Shown here piece after piece: positions 1-64,000 of a DNA stretch of 64,000 nt. The notes below the pieces were generated by a model. The model did not search any database. It saw only the letters and a list, made by a program, of their open reading frames with translations, and had not been told where the DNA came from. The position numbers and the translations under genes are program-made. Numbering within the stretch: the first letter of the stretch is position 1; every line of letters starts with the position of its first letter. The DNA is taken from positions 2,604,001-2,668,000 of the forward strand of contig JBLDXI010000033.1 in NCBI GenBank assembly GCA_047495785.1, given 5' to 3'. This DNA is from Lepidodermella squamata (lineage: Eukaryota; Animalia; Gastrotricha).

Positions 1-3000
1 ATTACGACCGGCGGTACAGACTGAAGAGGCAAGGTCGAGAATTCGAATCAAGCTTGGCGGAGCGTCGGATCCAACCCTTTCCAGCTCCTTGTTCAACGAG
101 AAGACACATCGCACCACACTAAGGGTGATGTCGTAAAGCTGACCGCTATCACTGGTCTCAGCCGGATTTCCCAACGGCAAACTTTCCGTTATGGTGGTTA
201 AATTGAAAGTGGCGGTAGGTGGAAGCGGCGAGGCATTGCCATTGCTGCCTCTAGACGGCACTCCGGGCGCCGCTACTATCGGAACTATAAATTGCTTTCC
301 CTCCTGATATCTGTTAACTTGAGACTGCTGCTGCTGTTGCTGCTGCTGAGGTAATCTTGACGGTGTCTGATGGTGGGACATCAACGTTGAGAGAGGTGGC
401 CGAGAGTCTACCATGGTAACGCGAGACTGAGAGTTATTCGAATCCATACCGTTCAATGATGACATAATGCCGCCCTGGTTAGTTGCCATGGTCGCTAGCG
501 GTGGTGATAGTAGCGACGTCGAAGGTGGGGCGAGGGTAGCAACGGAATCCAACAGCCACAACGTTGCTTGTTCCAACGCCATAGTTGACGATGCAGATTT
601 GGGTGGCTGCTGAGGTTCAGAAATCGGCGGCTTCGGCGGAGCAGCTGGGTTAGCTTTCTGTTGGTACTTGTTTGCATTCAGCGCTTCCTCACGAATAGCG
701 AGTAAATGCGAAAAAATCTGATCACAGCCAGGCCGGTCGGCAGGCTGGTCAGCCCAACAAGACAGCATAAGCGAGTAGAGCGCCTGCGGGCATACCACCG
801 TTCCAGACGGTTCTGGCCGCGGCAAACGAGCTCCTACAGATAGCAATGTCGGATAATCAGCATTTCTCACATTTTGCCACGGTCTCGACCCGAAAGTTGC
901 AACTTCCCACAGGAATACACCCAGCATCCAGACGTCAGTGGCTCGCGAAAACTTCCGGAAATTCACCGACTCCGGGGCGAGCCACTTGACCGGCAGTCGC
1001 CCGCCAGTGGCCGTGTAAGTCTCGGCATCGGGTGGTAGGCGACGAGCTAAACCGAAATCCGCCAATTTCCCAAGCTCTCGCGAAAAAACGAGGACATTGC
1101 GTGCAGCAATATCGCGATGAACAAGTCGACGCGAGTGTAAGTAGGCCAGAGCTGATGCAGTTTGAGCACAAAACGTCAGTAAATCGACGATATTCAGTTG
1201 TAAATGCTCTCGCTCTTTCGTCAAAAAATCTCGTAATGGGCCTAATGGCGCCAATTCCGTTAAAATTAACAACGGATCCGTGGATGTGCTGACTCCAACC
1301 AGTGCTATTATGTAAGGATGAGCAAGTTGCCGGAAAAGACACGCTTCCTCTAGAAAATCACCCAGAGCATCGTCTGAGCCACTTTTGCACATCTTCACAG
1401 CTACTGCTATGCATTGGCCGTCCTTGCCGTTAGGTCGGTATCGGCCTTCAAAGACATCGCCAAATTGACCTTCCCCGATAAGGAGACCAATTTCGAGGCG
1501 GTTTCTGTCGATTTCAACATCGGGTTCGAAGAGCTCGATGTAGTCGTCGACGGGCGACGAATGCTTCCAGCCCACAGCATTTGATCGATTGATTTCCCTC
1601 ACGTTCTGACTTGTTTGCGAAGCTGAGCTGAATGCATTCGGCGATCGGCGCATTGTTGCATAGGATAGCACGTTATTCGTTGTTTGATCGTGCTGGCTCC
1701 GAGACGGCAGCATCGGTGAATCCAGAGGCGCGAAAGTCAACTGTGGAGGTGTAGAATCAGGCGTTCGATCACGTGCCAACCAAGCAGCAGTTCTGCTTCG
1801 AGTCAAAGCGTCGTCGATGTCCGGCTGGTGGCTGTTCGGCTCGTTCGTGATTTCGGAGTTCGTAGAATGCTCCGTTTGCGTATTCACAGTTTGAGTCTGA
1901 GCGTTAGTCCTTATAGAATTATTGCGCTGTGGGCCCCGTAGATCGGTATTGGAACGTGACCGCCCAAGGCTCCTGCAAACGAGGTACAGAAAAAAAATGA
2001 TTTTTTTCGTTGGTTTTTTTCATCACGGATGTTTGTTTTCCCGTCGCTCAATTTTTTTCCCCGCTTCCAAGTCGCGTTAGAGCAAATCAAGGAAGTTGGA
2101 CGTTTTTTACCCTTCCTTAATACAATACGATGTGTTTTTAACGAGCTGGAACCAGCGCTAAGAAAAACACTTAACGCCATGCGTAGTAACAGTAGGCGCA
2201 GCACAATAATAACAAAGATAGTGCAGTAGTGGAGTAGGAAACTAGCGGCTTTTCTCGCAATAAATCGCCTTGATTTATTTTTCGGTAACCCGCTGCGCAA
2301 ATTATACGCACAACAATGCGGGCTAATGTGTTTGGCTTGGCCACGATCGAGCACGCAGCTAACGTAAACAAATCACGAACCACGCACCGTTATCGGCCGC
2401 CGCTCGAGGCTCCAACGCCACCATTAAAAACGCGTGCAGACGTAGGATAATAAATAATGAGATAAATCTATGACGTATCGTATTGTAGAACAGCGCTGCC
2501 ACTACTTACACCTATTTGGTAGCGTATCGAGAGTAAGAACACTCTCTTAGAAAGCAGCGCCAGCGTAAAATAACCCATGCCAAGCGCACATGGCTAATGA
2601 TCAAGAAGGTGCCGCGCGCTGCCGATACCTAACCATGAATGAGTGAGTGAGTGACTCAGCGCAAGTAAGTGAATGAAAGTGTACCAGCCAGGGCGCTTCA
2701 GGCCTCGGATTGATTGCTTCGTGACCGGCTGCGGCGGCTTCTGGCCGGCCGGCGCTGGCAACGGCCGGAGAAGGTCATAGGCCTCGCCCTCTTCGTAATT
2801 GAAAGCACTGAAACGCGACGATGAGTACCAATTAGCCGCGTTCACCTGGTCTAGGCTCCAGTAATCCGAGTCATCAGTCGGCTGCTGCTGTTGCAAGGCA
2901 GCCAGCCTCGCCTTTTTCGCATCGCCAGCGATCACATTAAGGTATACATCGGAATGGTGCGGAAATTTCGGCGGTTCTTCGCACTTGCTCGCCGGCCGTG

Positions 3001-5221
3001 TTTTGTTGCGAGGCGGCAAGGCCGGCGCCGGGGAGACAATGCTAACCGAGCTGCTTTTGTACAGCGACGACGACCTGGGCAAGCACAGAATGCACGGTCC
3101 GCAGCAACACGACGTCAGCGACATGCGACGTGGCTAAGTATCGTCGGCCGTGGCGGAACAAAGGCCACGCGCGATTATCATGAGTCGTAAAATTGACAAA
3201 CAGCACGCGAAGGGACACGCGCTGTACGCTATGAAACGTTGCGAGAAAAACGGATAGCCTGCTTGGTAATCTTTAGAAAGCGAAAAATATCACGCGGTTG
3301 GAAAGAGAGGTGAATGAAACAACTATTAAATCGCGCAAAAGCAAACAAACACGAGATTTGTTGTACAGATAACCGCGAGCAGCAGTGCAGACAGCAATAT
3401 TGACTTGTTCTTCTCATTTTTGCTTCTTTTATTATTATTATTACTACCACCATCATTACGCTTTATACCTGCGCGGCTTCGATACTTCCGCCGGCAAATG
3501 ATACTCATCTTCTGCAAAGCGTTGGCTATCAACAGCCATGTTCTACACGCCTTCATTATCATTTCCTCGCCAAGATTTGGCATCGCCACAAGGAAGGAAG
3601 TATCAATAACTGACTCCGGTTGTTATGCCCACACTCATATCATGTAATTCAGGCGCAAAATGAAAATAACTGAGACTTACAGATTCACACCACCGGTCAC
3701 GTTGTGATTGCCGTGGCTACCGTTCCCAGTAGCACTTGCACCGCCGTTTTTAGGATGTTTACGTACAGTGGCAAATCCGCTGGTTACTGCGTCCGTGCGC
3801 ATACCAGTACTACCAGGCTGTCGGGCTGCAAAAGCATGATGTAAATGACGATATAACAACTTATTGACAAGTGGATATAAATTGATAAACATTAACGCGT
3901 AAATTGCTTTGTACCTTTTGAGGAGTGCGGCGCTTTGAAAGGTACAACCTCAAATGTAACGTCTTCATCGTCCAAGGCGGTGCTGCTGGATATTCCACTT
4001 GAAGCACTGGCCTGGTCACTTTTTGCCGCAGGATCTTTGCAAGGAGCAGGTAGAAGAGAACGATTTTCGCAGAAAAGACGGGTGTATCCATCTAGCAGCG
4101 ACACAATTGCACTAGCCTGCGCGGCATCACGGCACGATAAAGTTAATGAGTCACCGTCGAGCGTTTTGATTCTCAGCAGAGGACGAGAATCGTTCTTTCC
4201 AGCAGCCGGTAAAACTATTTCCGCTGAATCAAGTTGAGTGAACGGAGCAAGTTCGCAAATAGATCCCGTGGATCTGACGCAAGCCAACCTGAAGATTAAA
4301 GAAAGTAAAAACTAGCAATACTTTCGGGGTTAATTCATACCCGACAGAGGGCCCAATCCTTAAAGTAATTATTCTCTGAATTGATTGATCAGAACCATCG
4401 CTAGTTGACGACCCAAGAGTCAAATGACCAAAAGTTTCGTCCGTAAACACGTAATTGCGATTGAGAAGCTCGAGAAAACGCAGAGTACATTCTAGACAAA
4501 TAATCCGTAAATAGAAAATAAGGCAATTTAAACAAAAGTGCATACCATCGGCTGTGAGAGATGCGAATTGACGTAAATTGCTGCGTATCAATCGGCGGAA
4601 CGAGAGTTTGGCGGGCGAGTATCGAGTCAATAATATTTGCGGGAAAAAATGGGAAAATCCGACTTGTTTCTCCAAGTATCTCATATTAGCCTTGGAATAA
4701 ACAGCTTCAGGCGGACAGTCTCCCAAAACACGTCGCATTTGTAAGCATCCCAACTCCAGTAAGAGCACAGTGTCCGGTTGAGCGGATAAATCATTCGAAA
4801 TGCGATCACTCAGGCCGATGTAAACTTTGAAGACTTGTTCGAATAGTAAGCGCACAACTTGCTGCGATAATTCCGAAAGTTTGACGGGGAAAAACCTGAC
4901 ATGCACGTCGATTTTCAAGCGGACAGCTGGATCGCTTGTATGTGCATCTACCGCGTAAAATTTTGATACCAGCTCGTTCTTTTGAAGCCATTGTGTTTTT
5001 CCATTCGAAATAATGCACGCTGACAAATGCTTGCTGTCTGATCCATCGACACCTTTGCCGCAAAATTTGCGAGCAACTACGTCCAACAAATTCTGTAGCA
5101 AAGAAGTAGCCATTATTAAAAAACATTTTACAACAAAACTACCAACCTGAACTGTTGTCGACTCGTTGGTGCGCACTGTGGTGCACCAACCATTCGGTAG
5201 GCTAATCTCAACTACGCTCAT
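1..5221 (-). CDS. PTK2: Focal adhesion kinase (FAK/PYK2 family): FERM - linker - Tyr kinase - Pro-rich - FAT; 3' end beyond the window edge
   Basis: FERM-like exons from ATG 5221 to ~3915 (VRFFP, LELGCLQMRR, LLDGY); small exon ~3825-3681; large exon 1972->1, absent from the ORF track because it has no stop in the window. It reads DDYIEL (Y397-like), IGEGQFGDV, VAVKMCK, HRDIAARN, DFGLAR, LPVKWLAPES, DVWMLG, PPKPP and a FAT-like helix GQLYDITLSVVRCVFSL. Splice phases are consistent (CT|gtaagt at 3680 -> cag|G at 1972). Confidence 0.92.
2685..3124 (-). other. Candidate alternative (first or cassette) exon of the FAK gene
   Basis: Open frame MSLTSCCCGPC... ends at phase-2 donor TG|gtac (2685), which joins the kinase exon at 1972 in frame. 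There is also an internal phase-2 acceptor cccag|G at 3074. Confidence 0.55.
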
Positions 5222-8200
5222 TCATGATACTCAAGTTTCATTTAATGGCGATGCTAAAAAGAAAAGTTTGATATAGATCGAGGGATATGAGAGGTACCAA
5301 AGAGTCATCAGCAATAACACAGCATTAATGCTAGGACAGGGAAATTTCTCCCTAGATGACACAAGATTAGACATGTAACCTGGAGTAAATGTGGGTACTG
5401 TCAGAAAGTTAAGTAGATCGTCCCAGTAGTGGACAAGTAAATCCCTCACATAATTAAATATTGAATTTAAAGAAGCGCTTACGTTTCGTTTGCTGCAACC
5501 AAGTGTCAGGTTAGTAAAATTAAGATTTGAAAACAGTAAATATCGACATGGATGAGATTAGGGCTCTCGCATTAAACGTTATTATACTGAACCAGGTCAC
5601 GGTAATAGACCGTTTTATTCATTGGATGGCGATTGGATGAATTCTATTACGTTACGAGAAACCGGAGAGTAACAAACAGGTGATCAGAGACATACCTTTC
5701 TATTTCGTCCAAACGATGAATGAACGCGGCATTTTTAGCGGTGAATCAAAGGCCCACAAAATCCTGACTTTTATTTTATAATTGTCTGCGCTGCTCTGAA
5801 CATTTGCTTAAAATTAAGATTGATAAGTTTTTTTATGATTTGTATATTTGTGACCTTGACGTTTTCTCATTTGTCCGCGAAATTCAAATTTTGTTGTTAG
5901 CTTTCTCCGCCGAAATCCGAAACTTGCAAGTTCCTCAGAGGCCAGCTTGGCTAAGCGTCACTACAGAAAAAGAATTTGTCTTCGACCAAGAAGGGGTAAC
6001 TTGTCCCCTTTCCTCTGCGCTTTCGTCAGCGTCCGTTGGATGGAAGACCGCTCAAGCAGCGAATCTGACGTAGAACTAAACATACTGACGTACGCCATCC
6101 ATCAAACGACAAATCGCGGTTTTAGATGGATTTATTAGCCCACCAGCCACCAAACGATGTAATAAGGGATAATTTTGCGATTTGGCGATTATAACCCGAC
6201 CAAACGCACGACGGTGTTGTACACGGGTGGATGGCACGACTAGTTATGGGGTTTCATCATTTTACCACGCCCGTTGACCCCTTGGGATTGATGACTGGTG
6301 ACTGGTTGACCGACATCAATATATGCCGTTATTCATTCTTATAAAACAACCGTTTTTTCCATGTGATTGACTAATCATAGTTATCACTATAATCATCAGA
6401 TAGGGATGATATTGCTTGACCAATTGGACGTGTTGGTTTTTCGCTCCATTATTTGTTCCATAGCGTTCTAGCTTTATTTTGACCTGAAAGTCACACTGAG
6501 GAGCCAAATCACGGTTCCACGGCGCTGTCGAGTCAATCAATATCGTGTAGTAAGATTGAGTTAATGGCAATCATTTGCATGAGAGGAAGTCAGAGCTGAA
6601 AGCTGAATTCGATCTACTTGTGAGCGCCCACAGTTGCTCTTTGTCACCAGTTGCTCAGCAATTTGTCGACTTACCTGACGTATTAATATCGAGATGGCTT
6701 CTCAAAAAACTTGAATAGGTTCCTGGTTCCTAGTGCCGTGAAAGCAAGACGATTGCTTTAAAACCATCGAAAACTGATTCGATCGGAGGTTGGGTCCAAA
6801 TATTTCCACCACCAGAATTGGTATGCCACCACCGAATTTTGAGATTTTCCTAAATTACGCCCTACAGGATCCTGGGAGTTTCTATTTTAACTAACTCATA
6901 TCCTAACAGTATAAAAGTGAAAATGGTCAATTTGACTTCGGAAACATCGCTGATTTATAATATGATGCGGAATCGATATGAGCTCTTCACGCTGAATAAT
7001 AACTCGTAAAATGACCGTTGGAACGCGAATTAGGGAGATCTATCGGTTGTGCACGATCATTAAAATTGGATTCAAATGATGGAAACCCAAAAACCCATAT
7101 TATCATAAAATATAGGGATTAGGCCTTGAACCTATTGCAGGAAATGTTCAGAAGTTGGCGATGCAGCCATTGGTATAACTAGGTTTGAAAGTTTAGGGAG
7201 ATATGGAGAATATGCTGCACTCATTAGGTCGCACGCGCTTTTGTTTTACCAATAATGGACAATAAATGCAGCGGAGCTCTCTGGTGTGCGTTACAGAAGC
7301 GCCGACATGCTGATGTAATTTCGATTACCTATTCATATTAGAAGTCTGACACTCAAAATTGAAACCGTCACGTTGTATACGGATCACGTCGATGCTAGCT
7401 ATCATTTTCAGCTTATATGTTTGCTTTTCCTGGTCGACTTGGCCTAATATGCTGAGCAAAAGTTGGTCAAATTCTAGCTGCGATTGTTTTTATTGTTCTT
7501 ATTTTTAAAAAGCTATAATTATACTTATAATGGTCGGTAGAACAAAATTTCTGCCGCTCTACTCATTCTCTGGTGTCTCTAGTGTGTTAGAGAACAATTT
7601 CTAAAGTCATAGAAAAGAGAAAAAGTTCTGGCGGTGTTTCATATGCCAACTTTCCACCTGAACTAGAAGTGAAAATCCGCGCCCGTTCGACTTCTTCACA
7701 GCTACATTTTAGGCCTTGATGATGAAATATCGTGTGTTTCTCAGATCATGAACCTCAAACTATCAAAAATTTGGATAGAGCCGAGCTGGAAGGCGAAAGC
7801 AAATATTTTTATTACTGCGTTTTTTAATGCGCCATATTTCATTAGATCTGTAAAATAACATTGCGCAGTTTTCTGGAGAAGTGGATCAATTTTATTTCTT
7901 TATTTTAATTTATTTTTAATAGGCACATGGGCAGCTAGGCGAAGTATTTTATTAAAATTTTGTTTGTAATCGATATTGAATTTCTAGCAATTATACTAAC
8001 TAGTAAGTGCAGCAAACTGCGCGCCTGCTCTGAACTGCGCTGTTGTTGACTTTCGCTTGCGGACAGGTGTAGAAAATGGATATGTTTTGATTTTTATAGA
8101 TAAGAACATGATTTTTTTAATACAAAACTTCACTTTTTCGTAATTTGATCTGCGTTTATCACATGTGCTGTCTGAAAAATTGAACGCGTTGGCTGCTCGA

Positions 8201-11173
8201 ACGAAGGAATTATTACTTTTAAAAACCCAGCTGCAGTTGATCAATAAATTTAGTTTGAATATTATTATTTTTATAAATAATGCAGCACTGAGTGCTAACA
8301 CTTTCTCGGATTAGTTATTATTCGTTTGTCATCATCAGCTTACAGTTTACGGAGGTGCAAGCAGCTTTTACGAGATGGGTATTTTAATTTATAGGAAATA
8401 GACAATAGGCTAATGTCATATAATATCTACGTATTATCGAATGCTCTACTAAGAATTGCTATCAATTATTTAAGAATCAATGAAAGATCAATTCAGAAAC
8501 ATTCGAATATTTTTTTTTAATTTTACGCTTTTGCTCGCGCTATTATTATGGGCTAAAGTTCAACTCCTCGCTCAGCTCTCGGGCGAGGGAGACGTGTAAA
8601 AGTATAATAGCAAATGCCCTCATGGCACTGCCTGTTTTATGGTAGTTGCTAATAGAAAATGGTAGTCAAGCGCTCTCTTAACAGTAATAATTTATCTGAG
8701 CTTTGCGCCTCGTTTTATTCATTATGACGATTGTCACTATTTATTTATTTATAATTGGCATGAAAATCGTTATACACCGTCGCTTATCACCGATACGGTG
8801 TGCATTGTAAATATAATACACGGGCGCTCGAATTGCCGCCGTGAATTCGTAATACGAGTCTTGTTCTTACACTAAAATTTCGGGCTATATTTTATACGAA
8901 AACGTAAAAATGATAAATTTTCTATTCCAATAGTCTGTTTATAGTGCTGATATAGCTGAGCTGCTTTTTAGGTGCGGCTATTTATCAGTGTGCACACCCG
9001 ATATATTGTTTCACAGCACGGAATAACTAATAATGTATTATTATTTTTACTAAAAGTACGCTTTATACCATCGATAAAATATGATTGTGAAGATGATGAC
9101 AACCATGCATCGGCAATGACGACGAAAGAACCACGCTTAATAATAATAACAATAAAAATAATGGCGACAGTTTTGTCTCTTTTCTAAAACATTCGTTACC
9201 AGCTGAAGTATTACCTCGCCTCATTCTTTTGACGCGTTCGCTCACTGCTTCCTCTTTACATAATAAAATTATTTTATCGGAGTTTTTTATGGCAATTACC
9301 TATACCAATACATATATATGGAGACGAGATACTTTACGATTACTTGGCATTATGCAAAACAATAACAATTTGCACCTTTATTATTAAGAGAGACTAAATG
9401 GTCAAATTGATGTTTTCTCCTTTAGCAAGGTTTCGTGCTCACTCGCTTTCGCTAGCTTTTCATTATTTTGCCTCGGTTTATCAATTTGCTATTACCCTTT
9501 TCTCTTGTTATTATTATTTTTTATGACATATCGCATTTGATATCGCGTCGATTTTATTAACAGTTCTGCCTCACGGGAGAAAATATATGTGTAATTATGA
9601 TAATATTTTTTATTGCTCGGTTTTACGAATATAGCCATTTTATTTTATAATATTATTGCTTCTACTAAAATTGCGCAATGTTACGTATTCAAAAGCCTCG
9701 ACTGACTTACACATCATGCGGAATAAATTCAGTATTATTTTGATATCGTATCAAGTGAAAAGCGATAGTTTCACCTGTTATAGATTGAGACTTCTCATTG
9801 TAAAATTTAGTATTTCCTTTTACATTTTTTAATGTTGAAAGACTCCTTAATTGGCACTTTTCACTTAGCATGGTTAACAGCATTTAATGTAATCATGCGA
9901 ATTTTTAATATAATTTTCCTATCTTTCATTTTCAAAAACCGCAGTTGTTGTGCTTGTGGCGCTCATTTATTAATGTATAACGTTTTATTAATAACGTTTA
10001 TTAGACCGAATATCTCGAACTTGAGCATATGCTCTCATATAATCATCTTATTATTAAAAATGCTTCTCCATTTATAAATTATTTTTAATCATAAGCTTAG
10101 TTGAACATGGGCACTCATTATATTTGGCGGGCAAGTTACGTTTTAGTTTCAGGGTGTCTCATTAGTTTTTATTATTAGACGCAATCCATTCGGCATCCAT
10201 TGAGCAATGGATTATGGATTATTATGTATTAATTTGGTTAGAAAGTGAGTGCCTCATTTCTTAGTGCCGCTAGGCTCAAAGCGCGCCTCTCGAAACAACG
10301 CAATGACACAGGGCTAACGTGGTGAACACGGCGGCCACCTCACGGATAAATAGTAGGAATAATAATAACTGTAATAATAATAATAATGGCGACTGAAATA
10401 TTTATCTATCAGGCACACTGCATATTTCATAAGGTTTTACATCAATAAACGTGCACCCATAACCTTTTATTTTTATTAGCTTTATTAGCCCCATATTTAT
10501 CTTCTAATATTATCCGTCTTGTATTTACGCGCACGGTTCATGTGAATTTATTAGAATTTATTTGGAAATATTGCTGCTGAGCGCGGCCGCATGACAAATG
10601 CGCAGGTAGATATGTTTGCGTTTCGGCTTGTTCACGTATTCACTGTAAATTGTAAATTATTGTAAAAGTGCGCGCGTTCACTCAACACAAAAGTTCAATT
10701 ATTTCGTAACGAAAACATCGACAGCGATAAAGCAGGCGGAGCGAGAGCGCAGAGACAGCCGGCGCACGTGTGAGAACGCGAGCATCTCTCTTTCTATCGC
10801 ACATTATTATTCTAATTTGTTTTGTCTAATTTCGCACAGCTCTGTTTGTGTACGCATTAGAGTTATCATAGCCTGCGAATACGCAAATCGTGCGTTTTAA
10901 TAATTTTAATTTATTAAATTTTTGAATTTCACATACACGATTGTATTATCTATTGCGCCGTGTCACATCATCATCATCATAATCACATTTTAATTCGGCG
11001 TTTTCTTTCCGTCGCATTTAGGCGCATTTATTCAACATATACTGCGAGATTAACTTCATCATCAATTTTTCCTGTTGCTGTCGATTTACCTCACGCACCC
11101 GTTTCGTCCATAATCAGTAAAAATAATCAGCACATCAGTCAACACTGCTATTTTCGCATGTCTTGCTGATTGA

Positions 11174-12836
11174 ATGAGCCTGCTGCCAGCTATGTTCAGT
11201 GTCGAACAAGTTGAATTTGTTCGCCGGTGCCGCAGCTCGGGCTTGACGCGAGACCAGGTCCTTGCTATCTGGGAGCGCCTCGACCGTATCGATGCCGAGT
11301 TCGGCGCCGCCCAATCTCAGGCGTTGGCCGCGCCGTCGTTTCCGGCCGCGCCAAACACGGCCACAAACTCGCCGCAGATCTCGCGTGAATTCATGCAGTT
11401 GCTGCAACAGGAGCGAAACCAGCAAGCCAACGCGCTTATGATGATTCAAATGCAGCAATTGCTGTCGACTGCAAACGGCTCGAAACCGGCCAATCTGTCA
11501 CAGAAAACCGCGCCTCATCCGCTGAACAGCGATTCTGCGGAGAATGCCGAGGCTAAGCTGCCACTTGCCGACGCTGCACACCTCGAAATGAAGCCAGAAC
11601 TCGCGGAACCCGCAGCGGCACACCAGGCCGCCGATTCTGTGCCGATGCGGCTCGTCGAAGAGGGCGATCCTGATCTGGTGGATTTTCTGCGGAAGAACAA
11701 CGAGCCAGCTATCTGCGAGCAAATTCGGCAATTCATCGCGCTAAATGGCATCAAACAGCACCAAGTCGCTGTTCTAGTCGGCACATCGCAGTCTTACATC
11801 TCTAAGTATCTGAAAGCTGATTATCTCGAAATGTCGGAACGCTCTAGGCGAAATATCTATCGTTGGTACGTCACATATCGAAACCAGCCAGCTCGTGCAA
11901 GTAAGTTTGCTGATAAATTTATTTAAGGGAGCCTCAAATTGATCGATTAAATTAACGATAATTTTCTATTTTTTCGTAGTTACGGATGCGTGCGCCGTGA
12001 TCGCGAACCCGCACCTGCAACATCCTCTCAACTCATCGCTGCCTTTGACCGTTCCGTTATCGGTGAACAGCAACAACAACGGGTTGCCGCTGTATCCCGT
12101 CAACGGCGCAAGCGATACTCAAAACCCGGCCGCTGTGTCGCCTAACCAGTGCAATAATGCCCCGGGCTCGCCTCGCTCCACCTCTTCGTCATCTGGAGGC
12201 AACCATCACAACGCCGCCAACTCGACCCCAGCCGCTAACCACTGGTCATCATCATCTCACCACAGTAATCATCACCTGTCGTCGTCGACCCACCGTCGTT
12301 TTCGATTCACGTTTCGCGCGCAACAACTGGCGATACTCGAGCGGGCCTTCAGCGAGGACACCTACCCGACGGTTGAGCGGCGAGAAGAACTCGCGCGGCA
12401 GCTCTCTGTTGGGCTCGACAGTGACCAAGCTGTCAGCCTCTTTACCGTCACAAACTGGTTTGCGAATCGCCGCAAGGAAGCGAAACGTGCCGCGGTCGAG
12501 GAGGGCCTCAATGTCGAAGAGCTGGGCATGAAGCGCGGTCGCGGCAGGCCTTCGATTTTACACCGAATGGCCAGTGCACAACTGCGTGAGACCCGGCAAA
12601 GTGCTGCGAATCTCGGAGGCGAACCTCTCCCGAACAACTCATCGGGTGAGACGTGCGCGAAACGTGCGAAAAACGACGACGGCACGGCGGGTTCTGAGTG
12701 CGGCGGTGACGACTGTGAGTCAGTTTCCACAGCAGCAGGCGATGCGCCCGACGACTTGTCATCGTCCTCTGTTGGTTATCGCCAAAGCACGGCTGATCTA
12801 GCGGTTTTTCCTACTCCTGAACTGATTGCCGGTTGA
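11174..12836 (+). CDS. HMBOX1: HNF1-class homeobox transcription factor, HMBOX1-like (exons 11174-11900, 11980-12836)
   Basis: N-terminal FSVEQVEFVRRCRSSGLTRDQV (HMBOX1-type N-terminal motif); POU-specific-like domain IKQHQVAVLVGTSQSYISKYL...IYRWY; atypical homeodomain RFRFTF...YPTVERREELA...NWFANRRKE with a helix2-3 insertion; phase-1 GT-AG intron 11901-11979. Confidence 0.8.
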
Positions 12837-14240
12837 AGAACAGTGGGCTATTACAGCTGGTTATAAATTTCTGGTCACACTATTATAGAGACACATTTTT
12901 GTTACATTTGTTGTCGATTTCACTGCTGCATCGACTGATTTTTCTACCCCATTTTTTTCCCGAAATAATGATAAATATTTGCAACGTGTAATAATGATCT
13001 TGAACATCTTAGCGTGTTTTTGAGCATCGACTGCGACGGTGTTTTAATTTTGTCACTTTTCTTCTCGAACAAATTTGTATCAAATTATATCTTAGCAAAA
13101 ATCGAAATGATTTATACGTGCAGATTTGTAGTTATTACTGTTATCATCATTATTATTATCATTGTAATACTGCGAAGGTACCTTATCGGAAAATCTAATC
13201 AGTTCGTGGAATTTCGTTGAGCATGCCCGACATCACGCTATATTATAATTTGTTATAAAAATGTACGGCTGCTTTTTTTGCGGCAGTCGAACCGAAAAAT
13301 GCTCCCGCGTGTCGCTCGAATTTTGCGCGGTGTTTTGATATACTTTGTAAATTATCATGCTAAAATGGCGAGTACTGCTTTTTCACTGCTGTTGATGATG
13401 ATGATGATGATCATTATGATTATATGATAATAACGTTCTTATGTGAAAATTATCCGCAATTCCCTGCAAATTCGTTTCGATGGAATTCGATCACCGTGTT
13501 GTTGCTGTTTTTCATAAAAAATAATGTAATTGCTTTATTTCAAGGCTGCCATTTCCTATCCGCATCAACGAATTTTAAACACCCAATTTTCAGGCATGAG
13601 AAATTTATCGAACTTTTCGTTTCATATGACAATGTGTCGCGTTAATTCTATTAAATATTATTTCCTCATATTTCCTCTATATTTTTCGGACTGTGCACAG
13701 GTTTGCTAATTTCTCAATTTATCCAGCCCAATAAGAGATATACCCATCGCTCTCTCACTCTATATTTAATTTCATTTCGCTGCGACGCGTGAGTTATCGA
13801 TAAAACGTGAAGGGTGAACGTGATTAATGCGAGCATACTTGAGAATAATCATGATGAAAATTATGACAAAATACTTTCCAGATCCTCTAATTTCCTAGCT
13901 TTGCTATAAGCCGATGCGCTGAATTATAATGTCAAATCGTCATCCATGTGAAGATAGAGATCAAATGCGAAATGTTGAGGCTTATCGAAATTTGGCTTCG
14001 CTGATGTTTTTGGCCGTGACTGCATTGCTAAAACTTACTACGATAACTACCTATATTAATTATCATAACTTATCATTATTTGATGATAAACGCGAATTTG
14101 CTGTTTTTTAAATGAATAAAATGATACGGCGTTGAAAATACATGCTTTTGAGTTTATGCAAGTCCACGTCGAGTAAACTTGTGGCTAAGATGAATTTATT
14201 AACGGATAAGGCAATCACCAGAACGGTGGCAGGCATCATC

Positions 14241-17200
14241 TCAAAGCTTTTGAACTAGAGTCCCATCTATAATTATCCTGCTATTCGGCATGGACTCGTC
14301 GATTTCCAAGTCTAAATTAAGAGCCGTATCGGCGGTTCGTTGTCGACGAGCTTCTTCGTTTCGCGCGATCTCGCTATGCCATTCATTGAGTTCAATTGCT
14401 TCGTTGTAAAAGCTGTTCGTAACCGGAACCGGTTCATTTGTTTCACTTTCGAAGTTATCCCGTCTAGATGTAGAAGCTTGGGTAACCTTAACCGGTACTA
14501 ATTCTTCGGATCGAAACTTTTCCAGATGCACAGCTTCCTTGCGAAACTGATCCAGATAAGGTCCCCATTTCTTGTCTGGAAGAACCATTGATTTCAACCG
14601 CTGGAAATTTGAAATTTTTCGCTATAAACGAAGAATAAATTGCCTTAATGTCACCTGGATGAGGCCTCCTTTCCCTGTCACCATAAACCAAACGACTAAG
14701 GAAAATTCGGACCTTTAGTTCAAAACTCAAGTCATTAATTCAAAAAATATACCCGATAGCGGCATCCAAATCGCTGTTCAAAATAAATTTATCAGACAAA
14801 TTCTAGTTATAGTGGGCAGAACGTTTACCTACAAACCACGTCAAAACCCAACCTAGGCCCTCCTCACTGCTATTTCCACGAGGTTCATAGCGAATCCAGA
14901 TGAACAACATGATGAACTAATGAAGACAAAATAATTTTATCGCAAATATTTTTAACAGTATGTTGAAACCGTCAGAATGCCAGGGGTTACGAATCCCCAA
15001 AATATGACAGCAAAAACATGGAGCGGCCTAGTGGGTATCCAAGCCATCATAGTTTGCAAATCTTTCGTAAAATTCTTGAAGCCGTACACCCAGCAAATTG
15101 TTGTGGTTTCCAACACACCCATGAGCAGTACCGCCCAAGTTGCACAATAATCATCGAAAATGGATAGGAGCTTAGGACCCCCCTCGCAAACGAAGGGTAG
15201 ACCGAGAAGGAAGCAACAGCAGCAAAATATCGCAAAAGTTATCGATTTCGTTCTGAAATCCCTTCTCAGTTGTGGGAAGCAGTCCAGCAACGCAGTGAAC
15301 ACCGTTTCAGACATGTTGAACTATTAGGGAAGGTAACAAGCAAATCGAGAATTGAGTTAGGTGAAAAGTTAACCTCCGAGTCTAGTCCGAGGCAAATGCA
15401 CATGAAAAAGAATATGATGGAAAAAGCGACTGAGCCTGGCAGTTGCCCCATCACTTTCGGATAGACAATAAACGCCAGTCCAGTGCCAGCTTCAACGACG
15501 TCTTTCACAGGCCGATCAAGAATGTAAGCCCCATAACCAATGACGGAAAATATCGCAAACGATGCGATGAATGAGGTGAAAGAGTCGGCGAAAACGACGA
15601 TGAGAGCATCTCTGAATACATTGCTAAGTTTTGGGAAATCAATACCGTAATACATTTTCAATTTATAGGGTGAATTGCGAACTTTTTGAATCGGTTGTAC
15701 GAAGCTAAGGTGACCATGCCACCCCAGCAAGCGGACAAGGAGTAGAACAATTGACCAGCCGCAGCGTACCAAACTTCAGGTTGCTTGATCCTCTCGAAGT
15801 CAGGGGTTAGGAAATACATGATTCCGTCGTACGCTCCAGGCAACGTTGCTCCTCGCACAATAAAAATGAGCAACCTTGAAAAAGCCGTTTTCATTTTCGG
15901 ATGATACGGAACTTGAAATGCTTACACAGCATAAGGTGCCAAACAGGTGAAATAAACTATCTTTGGAAGTAAAGGTGTTTGTTACAGATCTTCGTCTCTA
16001 ACATGAGAAGGAATCGAACCTTTCCACTGGATTTGATGCCATTCATCAGGCATAAAAAGACCAGTACCCATATAAACGCCATGCACAGAACCAAGGGCCA
16101 GCGTGGTGTCCCAAAATTTTCCAAGCCGTATGGCTCAACATCACCAAGAGCGTAATTGCTATGAAACGAGAATTGTTCATAGTCGTTTAACTGAAGTGGC
16201 GATTCTTACTGGTAAAATTGAGCAGAAGCCAGAAGGGTATTCACACCGTAAACTTTAGTTAGCGTTTCATTCCAAAAGCCGGTTACAGTCGATAAGTTCC
16301 GCGCCGGGACTTGATCAATTGGGATCAAAGCTGAAATAGATGCCGCATTCGCACGCAACCCAATATTCGTCGCGTTGTAGCACAGACCATCGGCACCGCG
16401 CATTTCTTCCCAGGAATTGGTACAATTTACCTTAGGCATTTCGCACCGGTAGTCAGCCCATGAAGAATAGTCGCAATTTTCCCAAGGCAGCTGACTTGTG
16501 AACGAAAGAAACCTACGAAGCATTGGTCTTAGCATGAGAAAATGGGTTCACTTTCGAAACAGACATGTAATACGCCGACCACGCTGAAAAAATTAACATA
16601 ACGGAAGATAAATAGGTGGAAGGAGAATTTACTGATTATGACATCGTAGTAAATTACAGTCAGGAAAGAGACAGCTACCATTGAACAGCCCACACCGACC
16701 ATAACAGGAGAGTATTTCCAACAATGAAGAGGCCCTTGAGACGTATATTGACCCAAACTTTGCTCTAGGATGATTCCAGAATTCAATGCAATTAACCTAA
16801 AAATGATTGATCGACATACCCAAGACAATAATAGGAAAGCCAACAGTAGCGCTCAATATCCAGTAAATGACCAGAAAAGCCCCTCCACCTTAATGAAAAG
16901 ATGTTTTAACGGGAAATAATGAGATCTTGTCGAAACTTTTACCATTCCTGTAACATATGTATGGAAACCTCCACACATTGCCGAGTCCAACAGCAAACTG
17001 AAGAGAGGCACATGGAATCGCTGGTTTCAGAGTCGTTTAATGGGTTTAAAGCTTTACTCACGCCTATGCAACTGATGATAAATTCAGCTGGATGAGCCCA
17101 ATTTCCGCGTTCCTCATTTTCATCACCCTCATGCGGTTTCTTCACATGTTCACCGGTGGTCTCCTTGCCCAGCTCGATTTCAGATGCCTTTCCAATTGCA

Positions 17201-17406
17201 GAGTCAACTTGTTTGCCAGCGACTGAGATATCACTGATGCTCGAGTTACTATCAATTTGCCGACCCATTTCCACTGTAGGTGCTGGTTTCAAGAAGCTAG
17301 GCACTAACGGGCTCTGCCTGGCAGCGCTTCGAATGCTATCGAGATGGTCTCGAACGCGTGTTTTGCCTCGTTGTAAATAGCCGCGAATTTCATAGTATTT
17401 ATCCAT
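14241..17406 (-). CDS. SLC6/NSS Na+/Cl--dependent amino-acid transporter, GlyT2/ATB0,+-like (copy 1, multi-exon)
   Basis: ERGNW, CIG|[49 protein letters not shown] and WGP motifs across short-intron exons. Gly (not Asp) in TM1 argues for an amino-acid rather than monoamine substrate. Confidence 0.9.
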
Positions 17407-17569
17407 TCCGGCTTCGTTGCTTTTGGCTTCACGATTTCTTGACTGATGGATGACCGTGGAGTTGCGAAGTTGCTTGAAAGATGCTAAAGATAGTAACAGG
17501 CTCTCGTATCGCTGAATGGTCTCTATTCGACTTCCGTTTCGAGTTGTTCTTCGGCAGCTTACCTACGAA

Positions 17570-17596
17570 CATCTGTTTTAATGGTTGAATTTCCCA
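17570..17596 (+). promoter_or_regulatory. Candidate PTF1-type composite site (E-box CATCTG + 14 nt + TC-box TTTCCCA) upstream of SLC6 copy 1
   Basis: CATCTG at 17570-17575 and TTTCCCA at 17590-17596, a two-helical-turn spacing, ~165-190 nt 5' of the ATG at 17406. Confidence 0.3.
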
Positions 17597-18217
17597 AACG
17601 AAAGAATTTGAAGAGTAAGAAGTTTCATAGATCAAGGGAAAACAGTCGCGAGTGGTGATGGTACACCATTGATCGCTGAAATTTAGGTTTTAAATGTATC
17701 ACAATTAAGCGGTAGTGTACTCAAAGTTTCAATTGACAGCTAACCACCGCCCTTGATCCACTGTTCTGGTAATTTTAATTATTTATTTTTAATTTATTCT
17801 GCATCCTACGACGCACGCTATGACAAAATGACACCAAGTGGTGAAAATATACCCTCGATTTATTATGCTTCGTACCGAATGAGTTTTGTATACGTTCGAT
17901 TTCGGTAGAAACGTAGCATTTTAGACGTATTCACAATTCAGATCAAAAATTAACTTCCAGCAATTAGCCAACAGTTACAACATTAATAGCAGAAAGTGAA
18001 AAATAATTTGGCATGCTTTAATAGAAAATTTCTATGGCAACTTTCCATTATAGCTACGAAATATTATGTACAACAATGCATCAGATCGTTCAATCTCAGG
18101 CGGTAGTCCGGCCAGGAATTTTACAAGGGTTAAAGAGTTTTATTTTTTATTGGAAATATAAAGTTATAAAGACTTTCGATTGCAGATATGTATGCAGACG
18201 CTGTAATACCGGGCTTC

Positions 18218-19606
18218 TCAGTCTGCCGATTCGATTTTTTCAAGGTGCCAAGTTTTGCAGCGAAGTCTGGCCTCGCCGTATTGCTGAGGTTTGGAACTGT
18301 TGCCGATGACTTCTTCATCGGCTTCGTTGATGTTGGGCGGAGGTGACAAGCGACCAATCGAACAGCGACCTGCATCGGTAACTCGCCAAGAAACTCGATG
18401 GCACGTTTTCGAAATGGGATTGGTGATGACTATGCTCTGGGGCACTTGTTGCTGGCGAGCACGAGCTCCGAGAGCAGACGAGCCACCATTAGATGTAATT
18501 CCAGCTTTGCCAGAGCCGCCTCTAGCGATTAGCGTGTCACTCAACAGTTTGATGTATCGGATGGCTCCTCGAAGGACAGTCAGTTTTGATTTCTTGTTTT
18601 CAGAGAACAAATCTTGTGGCACGTGGCTTCGCAGCTTTCTGAAAATTAAAAAATGTTAATTATTGAATGAAATAAACTGGGAGAATTAGTCATTTTATCT
18701 GCATGAAACAGTCTAATTTTCGAGGCTCGTAAACAATAAACGATTAGGGTTAGCTTCTATATCTCTCAGCTGCCATTTTCCCATTAGGCAAAATATCAAG
18801 GGTCGGGCTAAAATTCACTAGTCCATCGTGGACAAATTAATTAACTAGATTGAAGCATACCCGAAAGCCTCATTGAGCATGCGCATTCTCCTCCTTTCGC
18901 GATTGTTAGCCAGCTGCCGGGCATTGCCATCGCCCGAGTCCGATCGGGTGTCTTCGTCGATGGGACCAGAGAACGGCCGCTGGTGCTGCAAACTGCCAGC
19001 TGACGACCGCCGTCGGCCGTGTTGACTCGCTGGTCGTTGCGACGGCGGTCCAAACAGCGTCCATGTGTCTTCACCAGGCGCCGGCGGCCGCTCTAGCCAC
19101 GCCGGTGAAATCGGAATCGGCGGCTGGAAGGCGCTCGTGGCGCCGCCAGCGCCGCCGCTGAATAGTAGCGATGGTGATGACGTCAAATACTGGTTGGTGT
19201 TTCGAGGGTTGAAAAATTGCTGATACGGCTGACTCGGCGCAAACAGGTTGGCGAAATCGCTGCTATAGCTGGAGTGGTGAGGACCCTAATTCAACAACCG
19301 AATAATATAACACCGCTTCGATGCAATTTGAATGCGCTCCTTAGATAAGCCGCCTACTAGCTAATAAAAACTCACCTGCGCAGCCGGATGTTTCGCGTTG
19401 GAATGCTGATGCTGATAGGGCAGGTGGTTCTCACTAGGCTGCCACGGCGCGGTGGAAAGAGAGAAATATTCGGCGCCGATTGGCCGTGACGGCAATGTGT
19501 GTACGCCTGGCAGGTAAGTGGCAGAGTTCGGTGGACACATGGCTAGATAGTCATCGATCGAGGCAGCATCGCCCGTCGTTTGAAACCCAAAAAGCATGTC
19601 TTCCAT
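18218..19606 (-). CDS. PTF1A: Group A bHLH transcription factor, PTF1a/Fer1-like (3 exons)
   Basis: Spliced bHLH RQLANNRERRRMRMLNEAFG|KLRSHVP...SKLTVLRGAIRYIKLLSDTL. C-terminal HRVSW and CKTWHLE lie in the same order as the PTF1a C1 (HSLSW) and C2 (AKVWTPED) motifs. Helix 2 also resembles FIGLA, so orthology is not certain. Confidence 0.62.
18767..18783 (+). promoter_or_regulatory. Candidate PTF1 composite site CAGCTG-N4-TTTCCCA in intron 2 of the PTF1a-like gene
   Basis: The sequence cagctg ccat tttccca is directly visible and has the one-turn E-box/TC-box geometry. Confidence 0.4.
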
Positions 19607-20657
19607 CGTGAAAGCACGTGAATCCAGCCTGGTAGTTTTTGCGGCGACTACTTGAGCATCAGACCGGTATTTAGCGGCGTCGATTGACCTTCCGCTCAAG
19701 TTTGGGCACGTCCAATCGCCGTCAATATCGGCGCGGGTGGTTATCTCCAGTAGTTGCGTTTGTTAATTACTCACGAGTAAGCTAATAAAGAGTGCACATC
19801 GAGACAAAGTCGATTAGCTGTTGACTGGCACTGTCGGTCTTATCTCTCGTGACACCTACCTGAAGGCGGCGACGCTCGCTCGTTTGGCGCCTCGCCGTAT
19901 TTGCGGTTCAGTCGCGACGTAGCGCGGCGCCTGCTCCACCGAATCAGGCCGATTCATTCGCGGTGCTGGCGCTGTGTTATCGAGCAGCACGACTGCTGCC
20001 GTTCCCATCCGATATTACCAAGGATACCGGCTATAACTAGCGGGTCCCCGCTCTTATCTTTCAACAACTTCTAGCCAAGCGAAGGCGGCTTCTAGTACCA
20101 ATTAAGCACTCCTTAATGATGTGTCAAGTGACCATGTTATTAGAAATATAAGGGAAATAATACACTAATAATATTATGATGAAAACACCGCGGCTTTACG
20201 CAACCCAATCAACGGAATATTATAACCTACAACACTGCCGCATAGTTAAAAATGACAATAAGTTGAAAAACGTTAATTTTTATTATAAAATCTGGCTTCA
20301 TTTAATAAATTTTCGATAAAATCGTTGGCGAAGTTTTTTCGGGTCATGTGTGCCATGCACGATTTCTTGAAAACAAAGAAGAGATAACAACGTCATGAAA
20401 GCGAGTTGAGCAGCTTATCATCATTTGCATGATCATTTATACACAATAATATATTAAGAAACAATGTGCAAAGTATAATGTTTAAAAACGTCTTTCCGCT
20501 ATTTTGTAGAAAAGAGTAAAATTCACATACATATATTTTAAACATATAGAGCGATTTCTTCGCAGTTGACATGGTACAGCGGTGTGTTCAAGAGAGCATA
20601 CTCTCCAACTGAATTCGAACTTTACAAGAGATGACTTGGTTGGGATATTCAGCGCAT

Positions 20658-23600
20658 CTACAAAGCATCGCTGCTTTTACGCTGATGCTTCTCAAGGTAG
20701 GCAGCTTTCGCAGAGTCGGCGAAGGTGCGTTGAAGTTCGATGTCACTCGACTCGGCGTAGCCAATGCTGCTCGGAACCCGGTAGCTTACGTTTTCACCGT
20801 TACTAGCCGCCGAAACCCGCCTGTGTTTAATAAAATATATTAAAACAAGAAACGAAAAAGTAAACCCAAGAAATAGAGAATTAAAGAAACTCGCCTGCTC
20901 GCCAACCTGCTCGGAACATCTTCGTCTATGATGCATGCCAGAGAGTTATCGACCTCAGCCTTGATCGCTTCACCATGAATCGCAGCAACTTCGCGCTTGT
21001 GTTCTTCGAGGAACGGGCCCCAATGTCGAGAAGGAGAAATTGCGCTTCGGAAGCCGGCTCGGAAACTGCCGAGGCGACGCGTTTCTTGGACCAGCACCCA
21101 AATCGCCATAATAGGCACCCACATGATCACAAATATGGTAACGCACCAGCCGAGGACTTCCTCTCCAATCAACTCTCGCCTTTGGTAACGAGTCCACGAG
21201 TAGATTAGGATGAACTAAATTAGGAAAAATAATAGAGGTAAAAATCTCAGTTGGTTATTCGGGCTGTTCACCGTGAGCATGAATGGAGAGACGATGCCCC
21301 AATAAATCCGCATAACCCAGGGTACGACCTTTGATCGAATTTCGCCCTTCATCAACCACGGCATCATAGCTGAAATGTCTTTGGCGAATCGTGGTGTGCC
21401 GTAGATCCAGGCAATTGACAACGTCTCTACAATTCCGATCAGGAAAACTGGCCAGCCTGCGCCGTAGTCGTCAACCAGTTCAAGCAACTGCATTCCACCC
21501 TAGATTAAGAAAATTTACCAATCAATACGTTAAGGTAATCGCTCCATTTCAAACTAACCGGACACACGAGAGGAAGGCCGAGCAAAAAGAACGGAATACA
21601 AAACAGACCGAAAGAAAGGGCTTTCTTCTTCAAGCTACTGCGAAGGTTGGGAAACTGGTCCAGAAGGGCTGAAAATAATTGATAAGAGAAATACATTATT
21701 GGCAGATAACTTACCCGTGAAAATTGTTTCGAGAGAATTAAATTCAGAATCAAGACCCAATAGAAGAAGCATGAAGAAGAACAAAATTCCAAACGCAACG
21801 GACCCAGGTAAGCTGTCAATAATCTATAGACAAATTCGATCAATTGCAATGAAATTTCGCCGAAAGTCTTTTACCTTGGGATAAAGGATAAAGGCCAAAC
21901 CAGTTCCAGCATCGGCTACTTCATCTATCGGCTTTTGAAGCATGTAAGAGCCATAGCCAATTACGGAGAAGATGGCGAAAGACGCAATAAATGATGTCAG
22001 CGTATCAGCAGCTGAGATAATTACAAGTTTAATAGCTCGATTAAGCTCGATTAGTATACTCATTACATACCAGTTACGATGATCGCATCTCGAAGGGTGT
22101 TGGTATGGAATTTATTATAAGAGCTGGAGAGATGAAGAGCAAAATCAGTCAGGTTAAACGTTGTTAAAAGTTTTTACGAACCTCAGAGCCATCATCCCGC
22201 CCCAACAGGCCGATAGCGAGAAAAAGAGCTGCGAAGCTGCGGCATACCAAACGTTGGGGTCCTTGATTTTTTCAAACTATCACATAATATACATTAAAGA
22301 TTCGTCAGCCGAAACGTAGGTCTAAAATGATTGCTTACATCCGGAGTCAAGAAGTACATTATCCCATCTCTTGCGCCAGGTAAAGTCACCCCTTTACCGA
22401 TTAAAATGGCAAGAACCTGTGATCAATGGCGGTCAATCTCGAAAGGATGCTTCTAAATTATTCACTTACGACGTAGGGGAACACAGCTGTGAAGTACACG
22501 ACTTTACCACTAGATTTGATACCGTTCAAGACTGTAATAACGGAGAAGTCACAGATAATAGATAATGCAAATAAAAATCACGAAAAACTCACGCGCAAGG
22601 AAAACCATAATCCAAGCCAGTAATAAGCACAAAGCTAGCCAAGTTTGTGGTGTGCCAAGTGCAATTGCCGAAAATCCCGACCCTATCTTTCCGCTTTGCC
22701 CCAATACTTTCCGGCTATTTTGAGGAGAAACTGATGATGCTCATTGAATCGTAAAAATATTCGCCAACTCACAAGAAAAATTGCTCTGTTGAGAATTGCG
22801 GCGCGCGGTTGTATTGGGTGGCGAGATCTTCATCCCAGCAACCGATGACGGTGGTTTGGTTACGAGGCAACTCATCAACTGCGTAGTAGCACTGAACAAC
22901 AGCGTTCGGAATCGTAGAGTTCTTCGCTTTACAGAACGTTGAGATAAGTTGAGGTGGCTGTTGACGAGCGTTAAACCATGGCTCAAGTGTGTAGCACAGC
23001 CCGTCTGTTGCTGGGAACTGGTTCGGGCCAAAGCAGGCAACACGCGGCAATTCGCAACGATAATCAGCCCAGTCCGAGTAATCGCACTTGGTCCACAGAA
23101 GCTCCGAGCGGAACGACGCGAATAAATAGTACAGCGCCCAAGAAATGATAACGTTGTAGTAGATTGCACCTATTGAGCTGATCGCGCACATCGAATAGCC
23201 GAGTCCTTTCACGATAGGCGCGAATTGCCACACACCGGTAGGTCCTTGACTCGTGAACTGACCAATGGAAAGCTCGAGAAAAATTATCGGAAATCCAACC
23301 TGAGAAATAATAAGCGATCAATTTTGTTGTAGTTGAGATGAGCAGTCATACCGTAATTGATAGAATCCAGTATATTAGCAAAAAGCTACCACCGCCATTT
23401 TTGTAGCACTAATTTTTCGCAAAAGAATTATGAAAAGGTAAGGAGATGTTATACTTTTTTTACCAAATATGGGAACCGCCATACATTGCCGAGGCCAACG
23501 GCGTATCCTATGCAGCTTAAAATGAAATCGACGTGCGAACTCCAATTTCCTCGTTCCTCGTTCTCATCGCCTGCATGAGCTCCGCCTTTCTTTTCCTTTG

Positions 23601-24025
23601 CTTCCTCCGTTGCCTTGATGCTGGTGTCAGGTTCATCCTCGTCGCTCTGAAGGAGATCGGTGCTGCTGTTTTTGTCCCGGAGTATCAGGACAGGCTCGGA
23701 AAAATTGACAGGATTAGTTGCCCCATCCCCTCTAGTATCATAAGTCGGATTCTATAATAAAATATTTAAATTAATTGCTGTCTTCAAGAAATCCTAAGAA
23801 AGCAGGATGTTAAGAAATTCGCCTTACGTTAAAACTTTGCTGGTTAAGACTGTATGGCCGTGATGCCGCACTTGATGATCGACTCGCAGCTGGATCATGC
23901 GAAACGAGAGGCGGCAATACGAAGACGCCATTGGTTGTCACCGACGATCGGCGAGATGAGCCAATAGAATCGGCCTGATAGCTCCGAGCTCCCGCGATCT
24001 CCACGGGCTTGGGCTTGGGATCCAT
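20658..24025 (-). CDS. SLC6/NSS amino-acid transporter, GlyT2/ATB0,+-like (copy 2)
   Basis: [58 protein letters not shown] and WGPF motifs. The last intron is probably GC-AG (20821-20894). Confidence 0.9.
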
Positions 24026-25114
24026 ATGGAACCGCTCTATAATATCAAATTGACCCTAATAAAAAGCAGAGTAAGGTATATATAATGACCGTTCGTCTCG
24101 TCGTAGAAATTATCGTATTAGAAATAGAAATAAGAAATTGAATTCTCTGAGACGTCATTCACGTGCGGCAGGTGAGGGTATCCATCATTGAAACATCGTG
24201 CCACAACCCTAATGTTCCATAGTGGTATGATATTTTTTTACGCATTACATTAGTGTGCGGTAGCTAAATAATACTTATTATGCTTTCAACCAAGCCCATA
24301 GGCACGTGTAAGCCATGGCATGAAAGTATAATACAAACAAAGTGTTTGCCAACAAATAGCTGCTATAGGTAATTCGCTTCGGCCAATATCTTAATTTCCG
24401 AACTGAAATACAAATTTGAGATTCTCGAATGAAGGTGACAAATAATATGGTGGTAATTTACAGCCGAATGGTACATCTCTGAACAAAAAGCAGACTTCAA
24501 AGAGGGCACGCGACTCGGGCATGGCATCAGCCTTCTGCTGAAGGCACCATATTTCCGCAGAGAGAACGCGCGATTCAAAGATAAACATTTTAAAACCGAC
24601 TTGATTTTACTTGATTAATTTGTAATCTTCCTATAATGTATTGAATGATGAACAAAACCATGGCAAAAATCAATACTGCTCAGCCAAATTTACCGAACGC
24701 GGCCGAAACAGAGCGGGATAGGAAATAACGTCTGTGAGATGTCTACACTTTATGATAGAATTTTCATGGCTCAGTCGAGCATGTATATGCAATTCTAGCA
24801 CACTGGTATATTAAATAGTGAGCCAAAGAGGTAAACTCGGGCCACCCGGATGTAAAGTATGCTACTCCGTGCTATATCAAGTATAAGGACCACACGTTGT
24901 TTTTATGCGGGAGTTATTTTTCGCGCTTGACCAGTGCGTGCATTAATGCACTTCCTATTACCATTCTGGAAACTGCCACCTCAACATCACTATTTTTGCT
25001 GTTGAACTAGTTAGCATATGACATGTTGGTCATTTCCCTGCGATCGAGAAATTGCCAATAACGCGATTTTATTATTTAAAATCTGCCAATAATCGAAAGG
25101 AACAAATGGAGCAT

Positions 25115-25501
25115 TCATTTGTACAAACATTCATTCGCCGCGTGTTTCATCAAATAGTCTGCATTTATGAAGTCAAAGTGGCAAAACGAGCACATGTACA
25201 TCTTCTTGCCCAAGTGATCGGATTGGTCATCCAAATAGCTAACAGCATCAGTGTAAATATGCCCGCAATCACGGCACGGAAAATAACCTTTAACTCGGCT
25301 CTTCAGGTCAATCGAACTTGGCCGCGCCGAAATTTTCGCCTTCTTCGCTGGTGTTCCTACCAAACTTTCTTCCGACGATGACGAAAGCTCAATAACCCGA
25401 GAATCATTCTTAGATGCTGGTATCTTAGCTGCATTGCTCAACTGCGCTTCTTTTCCCGAGGTTGGGATTTGATTTGACACCTTTGAAGACGACGAAGCCA
25501 T
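25115..25501 (-). CDS. Small nuclear protein with two atypical C2H2-type zinc fingers
   Basis: ATG 25501 follows acceptor tccag. Motifs: VIELSSSSEE, PAKKAK, FPCRDCG...LDDQSDH (first His replaced by Asp), linker HLGKKMY, and CSFC...LMKHAANEC (C2HC). Confidence 0.6.
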   Translation of the reverse strand: MASSSSKVSNQIPTSGKEAQLSNAAKIPASKNDSRVIELSSSSEESLVGTPAKKAKISARPSSIDLKSRVKGYFPCRDCGHIYTDAVSYLDDQSDHLGKKMYMCSFCHFDFINADYLMKHAANECLYK

Positions 25502-25725
25502 TAAAACCTGGACAAAATCTGACCTCAATCTAAAATTAAAACCAGATTTCTTGAGAATTGATAGCAAGCAACTAAAATTTATTTGTAAACTGAAGCTTCA
25601 AACACTGCGGGTAGTCCCTTCAAATAATAATTATTTTCACCGGATCAATTGCAAGACGCAAGACAGTGATGTGCACCGGGAAATTATTTCGGCAATACGT
25701 GCGCGACATTAGCGCACACCATACC

Positions 25726-28700
25726 TCAGACCGCATTAGGTGAGTCTGGCGTAAATGCCGCATTTGCTTGCTCGGTCTTGATGGCCGCGGCCATTTTCTC
25801 CTCTTTTCTGCGCTTCGATACGCCGCGAGGGTCGACGTCAAAGTTCGGTCCAAGGTGTTTAACGAGCCGGCGGTGTTTGACAAAGTACGGGCCCCAAGAG
25901 TTGGTCGGTGAGCACTTTTCCTTTATCCGCTGTTGAATAAAATGTTGCTATGTTGGAAAAATATTATTTCCTAAATAAATACGCACCTGCCACAAGTTTC
26001 CTTTCGCCGTGGCGATTTCGTAGATAGCTATTGCTGGCGGCCAAACCAACACGGCGGCTACGCAACACCAGCCGATGATTTCATCTGTCCTATTCGTCGC
26101 GATCGGCTCGTATGTTACGAATGAATAAATCAAGATGAATGTGATGATGCCTGGGCTGATGATGCCCCAAAAGGCCGTGATGTAGTATTGCCCACAGGCA
26201 ATCCAAGATGAACCCATCATAAGTTTGAGATCTTCGTGAAATTTGCTGCAGCCGTATAGCCAGCTGATGCTTAGAGTTTCGATGATTCCAACGATGAGAG
26301 CTCCCCAGCCTGATGAATATTCGTCGACGATTGTTGACAGGTAAGACCCTCCCTTCACCAACCAAAATTATTAAATAAAATCCTCGTAAATTCTCGAAAA
26401 ACGCTTTTCTTACGTTGCAAACCATTGGTATTCCAAGCAGAAAGAATAAGATACAGAATCCTCCTAAGAAACACGATTTTCTGAACAAATTAACGCGAAA
26501 GTAAGGTAGTTCGTCCAGGAATGCCTGTTGGAGAGAAAAGATTCGTCAATTGCGGAGTAAATGTAGGTCATCTCTAGTTAACTACCGTTAGAACTGTCTC
26601 CATCGTGTTGAATTCTGAATCTAGACCCAATAGCAGTAGCATGAAGAAAAAGGCGATAGCCCATGCAACGGATCCAGGTAGCTCAAGGACAATTTTTGGG
26701 TACATCACAAACTAATATTGCAATTTTTTGGTTTTGTTTTTACGAAGTAAACAGTTCAGGAAAATTACCGCTAAGCCAGTTCCCGCTGCCGCTACCTTGT
26801 CCACAGGCTTATCCAACAGCAGAGCTCCATATCCGATAATTGAAAATACAGCAAATCCTGCATAAAAATTTGCAGGGAATGAACAAGAGATGCCAAAGGT
26901 GAATTACCGGCGATGAATGAAGTGAAGCTATCGGCGAAAACTGAAATGGCAGGATAAAGGCTGTAAACTTTTCTACAACGAAGGCCTAGTTCAACTACCG
27001 GTAATAAGGGCATCTCGCAATACTGTAAAAGAAAGTTGGATTGTATGAGCAAATATATGCCAAGCTGACTTTTACCGTTGTTTTCGAACTTGTTGTATGA
27101 CGATAGAGCGATCATTCCTGGTGAGGTATTGACGAAATAGCTTCGAGCCTAAAATACTGCGGTTTATTCTTACCTCCCCATGAACAGCTGAGTGAAAAGA
27201 ACTGTGGAAGAGATAGAATCAAGCTTCAGGCAAATAATTTTCCTAATTTTACAAACCAATTGATTTGCTGCCGCGAACCAAACAGAGGGCTGTTTGATCT
27301 TTTCCCAATCTGGCGTTAGGTAAAATTTTATGCCGTCTAGCGCTCCCGGCAAACTGACACCGCGCCCGATCAGTATAAACAATATAAGGTAGCTATATAA
27401 GTAACATAGGGATATATTTCGCGGTGAATTTTTGGAAAGCGGCATCGCTTACGGAAAAACTGCTGTGAAGTACACAACTTTTCCACTGGTTTTGATGCCA
27501 TTCATTACTATAGCATTCGGTAGATAACCTGAACTTAATTAGAAATCTTAATTAGAGGGAAAATTACGGCACACAAAGACGAAGATCCAGGCTAGCAACA
27601 GGCATAAAACCAAACCCCATGACGGTGTACCTGTAATCAGATGATAGAATTGTTGGCAAACTAAATCCCTAATCTAGCGAACCTATGTTTTCTGTGTTAT
27701 CCGTGTCGTACATGCGTAAAACATAGTGATGAAAGAATTCATCTGTTGACAACTTTGGCGCTACGTCATTGTCTATTGCCAGATCTTCATCCCAGTAACC
27801 AAGGACCTGTTTCAATTGCTCGGAAAAATGAGTATTTCTTGTTGTTTGATTCAATACCGTCGAAGCGTTGCGATACAGATTGGCCGATGTCGCGTCGTAG
27901 AAATGTACGCAAGTCGCGCTGAAGTAGGATGTCTGATTGACTATGGATGAGGTGACATTCGGGCAGTCTGTGAAATTGAAAAATTCCGACGAAGACAATA
28001 AAGATAGACTTTCCCATGATTTCGTCAGGTATGTTGCGTTAAAGCAAAGCCCATCGGTTGATTTGATCTCTGTCATCGAAGAGCTGTTGCTATTATCACA
28101 TGGAACTTTCCCTAATTCACATCCTAGTGGCAACACATTCGAACGATTAGACGTTTTCATTATAGTGCAGAACTAACTGAAGTCAGCCCAAGATTCAAAA
28201 TCGCAATGCGTCCACGGAAGAACAGCCCGAAAAGATGCGCATAGCATGAAGATCGACCAGGCTATGTCAATTTAAATACAGGCTCATTGATACACAAATT
28301 GGAACCTTTAACCAACCAATGATAATGTTGTAGTAAATGCATGCTGGAATTGAATTTGTTATGATGAATTTATTTTACTGCAGCTGAAAATTACCCAGAG
28401 CTGATAGCGCAACCATTGCGTATCCGATTCCTCGAATGATAGGCGCAAAGCCCCAACAATGCATTGGACCTATGCAGTTGTCAATATAACCAGTGAAACA
28501 CTAGGCATACCTAGTCGAATTATCTTACCTAGACTTGTAAATTGGCCGATAGCTTGCTCGAAGTAGACTAGCGGAAATCCAACACAACAGCTGCGAGTGG
28601 ATAGTGATTCATTAGAATCGTTATACAGCAAGAAAATACTACCTTAGAATCCAGTAGACGATTAGGAAACAGCCTCCTCCATTCTTTGAAAACGTTTTGA

Positions 28701-29233
28701 AGTATTTTTAAAAGTTTTGGTTGCGGAAATTTTACCTTGTAACACTGATAGGGAAATCTCCAGATGTTTCCCAGCCCAACTGCCTGTTTCAGATAGAGAT
28801 TAGTACAAAAGTTATCATAAGATTATTTCCATGTCGCCCTGAATTAATGTAAGTCACTACTTTAACGGCAAGGTAAAATTGAGCCTCTGCAACATTTCGG
28901 CTCGCATTGAAGTGATATCTAAATCGACTGTTCTGTATGGCTTTCGTATAAAGCATTTCGTTTAATTTAGGTTTAAACAATCGGATCGGTTTATGATGGA
29001 ATAAGGCGAGATTTATTGGCAAATTCCCAACTCACATAACCAATGCAGCTGAGAATGAACTCGATGTGATTTGTCCAGTTACCACGCAAGCTTTCTTCGT
29101 TGTCGTCGTCATCGATGTTTCCCTTATCCGTCTCTGTTGCGTCATCCACTACCTTAACTGCACCCTCTGAGACTTCTGCCTGCCCAGCAACTTCTGGCGA
29201 TGCTTTGACAACGTCAACTTTGAGCGTCGCCAT
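25726..29233 (-). CDS. SLC6/NSS amino-acid transporter, GlyT2/ATB0,+-like (copy 3)
   Basis: [18 protein letters not shown]|[52 protein letters not shown]; last exon RIKEKCSPTNSWGPY...PNAV, stop at 25726. Confidence 0.9.
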
Positions 29234-30243
29234 CTCTACTGTAAATAAACATCAATGTGATAGATAGTGATATTAAATGGCTAACACTCTGTTTTGCCTT
29301 GCTGCAAGCTCTGTGTTTGAAACTTAGTTGTTGAAATAATATTTTCATAAATTATCGCAGGGCGTACCTCGTTATTGGCCGCGGCCATTGCTCGGCTATT
29401 AGGCGTGAGAAGATGATTCTACGATCCTATTTTTTATGACCCAGCTCTATCACATATAGTACCATAAATGATGACATAAGATCCATGTCATTCAATTAGC
29501 CCATTATTATTCTTGCGATTATCCCTGAACAATGAAGCCTTCGTCACAGATTGACGAGTAGCAATAATACCTGTGCATCGCGCTAAAACACGTCATGCAC
29601 CGCCATCAGCGATGATGTGATAGCGCTACGGCGATTATTTTGCTCTAGTTTTGCTGAAAAGTAGGTACGTTGCTTTTTTGTTCGTGGTGGTTGTAATATT
29701 GGCCAAAAAAAACAATAGAAACACTAATATATCTACTTGGGACAAAGGGATGCACGGTTGGTTGCAAATTCTCTCGTATGACATCAATCATTGTCATACA
29801 TAGTTGGTACAATTTCGTCAATGGTCTTTGCCCTATTAGTACTTACCGCAAAAAGCTTCGAGATGACACGATTTTGTCCCGAAAGACCAAGGTTAATCTC
29901 AGATAGAATTTATTTCAAGTTTCAGTTACAAAATTATCGACTCTCGCGCCCACCGCAATGGGACGGCTTTGTCAGGCTGGAAGGCAAAACTGAAAGCTGA
30001 GCCCTGATGCTCCTCAGAACTATTATAGGCTCAGTGAACTGATTGACAGCGAGTCAGTCAATAAAAGCAACAAGTTAGGTATTCGATTCTATAAAATTTC
30101 ATGAGGCGAGAAAGAGCAGCTCGTCAACTTGGCTGCGAATCCATAAAAAAGGTTCATCAAATGTTATTCAGCGACAAAAACAGCAGCAGTTATTCAAGGA
30201 GGGGCTAATGTTCAGTGTTCCAGCTTTTTCGAATAAATAATAT

Positions 30244-31641
30244 CTACCAGTTGAGCTCTTCCCTGGCTTTATCAAACTCGTGGCAGCCATCATAGAACTG
30301 ATAGTACCAGTTGCGCCAATCCTGAAGATTTCTATCTGTAAACGAGATTAAAAATCAAAGGTGAATTATTATAACAGGAAGGTTATATTTACCAGCTTCG
30401 GCTTTCATGTTGTACGTTAGGGTGGAGCCGAAAATTTTGTTATCCCAGATGCTAATATCGTTGAGGACTTGCTTCGTCTCTGCCCACAACATTTGAGCGG
30501 TCAACCAGTACGGCAAGAAGCGGCTTGCATAAATTTTGTGAGAAACGCGAATATTCATCTTGTCCAAAGGTGTGACGCTTTGTTGGAAGATAACTTCACA
30601 GAATGGCATTTTCAAAAACAGATAAACTAGGGCTGGGCCAACTTGGAAGCCAGTGGCGTTGAAAAAGAAGTATTTGTTGCCGAAAATCTCGATATAGCTG
30701 TCAAGGCTGATGATATTCATGTAGTTTTTGTTCTTCTCGGTGATGTATTTGCGCAGCAGTTTTTGCTTGAATTCATCGATATATTTGACTCTGTGGCGCA
30801 TTTTCTCGTAAACTTCCGGATCAGCAGCTCGAACACTGGTCATGGTCCAATCGAATTGAACAAGCGAGAAGTGTTTCCAAATGCGTTTGTGCAAAAAGTC
30901 AAAGTGGCGAACATCAGCGCCGTTCTCAGGAATTTCCTGAATGTGACAGTTGACATAGTTGAGGCTTTCGCCTCGTTTATCCAACGTTTCGTCCAGGTTG
31001 AATAGCAGCGGCTCAAAGGGCTGCTCCTCATTATCAACGCCGCGGCTGTGGAGCCAAACGTAGATGCAAGTGCTGTGTTCGACGACCTTGTACTTCTTGA
31101 GCCTAGCAGCGCCTTCGTAAAATTTCTTCAGATAGGCTCCATCAGTTTTCTGCGCCTCCTTAACCCCACCTGCGTACTCAAATTGGGTGCATTGCTTCTC
31201 TATCGGTGTTTTGTAGGAAACAACGCAGTTGCCGGTAGAACCCTCGAACTGCCAGCCATGGAACGGGCATTCGATGCAGTTGCCCTTGACTTTGCCGCCC
31301 TTGCCAAGGTTGGCGCCCATGTGCAAGCAGAACGCGTCCAGCGCAAATACCTTTCCCTCCTCCGTGCGGAAGACGACGAGGTCGCGCCCGCAACTGTCGA
31401 CGTATTTCGCTTCATTCGGCTTCAAGTCAGCGGAATCGAGAACACGATACCAGCCGTTAGGAAAGAACGGCGGGCATTTCCCGCGAGGCGTTCGAACCTT
31501 GACTGAATCGGTGACTCGCTCCTTCTGCTCGAATATGTAAAATCTATACTTTCGATAATAAAGTCCATAGAGCACAAGGCCGACTAGGGTCGAGATGATG
31601 GCGCATTTGTTCTCCTGAATGTAAACTTGCAATGCATCCAT
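30244..31641 (-). CDS. nvd: Rieske-type sterol (cholesterol) C7-desaturase, Neverland/DAF-36/Des7 family (exons 31641-30393, 30335-30244)
   Basis: N-terminal TM; PPFFPNGWY; Rieske C-x-H (DAFCLHMGANL) and CPFHGW; non-heme Fe motif EIPENGADVRHFDFLH; DISIWDNK. A 57-nt GT-AG intron (30336-30392) restores the C-terminus DRNLQDWRNWYYQFYDGCHEFDKAREELNW*. Confidence 0.93.
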
Positions 31642-34384
31642 TACGATGTTGGTGTAAAGCAACTTCAAATTAAAAACATAAAACAAGGATTCGATGAAAA
31701 TCAAGAGAATCAGGTGATAAACTGCTATAAAATATTACGAAAATATTTGTAGACGAAGATTAGATATCATTACTCATTTTTTAGAAAGAAATGCGCGTAG
31801 GTGGTGAGCAGCTTATAAACCACTAAATTTATAACGCGATATAGGAAAAATATTCGAAATATTTTGATATTCGAATATCTGATTGTCCTGTGTCCTAATT
31901 ATTAATATTAGTTCATCTCTATTTTCAAAGCTGCCTTAATTGAAGCTGATAGGTGCGAAATATCATGATAAACGTGTCGCAATTCCTATCAATATTCGGT
32001 AGATTTTAAAGCGGATTTGAAAATTCACAGAGGCAGTGATTTAATTACTCCTGATTGCGTTCGCAAACTGTCAAAGCGGAAGATTCTTGAAGCTATGCGG
32101 TACACGCAGCCCTTTCAAATCGATAGATCGCAGGTGTGCAGTAGAAGTAGGTCAAAATATCCTATTTATTTTGACGCGCGTCCCGCTGCAAAGGAATCGG
32201 CGCTATAGCATTGAAGCATTGAAGGCTATTGAAAATCAGCTCAAAGAAACATGCATAATTAATATATCAGGTGGCTCAATAGGAATGGTATTACAGCTAT
32301 GGAGAAAGGTCTGGCAAAATGAGGAACGTACTGCGTGAACTAAAAGATACGCCGCTGTGAATTTTAGCAGGCAACGGCTGAACTTCGAACCCCCAGTTTT
32401 CGGCGAGGCGTCATGTTTCACGTGCTGTGTTAGCGAAATAACGTTTGAGCAATAGGATTTGACCCCATGCGCTACAGTGTGTTATGTGACGCGTACCTAC
32501 ATGGAAGTTTCGCGACAGAAAACGTCTTGTCAACTGCTTCTAGTCGCTCCTCTTAACGGGCAAAAAACTGAAAAAGTGGTTACTATTTCGTGCTCTATTG
32601 TTGTCAGGAAAACGTGGCGCCCATAAAGTACAGAGAATCTTGGTAGCCAGTTATTGCACACCGAGTATTGGTTTCCCGCACGCAGTAAAAATAAACATAC
32701 CTACCGCGTAATTTTGCTTTTACGCTGCAATCCGAAATTTTAATTCATAAAAATAATCTTGAGCGTGCGTAAAAATGCTCAACACGGCTGTGAGTAGGCA
32801 GTTAATTACGTGTCGCGCGCGTAAAAGCTGATGGACATGTGTTATCTCTACGGTGCCGTTGCGTTCACTACATTTCTTGGACAAAAAAATTGTTCCCATG
32901 AATGGACACGACTGCTATTTTTTCTTTACGCGAGGCCATTGTTGCGAAAAATACCAAAATATTTGCGCGGGTAAAACAGTATGGGATTAGCAAAGCACGT
33001 AGCTCCCATTGAAAAAGTACGGCAAACGTCCGGCAAACGTACGTATAGCAACTGTATGTGGAAAGCCATCAGCGAGAAATATTTTTCTATATATGTTCAA
33101 TTAAACCATTCAATCAATTTGATATTAGGTGAGCTAATTTAAATCTGCGCAAAAAATGTCATAGCACCTAAAACCAAGTATAGAATTTTATTTGCTTGAG
33201 AAAGCTTCTTTTTTACTCGTAGCGGGCTCAATGGGGGTTGCTGCACTTGCGTTGCCTATTCCACAATGAATGCAATTATAGTTGCCTCGTTTCGGACGAG
33301 ACATATAGGCAACCGGCAAGTTCGTGACAACATTTTCATGCGTTTTTAAATGAAAAATACAGCGAAAAATGAACGCAGTTTTAAAATTGATATATTTACT
33401 GTATAACGCGGTCTTATTTCGGACAAAACTGTGTTTTTCGGGCCTCGTTTATGGACAGGGGTGAATTTTAAAACGCACCTTGCTCAAAAAGATGCGCCTT
33501 GAAAAACTGCATACCCTGGTTTTTATAACTGTAAAAATATGCCTTCTTCCGCACAGGTAAATTACGGGTAACCGACTCGGCTAATTCGGACGCAATTGGG
33601 TATCATTTCGGACAGCTCAATGTGAATATTTAGTTTAAGTTCTGAGTTCACATAATAATTTGTGATCAGATTTGAGGGATGAAAATAAAAATACCAATTG
33701 ATGCCGAGGGATTCGTACCCTCTATAGTGAATTGCGCTCCTAACACAGCTAAGCGCTGTGTGCTTTTCCAACTAAAATATGAAGTTACAATATAATTTCA
33801 AGGGCGGGTGGTTACCTATGTTTTTTTTTGTTTTTTTTTATTAATGCGCTGTTCGAGCTTAGCCACGACAAAAATGTCATTCAAACGCATTCCCTGTGGA
33901 ATTGTGTGGGTTAAAATCCTTTAAAACATTCTTGTCGAACTAAATTCGATGCACTCTTTCCTTTGCGTTAATTTCAAAAAATCAAAAGATTCCATCGGAT
34001 GAATAAAAGTTAGCAATTTTCGACGACGGAACACACCTGCGAATAAGTTGGACCATTCTTCGCAGACTGATCCGTTTTTTCTAATGCTTCAGATATCACT
34101 TTAAAGAAGAAAATCAGGGCTATCTTTTGAACAGTGCTTATTGATTGACTTCCGTCTCTCAACTATTGTAAGCCGCTTTTTAACAACGTAAGCAACGCTT
34201 TTTTAACCACTGCCCGTCACAATACGAAGTTGCAAGGCTGGAAAGCCTCGGAGCAAAGCCGTATTGAGACCACACCTGACTAATCTCAATTGTTCAAAGC
34301 TGATCGGAACTCCAAAAGCAAGGTAAGCCACACGGACCTTTTTCCAGCCTGAGACCAATATTTATACTCAACACCTCTCGAAGA

Positions 34385-34900
34385 GTGCTTTCAAAAGTGA
34401 TTCTACGATGGCTAAAGAGCCTCATAAGAAGCACAATATATACACCTATCACAGTCTCAATGTGCGGTAGGTATCTGATAGGCTCGACCACTCTGGCTTC
34501 TCGAACGTCCATCCGCACCACATCGGTTAACTGGATCCTGTCCCCGACTCACACTTCCCCAGTGGCATTTGTAGTAGGTACAGATATGAACGCATTTACT
34601 GTAGCCTTACCCCGAAGGGCAAATTAACTGCTATGCGACCTATTGAAACGACTCTAAAGGCCGATTGTTAATCGAGTTCGTTGCTTGTCCGCAGCAGACC
34701 AACGGCAGCGATTTCATTGCCCCCTCCCTCATGACCAACTTATACATTCGACATGGCAATTCCGAACATCAAATGGCGAATGACCTTGACCATTTTAACG
34801 ACAGGGCATGGTTTACGGCCTAACACTTGATGCCCTTGAATTTCGATGCTTGAAAACAGTCCAATAAACGCTACAGACAACGTCCTATCTGTGGCGGTAG
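34385..34900 (+). mobile_element. Decayed non-LTR retrotransposon AP-endonuclease-like remnant
   Basis: Broken frames give VVGTDMNA (cf. GDFNA), NDSKGRLLIEF, PTY and DLDHF in the expected order, interrupted by stops and frameshifts. Confidence 0.4.
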
Positions 34901-35497
34901 CATGGAATCCGGCCTCTAGTGAAAACGTCCAGTTGGGTACAGTGTACTTTTTTTTAATAGAAAAATCGCGGCAGCGTGCAAGACTAATTTGCATCTCTCA
35001 CTTCTTTATTTCAATTAATTGGAAACATGAGTTCATTTTTACAATAATTTATAAATGCGTACACATTCATTCCTCTCGAATCCACATGACACGCAAAACA
35101 GTTTCCATAACCGCACTGATCATTCAGATTTTCCTGCTTCTTGAAAGCGTGCGTGTGGGGAATAAGCACGTCGCGGCTGTCAACCCCACACGTTGCTACG
35201 GCTGAAGAAACTACCTGGCAAATCATGAAGAGCTGCGAAGAACAAAAGTGACGCCATCGGATATGAATTCGGGATATTTACAAGTGAACTTGAACAAAAA
35301 TTAGATAACTGAAAAACCGAATTGTCGAACATCAAGTGACAGATATCGATATCAGACAGCATGATGAAATCAGCGAAACATCACGACTTGGATGTGATTC
35401 GCTGATAATAGGTGAATCAATCAAACATAAAGAGATTCTTCAATCGTAGAGCACCGCTTCTCGAACTCATTTTATATAAACATTATAGATCGCTTGA

Positions 35498-36322
35498 TCA
35501 CGCCCGATCGATTGATTGTTGCTGAAGGATTGGTAGCTGCTGCTCCCTAGCTTGCTGAACAAGCGTGCAAGGTCGACAACAACATGTCTCAAATAGATCT
35601 TGGCTGGAAGATCCAAGGATATTCCTCTGTAGCCGAATTTTCCGCCTCACCAACGAGCCGATAAGGCATGAGAGCGGACAGCAGCATTCAACGATGCTAG
35701 ATAAATTATTATTACTGTTGCTTAGGAAATTCACTTTTTCAAGGAGTGTGACTAACCAGCAAGCGATGCCGTTGTCTCCAGCAGCTTCCGCGACCCTTCC
35801 AGCGACGTAACAAGGGCAAAAACATGAAAGAACGCACCATCGCATTCCTTCTTCGTCATTCAGACCTTCATTGCACGTGACGAATAGCAAGTCAATTTTG
35901 CGATGAAAATGTTTATTAGGACTCACATGAGAATAGGTTGTATGACCAGTCATTCTTGTTTGCTGTTGGATCAATCAGTTCAACGAGATCTCGCCTGCAA
36001 AAATGAAATTTGATTAGTTTTTTCAGCAATTTCATACGCCTACTAACTTGTCTTTGCCTTGAGATGAGCGGTGAGGCGGGACGATGGCACTGTACGGATT
36101 ATGCGAGAAATCATCGCGATCGTGATATTCCTGGCTTGTGTCTAAAATTGGCGATAGCTGTTCAGTGGTGACAACCGTATACGCCGTTTGATCTTCGGGA
36201 CCACCGATCTGAGTCGTCAAAACAACCTGGCTCATTGGAGAATCCACTGCATAAGTTGCCATATTTTGTCTATCCAACGTCGACGTCGGCGACGTTGTGT
36301 TGCTATTATTGCTCATATACAT
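35498..36322 (-). CDS. PLAC8/cornifelin-family cysteine-rich protein
   Basis: CVLSCFCPCYVAGRVAE, CCCPLSC...VRRKIRLQRNILGSSSQDL...CCCRPCTLVQQARE; several short introns. Confidence 0.82.
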
Positions 36323-38448
36323 CGCTTCAAGTAATAAAAAGCAGAGGCTATCTGCTGAGAGCCTAAATTTCCTAACTGAATGAATCGGAAAAAAATCAGA
36401 GGTACAACATGCACAAAATAGTTGTGGATTTTTACTAAAATATAAGCATTTCTATTCAGGGTCAAGTGGCGTCGCTTTTGCCGTGGCTAAAACAAGAAAG
36501 TTTTCCCACGCGGGGTAAAAGGCTGATTTGCGGTTATTGTTAAGCCGCAACGACATCCGTCATTTTTATTATATATTGTGTACCTATACATATCTGTTGG
36601 TCAGGTGGCGTGCGTCAAAACTTAATACGACGTTTAGGTAATAGAGCAACTAACTTGGTTCATGTAAATACCAGGCTGCCCTGCAACTGCAGGCTGTGTG
36701 TGCAACCCTTGCGCTCCTAACAAATATAATAAATTCTAACAATGTGTATAAACCAAATAAACCAGACCGTTCCTGTAAAGAAACGGCAAGAGGCCAGTCA
36801 TATGTTATGTATATAGTAGGCACTTTTTACTTGTGGGCATCGTCTGGTTATTAAGGGCTGCTTGCGAGATGGGTCATGCTGCAGGAAGAGATAACTGAGA
36901 CGCAAGCATAGCGCAATCTGTACTTGAGGCGCGCTTGCGCATTGTTAGAAAGTTCCTGCGTAGTTATAATATTTGTATACAGTTAGAATGCAGTTATACC
37001 TACCTACGCGTAAAACGGCAGTGCAGTTATGCGCGCGCAGGCTGCATGTGTAAAAAATCGTTTATACGCCAAACGATCAAGAATATACACGATGGGAAGC
37101 CGTCAAAATACGGCTCATATTATTAAGGTAATAGGAATAACACCGAACGGAGCGTTGATGGCAAGGGGATGTGCATCATGAATCATGAAGCTTCTACATT
37201 TTATGAATGCTGTATGTGTAACCCTAAGACCAGCAGCCCAATACTATAGCTATATACCTATCATTTTGATTTATCCTAAAAATGCTAATAACGCGGCCGA
37301 GATTTATACTATAATAAAATATCGGTAGGCATTGGTGTTATACGCTTGATTATTAACTGCAATAAAACCGGAATAATATTATTGTTTTGCAAAAAATTAG
37401 CTGGCTAACGCGGGCAATGATTGATTTGCGATATGAAGGAAAACGCGCAGCTCCTATAGCGTTTGTTTACCATCACCAGCACCGTTGCTGGCGCGAATTT
37501 AAGGTGGAAGAGCGGGGAGCGTTACCGACCAGTAACCTGAACTATCATCATTGGAGCCACGAGAAATCAGCACCACCAAATGCACTCTATCATTATATCT
37601 CCAAGGCATTGGTAGGTAGTACCTAATAATAGCTACGTCTCATGACCCAATGTGCTAACTAACTCAAGAACTTCCTATTTTCATTCGAAAAATAGTCAAG
37701 CTTGAGAACCAAAATTTATAATCGAAGTCAAAATAAAAGCGAAAAGCTGTTTTCTCAAACCGAAAGGCTAAGCAGGCAACGTGAAACGACTCTATCAGGT
37801 CAGACTCATATCAGCACGCCGAGCTCCCCTGCTCTCATCGAGCCGTTCGTGCGAATGAAGACCAAGTTTTTGGGCATCTAAGAGATGGAGACATTATGTG
37901 CTGTTATTTCAGCCAGCAGCATCTGGGCTTTAGGTTTACTTATATAGTGCTGAAGCTTCTTAATTCTTAATTCTATCGAGTTGGTGTTGAAAAGGAGTTA
38001 GAGCCAACAGCTTACAACGTGCGAGAGAAAATCGAATGGGGGTGTGTTTGAGATCAATTGAGTTGAAGTATAGCCACCCGAAATCACTTATCACTAGCGT
38101 TGATTATGCCGTATTTTTTATAGTGCTGTTGACAAGTGATTTACAGCAGGTCACGCGACCTAGAACGCAAAAACTCTCGATGAAAAATGTCGGCACACAT
38201 AAATATACTAGCGTGTCAGATCTCTCTTATTTATTTATCTATGCAAACAGGGCATTAACATCTAGTTGGCGAAACAGCTAGTGGCGCAGTCCTAATTATA
38301 TTCAACGATCTTGGAAACAATTACACCGCTGGTTTCCTGGCGCAAAAAAAGCCACCTATTGCAACAGGCCTTTTCGTCGCAGTATATATTTATGTTGATC
38401 GTTTACGGAAATTTTGCTGTGAGCTCTATTGTCTATAAGCTTGAACAA

Positions 38449-40151
38449 ATGCTGAAGCAAACTTGTTGGACCGTAATTATGGCAATAGCCTTGCTCGGGC
38501 TTGAAACAAGTGGTTGCAGAAAAATAAAAAATATCATCGATGGAGGTTAGTTTGACCCCCCTTTTCTCACAGGTTTCAATATTATACTTTCAGTTGGTAA
38601 AGTTGGTAGTAAATTGTTGTCATTTTCGGCAAGTAGTAGTAGAGCTGTAGTGTCATCGGTTTCCAGTAGTAGAGCTTTTGCGTCATCGGTTTCCAGTAGT
38701 AGAGCTATAGTGACATCGGTTTCCAAGTCCAGATCACTTATTCCGCCTACATATTCCGCGAGATATTCCGCGAGTGTCGTTCGAACGAGTTACGGTCTCA
38801 ATGTTTTGCCGTATCGATCGTTGACGGGATACCCGGTGACAAGGTTTTCCTCGCCAGTGATTTATCGCCCGATTTATTACGGCTATCATCCAGTCATCTT
38901 TACCCCTATGCCACATTGGCATGACCACCATTATTACCATTACCATGATGGTTACTACTATCGCAGCTCCAAACAAAATGTTAAAGCTGGAAGTTCACCC
39001 CAAGTTCGATTCAACGAAGACTCGACGAAGATTCGTATGTTTACTCCAAAATAAAGCCTGTGGAAACAATCAAGATATTCCCTTGCAGGCGTCATCTTTT
39101 CAAACTTGGCCGATCACTGTTCGAAAAAACGGGAGTATGGAATAGATGGGAAGGAGGAATATCTCATCACTAGACTTGCGCCTTATTTGAGTAACGATGG
39201 AAATAGCAGCAGCGCCAATACAACTTTAAATGCAACTTTATCGTCGCCTGCGAGAGTTTCAAACTGCTTGTTCACTATCGCTGGTCCGACGGGATCTTTG
39301 ATCCATGTCTTCGCCAACAGCACGGGCTATCGCCAGTGGCCGAAAGGGTGCTCAATCAAAATAAGGGATGCCAGCAACCAGTATATGATGGTAAATAATT
39401 GAAATTATTTCCGATTTTTAATATGTTTAATTAAGCGCCTTTTGACCAAATGCATCGTAACTTACGCAACCTGCAGCAGGATTTAAATGAATGCAGCGCG
39501 ATTAAAGAAGTAAAATACTTCCGCTTAGATTGTCACCACAGGCCAATCCTACATAACTAGAATCCAGTGTTCGTCAGCCGTGAACCCAGCCATAGGCTCG
39601 GGCCGTATCAACATCATCGGGAAACATGTTAAGATCGTTTCAAGATGTTTTTTATGGGGAGAAAATTAAGGTGGGTAAATAACTGTGCTTTCAAGGTAAC
39701 ATTTCGGCTGCCAAAATATATACTTCAGGCTGCGCGAGTGTGATTAAGGGTACAAAGTAACCATTTGGGCTGCACACGTTGAAATTGGGCGCGGGATTAA
39801 GAATTGTGCTGCGCGCGCGTGCTGCAGGTTGCAAAATTGGGCGACGGACTTCGGTGCGCCTTGAATTTATTGCCGATTTTATGCATTTTTAATGTTTTTT
39901 ATTAGCTCCATATCTATGACGGCATGAGTGACTTCTCAATCTCCAAGGAAGCCTACTCAATTACAAATCGAGCAGTATTCGAGTTTACTTCATGCCCGCA
40001 AAATGAAACGAACCCGAATTACGCAATCGGTGTTGAGTACGCTGTGGAGGTCGGTGACAGCTCATCCGGCTTCTCTACTTTACATTCCGCGAATATCTTG
40101 CTCGGTATGATGACTGCAATTGTTGCTGTAAAACTAAAATATACTGACTAA
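38449..40151 (+). CDS. Secreted low-complexity + CUB-like protein, paralog A (exons 38449-38545, 38594-39034, 39089-39390, 39906-40151)
   Basis: Signal peptide MLKQTCWTVIMAIALLGLETSGC, Ser/Arg repeats, Tyr/His/Pro-rich tract, Cys-containing domain and hydrophobic C-terminus. Intron phases 1,1,0 are shared with paralogs B-D. Confidence 0.8.
38635..38730 (+). repeat. Coding 30-nt tandem repeat x3 (SSRAVVSSVS/SSRAFASSVS/SSRAIVTSVS)
   Basis: agtagtagagct...tcatcggtttcc units are directly visible; the repeat is absent from paralog B. Confidence 0.75.
39420..39860. mobile_element. Insertion in intron 3 of paralog A (MITE-like)
   Basis: This intron is 515 nt versus 55 nt in paralog B. It holds a perfect 13-bp inverted repeat gcaacctgcagca (39466) / tgctgcaggttgc (39820), and the insertion is flanked by an imperfect ~20-nt direct repeat (ttgaaattatttccgatttt / ttgaatttattgccgatttt). 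Confidence 0.45.
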
Positions 40152-40159
40152 AATGTAAC

Positions 40160-40760
40160 GTATGCGTAACTTTTTTTTGCCTCGCATTTTTACAATATCT
40201 TCATAACCATGGGGAATTTTTTAAAGCGGATTTCGTCAGTTGATAGATCTAGTCTGTGGTAAACTTTCCTCACTATTCGAAAATAATAGCACTCAAACGG
40301 CACAACGGCGCCGGGCTACGGCTACTGCTATTTCAGTGCTACGTAGTATTATTGGGTAGCACTACGATGCTACGGCCAGCTTAAAAGATTTTTAAAAACA
40401 TAAAAACCGGCATAGGATATTCACGAATTTTCGTAGACTATTTCTATAAAAAGGGAAGCTATCTGAAAACAAATAAAAACCGAAATACACAGTCGGGATA
40501 ACATTTTCAAGAATTCGGCATGTTACCAGCTGAATATCATACGCCACATCGGATGCAGAAATGCCATTTTCAAAAATGAGGATTTTTAACAGAAGTCGCG
40601 GACAGCATTTTTGTCATAATCAATTTTTTCTCTTGAACCCTATTATAACGAAAACTTGAGTAAAGTTTACCCCAGACTAGATCTATCGACTGGCGAAAAC
40701 CGCACTAAAAAATTCCTCATTGTCATGAACTTAGTGATGCAAAACAAATATTACGCATAC
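40160..40760. mobile_element. Non-autonomous DNA transposon (MITE) with long imperfect terminal inverted repeats
   Basis: ~60-bp arm at 40209-40267 (...gatagatctagtctgtggtaaacttt) is the reverse complement of 40662-40721; outer ends are gtatgcgtaa / ttacgcatac. The element is absent from the homologous 3' flank of paralog B. Confidence 0.7.
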
Positions 40761-40920
40761 TTTAATACTTTCCCGTTTCGAATCTTCTTTCCCTTGAAGG
40801 GAACTACCTAATACACTCCTTCAATAGTTGAGTTGAACAAAAGAATAAATTAAAAATTTGGCTTTTTTACGTCAACTAAAACTCTTAACCATTCAAAAAG
40901 GCTTTGTTTCGGGTTCCGGG

Positions 40921-41030
40921 ACCGCGCTTTTGCTACCTTACAACAGAGCTACCGACCGACAAATTAGTCCAATGATCATTACTACTTTTCACGGAGTTAT
41001 TACGACACTATACTATACGCCGAACACAAC
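40921..41030 (+). pseudogene. Relic of paralog C exon 2
   Basis: cagagctaccgaccg...gatcattactacttttcacgg...ctatacgccgaacacaac matches 43520-43628 with indels, and follows a copy (40800-40915) of the spacer at 42910-43025. Confidence 0.75.
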
Positions 41031-41634
41031 AGAACAGGTACTGCATGACCATGGCCAATTGACCAACAATCTTTCAAACACTCTTTTGATGCTCTACGTC
41101 TTGCCTTTTGACGCTGCACCCGAAAGGAAACGTATATAAAGGAGCCAGTAAGATTTTCTTTTATCGACTTCTGCTTGTGATGCTGATTTATGGGCCGTTA
41201 ATGCAGCCAGCAACATGTGGGCTTCAAGTTTAGTAACGTAATGGACCATTTCAATTCTATCGCCAATTTCCGATTATTTTATATCCGATTAACTGTTTGA
41301 CTCTTCCGGTGTTTATTACGTTTTTACTTTGAATACAAATGGGACGGATTGGGAAGCATTTAGAAGCGTTTTTTATTTGGCAGGCTCTGGACTTCGGACT
41401 TTAGCTACTGGTTCTGGCTTTAGCCGCGAAACATTGTGATTTGCTGAAGATACAGCACGTGGGACCATCCTTATTAAATTCAACGATCGTAGAAAAAAAT
41501 ATGACAACGCTGGTTTCCTGACGCAAAAAAACCAGGCTATTGCAACACGTGCCTTTTCGCCGTGCTATATAATATTGAAGTTTGATCGCTAACAGAAATA
41601 ATTTGTTGAGTTCTGTTATCATATGCTTGGGAAA

Positions 41635-42875
41635 ATGCTGAAGCAAACTTTTTGGGTCGTAATTATAGCGATATTAGCCTTGTTAGGCGTTGGAATAATC
41701 GATTGCAAAAAAGTCAAAATCAATATTGGTGTAGGTGAAGGTTAATTTGATTCCCTTTTTCTCACTTGTTTCAATATACAACTTTTCAGGTGGCAAATCG
41801 GCGCCTTCGTCCTCGATAAGTAGCAGTAGCAAAGGTATATCAGTTTCATTTTCCAGGTCCAGATTTGGTACCTATTCCCCGAGTGTCGTCCGAACTACGA
41901 GTTACGGCCGCCCAGTTGTGCCGTATCGATCGTTGACAGGATCGGTTCCAAGGTTTTTCTCGCCAGTGATTTATCGCCCGATTTATTACGGCTATCATCC
42001 AGTCATCTTTACTCCTCTGCCACATTGGCATGACCACCATTATTACTATTACCATGATGGTTACTACTATCGCAGCTCCAACCAAACTGTTAAAGCTGGA
42101 AGTTCAACCCAAGTTCGATTAGACGAAGATTCGACGAAGATTCGCAAGTTTAATCCAAAATAATGCAGTTTGGTGCTATTAAGATATTCCTTTGCAGGCG
42201 TCATCTTTTCAAACTTGGCCGATCACTGTTCAAAGAAAAAAGAGTACGGCATTGATGGGACGGAGGAATATCTTATCACAAGACTTGCGCCTTTGAGCAA
42301 TGATGGAAAAAGCAGCGCCAATACAACTGCAAACGCAACTACAACAACTGCAAACGCAACTACAACAATTGCAAATGCAGCTACAACAACTGCAAATGCA
42401 ACTACAACAATTGCTAATACAACAAAAATGCCTGCGAGAGTTTCAAACTGCACTTTTACAATCGTTGGTCCGAAGGAGTCTTTGCTCCATATCTACGCCA
42501 ACAGCACGGCCTATCGCCAGTGGCCGAAAGGGTGCTCAATCAAAATAAGAGACGCCAGCAACCAGTATTTGATGGTAAAAAAATAGAAGTTTTCGTCGAT
42601 TTATGCATTTTTTATTTTTTTGTTAATAGCTCCATATCTATGACGGCATGAGTGACTTCTCAAACTCCAAGGAAGCCTACTCAGTTACAAATCGAGCAGT
42701 ATTCGAGTTTATTTCATGCCCGAAAATTAAAACGAACCTGAACTACGCAATCGGTGTTGAGGTCGCTGTGGATCTCAGTGTGAGCTCATCCGGGTTCTCT
42801 ATTTTACATTGCGCGAATATCTTGCTCGGTATTACAACTGCAATTATTGCTACAAACATCAAATATATTGACTAA
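41635..42875 (+). CDS. Secreted low-complexity + CUB-like protein, paralog B (exons 41635-41734, 41790-42143, 42198-42574, 42630-42875)
   Basis: Recent duplicate of A (shared HWHDHHYY.YHDGYYY and IFSNLADHC); signal peptide ends IDC-KK; GC-AG intron 2; ANATTTT repeat. Confidence 0.8.
42317..42424 (+). repeat. Coding 21-nt tandem repeat (ANATTTT/ANATTTI), mucin-like with N-glycosylation sequons
   Basis: About five gcaaacgcaactacaacaact-type units. Confidence 0.8.
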
Positions 42876-43157
42876 AATGCGATTAAAATCGTCTTATTCT
42901 TGAATGAAAGGAACTACCTAATACACTCCTTCAATAGTTGAAATGTAATATGTGAAATGTAATAAAAAGTTGGCTTTTACGTCAACTAAAATTCTCAATC
43001 ATTCAAAAAGGCTTTGTTTCGGGTTTTAGGCCTGATTCATTTGATAGGAGTTCAGCACACTCAGTTGGCATGCCACAGCTATGACTCACCCAAGCCATGT
43101 ATAAGATCGCTCGCCGAAGTAGGCGACACAGTTTGAATCTCAAGAATAGAGAGTAAT

Positions 43158-44349
43158 ATGCATTTATTCACCTTTTTGGCAATATTGGGGGTATCTCTGG
43201 CCAAGTCTCTCGGTCAATACAACATCAATAATAATTACGGGAATAATCAAGGTAATTATTTGAGTGATAAATTACTTTATGATTGAAACATTCCTAATTT
43301 TTATGAAGCTGGAGGCAATTATTATGGAAATAATGGCAATCAGCCAGATAACGGACCAAATTTGAGAGGACCTCCCGTTTTTTCGGATGGCCGTATCACT
43401 TATCCTTCTTACGCAACTAGAAGGACTGCGTATGGTCGACTTGTTGTCCCATATCGCGCTGTTCAGCCTTCAGGATTCGCAACGTCTCTACCGCAACTGT
43501 CTTCTGTAGTTAATAACAGACCACGATTACTACCGTACAACACCATGCAGAGCTACCGACCGTCAAATTACGCCAACGATCATTACTACTTTTCACGGGG
43601 ATATTACTACTATACGCCGAACACAACCCCTGCTTACCCAGATGCAACGCCTTCGATACTGAATCCACCCCCAACTCGTAAATTAAAAAAAAACTCGAGT
43701 AGCAAGATGTTTTGATTTCTCCATTATCTAGGTATGATTTTCGCCAACTGGGCAGAACAATGTGTGAAGCATATGCAATACGGAATTGACGGGCGAGACG
43801 AGTATGTCGTGACCAATCTGCAAGTTCGAAGCAGCTACGTTCCATTGCAAGATCGCATAACACTGTCATCGTCGTGCAGCTTCAGCATCGTTGGTCCAAC
43901 CGATGCCTTGCTTCGTATTGTTTTCAACACGACGAATTGCCGGCAGAAATGGCCAGCCTATTGCCGAATTGTGGTCCGAGAAATGGGCGATGATGGCCGT
44001 GCCAGTGACTACTACGACAGTAACTTGCCATCACAGCAATTGGTAATTGTGTTGATAGCAAAAAGTTGCACTTTTCATGACGCTTTATTAATTTTAGTTG
44101 GTGATCGACGGGGGATCAGTAAATTCAATGCCTCAAGGATCCGATGGGTTGTGTTCAAAGGAAGTATTTTCGGTCAGCAACAAAATTGGCATCGATTTCA
44201 CATCCTGTTCGGTCGAATCGAACGATTACACTCTGGGCGTCGAAGTAGCAATCGCGGTTGATGGCGCAGGATTTTCCATGCTTTCTGCGCCTGGCGGCTT
44301 TTACTGGCTATCTATGTTGTTGCTTCTTGCTCATCTCTATTTCCTCTGA
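43158..44349 (+). CDS. Secreted low-complexity + CUB-like protein, paralog C (exons 43158-43251, 43309-43677, 43732-44042, 44098-44349)
   Basis: Signal peptide MHLFTFLAILGVSLA; N/G/Y/Q-rich N-terminus; YGRLVVPYR; IFANWAEQC...YGIDGRDEY; six Cys; hydrophobic tail. Confidence 0.8.
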
Positions 44350-46470
44350 AAGCCTTAATATTTTCTGCCGAATTTTATTCTAATTAGTAAAAAAGGGATT
44401 GATGAAATTGAAGTTTCAAACCATGAACGATGAATGAGACAATGGATTCGAAATCGCATAGAACAAATATCTTGCTTCGTGCGATAATTTCCCTAATGTC
44501 ATACGTCATAGGATTATATTCTCGCTGGAATTCAGTTCAGCTGTTTTCATTAGTGGGAGGATGAAAGGATAGTGTTCATCGAATCCCAATGAGTAATCTT
44601 ATTTAATTGCTACTCCAAAAACTAGTTGTTGGGTTGATCGATGTTGTAATATCTAACAAAAATGTCAATATTACAAGCCGAATGCCGAATGAACTGCAGT
44701 TTGTAGCTTAATGCAATCCAGACGGCGCCAACATCACCTCCTAACAGGGTATAAATTATTGGCCAAAGAATATGCAAAGATTGCTTATCACGTGCCTTCA
44801 CTCATGACTCATGGATATGCCTTGTCATAAAAAGGAGAGCCTGTAGAATATGGCTACACAGGTACGCCATTCGCGAAACTAACGCTCAGGATTAATAGTT
44901 ACGATTCAAATCTAATAATAATAATATGAATGAAGAGGTACCTGCCTATGATTAAATCCACATCTACTATTTTTTACAGCGCGTAATTATTTATACAGAA
45001 TGCACTCTTTGCTGAAACTCAATATCACGTATATTGCATGTGCCGTACAAACCTTACTTATTTTGCTGCACCAGCTTCTCTTTTGTAAGATAACCTGTCT
45101 TCGTTATATTGATATGTGGCGCGAATGAAGAAATGCTTAATAGCAAGATTGTGCCTCGCTTTAATTACAGACTCTTACACTAAAACAAAAGTAATGCCAG
45201 AAGTTGAAACAGCAGCCAATGGGGGATCTCAATAATTCGAAATTCGTAGCTCATTTACCCCATTTTAAGTCTGCTTAGATTCAAAGCATGAGCGAAAGCT
45301 ATACAAACCTGGCGCGGTTATACAGGATCAGCCCACAAATGGCGCCGAATTAAACTTCATTTCTTTTCATCAACTTAATTTTACGAAATCGCCAGAAATG
45401 GCGTGATTTCCTTTGGAACATTCTAATCGAAGTCTAACAACTGAATCAACAAAACTAATTCCTAGCATGACGTGTTGCCTGGATTCGCGCATTCTGGCAT
45501 TCAGCGCGCATATGCTCGCCCCGATCACAGCAGCGCGGACCTTTATATCGGCTATGTTTCATATATAGCGCGCTATAATATTCCTCCTACAGCGAATATA
45601 TCAACGCAGCGGCCTTTTCAGCTGAATGCGCCCTGATGTGTGTGCTGCGATATCGATTTTGAGAAGCGATATAAAAAATATTCGCATAATATAGCACATA
45701 CACAAAGCATTTACGAAATGTTGTTATTATAGCGCACACACTCGCACACTGAGATGCACAGTTGTCACTGCAAAAAATATCAGAAAAATGATTACACTAT
45801 GGTAGTTTTCGCGTCATTCTTTCGCTACTAAACATCGCTGTTTTCACTGTTTACCTTTACCGATACAGCGGCTTTGGGATGTAATTATATTGCTTATAGT
45901 TTGCTGAAGAAGCATCGTTTGCTTCGCTGTTTTTTACCAAACTAACTATCTAGTATGTTTTGTTAATAGTTTTACTTTCTAACTCTTTCTTCTTGTTTGG
46001 GAAATAATTTTATCATGAAATTGAAATCGATACTGAATTATGAGTCATGCAAATCACGAAATTCTCTCCTTCATTATTCATGCGTGGGCAGTAGAGCGAG
46101 AGAGTAATTTTATGCGGAGGGCGAACTCATCGGCTTTCTTTATAAGGGTATAGCTGGCCAAGAAATCAGCACGCTTTATTAATCACTTATACACCAGCAA
46201 TAAATAGTACCTATTAGGTATGTGGGTGAAAACAGCGTTTGCCTCCCGTTGTGCCGACCGCACAATCAAAACACACCGTTGATATCGTTATAGCAATGTT
46301 GTTGAACCTCATCCACAGCTATATATCGCGCCTACTAGTGCCGAATCGAAGCGATAAAATAACAGCACGCGGATCTTGCTCGCCCCAAGCGCCAAACGCG
46401 TCTAATCGTTGTTTGCCTTTCAATTATTACAACATTGCTTGATTCCATCTTCTATTCTTCCGCTATAGAA

Positions 46471-47959
46471 ATGGTCTTGAATGAGTTTGTCTATTTAACC
46501 AAACGGAAATCGAGCTTATGTTTCGTGTTATTGCTATGTCTTTTGTCATTGGATTCAATCGACGCGAAACGAGGCGGAGGAGGTGGAAGTAGAGGAGGTT
46601 TGTTCGCATTTCGCGATCAGTTTTGTCATATTTTTTATATTCTGTTTATCAGGAAGCAGTGGAGGAAGTAGGGGAGGTAGCAGTGGGGGAAGCAGGGGCA
46701 GCAGCAGTAGCAGCAGTGGAGGAAAATCAAGCTCAGGAGGAGGCTGGTTCGGCAGTAGTAGCTCAGACAGCGGTGGCAGCTCATCATCCGGGGGTAGCAA
46801 CTGGTTCAGCAGCAAATCATCCGGCAGTTCGACAGGCTCGAAATCTGGTGGATGGTCAATTTTCGGTACGAAATCAGGCACAAAGACCTCGACCGGCAGC
46901 GTATTTACGCCAACCAATCGATACACGTACCAGAGCCCGGTGCGAGTGACTAATTACGGACGACCTGCTGTTCCTTATCGAGCCATCCGACCGGCTTACG
47001 GCTCCACCTACGTAGTGCCTGTCATATACTCACCCGTTCGATATCGACCCGTTTTCTTGCCTTCCTATTATTACTACTGGCCTTCGATGTACCACCGCCA
47101 CCATTACTATGGCTACTACCGTCGACGATACTACGACAGGAATCGCTACTCAACTGAGAGACCAGGCGAAACTCCCGCACCTTCGGAAGATGATCCACCT
47201 ATGCGTAAGTTGACATTGAGGAATACTAATTTTCGATAATTTCGTTGAAATATTTCAGAGGCAATTTTTGCGAATCTCGCCGACCACTGCGCTATTCCCG
47301 AATACGGGATAGATGGACAAGAAGAATATTTCATTTCAGCCCTTGCTCCTAATGCATCTGCCGCCCCGACAGATGGAGGGTTCGACAGCTCTGTAGGCGG
47401 ATCGACGACCCCGCCTTCATCATCCCCTCCTCCACCCATTCAGTTTACCCCGAGTTGTAACTTCGATATCGCTGGACCCGATACTTCGGTACTTAAGATA
47501 ACCTTCAACAGCACAAAATGCTTCACAACTTGGCCAGTGGAATGTGAAATCAGTATTTCTGACGTTATGCCAAACGATTCTTTTGATGATGATGACTCCT
47601 TCGATCCATACCTGGTAAAATATTTTCCGCGATTTTTATTCATTTTCTATTAATTATCGTTGATTTAGCTGAGACTTGATGCCAAATCAGACCTGGCTGC
47701 GTTGGCAAATGGAACTGACATTTGTTCGAAAGAGATCTATTCGAGGTTCAACAAGATCTCAGTCAACATAGCCCATTGCTCTGGCAACCTTGACACCTTC
47801 GACTACGCGATCGGCGTTGAGGTCGCCGTGCTAGTCGACGAAGGTGGCTTTTCAATTTACCGACCTCCGCTGAGCTTTAGCCGCTTATTTGTCATCTTCG
47901 TTTTAATTTCAATGGTCGCTAATTCCAACTTTCCGACGTTCACCTACAAAACGTCTTAG
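46471..47959 (+). CDS. Secreted low-complexity + CUB-like protein, paralog D (exons 46471-46597, 46653-47204, 47259-47614, 47669-47959)
   Basis: Signal peptide followed by KRGGGGGSRGG, a Gly/Ser tract with GGWF repeats, a Tyr/Arg/His tract, IFANLADHC...YGIDGQEEY, six Cys and a hydrophobic C-terminus. Confidence 0.8.
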
Positions 47960-48445
47960 CGCAGTTTAGTTTCAAGCAATTTTAAAAGTCGAAGCTGCGA
48001 ACTGTGATTAAAACCAACTAATAGTACAAAAATGATTAAGATTACGAACTTTCTTGGCTTATTCTAACCGCTGTCAGTTGCCCCGTTTTCTGAAGTCGTG
48101 TCTGCTCATTTCCGGCGAGAGGCCGCGCCTTCGACACAACATGTATATATATGCAAGTGCGACGACATCCGCATCATGACCACACGTTATGATGTAACAC
48201 GAGCGCCTGATATCGCTCACGCTCTGCCCGGTTTATTCTCTCTGAAAATTTCCTCAGCTTGATCTATTATTATTTGTTGTAGTTTCAAAAGTTTGAATTT
48301 GGAATTTTTATGAATAAAAATATGAGAAATTGTACGACTCTATTGAATATCAGATTCACCAGGCGCAAAGAAATTTCATAAATCGTTGTCGCTGGTTTTC
48401 ATCACTTCGCGATTACTGTTGGACGAGTCATTATTCGCATAATTT

Positions 48446-48803
48446 AGTAGAGCATCCAGCCCTAAATTCGGCCACTTTTTGGGTATTTCCTACGTTGCCA
48501 GCCAGTTGAAATGTTAGAAAATATTCGGCAAATCTAGAATTATAGAGGTGAGTTCTTGGGCTATTGAATACCGGTTTTCGCAAGTCAGGAAGATTTTACC
48601 TTGATTCATGGCTAATTTTATAGTCGCCCAGGCTCCTGGACGGAATTAGAGAAACGGGTGCCCTAATTTCGGCCACCTCATCTAGTTACACTAATACCTT
48701 AAATTTGCTACCGTTATATTCGTCTCGTCAAGCTTATAGTGTGAAAATCACCGGTGGCCCAAGTTAAGTCGAATCGGCCGAAATTAGGGATCTCTGCTCT
48801 ACT
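48446..48803. mobile_element. MITE-like element with ~28-bp terminal inverted repeats
   Basis: Left end agtagagcatccagccctaaattcggcc vs right end ggccgaaattagggatctctgctctact; an internal third copy ccctaatttcggccac at 48661. No target-site duplication recognised. Confidence 0.55.
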
Positions 48804-49991
48804 CACACCCATAGAAAGCTCCTAGGCAAATTTCGTCCATTTCCAGAATACCATTACGCGCGGTATCAGTTCCCAGTTAAACTTCCTTAATAATTATTAT
48901 GATATCAGCTATCACTTCATGTAACGTTCATTTCGCGATTTTCGCGCCTGGGTTTATCAGGGTGTAAAACGAGGAAACGGGTAGGTAAAAACATTCACAA
49001 GTTTATTCAAACTCTTGCAAAAAATCGTTTTCGTACGACGCTGTTAGCTGACTTCGTGAAACATTTCATATCATTTCCGGATAACTTTGATAGCTAAGAA
49101 AATTAAATAAGCAAATAGTAAGAAGTGAAGGCCCCTGGATACTGACCATCGACGTAGCACGTTCGAAAATGGTTCGCATAAAAAGCAGCATCGTGAGTAA
49201 GTCTTGCAGTTATCGACAGACGACAAACAAAAGAACAATCCAGCTCAACTTCGGCCGATGCACACATAAGTTAGTTAACAAGTTTAATTTCTCATCATAT
49301 TCAAGCACAGTAGAGACCTACAGGTTTGCGTCGATAAAGTGTTAGGAGATGAATGCTCAGTTGAACACACACACAAGTAGAAATTGCATGCACGAAGGAA
49401 AATGCGTATAAATGGGTAGTAGCACCACGAATGTACGAATATAAACGACGAGAAATGTATCATGATGTGGTATTTTCGGTGTTGTGCACATTTCAATGAA
49501 CGCTTGAATAGCCGCAGCAGTGACGGGTGCACCAGAAAGCCTAGTAATCGATGTAATTTTTTGTTGGATGAAGAAGGCACAACTTCTGTTGAAGGAAATT
49601 TCCAAGAGAGGTAAAGTCGTTCGTCACAATCCAAAAGCTATTCAGAATAGGAAAATGAATGATAGGTATAGACGTTGAAGACACGCGCCGGAACAGACGC
49701 CAGCGGATGAGCAATCAATTTGTTCACTCTAATCAAACAGAATTACAGCGTAATATATATCAAGCTAGGGGCAACAAGAGGTTTTCTCAAAGGCAATTTC
49801 GTTGATTAGTTTTAATTGCATTGACTGTGTAAAATTGTTCAAGATCTTCTATAAATAAACTAAGGGCTCCGGGTAATAAGGAGCAGGCACGCAACAAACA
49901 CTGAGAAATCATTCGAATTACCACTGCGGACGACGGTAATGCAGGAATAAGAAAGCGTTAAAAAATACAAACAGCCACAATTGATCGAAAG

Positions 49992-52900
49992 TTACAGCGC
50001 AGGTAAATCAGCATTGCAAAAAGAATTAGATTCAGTTACAGCAGCTCCATTCCGCTGCTCTTCGGCAATTTTGTTGTTGGCGATCATCAAATGCCACCGC
50101 TGCTGCTGCTCTTGAGACAACGTTTCGAAAAACCGCACTCTAGACCACACCACCCGCTTGTCAGGCCCTGTCGCTCGCGATATCATTGCATTTCGAGCAT
50201 TCAGCAGTCTCTCGTTAATGGCGATCTCATTCCGATTCTACGAATTATCAACTCATCAACAATCAAATGTCGTGATAAGAAAATACTTACCGATGGCACG
50301 TCTTCACCGGGCGATTCTTGGTGCGTATTGGAAGCGGAGAAAAAACGAATTGCCGTGCTGCTGCCAACGTAGACGGACTTCGCCCTGCGAGTGGTGCACG
50401 GTGAGCTGGGCAAAGACCTCACAACCACTTTGCCGTTTTTCACGTCCGCGCTAAGGACGGCGAACATGCCGGAAGAATCCGATGGCGACATGCTCGCCTC
50501 AGCTGCATTCGACCTTGTTCGACTCGGCTCGCTGTTTAAAGGCGGCGAAGACGCTGCATATTTCCTTTGCAAAAGTTGGACCGGGGTTCGCGGAGATGCG
50601 CATGATGACAAGGAGGATGGCCCTCGCAATGACGGCACGCAGTTGGAACCAGACAACTGATCACCAGGCGATAATGACATAGAAATCGAGCTAGCTGAAT
50701 CACCAAATCCTTCGCTTAGACTGCCGAACAGCTGAATAATTACAGGAAACAGGTTAATTAATCATCGAAAAAATACATTTATGTTGAAAACTCGGATGGG
50801 TATCATATTGGATGAGACTTGATCTTCGTTGAGCATTTGATTCAATTTTACCGCAGCAAAAAAATTTTAATCCAATTATTCGAATCGATTCAACTCATCA
50901 AAGACCAAGACTCATCCGTAATTCGTTAATCACAGCTGCAAAAAGTTTTAATTAAACGCATAGATTCGAGTTGCGAGAATTTTTGGCGTCAGATCGGGTT
51001 ATTTAACAGTCAGTCGGAAGCGATAGATCAAAGCCAAACAAAATTTAGTCAGCCATTCTCTTATTTCGTGATTTTTATGTCCACCTGAAATGAAACTTCT
51101 GACAGCTTATACTCGTGAAAATCCATCATCGACGTGTCAAACACCGGGAGGGGCGGCAATGGCGACAGCAAAGATGGCGTGTAGCTGTCTTCGGTGGCTA
51201 GAGAGCCGAGCCCGGAAGACGCCGAGCGGACCATCTGTATAATTGAGAATAAAATTGACAGGCTAGTGACCCCGAACGGCGATTACTTCCGCTGTGTTTA
51301 CTTAGCTGGGCCGCAGACGCTTATCGCGGTCTGCTCTGCGCGATGCCTAATTATCTTATCAAACAGACGACTCACCTTGCGACCGTCGCGAAAATGGTCC
51401 TCTAGCGCGGCGAAAGGATTCGTGCGTGCCGGCCGAAAGTCGGGATCGATGGTGCGGATAACCGTGTGCACCCACACTTGCGGCAGCTGGCTCGACGAGA
51501 CGGGCGAAGTCGTCGTGGCGGCGGTGGCAGCGGCGGATACAGCCGGGGCCGTCGCTACGCTCAACTGCTGCGCCGCATTCATGAACGTTGTCGACGCGGG
51601 ACGCCATACTACAGACATGCATAATAAATTGGCAACATGAAAATAGTAACAACTAACTGGCAAGAAAGTACCTGACTTATTTCGCAAACGCTTGTCAACA
51701 AGGTGGTGACCTGGGCCGTACTGGCGGCTCCTGCTGAGCCGTTCTGCGATTTGAGCGAAGGTAGGTCGGTCCTCTGGTTGGTATTTAGTACAATCCATAG
51801 CGAGAAGCAACAAATGCCTCGCAATAGGGTCGTCCTCGACCAATTTCGATAACGCCATATAGTCAACACCGTAGTTCGCGGTGCGTTGGAGGTATTCAGG
51901 GTCGGCCTCAATCCGGGCACAGACTTGGCACACGACGATACCATATGAGAATATATCGACACGCTCGTTATAACCGCGATCTTTTGACCGGCTTTTCCTG
52001 ATGGCCATTTCAATGCACTCGGGTGCCATCCACCAAGCCGATCCGACTACGGTCAACGGTTTGTTCGTATTAAGAGTTGTAGCGTTGGCAGGCACACGTT
52101 GAGGGATGTCGGTTGCCAATCCGAAATCGGCGACGACAGCGTGGAAACGGGTTTCACAATCGGTTGGTACATTTACATCAATCCTGATAAGAATGTTTCT
52201 CGTCGTCAAATCCCTGTGCATGTACCGTTTGGCGTGAAGGTACTGCATTCCGCACGCAATATCGTGGCACAACTTTTCGCGTTGGGGCCAAGTGATTGGC
52301 TCTTCAGCAGCAGTCAGCAGTTGTTCCAGGGTCCCGCCATTCATAAATTCGGTCAGTGAGTAAACCCTCGCAGCGTCAACACACCCTCCTTTAAATCTGA
52401 TTATATTCGGATGATCGCCGAGCCGCCGCATCAGCTCCACTTCACGCAACATCTTTCCCTGGTTTTTCTTGTTGCACTTAACAACCATCGTTTCTCCTGT
52501 CGGCTTGTAGTGAGCCTGAGGGGATGAAAAAAATCGAAAATATATTGCCCAAGCGGCGCACTTTCCATCACGCTAATCGCCGCACCGCAGTTTAATACAT
52601 CCACGTGTATTGCTATTAGTTAAGACTTCAATATACGCTATCTCGAGCAAATAATGTTAAGACGCATTTACAAGAGCGTTGTCTACACGGCATAGCCGTT
52701 CGAGGGCATTGAGCTGGCGGCAAAAAACAGCCTTCAATTGAACACAGCCTGATTAATGAAGATGACCCGCAATGTTTATCACCGTGACAAAGTAAAACAA
52801 AGCAGTGCGGATTTTATTTACCTAGCTCCTCCCTCTCCATTCAGGCGCATTAGCGCGAGTCGAAAACCGCACATCTTTGAGATGGCGAGAACTAGGCTTA

Positions 52901-53214
52901 TCGCCAAATGTCAGCGTTTCCTCTACAATCAGCTAGCCAGAAAAGCCAGAAAATATTCTTACCTTGTATACAATGCCGAAAAATCCGATGCCGATCTCCT
53001 CCAAGTCGAAGTCATTAATATCGTAAAGTTTTCCGAAAGCATTTCGTATCGCCTCAAAGGACGGAGCGACAACACGATTGCTGTCAGGTGAAAAAGCGTG
53101 ACGTTGGCCGAGATGGGGCAAATCTGATGATGAGCAGTCATCACAACATATGCCAGTGTCACAAGATTGCAAGCTTAACATTGACGGTGCATGGTCAAGC
53201 TTATCCATAAGCAT
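49992..53214 (-). CDS. TESK: TESK-family (LIMK-related, LIM-less) cofilin kinase
   Basis: N-terminal SFEAIRNAFGKLYDINDFDLEEIGIGFFGIVYK; HRDLTTRN; DFGLA; VVGSAWWMAPE; ARIEADPEYLQRT; C-terminal RSLPSSP (14-3-3-type site of TESK); no LIM/PDZ exons seen. Confidence 0.88.
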
Positions 53215-54854
53215 GACTGATTTACTGAATGGTCACGAAATCATAGTTAAAATCTTTAATAATTCTATGATACATATATGGCAGCACTGATGAAATCCGA
53301 CGCTTTTACATTTGGCAAATTAGATTGACTGGTTAAAATACACGTCAAGAGGAGAAAATACCGCCAAGAAGTAATTGATATTTCTCCGTTGTTCAAGTGT
53401 AATCATGAACTTTATCTCCAATGATACCAACGTACTGCATGCAACCAATTTAAAATATACTACGACAAGCGATCAATGATAAAAAGGCGAAATGCTCAGC
53501 AAATAACAAGACTATTTCACTAAGCTTGAGGAATCAAGAAATCGAAGGTTCCAACTGACGGTCGAAGGTCACTCCACCGGACTATTAGAAATGACAGATC
53601 ATAGATAATTAGAGAATGATCATATTTAACATATATTTCGCCGCTTTTGGCCGATGTTCGAAGTTGGAGCAAATTTTAATACCAGCGGACGTCTTATAGA
53701 TAAAATGCCATAGGTTATTCCTAATGCGTATTCCTCAATGACTCAATGAATTGCTCAGATTACAGTAATTGCCGAATTGGACCAAAATTCAACACGCAAT
53801 AACTGCATATGCCATATGCTTTAATGGATGAAGTATAACGTTTTATCAAACGGCGCATCAGCGATACTTATAAGTTGAAATATTGCCTGTGAGGTATGCC
53901 TGATGGTCTGCCATGACTAAAGTTTACGGTTAATTATTTTGCAAACGAAGTTAATGCAGTATCCAGTTTGCACGCGAAATTTGACTACAACACAGAGAGC
54001 TAGGAACAGTATCTTTATGATTTTGCGATCCACAAGTGTAAGAGGGAAACAGAAGGCCAGCACGGATCTCATAATCCATATTACGGGCTTACTTCGTACG
54101 CAATGATATACTATCATCTCCGATCTTAGCAAACCGACCTTAAGCGAAAGCTGCCAGCCCACCACCCATCCCTTTATACCATGTTCCATAGGAAGCAGAT
54201 TAAGCAAATAGGAAATCACAAGGGAAAACAAAGAGGTCTAGTGACGAGGTAAATCGCCAAGCCTTGAACATCAGTTTGTAAGGTTGGGTCAATCATTAAA
54301 TGTTCAAGTTTGAAGAAGATTATTGTTTTCATCATTTTTTATCATACGGAATACAGGCCAACCAGTGTGATCATGGCTGGCAACACGGCAAATTTTATCT
54401 TAGTAGTTCAATAGACATTAGATTACCACAGAACATATAACAATACTTGTTTCTGACAAGATAAGAAGGAAGATATTAGATATTAATTAGGATCTTGAAA
54501 CAAGCCGTAAATCCGGTGGTTTTCCGTAGTTATGACTGCCACAAAAAGAACTTCTACTAGCAGATTTCTCAACTTTTCTCAGGCCCAGTTATATAGCATC
54601 TATCTCACAGTCCAATATACTAGCAGACAAAGTTGTCCGATGAAGGTTGGTTGGTCGTCGACGACCGCGGAATCTGGTCTTTCACCTGCTTTCTGCTTTG
54701 GCTTGTTGTCAATACATATATTCATTTATTCATCTTTAATTATATATTCACGCATATTACTCAAGTATTTATCACACCTGAAGTTTTTCAATCAAATAAT
54801 TGATAATCCAGCTGATGAAAAATTAATTACGGAAAAAGCGAATCTTCTTTTCTG

Positions 54855-54857
<3 letters not shown>

Positions 54858-54887
<30 letters not shown>
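54858..54887. repeat. (GA)15 microsatellite
   Basis: Perfect GA dinucleotide run. Confidence 0.95.
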
Positions 54888-54890
<3 letters not shown>

Positions 54891-56011
54891 TCTGGAAGGA
54901 TGCGGACTTTTGCCGAAATCCCAGATCTGATCTTTTGACCCTTCGTCCTTCGTCTACGTCTATCTATTTTTTGTCTGATGTTTTGTTTCAAATAAAATAT
55001 ATTCTTTCAACTACAGATTTGGAAGTTTTCCAGGGTGCGGGTTACATTACAGTTTATATAGGCTCCAGAAAGTATCTCGTATCTTTCAAGAACCGGCACG
55101 CCTGCCAACTAAACTTTTCGCTTCATCTTCAGGGCCTAGGGCCTAAGGCACAAGCAGCGTCTTTTCTCTTGTTTGTGTGCAGCAATGAAGCTAGATCAAG
55201 ATGATCGAGCTAGATCATAAAAGAGAGGTATTCTCATTTCAATTTTAGTTAAGCATAAGATCAACCAGCTTTTTATTAAAAGTTTCAAGCAAGTTTTTTC
55301 GATGCGCATATGTAGCATTAAGATAAGAATCAGAGGTCTAGGCTTGGACCAACAATTTTGCAATGTGGAGGGGATACTATGACCGTTGGAATTTTGGCAA
55401 AACTAGCATCTCGTGGGAACCAAAAATTAGACTCTAAGAAGGATTTCTCTTGCCACGAGAATTTGATTGAGTGTGCGAAGTTTTGGACAGGACTGACAAG
55501 AAAACATAAATGCATAGTGAACTAAAATATTTGTATATCTGTTTTAACAGCCGGCCAGTAATAATTGTTAGTACTTGTCCTATTTCTGCCTATTCACCGA
55601 CGCGCTTTCGTTACCGCTACGAGCATCGATGCGGACGACTTCGTTTTCTAAAAAGGCGAAAGTATTTTGATATGGCTCTAGGGAACCGCTGCATAAATTT
55701 CCCATTTGAGACATTACTATCTGCGGTTAGCGTGTTCATCCCATTTTTTATCTAATGCTCAATGTACCACGTGAATCATCTAGGATATTTTCATGCAAGG
55801 TATTGCATCATCTTCGGTAATATTTCATTTGCGCACATATCATCAACATTTATGCTTTAATGTTCCATGTTTCATCCTCACTCAATGAATTTCATATCTT
55901 CTTGCCCCTATGGCCCCTTGGTCAGCCTGATTGTTTCAAGAATTTTGTAAATTCAAAACCTTCTCATGAAATGGTGGATGTGTCATCATTGAAGCTTAGA
56001 ACCATTAATAA

Positions 56012-56908
56012 ATGGAGTTCGGGGCGTTTTTAAAGTCTCTGCAATCACCAGTTGAAAAATTCAAGACTGCTATTCTGTGCAATGACTTGAACGACCTGTG
56101 CGCTGTCCTAGCCTCCATAGCAGACTTGAATGTTGCAATCGACGACCAACTTGGAAGACGTGGTCTCCATCTCGCTTGTCTCCACAAAAATTCCGAAATG
56201 ATTGAATTGTTGCTGAGAAATGGTGCGAATCCATCAATTCCCGACGATCTTGGACTTTTGCCGTGGCATTTGGCGTTGAATGCTGGTGCTCAGAGAGGAT
56301 TTCGGCTAATTCTGTCGTCTTCACCTGTTGAATTACCCTCTTCGTTATGGCAAAATATCGAAAGAGGAAATGTTGACCACCCTTCTTTGGCCACTAACAC
56401 GCATCACAGTTTTGTGATTGCACTTAATATCAAGAAGTTTGGCCTGGCAGATTCATTGGCTTCAACGTTTATCAAAGCTATTGTTCCAGGTGAATTGAGT
56501 GGCTCTTCATTGGCGCATTGCGAATCCTTCCTGAGTCATTTTGCGTCTGCTGACGTTGTTTTGAAGCTGTTTTTTCTTGCTGGCAATCGACTTCCTGTAG
56601 CTGCGCGTGAGAGGGTTAAGTTGCTTTGCTCACCCGAACTGTCGACCTGGATAGATGAGACCCACAATAGACCTTGGAGTTTGCAAGCTATATGCAGGGC
56701 CGTTATAAGGCGTAACTGTTCGAAGAATACCTTTTATTCACTCAATTCCATCGAATATCCAGAATTATTAAAGGAATATCTGGCTTTCAATTATGATGAT
56801 ACTTATGAAGTTTCTACCCGTCCACACTTGCATATCATTGCTCCTTGGAGGCGGCGGTTCAACAACGTCCTCATTGAGCCGGGCGTCTTTCCGAATGAAC
56901 AAAACTGA
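56012..56908 (+). CDS. Ankyrin repeat and SOCS-box protein (ASB-like), intronless
   Basis: Ankyrin repeats (GRRGLHLAC...IELLLRNGANP, GLLPWHLA) and a C-terminal SOCS box PWSLQAICRAVIR...YPELLKEYL. Confidence 0.82.
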   Translation: MEFGAFLKSLQSPVEKFKTAILCNDLNDLCAVLASIADLNVAIDDQLGRRGLHLACLHKNSEMIELLLRNGANPSIPDDLGLLPWHLALNAGAQRGFRLILSSSPVELPSSLWQNIERGNVDHPSLATNTHHSFVIALNIKKFGLADSLASTFIKAIVPGELSGSSLAHCESFLSHFASADVVLKLFFLAGNRLPVAARERVKLLCSPELSTWIDETHNRPWSLQAICRAVIRRNCSKNTFYSLNSIEYPELLKEYLAFNYDDTYEVSTRPHLHIIAPWRRRFNNVLIEPGVFPNEQN

Positions 56909-57130
56909 ATGAATCGCCAGCATGATTAAGCTATTTCATGTATCCTTTTCTTTTGAAGAGCAAAATGCACACTAACTAGATGGCGCATAATGGTACCTCG
57001 ATTTCCTTTTCCAATTAGATGAAATCGAATGCTCCGTGTATAACGCGCTATCAATTGCTTGATTGAATCCACCATATACGGCTTTTGCTTAATTGTGCAA
57101 TAATAATTTATTTCAGATTTTAAGTGAAAT

Positions 57131-58989
57131 ATGAATTCACTCGAAGAAAAGGTTCGCTCTTTGATTATCAAAGGTGACGAACACGAAGACTCTGAGGAGG
57201 AAAAGGATGCGGTTGACGAAGGGTCAACGGATGAGGAAGACTTATACGATGGCTTAGAAGGAATCGATTTTTCGGGCGAAAGAGCAGGTTTGTTTGTTTC
57301 TCATCCAGATTCCTTAAATGCTGATTTCCTTTGATTCTTGTAGATTTTACGAAGAAATTCCAGAAAATCACGTCAAACCCTTCTAATCTGTCAAATGTTG
57401 ACGCATCGAATAAAAAAAGTGATGCTGACAAAGCCGTAAAATGTGAATCACAACATAAACGTTTACTAGCGAGAATCAATGTTGGTAAGTTGCGGGATGA
57501 CAAATTTTAAGAATGATATCGAAGGCACAATTCCTATTCAGATCGTTATGATGGACCTCCGATTCGTGAGCATACGGTCGTCAATTCCTTGGTATCTAGT
57601 ACAAAAAGCTTGGATCAGGCCCGCTGTTACTTGCGAGATAAAGCTGATAGAGCCACCGTTGAACTTGCGCTTGATCGGCAGACCCGTATGGTTCTCTTCA
57701 AGCTTCTAACTCGAGGAGTGGTGACTAGAATTAACGGATGTGTTTCTACTGGAAAAGAAGCAAATGTTTATCATGCGACGTCTGCCGACAAACCAGACTG
57801 CGCCATCAAGGTGTACAAAACGTCAATTTTGACTTTTCGCGATCGTGACAAGTACGTTTCCGGAGAATTTCGATTCCGCCACGGTTATTGCCGGCGAAAT
57901 CCTCGCAAAATGGTCGCCATGTGGGCGGAAAAGGAGTTGCGTAATCTCATTCGCCTCCAAGCGGGGGGTTTGCCTTGCCCAGTGCCAATTGCTCTTCGCC
58001 GTAATGTTTTAGTCATGGAATTTCTCGGAGTGAACGGCTGGCCTTCTCCATTGCTCAAGGAAGTCGATCTCCCTCGATCCAAGTGGCGCTCACTCTACAC
58101 CGATATAGTGCGAAACATGCGAATCATGTACCACCGATGTAAATTGGTTCACGCCGATCTGTCCGAGTACAATTTGATTTACCACCAATCTCAGGCTTAC
58201 ATTATCGATGTATCCCAATCGGTGGAACACGACCACCCTCATGCACTGGACTTTTTACGCACGGATTGCTCGAACATAACCGCGTTCTTTGAGAAACATC
58301 GAGTCGCCGCCATGAGCGTCCGACAGCTGTTTGATTTCATAACCGATCCAACCATCACCGATGATTCTGTAGATGAATACCTCGATAAAATGATGGAAAT
58401 TAATGTTCAGCATTCACAGCATATTAATCAAGAAGGCGAAGATGGGGACCGAAACGGTGACGATGTCCTGTTTGAAAATCAAAACAAAGTCGACGCTGCT
58501 GTGTTCCGAAACGTTTACATTCCTCGAACTCTGAACGAAGTAACGACGTATGAGGAAGACATTCCGATGTTAGTGCCTTCGGTCAATCCTTCGCTGGTTT
58601 CGCATCCCGCTGATAAATTTTACGCTGTTGTTACTGGTCAAAAGCCAGACTTCACCGGTCCAAAGAAAAAGCCTTTAATTTTGGAACACGAAGACCATCG
58701 TTCAGACGACGATGCTGAACTTGCTGAGGAGTTGGACAGCGATGAGTTGAGTGGCGAAGATAGTTCCCAAAGCGGCGAGGAAAGCAATGAAATTGGGGAG
58801 GATGGCGTACGGCGAGAACGAGTACCTAAAAATCCCATTGGGCGGCCTCGTGACGAATCGCCAAATAGTCGCAAAGAGAGAAAACGGTTGATAAAAGAAG
58901 AACAGCGGCAAAAACGAGCTGAGAAGACCCCTAAGCATGTGAAGAAGCGGCGCGAGCGTGTTGCCAAAGTCAACTCAAAGCGGCGCTAA
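57131..58989 (+). CDS. RIOK1: RIO kinase 1
   Basis: DKADRATVELALD, STGKEANVY, AIKVYKTSILTFRDRDKYVSGEFRFRHGY, LVHADLSEYN, IIDVSQSVEHDHP and a Lys/Arg-rich tail; two short 5' exons from ATG 57131. Confidence 0.95.
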
Positions 58990-59305
58990 ACGCGCCATTT
59001 ATTTCTCTTGTTGCTGATTGGTTTCAAAATAAAATATGCCGTTGACATAAAAGTTCTACCTCGCCGGTCCGAAAATAATTCTCGACTATAGCATAACCTT
59101 ATTTTTAGATTTTCATTTGCTGATCCACGGATCCTGTAGGCAAGTTTTAATACGCATTTAAGAGACACACTTTCGAAAATCAATTCAAGTAAACATAAGA
59201 CGTAATTTTTGAAGACGCGCAGGGGGTATCGTAATCGGGCTGAAAATTATATAAATCATTTTAGTAACCGGAATTTTTTCAAATAGATATTTATTTGATT
59301 GAGTA

Positions 59306-60212
59306 ATGGAATCGTCCAATGAAGATAGTTCAACCAGTTTCTCGTCGTGTGTTGCTGCCAGCAACGCGCCCTCGTCTGATATCAAGGCCGAACCGCGCTG
59401 CGGCACCCCTGAAATCGCAGAGAAGCCCACACCGACGCCAATGAGCAGCATTGACTGGACTCCAGAGCTGGAAATTGCTCTATTTCGCCAATTGCGTCAC
59501 CATCGCCCAATCGGCTTTGCGCGTCACTTGCAAATGATGCTGATCGTGGAGAAGTTTTCCGCAGCTTACGGCAAACCAGTGTCCGCGAAATGTCTGTGGG
59601 ACCGCATCGAGTCTTACTACAATTTGGGAATGCTCGACGAGTCAGAGCGCCAGGATGAGGCGCCTCCGAACGGAGATTTCGAGCTCGAACCGACAGCTGC
59701 TTTCGCTGATTTGCAGGTAATATCTCGACGGCGAGAATATCCGAGAATAATCTCATTCGATTTTTTTTTTCACTCAGGCCAAACCATTTCCTCGTGCAGG
59801 CGAGTCTGATTCAGATCTTGATCAACCACTGGCTGCCTGCATTCCATCGACTCATCACAGCCATCCCGCGAAATCAGCCTCCTGCCAAGAATCGGATGCT
59901 CAGTCGTTGTCAACAGATGCGCTATCGATTTCGAACATGGGCGAATCGTCCCGTGCATCAACACCTGGCCCAGTTTTCGGCCAGCCATCAAGTGCCAGTG
60001 TATCTAGTTCCCAGCGACGTCAAACACGGAATAAACGTACCACCGCACCTACCTCGATCGCATCTGCTGAAGACAGCACTTCAGCCGCTGAATTCAAACC
60101 AAAACCGGTTAGCACTCCTCTTGGCACGCCGAGTGCTGCAATGAGTGCCCCAATTTCTGTCATCACCGGAAATTCCGGTCGCTCAAATCGAAAGCGTACC
60201 AGCAAAAATTAG
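59306..60212 (+). CDS. MRGBP: MRG-binding protein / Eaf7 (NuA4/TIP60 subunit); intron 59717-59777
   Basis: IDWTPELEIALF...RPIGFARHLQM...LWDRIESYYNLGMLDESE...DFEL Eaf7-type motif followed by a disordered tail. Confidence 0.85.
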
Positions 60213-60346
60213 CTCATCAATTTTTACTGCTTTTTCTTCCTTATTAAACATTAAATCGTCTTTCTTTTTTGAATTTTCGACTCATTAATTTTCAATCAAT
60301 TTTTTTTAATTATAGACACAATTTTTAGCTAGTTTTGCGGATATAA

Positions 60347-61836
60347 ATGACATCTGTCATTGCACCGGCCATGATTTGGTTTCATTTGTACCGTAAATTG
60401 ACATCACGCTCATCGCTCGCCACCTTCATTTGTTTGATGAGTCTCTTCGTCATCCTCGTCTTTCTTCTCTTCACCGCAACTGTAACTTACAGTCGGCGCA
60501 ATGCCGAGCGGGACGGTCTTCTCGCGGCATTCAACGTTTCCGGGTCCAAATTTGTCATCTCGCGTATTATCGCTCAATTCTACGAGGACAGGAGCGACGG
60601 AAGCAAAGTGTTTGAAGAAGTTGACGTGACTGTCGAAAAGCAGAAGCCACTGCTCGTCATTGCCGTTGTCAGCGCTTTCAAGCATGCCGAGCAGAGGAAT
60701 GCGATTCGAGCGACCTGGGGCCACCCTCTTACACAATTATCTGAAAATGTGATCGTGCGCTTTTTCGTTGGTCGCCGCCCGAATGAAACCGGGCTGGAGA
60801 CCAGTACAGCTTTTTACAACGAAACTTCCCGGTTTGACGACGAAATTGAAGTTCCGATTGAAGACAGCTACAAACGACTGGCATCTAAATCGAAGCTTGT
60901 TCTCAATTGGTTCGCTAATTACGCCCCGGTTGCTGACTATTTTATGAAGGTAATTATTACATTTCATTCGGGTCAAAATAACGGTTGTTGTGCGTAATCA
61001 GCTCATCAAGTTGCCGCCATCTTCTCTAACATGTAGGTTGGGCTTGCATGGGTAGAAGAGATTAGCTTTATAGGCGTAGTTTTACTGGTACTGGTTGGCT
61101 TGGCGATGCAATATTTTTTTCGCTTATTTGACGCGTTTCTGTTGAATTTTAGGTGGATGACGATTCCTATGTCAACTTGCCTGGTTTGGCCACGTATCTT
61201 CGAAATGTGAAACAAGCCGAAGTGATGCAGCGGCTTACCCGAAGCGTGTTCCTATGCCATCTCCATGTCAACGCGACACCGGTCCGCGACCAATTTTCTT
61301 CCTGGTTCGTTGACGAGTCGCAATTCAACAAGACCCGATACCCGGCTTATTGCTCGGGGTCTGCCTATGTTTTCTCGAGCGCAGCAGCTAAGCCCCTCGC
61401 CGAGCGGGTGGGATCGCTGCTGCTGCTGCAGAACAGTAAACCTGGCGACGAGGGTCCTGAGGTTCCAGAGGACGTGTTGGTGACTGGCTTCGCGGCGGCG
61501 AATCTCAGCCTCACGCACATAAACATGTCCCCGTTTTTCGAATGCTGTCACTACGCCAACTCGACGCATAACGGCATTGCACCGCCCGACAACAGCCTGA
61601 TCGAGTGGCTATGTCGGCGGGCCGTCGAGGGCGCCCTAGTCCTACACCCGTTGAAACACGCCACTTCGTCGCCTTCAAATGTGATGGGAGCGTTGCTGGT
61701 CGCCTCCCTCACAGCGTCTTACCACGACTGTCTAAATTTGGCGACGACTTCGCCGGGCAATCATAGCTCGGAGGACGACCCTCTTGGCAGTATTCTGACG
61801 ATTCGGGAAGCCGCCGCCGATCCCGGATTCGTGTAG
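60347..61836 (+). CDS. GT31 beta-1,3-galactosyltransferase/brainiac-like Golgi glycosyltransferase; intron 60950-61152
   Basis: N-terminal TM; RNAIRATWG; EDSYKRLASKS; FMK|VDDDSYVN; YPAYCSGSAYVFS; EDVLVTG. Confidence 0.9.
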
Positions 61837-62194
61837 CAGTTGCTCATTTTGTACTAACTTGCCTTGTATTACTGGTGCTTCTTTCTTCTTCTCACAACGA
61901 TGATGGTATTATTGCGCCTCTCTCTCTTCCTTTTTCACAGCAATGATGTTGTCAGTTTTTGTTACACAAAAGTTGTTGCGACTACTAATCTCAAGCTTTG
62001 TTGTTTGACATTTTTTATGAACCAAGACAATCAACAGTATTTACAACAAAATGAAATGAAAACGAAATGTAATTGCAACCGTGTTTTTTCGGGATTAAGC
62101 TGGCTTCCTTTTCATGTCCTGAGACGTTCCATTGGATCATCTCAATTGATTATCTGTAGATTTTCATTTTAGATGTTTTATACTCTTGGAATGT

Positions 62195-63085
62195 ATGGAA
62201 ACTGAGTCACCAGACGAGCCAGAGTCCTTACTCGCGCGTCTTTTGTCCTTCGAGCTGATCGAAGGTTTGTCAAATGACGTTCTGCTGATCTTCATCGGTA
62301 TCGCCTTCACCATGGCCTATTTCCTGCGCCACCTGCTCGCCTACGTTCACGCCAACGTGAACCGGTCGTCTGACGACCCTAACAACCCCGCCCCGATCCA
62401 CCCCGAAGCTGAAGAGGCCATTTCCGACACGAGGCGCCGGCTTTTCGGCGCTAGCGGCGCAGGCCCGGCCCGCACTAGTCGCGCCCTCGGCCCGGACGCG
62501 ATCTGCCCCATTTGCCTGGCTGAACCCATTCGCCTGCCGATCGAGACCAACTGCGGTCACGCGTTCTGCGGCCGATGTCTTTCGACGTACCTCGCGTACG
62601 ACTCAAATAACCTTCAGCCGGTTCGCTGCCCAGTTTGCCGGCAACGCGTCACCCTGTTGCTGCCTGGTTTCGCGCTGGAAGAAGCGCGCAGTCTTTCGCC
62701 GGAAGACCGTCGGGCTGTTCTCGACCCTCTCCGCCACTACAATCGCCGTTTTTCAGGCGAGCCGCGATCTTGGCTCGAACAGATCGCGGACTTGCCCACT
62801 CTTTTGCGGCATCTCGTCGGTGCCCTGTTCTCGGAATCAGGTCTCGCGCTAGTTATGCGGCTCCGGGTGCTGCTAATCCTGCTGTTCGCCGCTTTCTACC
62901 TGTTGTCACCTATCGATTTGCTACCTGAAGCGCTGCTCGGTGCTTTTGGTCTTCTCGACGACCTTTTCATCTTCTTCCTGCTCGCCGTCTACGTCACGAT
63001 GATCTACCGCCGTTACGCCGCTGCTAACCCGCAGTTTCTCGGCCCGGGCATCGAAGACCCGGTGGAACAACCCGATGAGGAATGA
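62195..63085 (+). CDS. RNF170: ER-membrane RING E3 ligase RNF170-like
   Basis: N-terminal TM; C3HC4 RING CPICL...ETNCGHAFCGRC...CPVCRQ; YNRRFSGEPR; DUF1232-type YLLSPIDLLPEALLGAFGLLDD. Confidence 0.92.
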   Translation: METESPDEPESLLARLLSFELIEGLSNDVLLIFIGIAFTMAYFLRHLLAYVHANVNRSSDDPNNPAPIHPEAEEAISDTRRRLFGASGAGPARTSRALGPDAICPICLAEPIRLPIETNCGHAFCGRCLSTYLAYDSNNLQPVRCPVCRQRVTLLLPGFALEEARSLSPEDRRAVLDPLRHYNRRFSGEPRSWLEQIADLPTLLRHLVGALFSESGLALVMRLRVLLILLFAAFYLLSPIDLLPEALLGAFGLLDDLFIFFLLAVYVTMIYRRYAAANPQFLGPGIEDPVEQPDEE

Positions 63086-63980
63086 AACTACAATTTGTGC
63101 CTAAAACCTACAATATTATAATTCAACGCTACTTGATGCATCTACAAGCTGAAATTTGACAAGTTGTGCTATGAATCGGACCAATCTGATTTTGTTACTC
63201 GGTGAATCGTAGCCCTGTTTTCGAATAAAATCCTGTCTTCGCCTCCTTTTGATTGAAATCGCAGCTATTTACAATAATAAATAACAATTCTAGCGGCCAT
63301 TCTTTTCTGATTTTTACAACTACCGGCCATGTGGAAAAAACCGTTGATGATATATTCTAGTGGATCTTATAATGCATGAATGCTTCGACATTATTATATT
63401 ATACGAATACAACTTCTTATTTTGGCTGAAATGTGTGACATTGAATTTTAATTTTTTAGTCGAGATGGGTAATAAAACCTGAACAAATAACGATTGGAAC
63501 TTCACGTGATTTTTTTATTAAAAGCATCGTTCATTCGCTTTCCTTTTCATTTTTCTCATTACGATTTTTTAAAATAAGAATAACGCGTAATATTCATGTA
63601 TGAATATATAGGAGGTTTCAGTAGAACAGCGTCATCAATCGCTTCATCAGGAAAAGCATGAACTTTACGTGGACGGGTATTTTCAACCTAAGTGATATCC
63701 ATTTAGCGGTCAGCGCAATGTGACCGAGGATTGAACAGAAAAACGATGGCACAACAAAAATTTGAGATCGCCCGCATACAGGCGCATAACAAGACCAACA
63801 ACGATATCTGGTTTGAAAAGCCGTTCAGAACGGGCGATAAAATTTGAATCACAACCACGAAGTCAATATTGTTGCGATTGATGTGATGAGCGTGTGTAAC
63901 AAAAATTGAGGCCAAAAAGACGATTTTAGTGCGGAGGTTGTATCTTTCACAGAGTTGCCTCGTCGTCATCGTTGACGAGA

Positions 63981-64000
63981 ATGTCACGATCACGATCGAG
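63981..64000 (+). CDS. Possible start of an RS-repeat protein running off the window (MSRSRS...)
   Basis: Acceptor tctttcacag ends at 63952, then ATG TCA CGA TCA CGA TCG; only 20 nt are visible. Confidence 0.25.

What the first reader, a model, noticed from the sequence alone, without database searches (positions are those of the whole stretch)
30244..31641. Protist/ciliate-type Rieske sterol C7-desaturase embedded in an animal genome: candidate eukaryote-to-animal HGT
Seen: an intact Neverland/DAF-36-family enzyme in the standard code, with one 57-nt intron of local size, between an SLC6 gene and a PLAC8 gene, so contamination is unlikely. It has an ~25-aa insert after the Rieske CPFHGW (EKQCTQFEY...DGAYLKKF), a long insert in the catalytic domain (RAADPEVYEKMRH...FKQKLLRKYITEKNK) and a C-terminus LTYNMK...LQDWRNWYYQFYDGCHEF...W. 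Established: this family makes 7-dehydrocholesterol (ecdysteroid and dafachronic-acid pathways) and also occurs in ciliates (Tetrahymena Des7p). Recollection, not an alignment: these inserts and the tail match Des7p, whereas animal Nvd/DAF-36 lack them. Inference: the gene came from a protist (possibly prey), then gained an intron, and supplements or replaces the animal gene. A donor using the TAR=Gln code would have needed recoding, so a standard-code protist is the more plausible source.
Basis: partly seen in the sequence, partly recalled or inferred. Interest (0 to 1): 0.85.

Follow-up and report, generated by a model that had tools for sequence, protein, structure and literature searches.

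The report
Ciliate-type sterol desaturase in an animal
This animal genome carries an intact, highly expressed cholesterol 7-desaturase gene whose sequence and insertions are of the ciliate type, not the animal type; bdelloid rotifers share it, so it looks like an old protist-to-animal gene transfer into a steroid-precursor step.

Summary
A 446-aa Rieske oxygenase gene lies on the minus strand (ATG 31641, stop 30244) with one 57-nt GT..AG intron. It sits between an SLC6 gene and a PLAC8 gene. RNA contigs show the exact splice, a poly(A) site and high expression. An independent DNA run covers the gene and its flanks at equal depth.

The protein belongs to the Neverland/DAF-36/Des7 family, but to its ciliate-type branch. 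Like Paramecium, Stentor and Blepharisma homologues, it has +26-aa and +29-aa insertions. It lacks the +11-aa and +16-aa segments found in every animal, choanoflagellate and filasterean Nvd sampled.

Trees place it with unnamed metagenome sequences and bdelloid rotifer genes, next to Paramecium. An AU test rejects grouping these with animal Nvd (p = 5.6e-88). It also rejects placing the rotifer branch at the base of the ciliate-type clade (p = 2.5e-5).

The transfer reading is therefore supported, with amendments. The transfer is old, not private to this genome, and was followed by lineage-specific intron gains. The direction is favoured, not proven. The donor is not pinned down. Whether the gene replaces the canonical animal gene was not testable here. 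No paper reporting this was found.

The parts
30393..31641 (-). Coding exon 1 (residues 1-416 plus the first base of codon 417). It holds the N-terminal membrane helix, the Rieske domain and the catalytic domain.
   Evidence: RNA depth is 500-860 in run X2. The model has pLDDT 90.5, with helices at residues 2-32.
30336..30392 (-). A 57-nt spliceosomal intron (GT..AG, phase 1, inside codon 417).
   Evidence: An X3 RNA contig joins 30335|30393. An X2 loose end at 30336 continues with exon-1 letters. The two nearest relatives, L005 and L006, have an intron at the same position and phase. Neighbouring SLC6 introns are 51-55 nt.
30244..30335 (-). Coding exon 2 (residues 417-446 plus stop TAG), the conserved C-terminal tail.
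   Evidence: The tail aligns with ciliate, rotifer and animal homologues.
29893..30243 (-). 3' UTR of about 350 nt. AATAAA lies at 29914-29909 and the poly(A) site at 29893.
   Evidence: Poly(T) loose ends lie before 29893 in runs X2 and X3, and RNA depth drops to 0 below it.
31642..31665 (-). Short 5' UTR. A T-rich tract and an AG acceptor (31664-31663) lie upstream of the ATG. Here the mRNA is joined to 19 or more nt that are not in the window, which is a candidate spliced leader.
   Evidence: The loose end at 31665 is, table 7. The 19-mer is absent from the window with up to 2 mismatches.
31258..31329 (-). Rieske [2Fe-2S] ligands C105, H107, C125 and H128 (C-x-H ... C-P-F-H).
   Evidence: These columns are invariant in 16- and 53-sequence alignments.
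30889..30915 (-). Mononuclear-iron motif D243-x2-H246-x4-H251. The third ligand candidate is D395, at 30457-30459.
   Evidence: These columns are invariant. The motif is that of Rieske non-haem iron oxygenases (established knowledge).
31111..31221 (-). Insert-1 region (residues 141-177), a net +26 aa relative to animal, holozoan and prokaryotic homologues. It is modelled as an added beta-hairpin.
   Evidence: Segment W130..E188 is 57-59 aa in the window group, 61-66 in bdelloids and 51-58 in ciliates, against 32 in animals and 27-35 in prokaryotes. The model has strands 150-156 and 171-178 with pLDDT 88-96.
30730..30819 (-). Insert 2 (residues 275-304), +29 aa in the catalytic domain, modelled as helices.
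   Evidence: Segment W265..L313 is 49 aa in the window group and bdelloids and 41-50 in ciliates, against 19-21 in animals and holozoans and 9-36 in prokaryotes. The model has helices 277-280 and 286-299 with pLDDT 89-97.

Best explanation
The gene encodes a membrane-anchored Rieske non-haem iron oxygenase of the cholesterol 7-desaturase family (Neverland/DAF-36/Des7). Its inferred mechanism follows the family. An N-terminal helix anchors it in an internal membrane. A reductase system reduces the [2Fe-2S] cluster (C105, H107, C125, H128). The electron then passes to the mononuclear iron (H246, H251, probably D395). That iron activates O2 and removes the C7 and C8 hydrogens of cholesterol, giving 7-dehydrocholesterol.

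The gene does not descend from the animal nvd gene. It belongs to the ciliate-type branch of the family. It entered an ancestor shared by this animal, bdelloid rotifers and many uncultured freshwater micro-animals by horizontal transfer from a ciliate or a ciliate-like protist. The donor probably read TAA/TAG as stops.

Since then it has been inherited vertically and has taken on host features:
- Its base composition matches host genes.
- It gained lineage-specific spliceosomal introns.
- It has a poly(A) signal.
- It probably receives a trans-spliced 5' leader.

It is under purifying selection and is strongly expressed.

What is shown: gene structure, expression, integration, family membership at the sequence and fold level, ciliate-type indels and tree position. 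What is inferred: enzymatic activity, direction and age of the transfer, and the donor's genetic code.
For: Gene, splicing, poly(A) site, expression and even DNA depth.

Animal neighbours on both sides.

Homology: unnamed metagenome or Logan proteins are 55-62% identical, bdelloid rotifers 41-49%, ciliates 39-44% and animal Nvd only 32-34%.

Indels: the window shares +26, +29 and +3 aa states with ciliates and rotifers. It lacks the +11 aa and +16 aa states of all 20 animal and unicellular-holozoan sequences. Prokaryotic outgroups lack all of them, so each state is derived.

Trees: [Paramecium + (bdelloids + window group)] has support 100/94 and 99/91. Animals are monophyletic at 99/98 and 100/97.

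AU tests: animals + rotifers + window group as one clade is rejected, dlnL 341, p = 5.6e-88. A rotifer branch at the base of the ciliate-type clade is rejected, dlnL 43, p = 2.5e-5.

Age and vertical descent: the bdelloid genes lie in chromosome-scale contigs among animal genes with 2-3 introns. The window's intron is shared with its two nearest relatives. GC3 is 0.62, inside the host range of 0.43-0.68. Against DNA run X1 there are 3 synonymous SNPs and 1 D>E change.

Family membership: catalytic residues are invariant. The model (pLDDT 90.5) matches reviewed Nvd/DAF-36 proteins best, with E 1e-28 to 1e-32 and TM 0.67-0.72, and then KshA.

Genetic code: the Paramecium homologue has 13 in-frame TAR codons.

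Literature: the Tetrahymena C-7 sterol desaturase is a Rieske oxygenase with orthologues in oligohymenophorean ciliates (PMC4967820 and PMC9485055, both citing Najle 2013).
Against: - The nesting next to Paramecium is not significant on its own. Holding the seven named ciliates together costs only 11 lnL, p-AU 0.26.
- The position of the whole ciliate-type clade relative to Holozoa is unresolved. There is a trichotomy, and animals + clade A as one clade gives p = 0.069.
- Most members of the clade are unnamed environmental sequences. The inference that the non-rotifer members are protists rests on three named ciliate genera and on contig features.
- The window group was delimited after seeing a first tree, which weakens the formal AU p-values. 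That matters little at 1e-88.
- The ciliate-type clade sits on a long stem, so long-branch effects cannot be fully excluded. The indels are independent of them.
- The animal's identity is hidden, so 'rotifer lineage' is inferred from the gene tree only.
- No enzymatic assay exists for this protein or for any rotifer homologue.
Confidence: 0.78

Rival explanations
1. The transfer ran the other way. A divergent version of nvd arose in the rotifer lineage and was passed to ciliates and other protists.
For: Animals + the whole ciliate-type clade as one group is not rejected, p = 0.069. Ciliate monophyly outside the rotifers is not rejected, p = 0.26.
Against: Placing the rotifer/window branch at the base of the clade is rejected, p = 2.5e-5. 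The clade includes heterotrichs (Stentor, Blepharisma) and Paramecium, which span the deepest split in ciliates. That split is older than rotifers (established knowledge). Rotifer genes lack the +11 and +16 aa states shared by all sampled animals, choanoflagellates and filastereans. An animal origin would therefore need two precise deletions as well as two insertions.
Confidence: 0.06
2. Ancient paralogy with differential loss. The ancestor of animals had both types, and only the rotifer-related lineage kept the ciliate-like one.
For: Two well-separated clades exist. The inserts occur in more than one animal group, namely bdelloids plus the window group.
Against: This needs independent loss in every other sampled animal phylum, in choanoflagellates and in filastereans. 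The rotifer clade is nested beside Paramecium, not sister to all ciliates. The window group is 39-44% identical to ciliates, which is too close for a split as old as the root of eukaryotes.
Confidence: 0.05
3. The donor was not a ciliate. It was a third party, such as another protist or a giant virus, that carries the same type and passed it to both ciliates and the rotifer lineage.
For: The deepest branch of the clade (P0108, P0110, P0124) lies on dense, intron-free contigs that look giant-virus-like. The Atlas lists Nucleocytoviricota clusters of Rieske + KshA_C proteins. Many clade members are unnamed. A standard-code donor is needed.
Against: A scan of IMG/VR found no relative. The closest named sister group is Paramecium, with starred support.
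Confidence: 0.09
4. Contamination or mis-assembly. A protist contig has been stitched into an animal scaffold.
For: None beyond the foreign affinity of the protein.
Against: DNA depth is about 91 and flat across the gene and flanks in an independent run, and contigs bridge 29335-31485 and onwards. The intron, poly(A) signal and GC3 are host-like. Animal genes lie on both sides. The same type is integrated in the Adineta vaga chromosome CP075492.1.
Confidence: 0.01

Closest known systems
Ciliate sterol C7-desaturase (Tetrahymena thermophila Des7p; Paramecium, Stentor and Blepharisma 'cholesterol 7-desaturase')
   Same: Same family and same sub-type. It shares the +26 and +29 aa inserts, the +3 aa state and the short N-linker, and it lacks the holozoan +11 aa segment. 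It is 39-44% identical. Paramecium is the sister group in the trees.
   Different: The window gene is encoded in an animal genome in the standard code. It has a 57-nt intron, whereas the Paramecium homologue has three 23-25-nt introns. It also has GC3 0.62 and a poly(A) tail. The Paramecium gene has 13 in-frame TAR codons and 30% GC. Des7p itself was not in my alignments.
Bdelloid rotifer 'cholesterol 7-desaturase' genes (Adineta vaga, A. steineri, A. ricciae, Rotaria spp., Didymodactylos carnosus)
   Same: Same ciliate-type clade and the same indel states. They form the sister clade of the window group, with support 94/86 and 89/61. They are integrated among animal genes.
   Different: They are only 41-49% identical. 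Their introns are at residues 57-59, 227-229 and 248, and none matches the window's at 417. Bdelloids have two paralogue groups. Databases name them as ordinary animal enzymes.
Animal Neverland / DAF-36 (Drosophila Nvd, C. elegans DAF-36, vertebrate and spiralian Nvd)
   Same: Same enzyme family, fold and catalytic residues, with an N-terminal membrane helix and a conserved C-terminal tail. These are the best structural matches, TM 0.67-0.72. The reaction is presumably the same.
   Different: They are 32-34% identical. They lack both inserts and have the +11 aa and +16 aa holozoan segments. They form a separate, well-supported clade, and a joint clade is rejected at p = 5.6e-88.
KshA, bacterial 3-ketosteroid 9-alpha-hydroxylase oxygenase (PDB 4QDC, 2ZYL)
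   Same: It is the nearest solved structure, with a Rieske domain plus a KshA_C catalytic domain and a steroid substrate.
   Different: It is about 17% identical and soluble. It is a hydroxylase, not a desaturase, and has no membrane helix or inserts.

Membership tests
Neverland/DAF-36/Des7 cholesterol 7-desaturases (Rieske non-haem iron oxygenases) | Rieske [2Fe-2S] ligands C-x-H ... C-x-x-H | tested here: met
   C105, H107, C125 and H128 are invariant in 53 sequences. Pfam Rieske scores 2.8e-22.
Neverland/DAF-36/Des7 cholesterol 7-desaturases (Rieske non-haem iron oxygenases) | Mononuclear iron motif D-x2-H-x4-H plus a downstream Asp, within a KshA-like catalytic domain | tested here: met
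   D243, H246, H251 and D395 are invariant. Pfam KshA_C scores 1.2e-10.
Neverland/DAF-36/Des7 cholesterol 7-desaturases (Rieske non-haem iron oxygenases) | N-terminal membrane helix and conserved C-terminal W-R-x-W-Y-x-Q-F-Y tail | tested here: met
   The model has helices at residues 2-32. The exon-2 tail aligns across the family.
Neverland/DAF-36/Des7 cholesterol 7-desaturases (Rieske non-haem iron oxygenases) | Fold closest to characterised Nvd/DAF-36 proteins | tested here: met
   The eight top Swiss-Prot models are all Nvd/DAF-36, with E 6e-28 to 4e-32 and TM 0.67-0.72. KshA comes next.
Neverland/DAF-36/Des7 cholesterol 7-desaturases (Rieske non-haem iron oxygenases) | Converts cholesterol to 7-dehydrocholesterol | not testable with these tools
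   This needs heterologous expression and sterol analysis.
Ciliate-type sub-clade (Des7-like) | +26 aa after the C-P-F-H-G-W motif and +29 aa in the catalytic domain | tested here: met
   The segment lengths are 58 and 49 aa, as in ciliates. Animals have 32 and 20.
Ciliate-type sub-clade (Des7-like) | Groups with ciliate sequences in ML trees | tested here: met
   Support is 100/94 and 99/91 for the clade with Paramecium.
Holozoan/animal Nvd clade (vertical descent) | +11 aa segment after the L-H251 motif and +16 aa linker between the membrane helix and the Rieske domain | tested here: not met
   The window has 15 and 24 aa. All 20 animal and holozoan sequences have 26-30 and 40-41 aa.
Holozoan/animal Nvd clade (vertical descent) | Falls inside the animal clade in phylogeny | tested here: not met
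   The constraint is rejected, dlnL 341, p-AU 5.6e-88.

The most novel reading that the evidence does not exclude
Xenologous replacement across a whole clade. The lineage that holds this animal and the rotifers lost the ancestral holozoan neverland gene. It runs the first committed step of sterol-derived signalling (7-dehydrocholesterol supply) on an enzyme captured from a ciliate-like protist. Giant-virus-like relatives at the base of the clade hint at a viral vehicle.
Probability: 0.3. Interest if true: 0.72.

Novelty: new member of a known kind. Interest (0 to 1): 0.58.

Why it matters
Neverland/DAF-36 catalyses the entry step of ecdysteroid and dafachronic-acid synthesis, and it is treated as a conserved, vertically inherited animal gene. 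This work shows that one animal lineage (this genome, bdelloid rotifers and many planktonic relatives) carries a ciliate-type version of the gene.

That gives a clean, testable case of an old eukaryote-to-animal transfer into a hormone-precursor pathway. It has independent indel evidence, intron gain after transfer, and RNA support.

It also warns that 'daf-36' and 'cholesterol 7-desaturase' annotations in rotifers are not orthologues of the animal gene. This matters for work on rotifer dormancy and steroid signalling (for example PMC10821554).

Tried and rejected
- Identifying the organism failed. Run names are coded. The best named RIOK1 hits are molluscs at about 51%. The Atlas gave no useful taxa. 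Cluster members carry no organism names. The sample accessions appear in no paper.
- A viral relative was sought in IMG/VR and none was found.
- A bacterial origin was rejected. The best prokaryotic matches are 25-38% identical, lack the inserts and form the outgroup.
- A tardigrade origin was considered and dropped. Tardigrades lack nvd (PMC6170570), and the gene tree points elsewhere.
- An intron shared with bdelloids or with Paramecium was tested and not found.
- The candidate leader string was searched in the window and in papers, with no hit.
- Najle et al. 2013 is not held in the library, so its claims are cited only through later papers.
- I could not test whether this genome or the rotifers also keep an animal-type nvd. 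Earlier notes on this genome mention no other Rieske gene, which is weak evidence.

Full report
**1. What is there**

The minus strand of the window holds a two-exon gene. The ATG is at 31641 and exon 1 runs to 30393. A 57-nt GT..AG intron (30392-30336) follows in phase 1. Exon 2 runs from 30335 to the TAG stop at 30246-30244. The product is 446 aa. Pfam finds a Rieske [2Fe-2S] domain (2.8e-22) and the KshA_C catalytic domain (1.2e-10). tblastn finds no second copy in the window.

**2. Is it real, expressed and part of the host genome?**

Public runs were laid on 28200-34100.
- An RNA contig of run X3 joins 30335 to 30393 exactly and ends in poly(A) at 29893. An AATAAA signal lies 16-21 nt upstream.
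- Run X2 covers 29893-31665 at depth 500-860, against about 0-20 in the flanks. It also carries the spliced form, seen as a loose end at 30336.
- DNA run X1 comes from another sample with a few SNPs. It has flat depth of about 91 over the gene and both flanks, and its contigs tile the region.

The neighbouring gene on the minus strand is an SLC6/SNF transporter with 51-55-nt introns. PLAC8 lies at 35498-35974. The window also encodes HNF1, a homeobox protein, a tyrosine kinase, an Ank-SOCS protein and RIOK1.

The gene's GC3 is 0.62, inside the range of host genes (0.43-0.68). Of four coding differences from X1, three are synonymous and one is D>E. Contamination is therefore very unlikely.

**3. 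What family, and which branch**

The best hits are unnamed metagenome or Logan proteins (55-62% identity). Next come bdelloid rotifers (41-49%), then Paramecium, Blepharisma and Stentor (39-44%). Animal Nvd and Capsaspora follow only at 32-34%.

Alignments show that the Rieske ligands (C105, H107, C125, H128) and the iron motif (D243, H246, H251, D395) are invariant.

An AlphaFold model built on 53 sequences has pLDDT 90.5. Its best matches among reviewed proteins are the eight characterised Nvd/DAF-36 enzymes (TM 0.67-0.72). KshA comes next. No Nvd structure has been solved.

**4. The inserts**

Segment lengths were measured between invariant anchors in 84 sequences.

| Segment | Window group | Bdelloids | Ciliates | Animals | Unicellular holozoans | Prokaryotes |
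|---|---|---|---|---|---|---|
| W130..E188 | 57-59 | 61-66 | 51-58 | 32 | 31-34 | 27-35 |
| W265..L313 | 49 | 49 | 41-50 | 19-21 | 19-21 (animals and holozoans together) | 9-36 |
| H251..W265 | 15 (window; ciliate-type clade about 15) | about 15 | about 15 | 26-30 (all holozoans) | 26-30 (all holozoans) | median 13 |
| Helix-to-Rieske linker | 22-26 (whole ciliate-type clade) | 22-26 | 22-26 | 40-41 | 40-41 | not compared |

A further 3-aa difference lies near residue 400.

So two insertions define the ciliate-type clade and two define Holozoa. The window protein has the ciliate state at all five characters. In the model both ciliate-type inserts are ordered: a beta-hairpin at 150-178 and helices at 277-299.

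**5. Phylogeny**

A 78-row ML tree (LG+C20 PMSF) and a 60-row tree rooted with prokaryotic homologues agree on four points.
- Animals are monophyletic (99/98 and 100/97), with sensible internal order.
- The window protein sits in a group of 18 unnamed sequences (99/96).
- That group is sister to the bdelloid rotifer genes (94/86 and 89/61).
- Paramecium is the next sister (100/94 and 99/91), inside a clade that also holds Stentor, Blepharisma and many unnamed sequences (100/100).

Four AU tests were run.

| Constraint | Result |
|---|---|
| Animals + bdelloids + window group as one clade | rejected, dlnL 341, p = 5.6e-88 |
| Rotifer/window branch at the base of the ciliate-type clade | rejected, dlnL 43, p = 2.5e-5 |
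| The seven named ciliates held together | not rejected, p = 0.26 |
| Animals + whole ciliate-type clade as one group | borderline, p = 0.069 |

The groups were partly delimited after a first FastTree run. That is a caveat for the weaker tests.

**6. Who else has it, and how old is it**

The bdelloid genes lie in large contigs among animal genes. In A. vaga the gene is on chromosome CP075492.1 between DZIP1 and a KH-domain gene. In A. steineri it lies beside Orai and a K+ channel gene. They have introns at residues 57-59, 227-229 and 248.

Lake-metagenome contigs of the window group (GC 23-26%) carry animal-type neighbours such as tetraspanin, SCHIP-1 and a CEP290-like gene. They have either no intron or one near residue 389.

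The two nearest relatives (62% identity, GC 45-47%) have an intron at exactly the window's position and phase.

The transfer therefore predates the split between bdelloids and the window group, and introns were gained later in separate lineages. The window's organism is hidden. From the gene tree it is probably a rotifer or a close ally, but this is an inference.

**7. Donor**

Paramecium is the nearest named relative. However, its gene has 13 in-frame TAA/TAG Gln codons, 30% GC and three 23-25-nt introns at other positions.

The deepest branch of the clade lies on dense, intron-free contigs that look giant-virus-like, but IMG/VR gave no relative. The donor remains open.

**8. Literature**

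The Tetrahymena C-7 desaturase is a Rieske oxygenase with orthologues in oligohymenophorean ciliates, animals, Capsaspora and Salpingoeca (PMC4967820, PMC9485055). Naegleria has one too (PMC8296547). A Brachionus study treats rotifer 'daf-36' as the orthologue of the animal gene (PMC10821554). Four searches found no paper that reports the ciliate affinity of rotifer genes. The library is incomplete, and Najle 2013 itself could not be read.

**9. Verdict**

The transfer interpretation is supported, but it is redated. It is an old transfer shared by a lineage, not a recent capture private to this genome. The function (cholesterol to 7-dehydrocholesterol) is inferred from family membership. Whether the gene replaced the canonical animal gene was not testable here.

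Noticed in passing
window 31642-31665 (minus strand): The mRNA's 5' end carries 19 nt (GCGAATTTGATTTGTGTCT, then AAG shared with the genome) that occur nowhere in the 64-kb window. They are joined at a T-rich tract plus an AG acceptor 21-24 nt upstream of the ATG. This is a candidate 3' part of a trans-spliced leader, and other readers of this genome suspect SL trans-splicing.
   Followed up: partly
window 33322-33715: DNA depth in run X1 rises from about 91 to 411-1636, with several loose ends. This looks like a dispersed repeat between the desaturase gene and PLAC8.
   Followed up: no
window 56012-63085; locus L093: The same-strand run Ank-SOCS > RIOK1 > two or three ORFs > RING/DUF1232 keeps its order in the contig of a relative whose RIOK1 protein is 71% identical. 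There the gaps between genes are 60-100 nt, which is operon-like.
   Followed up: partly
loci L090 and L091 (proteins P0110, P0108, P0124): The deepest branch of the ciliate-type clade is encoded on dense, intron-free, two-strand lake-metagenome contigs. Most of their ORFs have no Pfam hit. They look like a giant virus or a very compact protist. The Atlas also lists Nucleocytoviricota clusters of Rieske + KshA_C proteins.
   Followed up: partly
locus L010 (MAG labelled Nitrosopumilaceae): It encodes a 395-aa homologue with an N-terminal membrane helix. This groups with a EukProt transcript (P0112) inside the eukaryotic family, not with prokaryotes. It is probably a mis-binned eukaryotic or viral contig.
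   Followed up: partly
loci L007 and L008 (Adineta vaga, A. steineri): The bdelloid genes fall into two paralogue groups. They share phase-1 introns at residues 57-59 and 227-229, so these introns were gained before the bdelloid duplication and independently of the window's intron.
   Followed up: yes

Follow-up and report, generated by a model that had tools for sequence, protein, structure and literature searches.

The window (the whole 64,000-nt stretch of DNA that was analyzed; all exon coordinates are positions within it) contains four plus-strand genes in tandem, G1 to G4, all modeled as four-exon genes whose introns fall in phases 1, 1, and 0. The predicted products are ~350 to 440 residues long. 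Eleven of the 12 introns are GT-AG, and all except intron 3 of G1 are 33 to 57 nt long, with the 33-nt intron following exon 2 of G3. Intron 3 of G1 reaches 515 nt because a dispersed repeat lies within it. Intron 2 of G2 is GC-AG (donor GCAAGT at 42144); a GT donor was rejected since the closest GT, 4 nt downstream, breaks the frame, and the GC donor is therefore required. An Rfam scan of the window gave no match.

In G1, exon 1 (38449..38545) carries the start codon and a signal-peptide-like hydrophobic stretch, with the basic sequence CRKIK after the likely cleavage site, and ends in phase 1. Exon 2 (38594..39034) encodes an N-terminal arm that is predicted to be disordered, with a pI of ~10 and 10% Tyr, and comprises a Ser/Arg low-complexity part, a conserved core with the motifs Y-G-x-x-V-x-P-Y-R and S-P-V-I-Y-R-P, and a His/Tyr cluster; a 30-nt repeat occurs three times at 38635-38725. 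Exon 3 (39089..39390) encodes the first two-thirds of a divergent CUB domain, including a loop rich in N-glycan sequons, and has Cys1, Cys2, and Cys4 with Tyr in place of Cys3. Exon 4 (39906..40151) encodes the last third, in which Cys6 is kept and Cys5 is lost, followed by the small-residue stretch DSSSG, a 12-residue hydrophobic run, six terminal residues, and the stop codon.

The same arrangement was found in the other three genes. G2 exon 1 (41635..41740) encodes a signal-like stretch and CKKVK, with a further in-frame ATG at 41623, and exon 2 (41790..42143), which precedes the GC-AG intron, encodes an arm with a Ser-rich tract and the conserved core. The first CUB part lies in G2 exon 3 (42198..42574), where a 21-nt tandem repeat of 4.8 copies (42323-42423) generates a loop array of N-x-T sequons, and exon 4 (42630..42875) supplies the second CUB part, small residues, the hydrophobic tail, and the stop codon. 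In G3, an Asn/Gly/Tyr tract begins in exon 1 (43158..43251) after the signal-like stretch and continues in exon 2 (43309..43698), together with the conserved core and a Tyr cluster (14% Pro). Exon 3 (43732..44042) has a complete Cys1-Cys4 set in CUB part 1, and exon 4 (44098..44349) encodes CUB part 2 with Cys5 and Cys6, then DGAG and a hydrophobic tail that extends to the last residue. G4 exon 1 (46471..46597) encodes a signal-like stretch and then AKRGGGGGSRG. Its exon 2 (46653..47204) encodes the longest arm, comprising a Gly/Ser/Arg tract, which has three G-G-W/N-W-F spots and 12/24-nt repeats (46651-46724), the conserved core, and a His/Tyr/Arg cluster. CUB part 1 in exon 3 (47259..47614) is acidic (pI 4.1) with a Pro/Ser-rich loop, and exon 4 (47669..47959) encodes CUB part 2, DEGG, a 12- to 15-residue hydrophobic run, 12 polar residues, and the stop codon.

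These models agree with the original prediction of four genes with an identical four-exon structure, and every conserved motif that it had listed was found in the exon-by-exon alignments, which hold 25 invariant columns in exon 3 and 15 in exon 4 among G1 to G4. The basic starts, the four distinct low-complexity tracts, and the hydrophobic ends were likewise as described, with the hydrophobic run followed by 0 to 12 residues. The tandem array of four that had been proposed is only part of the family. Own-genome profile matches (E values of 1e-37 to 1e-47) place the paralogy far beyond chance, and the genome holds about nine tail-anchored (GPI-like) loci and about eight transmembrane loci of the family, the result of both tandem and dispersed copying. 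The transmembrane paralogs, which were absent from that earlier description, are type I proteins with spans of ~22 residues, Cys-rich juxtamembrane parts, and cytoplasmic tails of 60 to 230 residues bearing PPxY motifs. Exons were kept separate for all searches and folds, without joined full-length models.

Exons 3 and 4 encode a CUB-type beta-sandwich that has diverged strongly. No single family member matched PF00431 or PF02408 (CUB_2), even at E values up to 10, and when all exon pieces, the transmembrane relatives, and the intron-less paralog were scanned against Pfam, every match was below the cutoff and attributable to chance. The family, which had initially gone unrecognized, is covered by no Pfam model. 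However, the family profile matched nine multi-CUB proteins among 1.84 billion proteins with E values of 2.8e-9 to 4.4e-4, the matched clusters including ones named Branchiostoma CSMD1-like and tolloid-like, and its alignment to true CUB domains spans the second CUB cysteine to the domain end. The fold was modeled on a paralog in which the domain is naturally uninterrupted by introns (L007:1498-2055). The AlphaFold2 model had a pLDDT of 76.8 and a pTM of 0.70, and its top Foldseek match was the spermadhesin 1spp_B (E value of 8e-6); most of the 32 matches at E values of ≤1e-3 were CUB domains, and the remainder were other small beta-sandwiches. VIA-align superimposed 109 of 112 residues of the model on 1spp_B (Z score of 10.7, rmsd of 2.6 Å), and its best 50 entries were all CUB domains. 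ESM features, a language-model lead, also indicated CUB at 0.89. The CUB-like sandwich originally suggested from sequence features thus has support from profile, fold, and structural alignment. A sequence profile search of the PDB returned only chance matches to WD40 designs.

The likeness to the CUB superfamily (PF00431; spermadhesins PSP-I/PSP-II, 1spp, and aSFP, 1sfp) covers the whole sandwich, the first cysteine pair lies in the expected places, with family Cys2 aligned to the second CUB cysteine, and, as in spermadhesins, there is one CUB per protein. The differences are considerable. The family domain has six conserved cysteines, including a family-specific pair, in contrast to the four of a standard CUB. 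Cys3 and Cys5 are both missing from G1, G2, and L005, and Cys4 and Cys6 are both missing from P0001; this loss in pairs suggests Cys3-Cys5 and Cys4-Cys6 disulfides, from which, together with Cys1-Cys2, we infer up to three disulfides. An N-x-T sequon before Cys3 is invariant, and the large loop insertions, which standard CUBs lack, are rich in glycan sites, with sequons in arrays. Also not seen in standard CUBs are the N-terminal motif I-F-x-N-x-A-x-x-C ... Y-G-I-D-G-x-E-E-Y and the linkage of the domain to a disordered arm on one side and a membrane tail on the other. The acidic calcium-site residues Glu/Asp/Asp are replaced in the family consensus by Lys/Gln, Pro, and Cys, as judged from the profile alignment to P0007. 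An acidic calcium site is a mark of the calcium-binding subset of CUB domains and not of CUB domains overall.

The arm is 120 to 190 residues long and basic (pI of ~10). It consists of the paralog-specific low-complexity stretch, which expands through short tandem repeats, a Pro/Tyr/Arg-rich core of ~90 residues, and the His/Tyr cluster, which can be dense (seven His in 14 residues in G1); G3 and G4 contain little His (0.8 to 1.6%). The starts of G4 and P0019 are RGG-like. Folded as a single exon, the arm gave a pLDDT of 48.6 without secondary structure, and it is predicted, from nine sequences only, to be intrinsically disordered, in line with what had been proposed. The further suggestion that the arms are freely exchangeable did not hold, since the ~90-residue core is a conserved module across the nine sequences, including P0019, which comes from another species. 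Relatives of the arm outside the family were not found; ESM Atlas matches, which were to bacterial clusters at 0.81 to 0.86 only, were treated as noise.

Outside this genome, the profile search of 1.84 billion representative proteins found eight family clusters, all from environmental assemblies (source ENA or Logan); the collection also takes in JGI metagenome proteins. The suspicion that the family might be lineage specific is upheld to the extent that it is almost restricted to this genome, and as far as that collection shows it is confined to one poorly studied animal lineage, probably the gastrotrichs. Word-index protein searches with the L007 domain, the L011 ectodomain, and the P0019 arm were blank, in a collection that is length filtered and from which the proteins of this genome are absent. 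The combination of a divergent CUB domain, a Tyr/His-rich arm, and a lipid-anchor-type tail was not found in Pfam or in a limited literature search. What had been an unrecognized family can now be defined by a diverged CUB domain missed by Pfam, an inferred third disulfide, a conserved Tyr/His-rich arm that is predicted to be disordered, and a tail of the lipid-anchor type.

The N termini have hydrophobic cores of at least 10 residues (mean Kyte-Doolittle values of 2.6 to 3.7) with small residues at the likely cleavage sites, suggesting export via the secretory pathway. An extracellular location is further suggested by the invariant sequon, the sequon arrays in the loops, and the paired loss of cysteines. 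At the C terminus, G1 to G4 and L005 to L008 share a pattern of small residues, a spacer of ~8 residues, a hydrophobic run of 12 to 18 residues, and 0 to 12 terminal residues, which by simple hand rules is consistent with a GPI-type anchor. This short end is distinct from the ~22-residue span and long cytoplasmic tail of the transmembrane paralogs. The ends of G1 and G2 (six polar residues after a short run) and of G4 (12) depart from a textbook GPI signal.

The explanation that we favor, while giving it slightly less than an even chance of being correct as a whole, is that these are surface-tethered, N-glycosylated, divergent-CUB proteins with a disordered arm that link a membrane to a matrix. 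The proteins would enter the secretory pathway, become N-glycosylated, and probably be held on the outer membrane face by either a GPI anchor at the C terminus or a membrane tail that is very short, with the CUB domain adjoining the membrane and the arm pointing outward. Our best guess at function, made with low confidence, is a glycosylated tether or organizer that would connect the matrix at the animal's surface, be it cuticle, scales, or glycocalyx, to the apical cell membrane; Lepidodermella squamata has a scaled cuticle. In this scheme the foot of the molecule would be the CUB domain, which would bind protein; the Tyr/His-rich arm would lie within the matrix, be cross-linked to it through tyrosines, or be metal bridged with it through histidines; and the variable tracts may set reach or charge. 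Since CUB domains have many roles, the fold itself gives no pointer to a matrix function, and the genes that flank the cluster in the window include neither one for a matrix enzyme (peroxidase or tyrosinase) nor a matrix gene. In insects, Knickkopf is a GPI-anchored organizer of the apical matrix with a DOMON domain. It shares only the proposed logic of a lipid-anchored apical protein holding cuticle, as DOMON and CUB domains are unrelated. If the membrane-cuticle link is true, the genes offer entry points to gastrotrich cuticle and scale formation; if it is false, they are an ordinary lineage-specific surface gene family.

CUB domains of other surface proteins, namely, Neto1/2, Caenorhabditis elegans SOL-1 and LEV-10, and the neuropilins, bind further surface proteins, and on that precedent the family might instead supply co-receptors or auxiliary subunits. 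The CUB domain would then bind a membrane protein such as a ligand-gated channel or receptor in cis, while the arm recruits or clusters partners and the transmembrane paralogs act as signaling or endocytosed versions. The fold, the presence of Neto2 and neuropilin CUBs among the structural matches, and the existence of type I transmembrane members with PPxY-bearing tails are consistent with this, but we consider the combined scheme unlikely. The known proteins are multidomain (two or more CUBs, LDLa, FV/VIII), mostly have true transmembrane helices, and lack a Tyr/His-rich basic arm; no sequence-level orthology to any of them was found. In addition, the acidic calcium-site residues that many ligand-binding CUBs use are replaced here, and a set of about nine paralogs whose low-complexity tracts change quickly would be more expected of a coat than of a dedicated subunit.

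The tandem and dispersed expansion and the repeat-driven variation of the arms could also be read as diversified surface recognition or defense, with the arms and glycan-rich loops of a growing lineage-specific family meeting microbes, mates, or conspecifics. A young pair showed relaxed or raised dN/dS (0.68 in exon 2 and 1.8 in exon 4, both on few sites), in favor of such a role. However, much of the exon 4 change falls in the tail, which is removed if the protein is GPI anchored, and exon 3 gave a dN/dS of 0.22 to 0.29 among G1, G2, and L005, with motifs retained despite saturated dS among older paralogs. Purifying selection acts on the CUB domain, and it is the arm core and the CUB that are best conserved, rather than a hypervariable binding face, which makes this role improbable.

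We attach a similarly small probability to the tail not being a lipid-anchor signal, in which case the hydrophobic run would either serve as a short membrane anchor of the single-pass or tail type or be cleaved to release soluble Tyr-rich precursors of eggshell, cuticle, or adhesive. The polar stretch at the very end of G1, G2, and G4 would fit, as would the closest structural match, a spermadhesin being a soluble single-CUB protein, and secreted materials that harden or act as adhesives typically have a basic composition rich in Tyr and His. Against this, runs of 12 to 15 residues fall short of a normal span, every paralog keeps the small-residue stretch ~8 to 10 residues upstream that a GPI signal requires, and the true transmembrane paralogs look quite different.

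The original prediction also compared the layout to that of PrP/Shadoo with a different fold; the order of parts (signal, basic repetitive disordered half, folded domain, and lipid-anchor-type signal) and the different fold both stand, whereas homology was undetectable, with no Pfam prion-family match and no Ala/Gly hydrophobic tract in the arm alignments. That the proteins are functional analogues of PrP/Shadoo, in which a lipid-anchored, basic His-rich arm binds copper or zinc or self-templates, is very improbable despite this shared order, the dense His/Tyr clusters, and the RGG-like starts, given a CUB sandwich instead of the three-helix PrP domain, the lack of octarepeats, and the low His content of G3 and G4.

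A bolder form of the membrane-matrix tether explanation, to which we assign little probability, is that the Pro/Tyr/Arg core and the His/Tyr cluster constitute a new extracellular module through which the lipid-anchored CUB family builds or holds the gastrotrich epicuticle and scales. The module might need a partner in order to fold or assemble, or it might become cross-linked or metal bridged. A limited literature search found no molecular description of gastrotrich surface biology, and such a module, if real, would provide the first molecular handle on gastrotrich cuticle making. The surface concerned is unusual, with a membrane-like epicuticle and scales.

The borders of the four genes, all on the + strand, were set from the DNA using open frames and splice signals. 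Exons 1 to 4 lie at window positions 38449-38545, 38594-39034, 39089-39390 and 39906-40151 in G1; at 41635-41740, 41790-42143, 42198-42574 and 42630-42875 in G2; at 43158-43251, 43309-43698, 43732-44042 and 44098-44349 in G3; and at 46471-46597, 46653-47204, 47259-47614 and 47669-47959 in G4. The common four-exon structure with phases 1, 1 and 0, claimed in the original prediction, was found in all four genes, and every motif listed there was present in exon-by-exon alignments. Summing the exon pieces gives proteins of about 361, 360, 348 and 441 residues for G1, G2, G3 and G4, respectively; for searches and folds, separate exons rather than spliced models were the queries. Introns measure 33-57 nt except for intron 3 of G1, which reaches 515 nt, compared with 54-55 nt in G2-G4, because it contains a dispersed repeat (39570-39870) with at least 25 genomic copies elsewhere at 74-90% identity. 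Eleven introns are GT-AG; intron 2 of G2 (42144-42197) requires GC-AG splicing from the donor GCAAGT, where G1 has GTATGT at the orthologous position.

No piece of the domain encoded by exons 3-4 matched Pfam, and a sequence profile search of the PDB with the domain gave no match. A family profile, A4, combined exon 3 and exon 4 as separate pieces with six transmembrane ectodomains and the uninterrupted domain of the paralog L007. Among 1.84 billion representative proteins it returned only 17 matches, eight of which were family members, every one from ENA or Logan environmental assemblies, and nine of which were multi-CUB proteins (best E value of 2.8e-9), with alignments that start at the second CUB cysteine and reach the domain end. 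The two multi-CUB clusters whose names were looked up were amphioxus CSMD1-like and tolloid-like. AlphaFold2 modeling of the L007 domain (L007:1498-2055) with A4 gave an all-beta sandwich with the tail as a C-terminal helix (pLDDT 76.8, pTM 0.70). Foldseek ranked a spermadhesin CUB first for this model (E value of 8e-6), followed by many CUB domains, and in VIA-align all of the top 50 entries were CUB domains (Z 10.7, rmsd 2.6 Å, 109/112 residues). ESM features also indicated CUB, at 0.89, which was taken as a lead only. From the profile, fold and ESM results we conclude that the domain is a strongly diverged CUB domain, bearing out the earlier "CUB-like" designation.

The family CUB domain carries six cysteines, of which Cys3 and Cys5 are both absent from G1, G2 and L005, a dispersed copy on contig C2, and Cys4 and Cys6 are both absent from the environmental protein P0001; since each pair vanishes together, the sequences suggest disulfides 1-2, 3-5 and 4-6. 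In contrast to calcium-binding CUBs, the family has its three acidic calcium-site positions replaced. One N-x-T sequon is invariant in the domain and loops carry sequon arrays, one of which, in a CUB loop of G2, is encoded by a tandem repeat (42323-42423, 21 nt x4.8). The role we prefer is that of a putative glycosylated, membrane-held organizer or tether of an apical surface matrix, for which the CUB domain may be the foot that binds protein. The proteins may instead be cis co-receptors of the Neto/LEV-10 kind.

In the young clade formed by G1, G2 and L005, exon 3 has dN/dS values of 0.22-0.29, and the older paralogs have kept their motifs despite saturation at synonymous sites. Exon 4 of G1/G2 has a dN/dS above 1, based on few sites, and many of these changes fall in the C-terminal tail, a part that a GPI-anchored protein would lose. 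A diversified recognition family is another putative reading of these proteins. Overall, the G1-G4 family is real, under selection and lineage-restricted, and consists of surface proteins of the CUB kind whose conserved arm is undescribed.

At the N-termini lie hydrophobic cores of the sort expected in signal peptides. At the C-termini, small residues and a spacer about 8 residues long precede a hydrophobic run of 12-18 residues, after which 0-12 residues remain; this pattern fits a GPI signal, with G4 the weakest case. The alternative here would be a putative structural precursor, released and lacking a GPI anchor.

Exon 2 encodes a basic arm with a pI of about 10, in which Tyr makes up 10-12%. 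The N-terminal part of the arm is of low complexity, differs by paralog and is built of short tandem repeats; coding tandem repeats in the arms of G1 (38635-38725, 30 nt x3) and G4 (46651-46724, 12/24 nt), together with the one in the CUB loop of G2, show how the low-complexity parts grow. Across nine sequences, one of them P0019 of another organism, about 90 arm residues are conserved, in the order T-x-Y-G-R-x-V-V-P-Y-R-S, S-P-V-x-Y-R-P and a His/Tyr cluster. Folded alone from a shallow alignment, the arm had a pLDDT of 48.6 and no secondary structure, and it is predicted to be disordered. Neither a protein word search with the P0019 arm nor ESM features revealed arm relatives outside the family. 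In the matrix organizer that we favor, the matrix would hold the Tyr/His arm by embedding or cross-linking it. A PrP-like metal binder is a further rival reading; the likeness to PrP/Shadoo is confined to the layout.

The family count comes from searching the assembly that contains the window (121.2 Mb in 151 contigs) with profiles; the published L. squamata genome measures 122 Mbp in 157 contigs, at 43% GC (PMC11660948), and the window's GC is about 43%. The tail-anchored type comprises about nine loci, of which four lie in the window, another four on C3 and one on C2. The other, more distant type comprises about eight clustered type I transmembrane loci (including L009-L012, L014 and L015), all on contig C1 (G000:C1:4052975-4068417 and C1:5022545-5023069). 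Its C-terminal end contrasts with that of the tail-anchored type: the same domain leads into a true transmembrane helix, beyond which lie a Cys-rich, palmitoylation-like juxtamembrane part and a long tail with PPxY motifs. L012, which is interrupted by in-frame stops, is possibly a pseudogene. On a short, weakly supported tree the anchor type switches at least twice. L007 (G000:C3:4389124-4392423), one of the tail-anchored loci, encodes the whole CUB domain in one exon, and P-Y-R-S-I-R in its arm core is followed by an additional intron; the family thus varies in where its introns lie.

In P0019 (294 aa) a signal, an RGG/Ser arm and the conserved core are present together with the first CUB part; on the same tree it is placed among arm-bearing paralogs. 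At the site of the G4 donor, ATG C|GTAAGTTG, it reads M-R-K-L, which corresponds to read-through of a GTAAGT donor; for this reason P0019, like P0002, also from an ENA contig, looks like a prokaryote-style ORF call across short in-frame eukaryote introns, in P0019 at the position of the G4 intron. P0004/P0022 combine the CUB domain with a hydrophobic tail and with a different arm, of Asn/Tyr/Ser. For P0001, P0020, P0004 and P0025 alike, the longest contig is given as 24,074 nt, and other sets share 22,191 and 17,180 nt; given these equal values, the environmental relative probably carries transmembrane and tail-anchored members on one contig.

Elsewhere in the window, ORF translations indicated several SLC6-type transporter gene fragments in tandem on the minus strand (14200-28200), a bHLH gene (about 18.2-19.7 kb) and, on the + strand at 11.2-12.8 kb, an HNF1-like homeobox gene.
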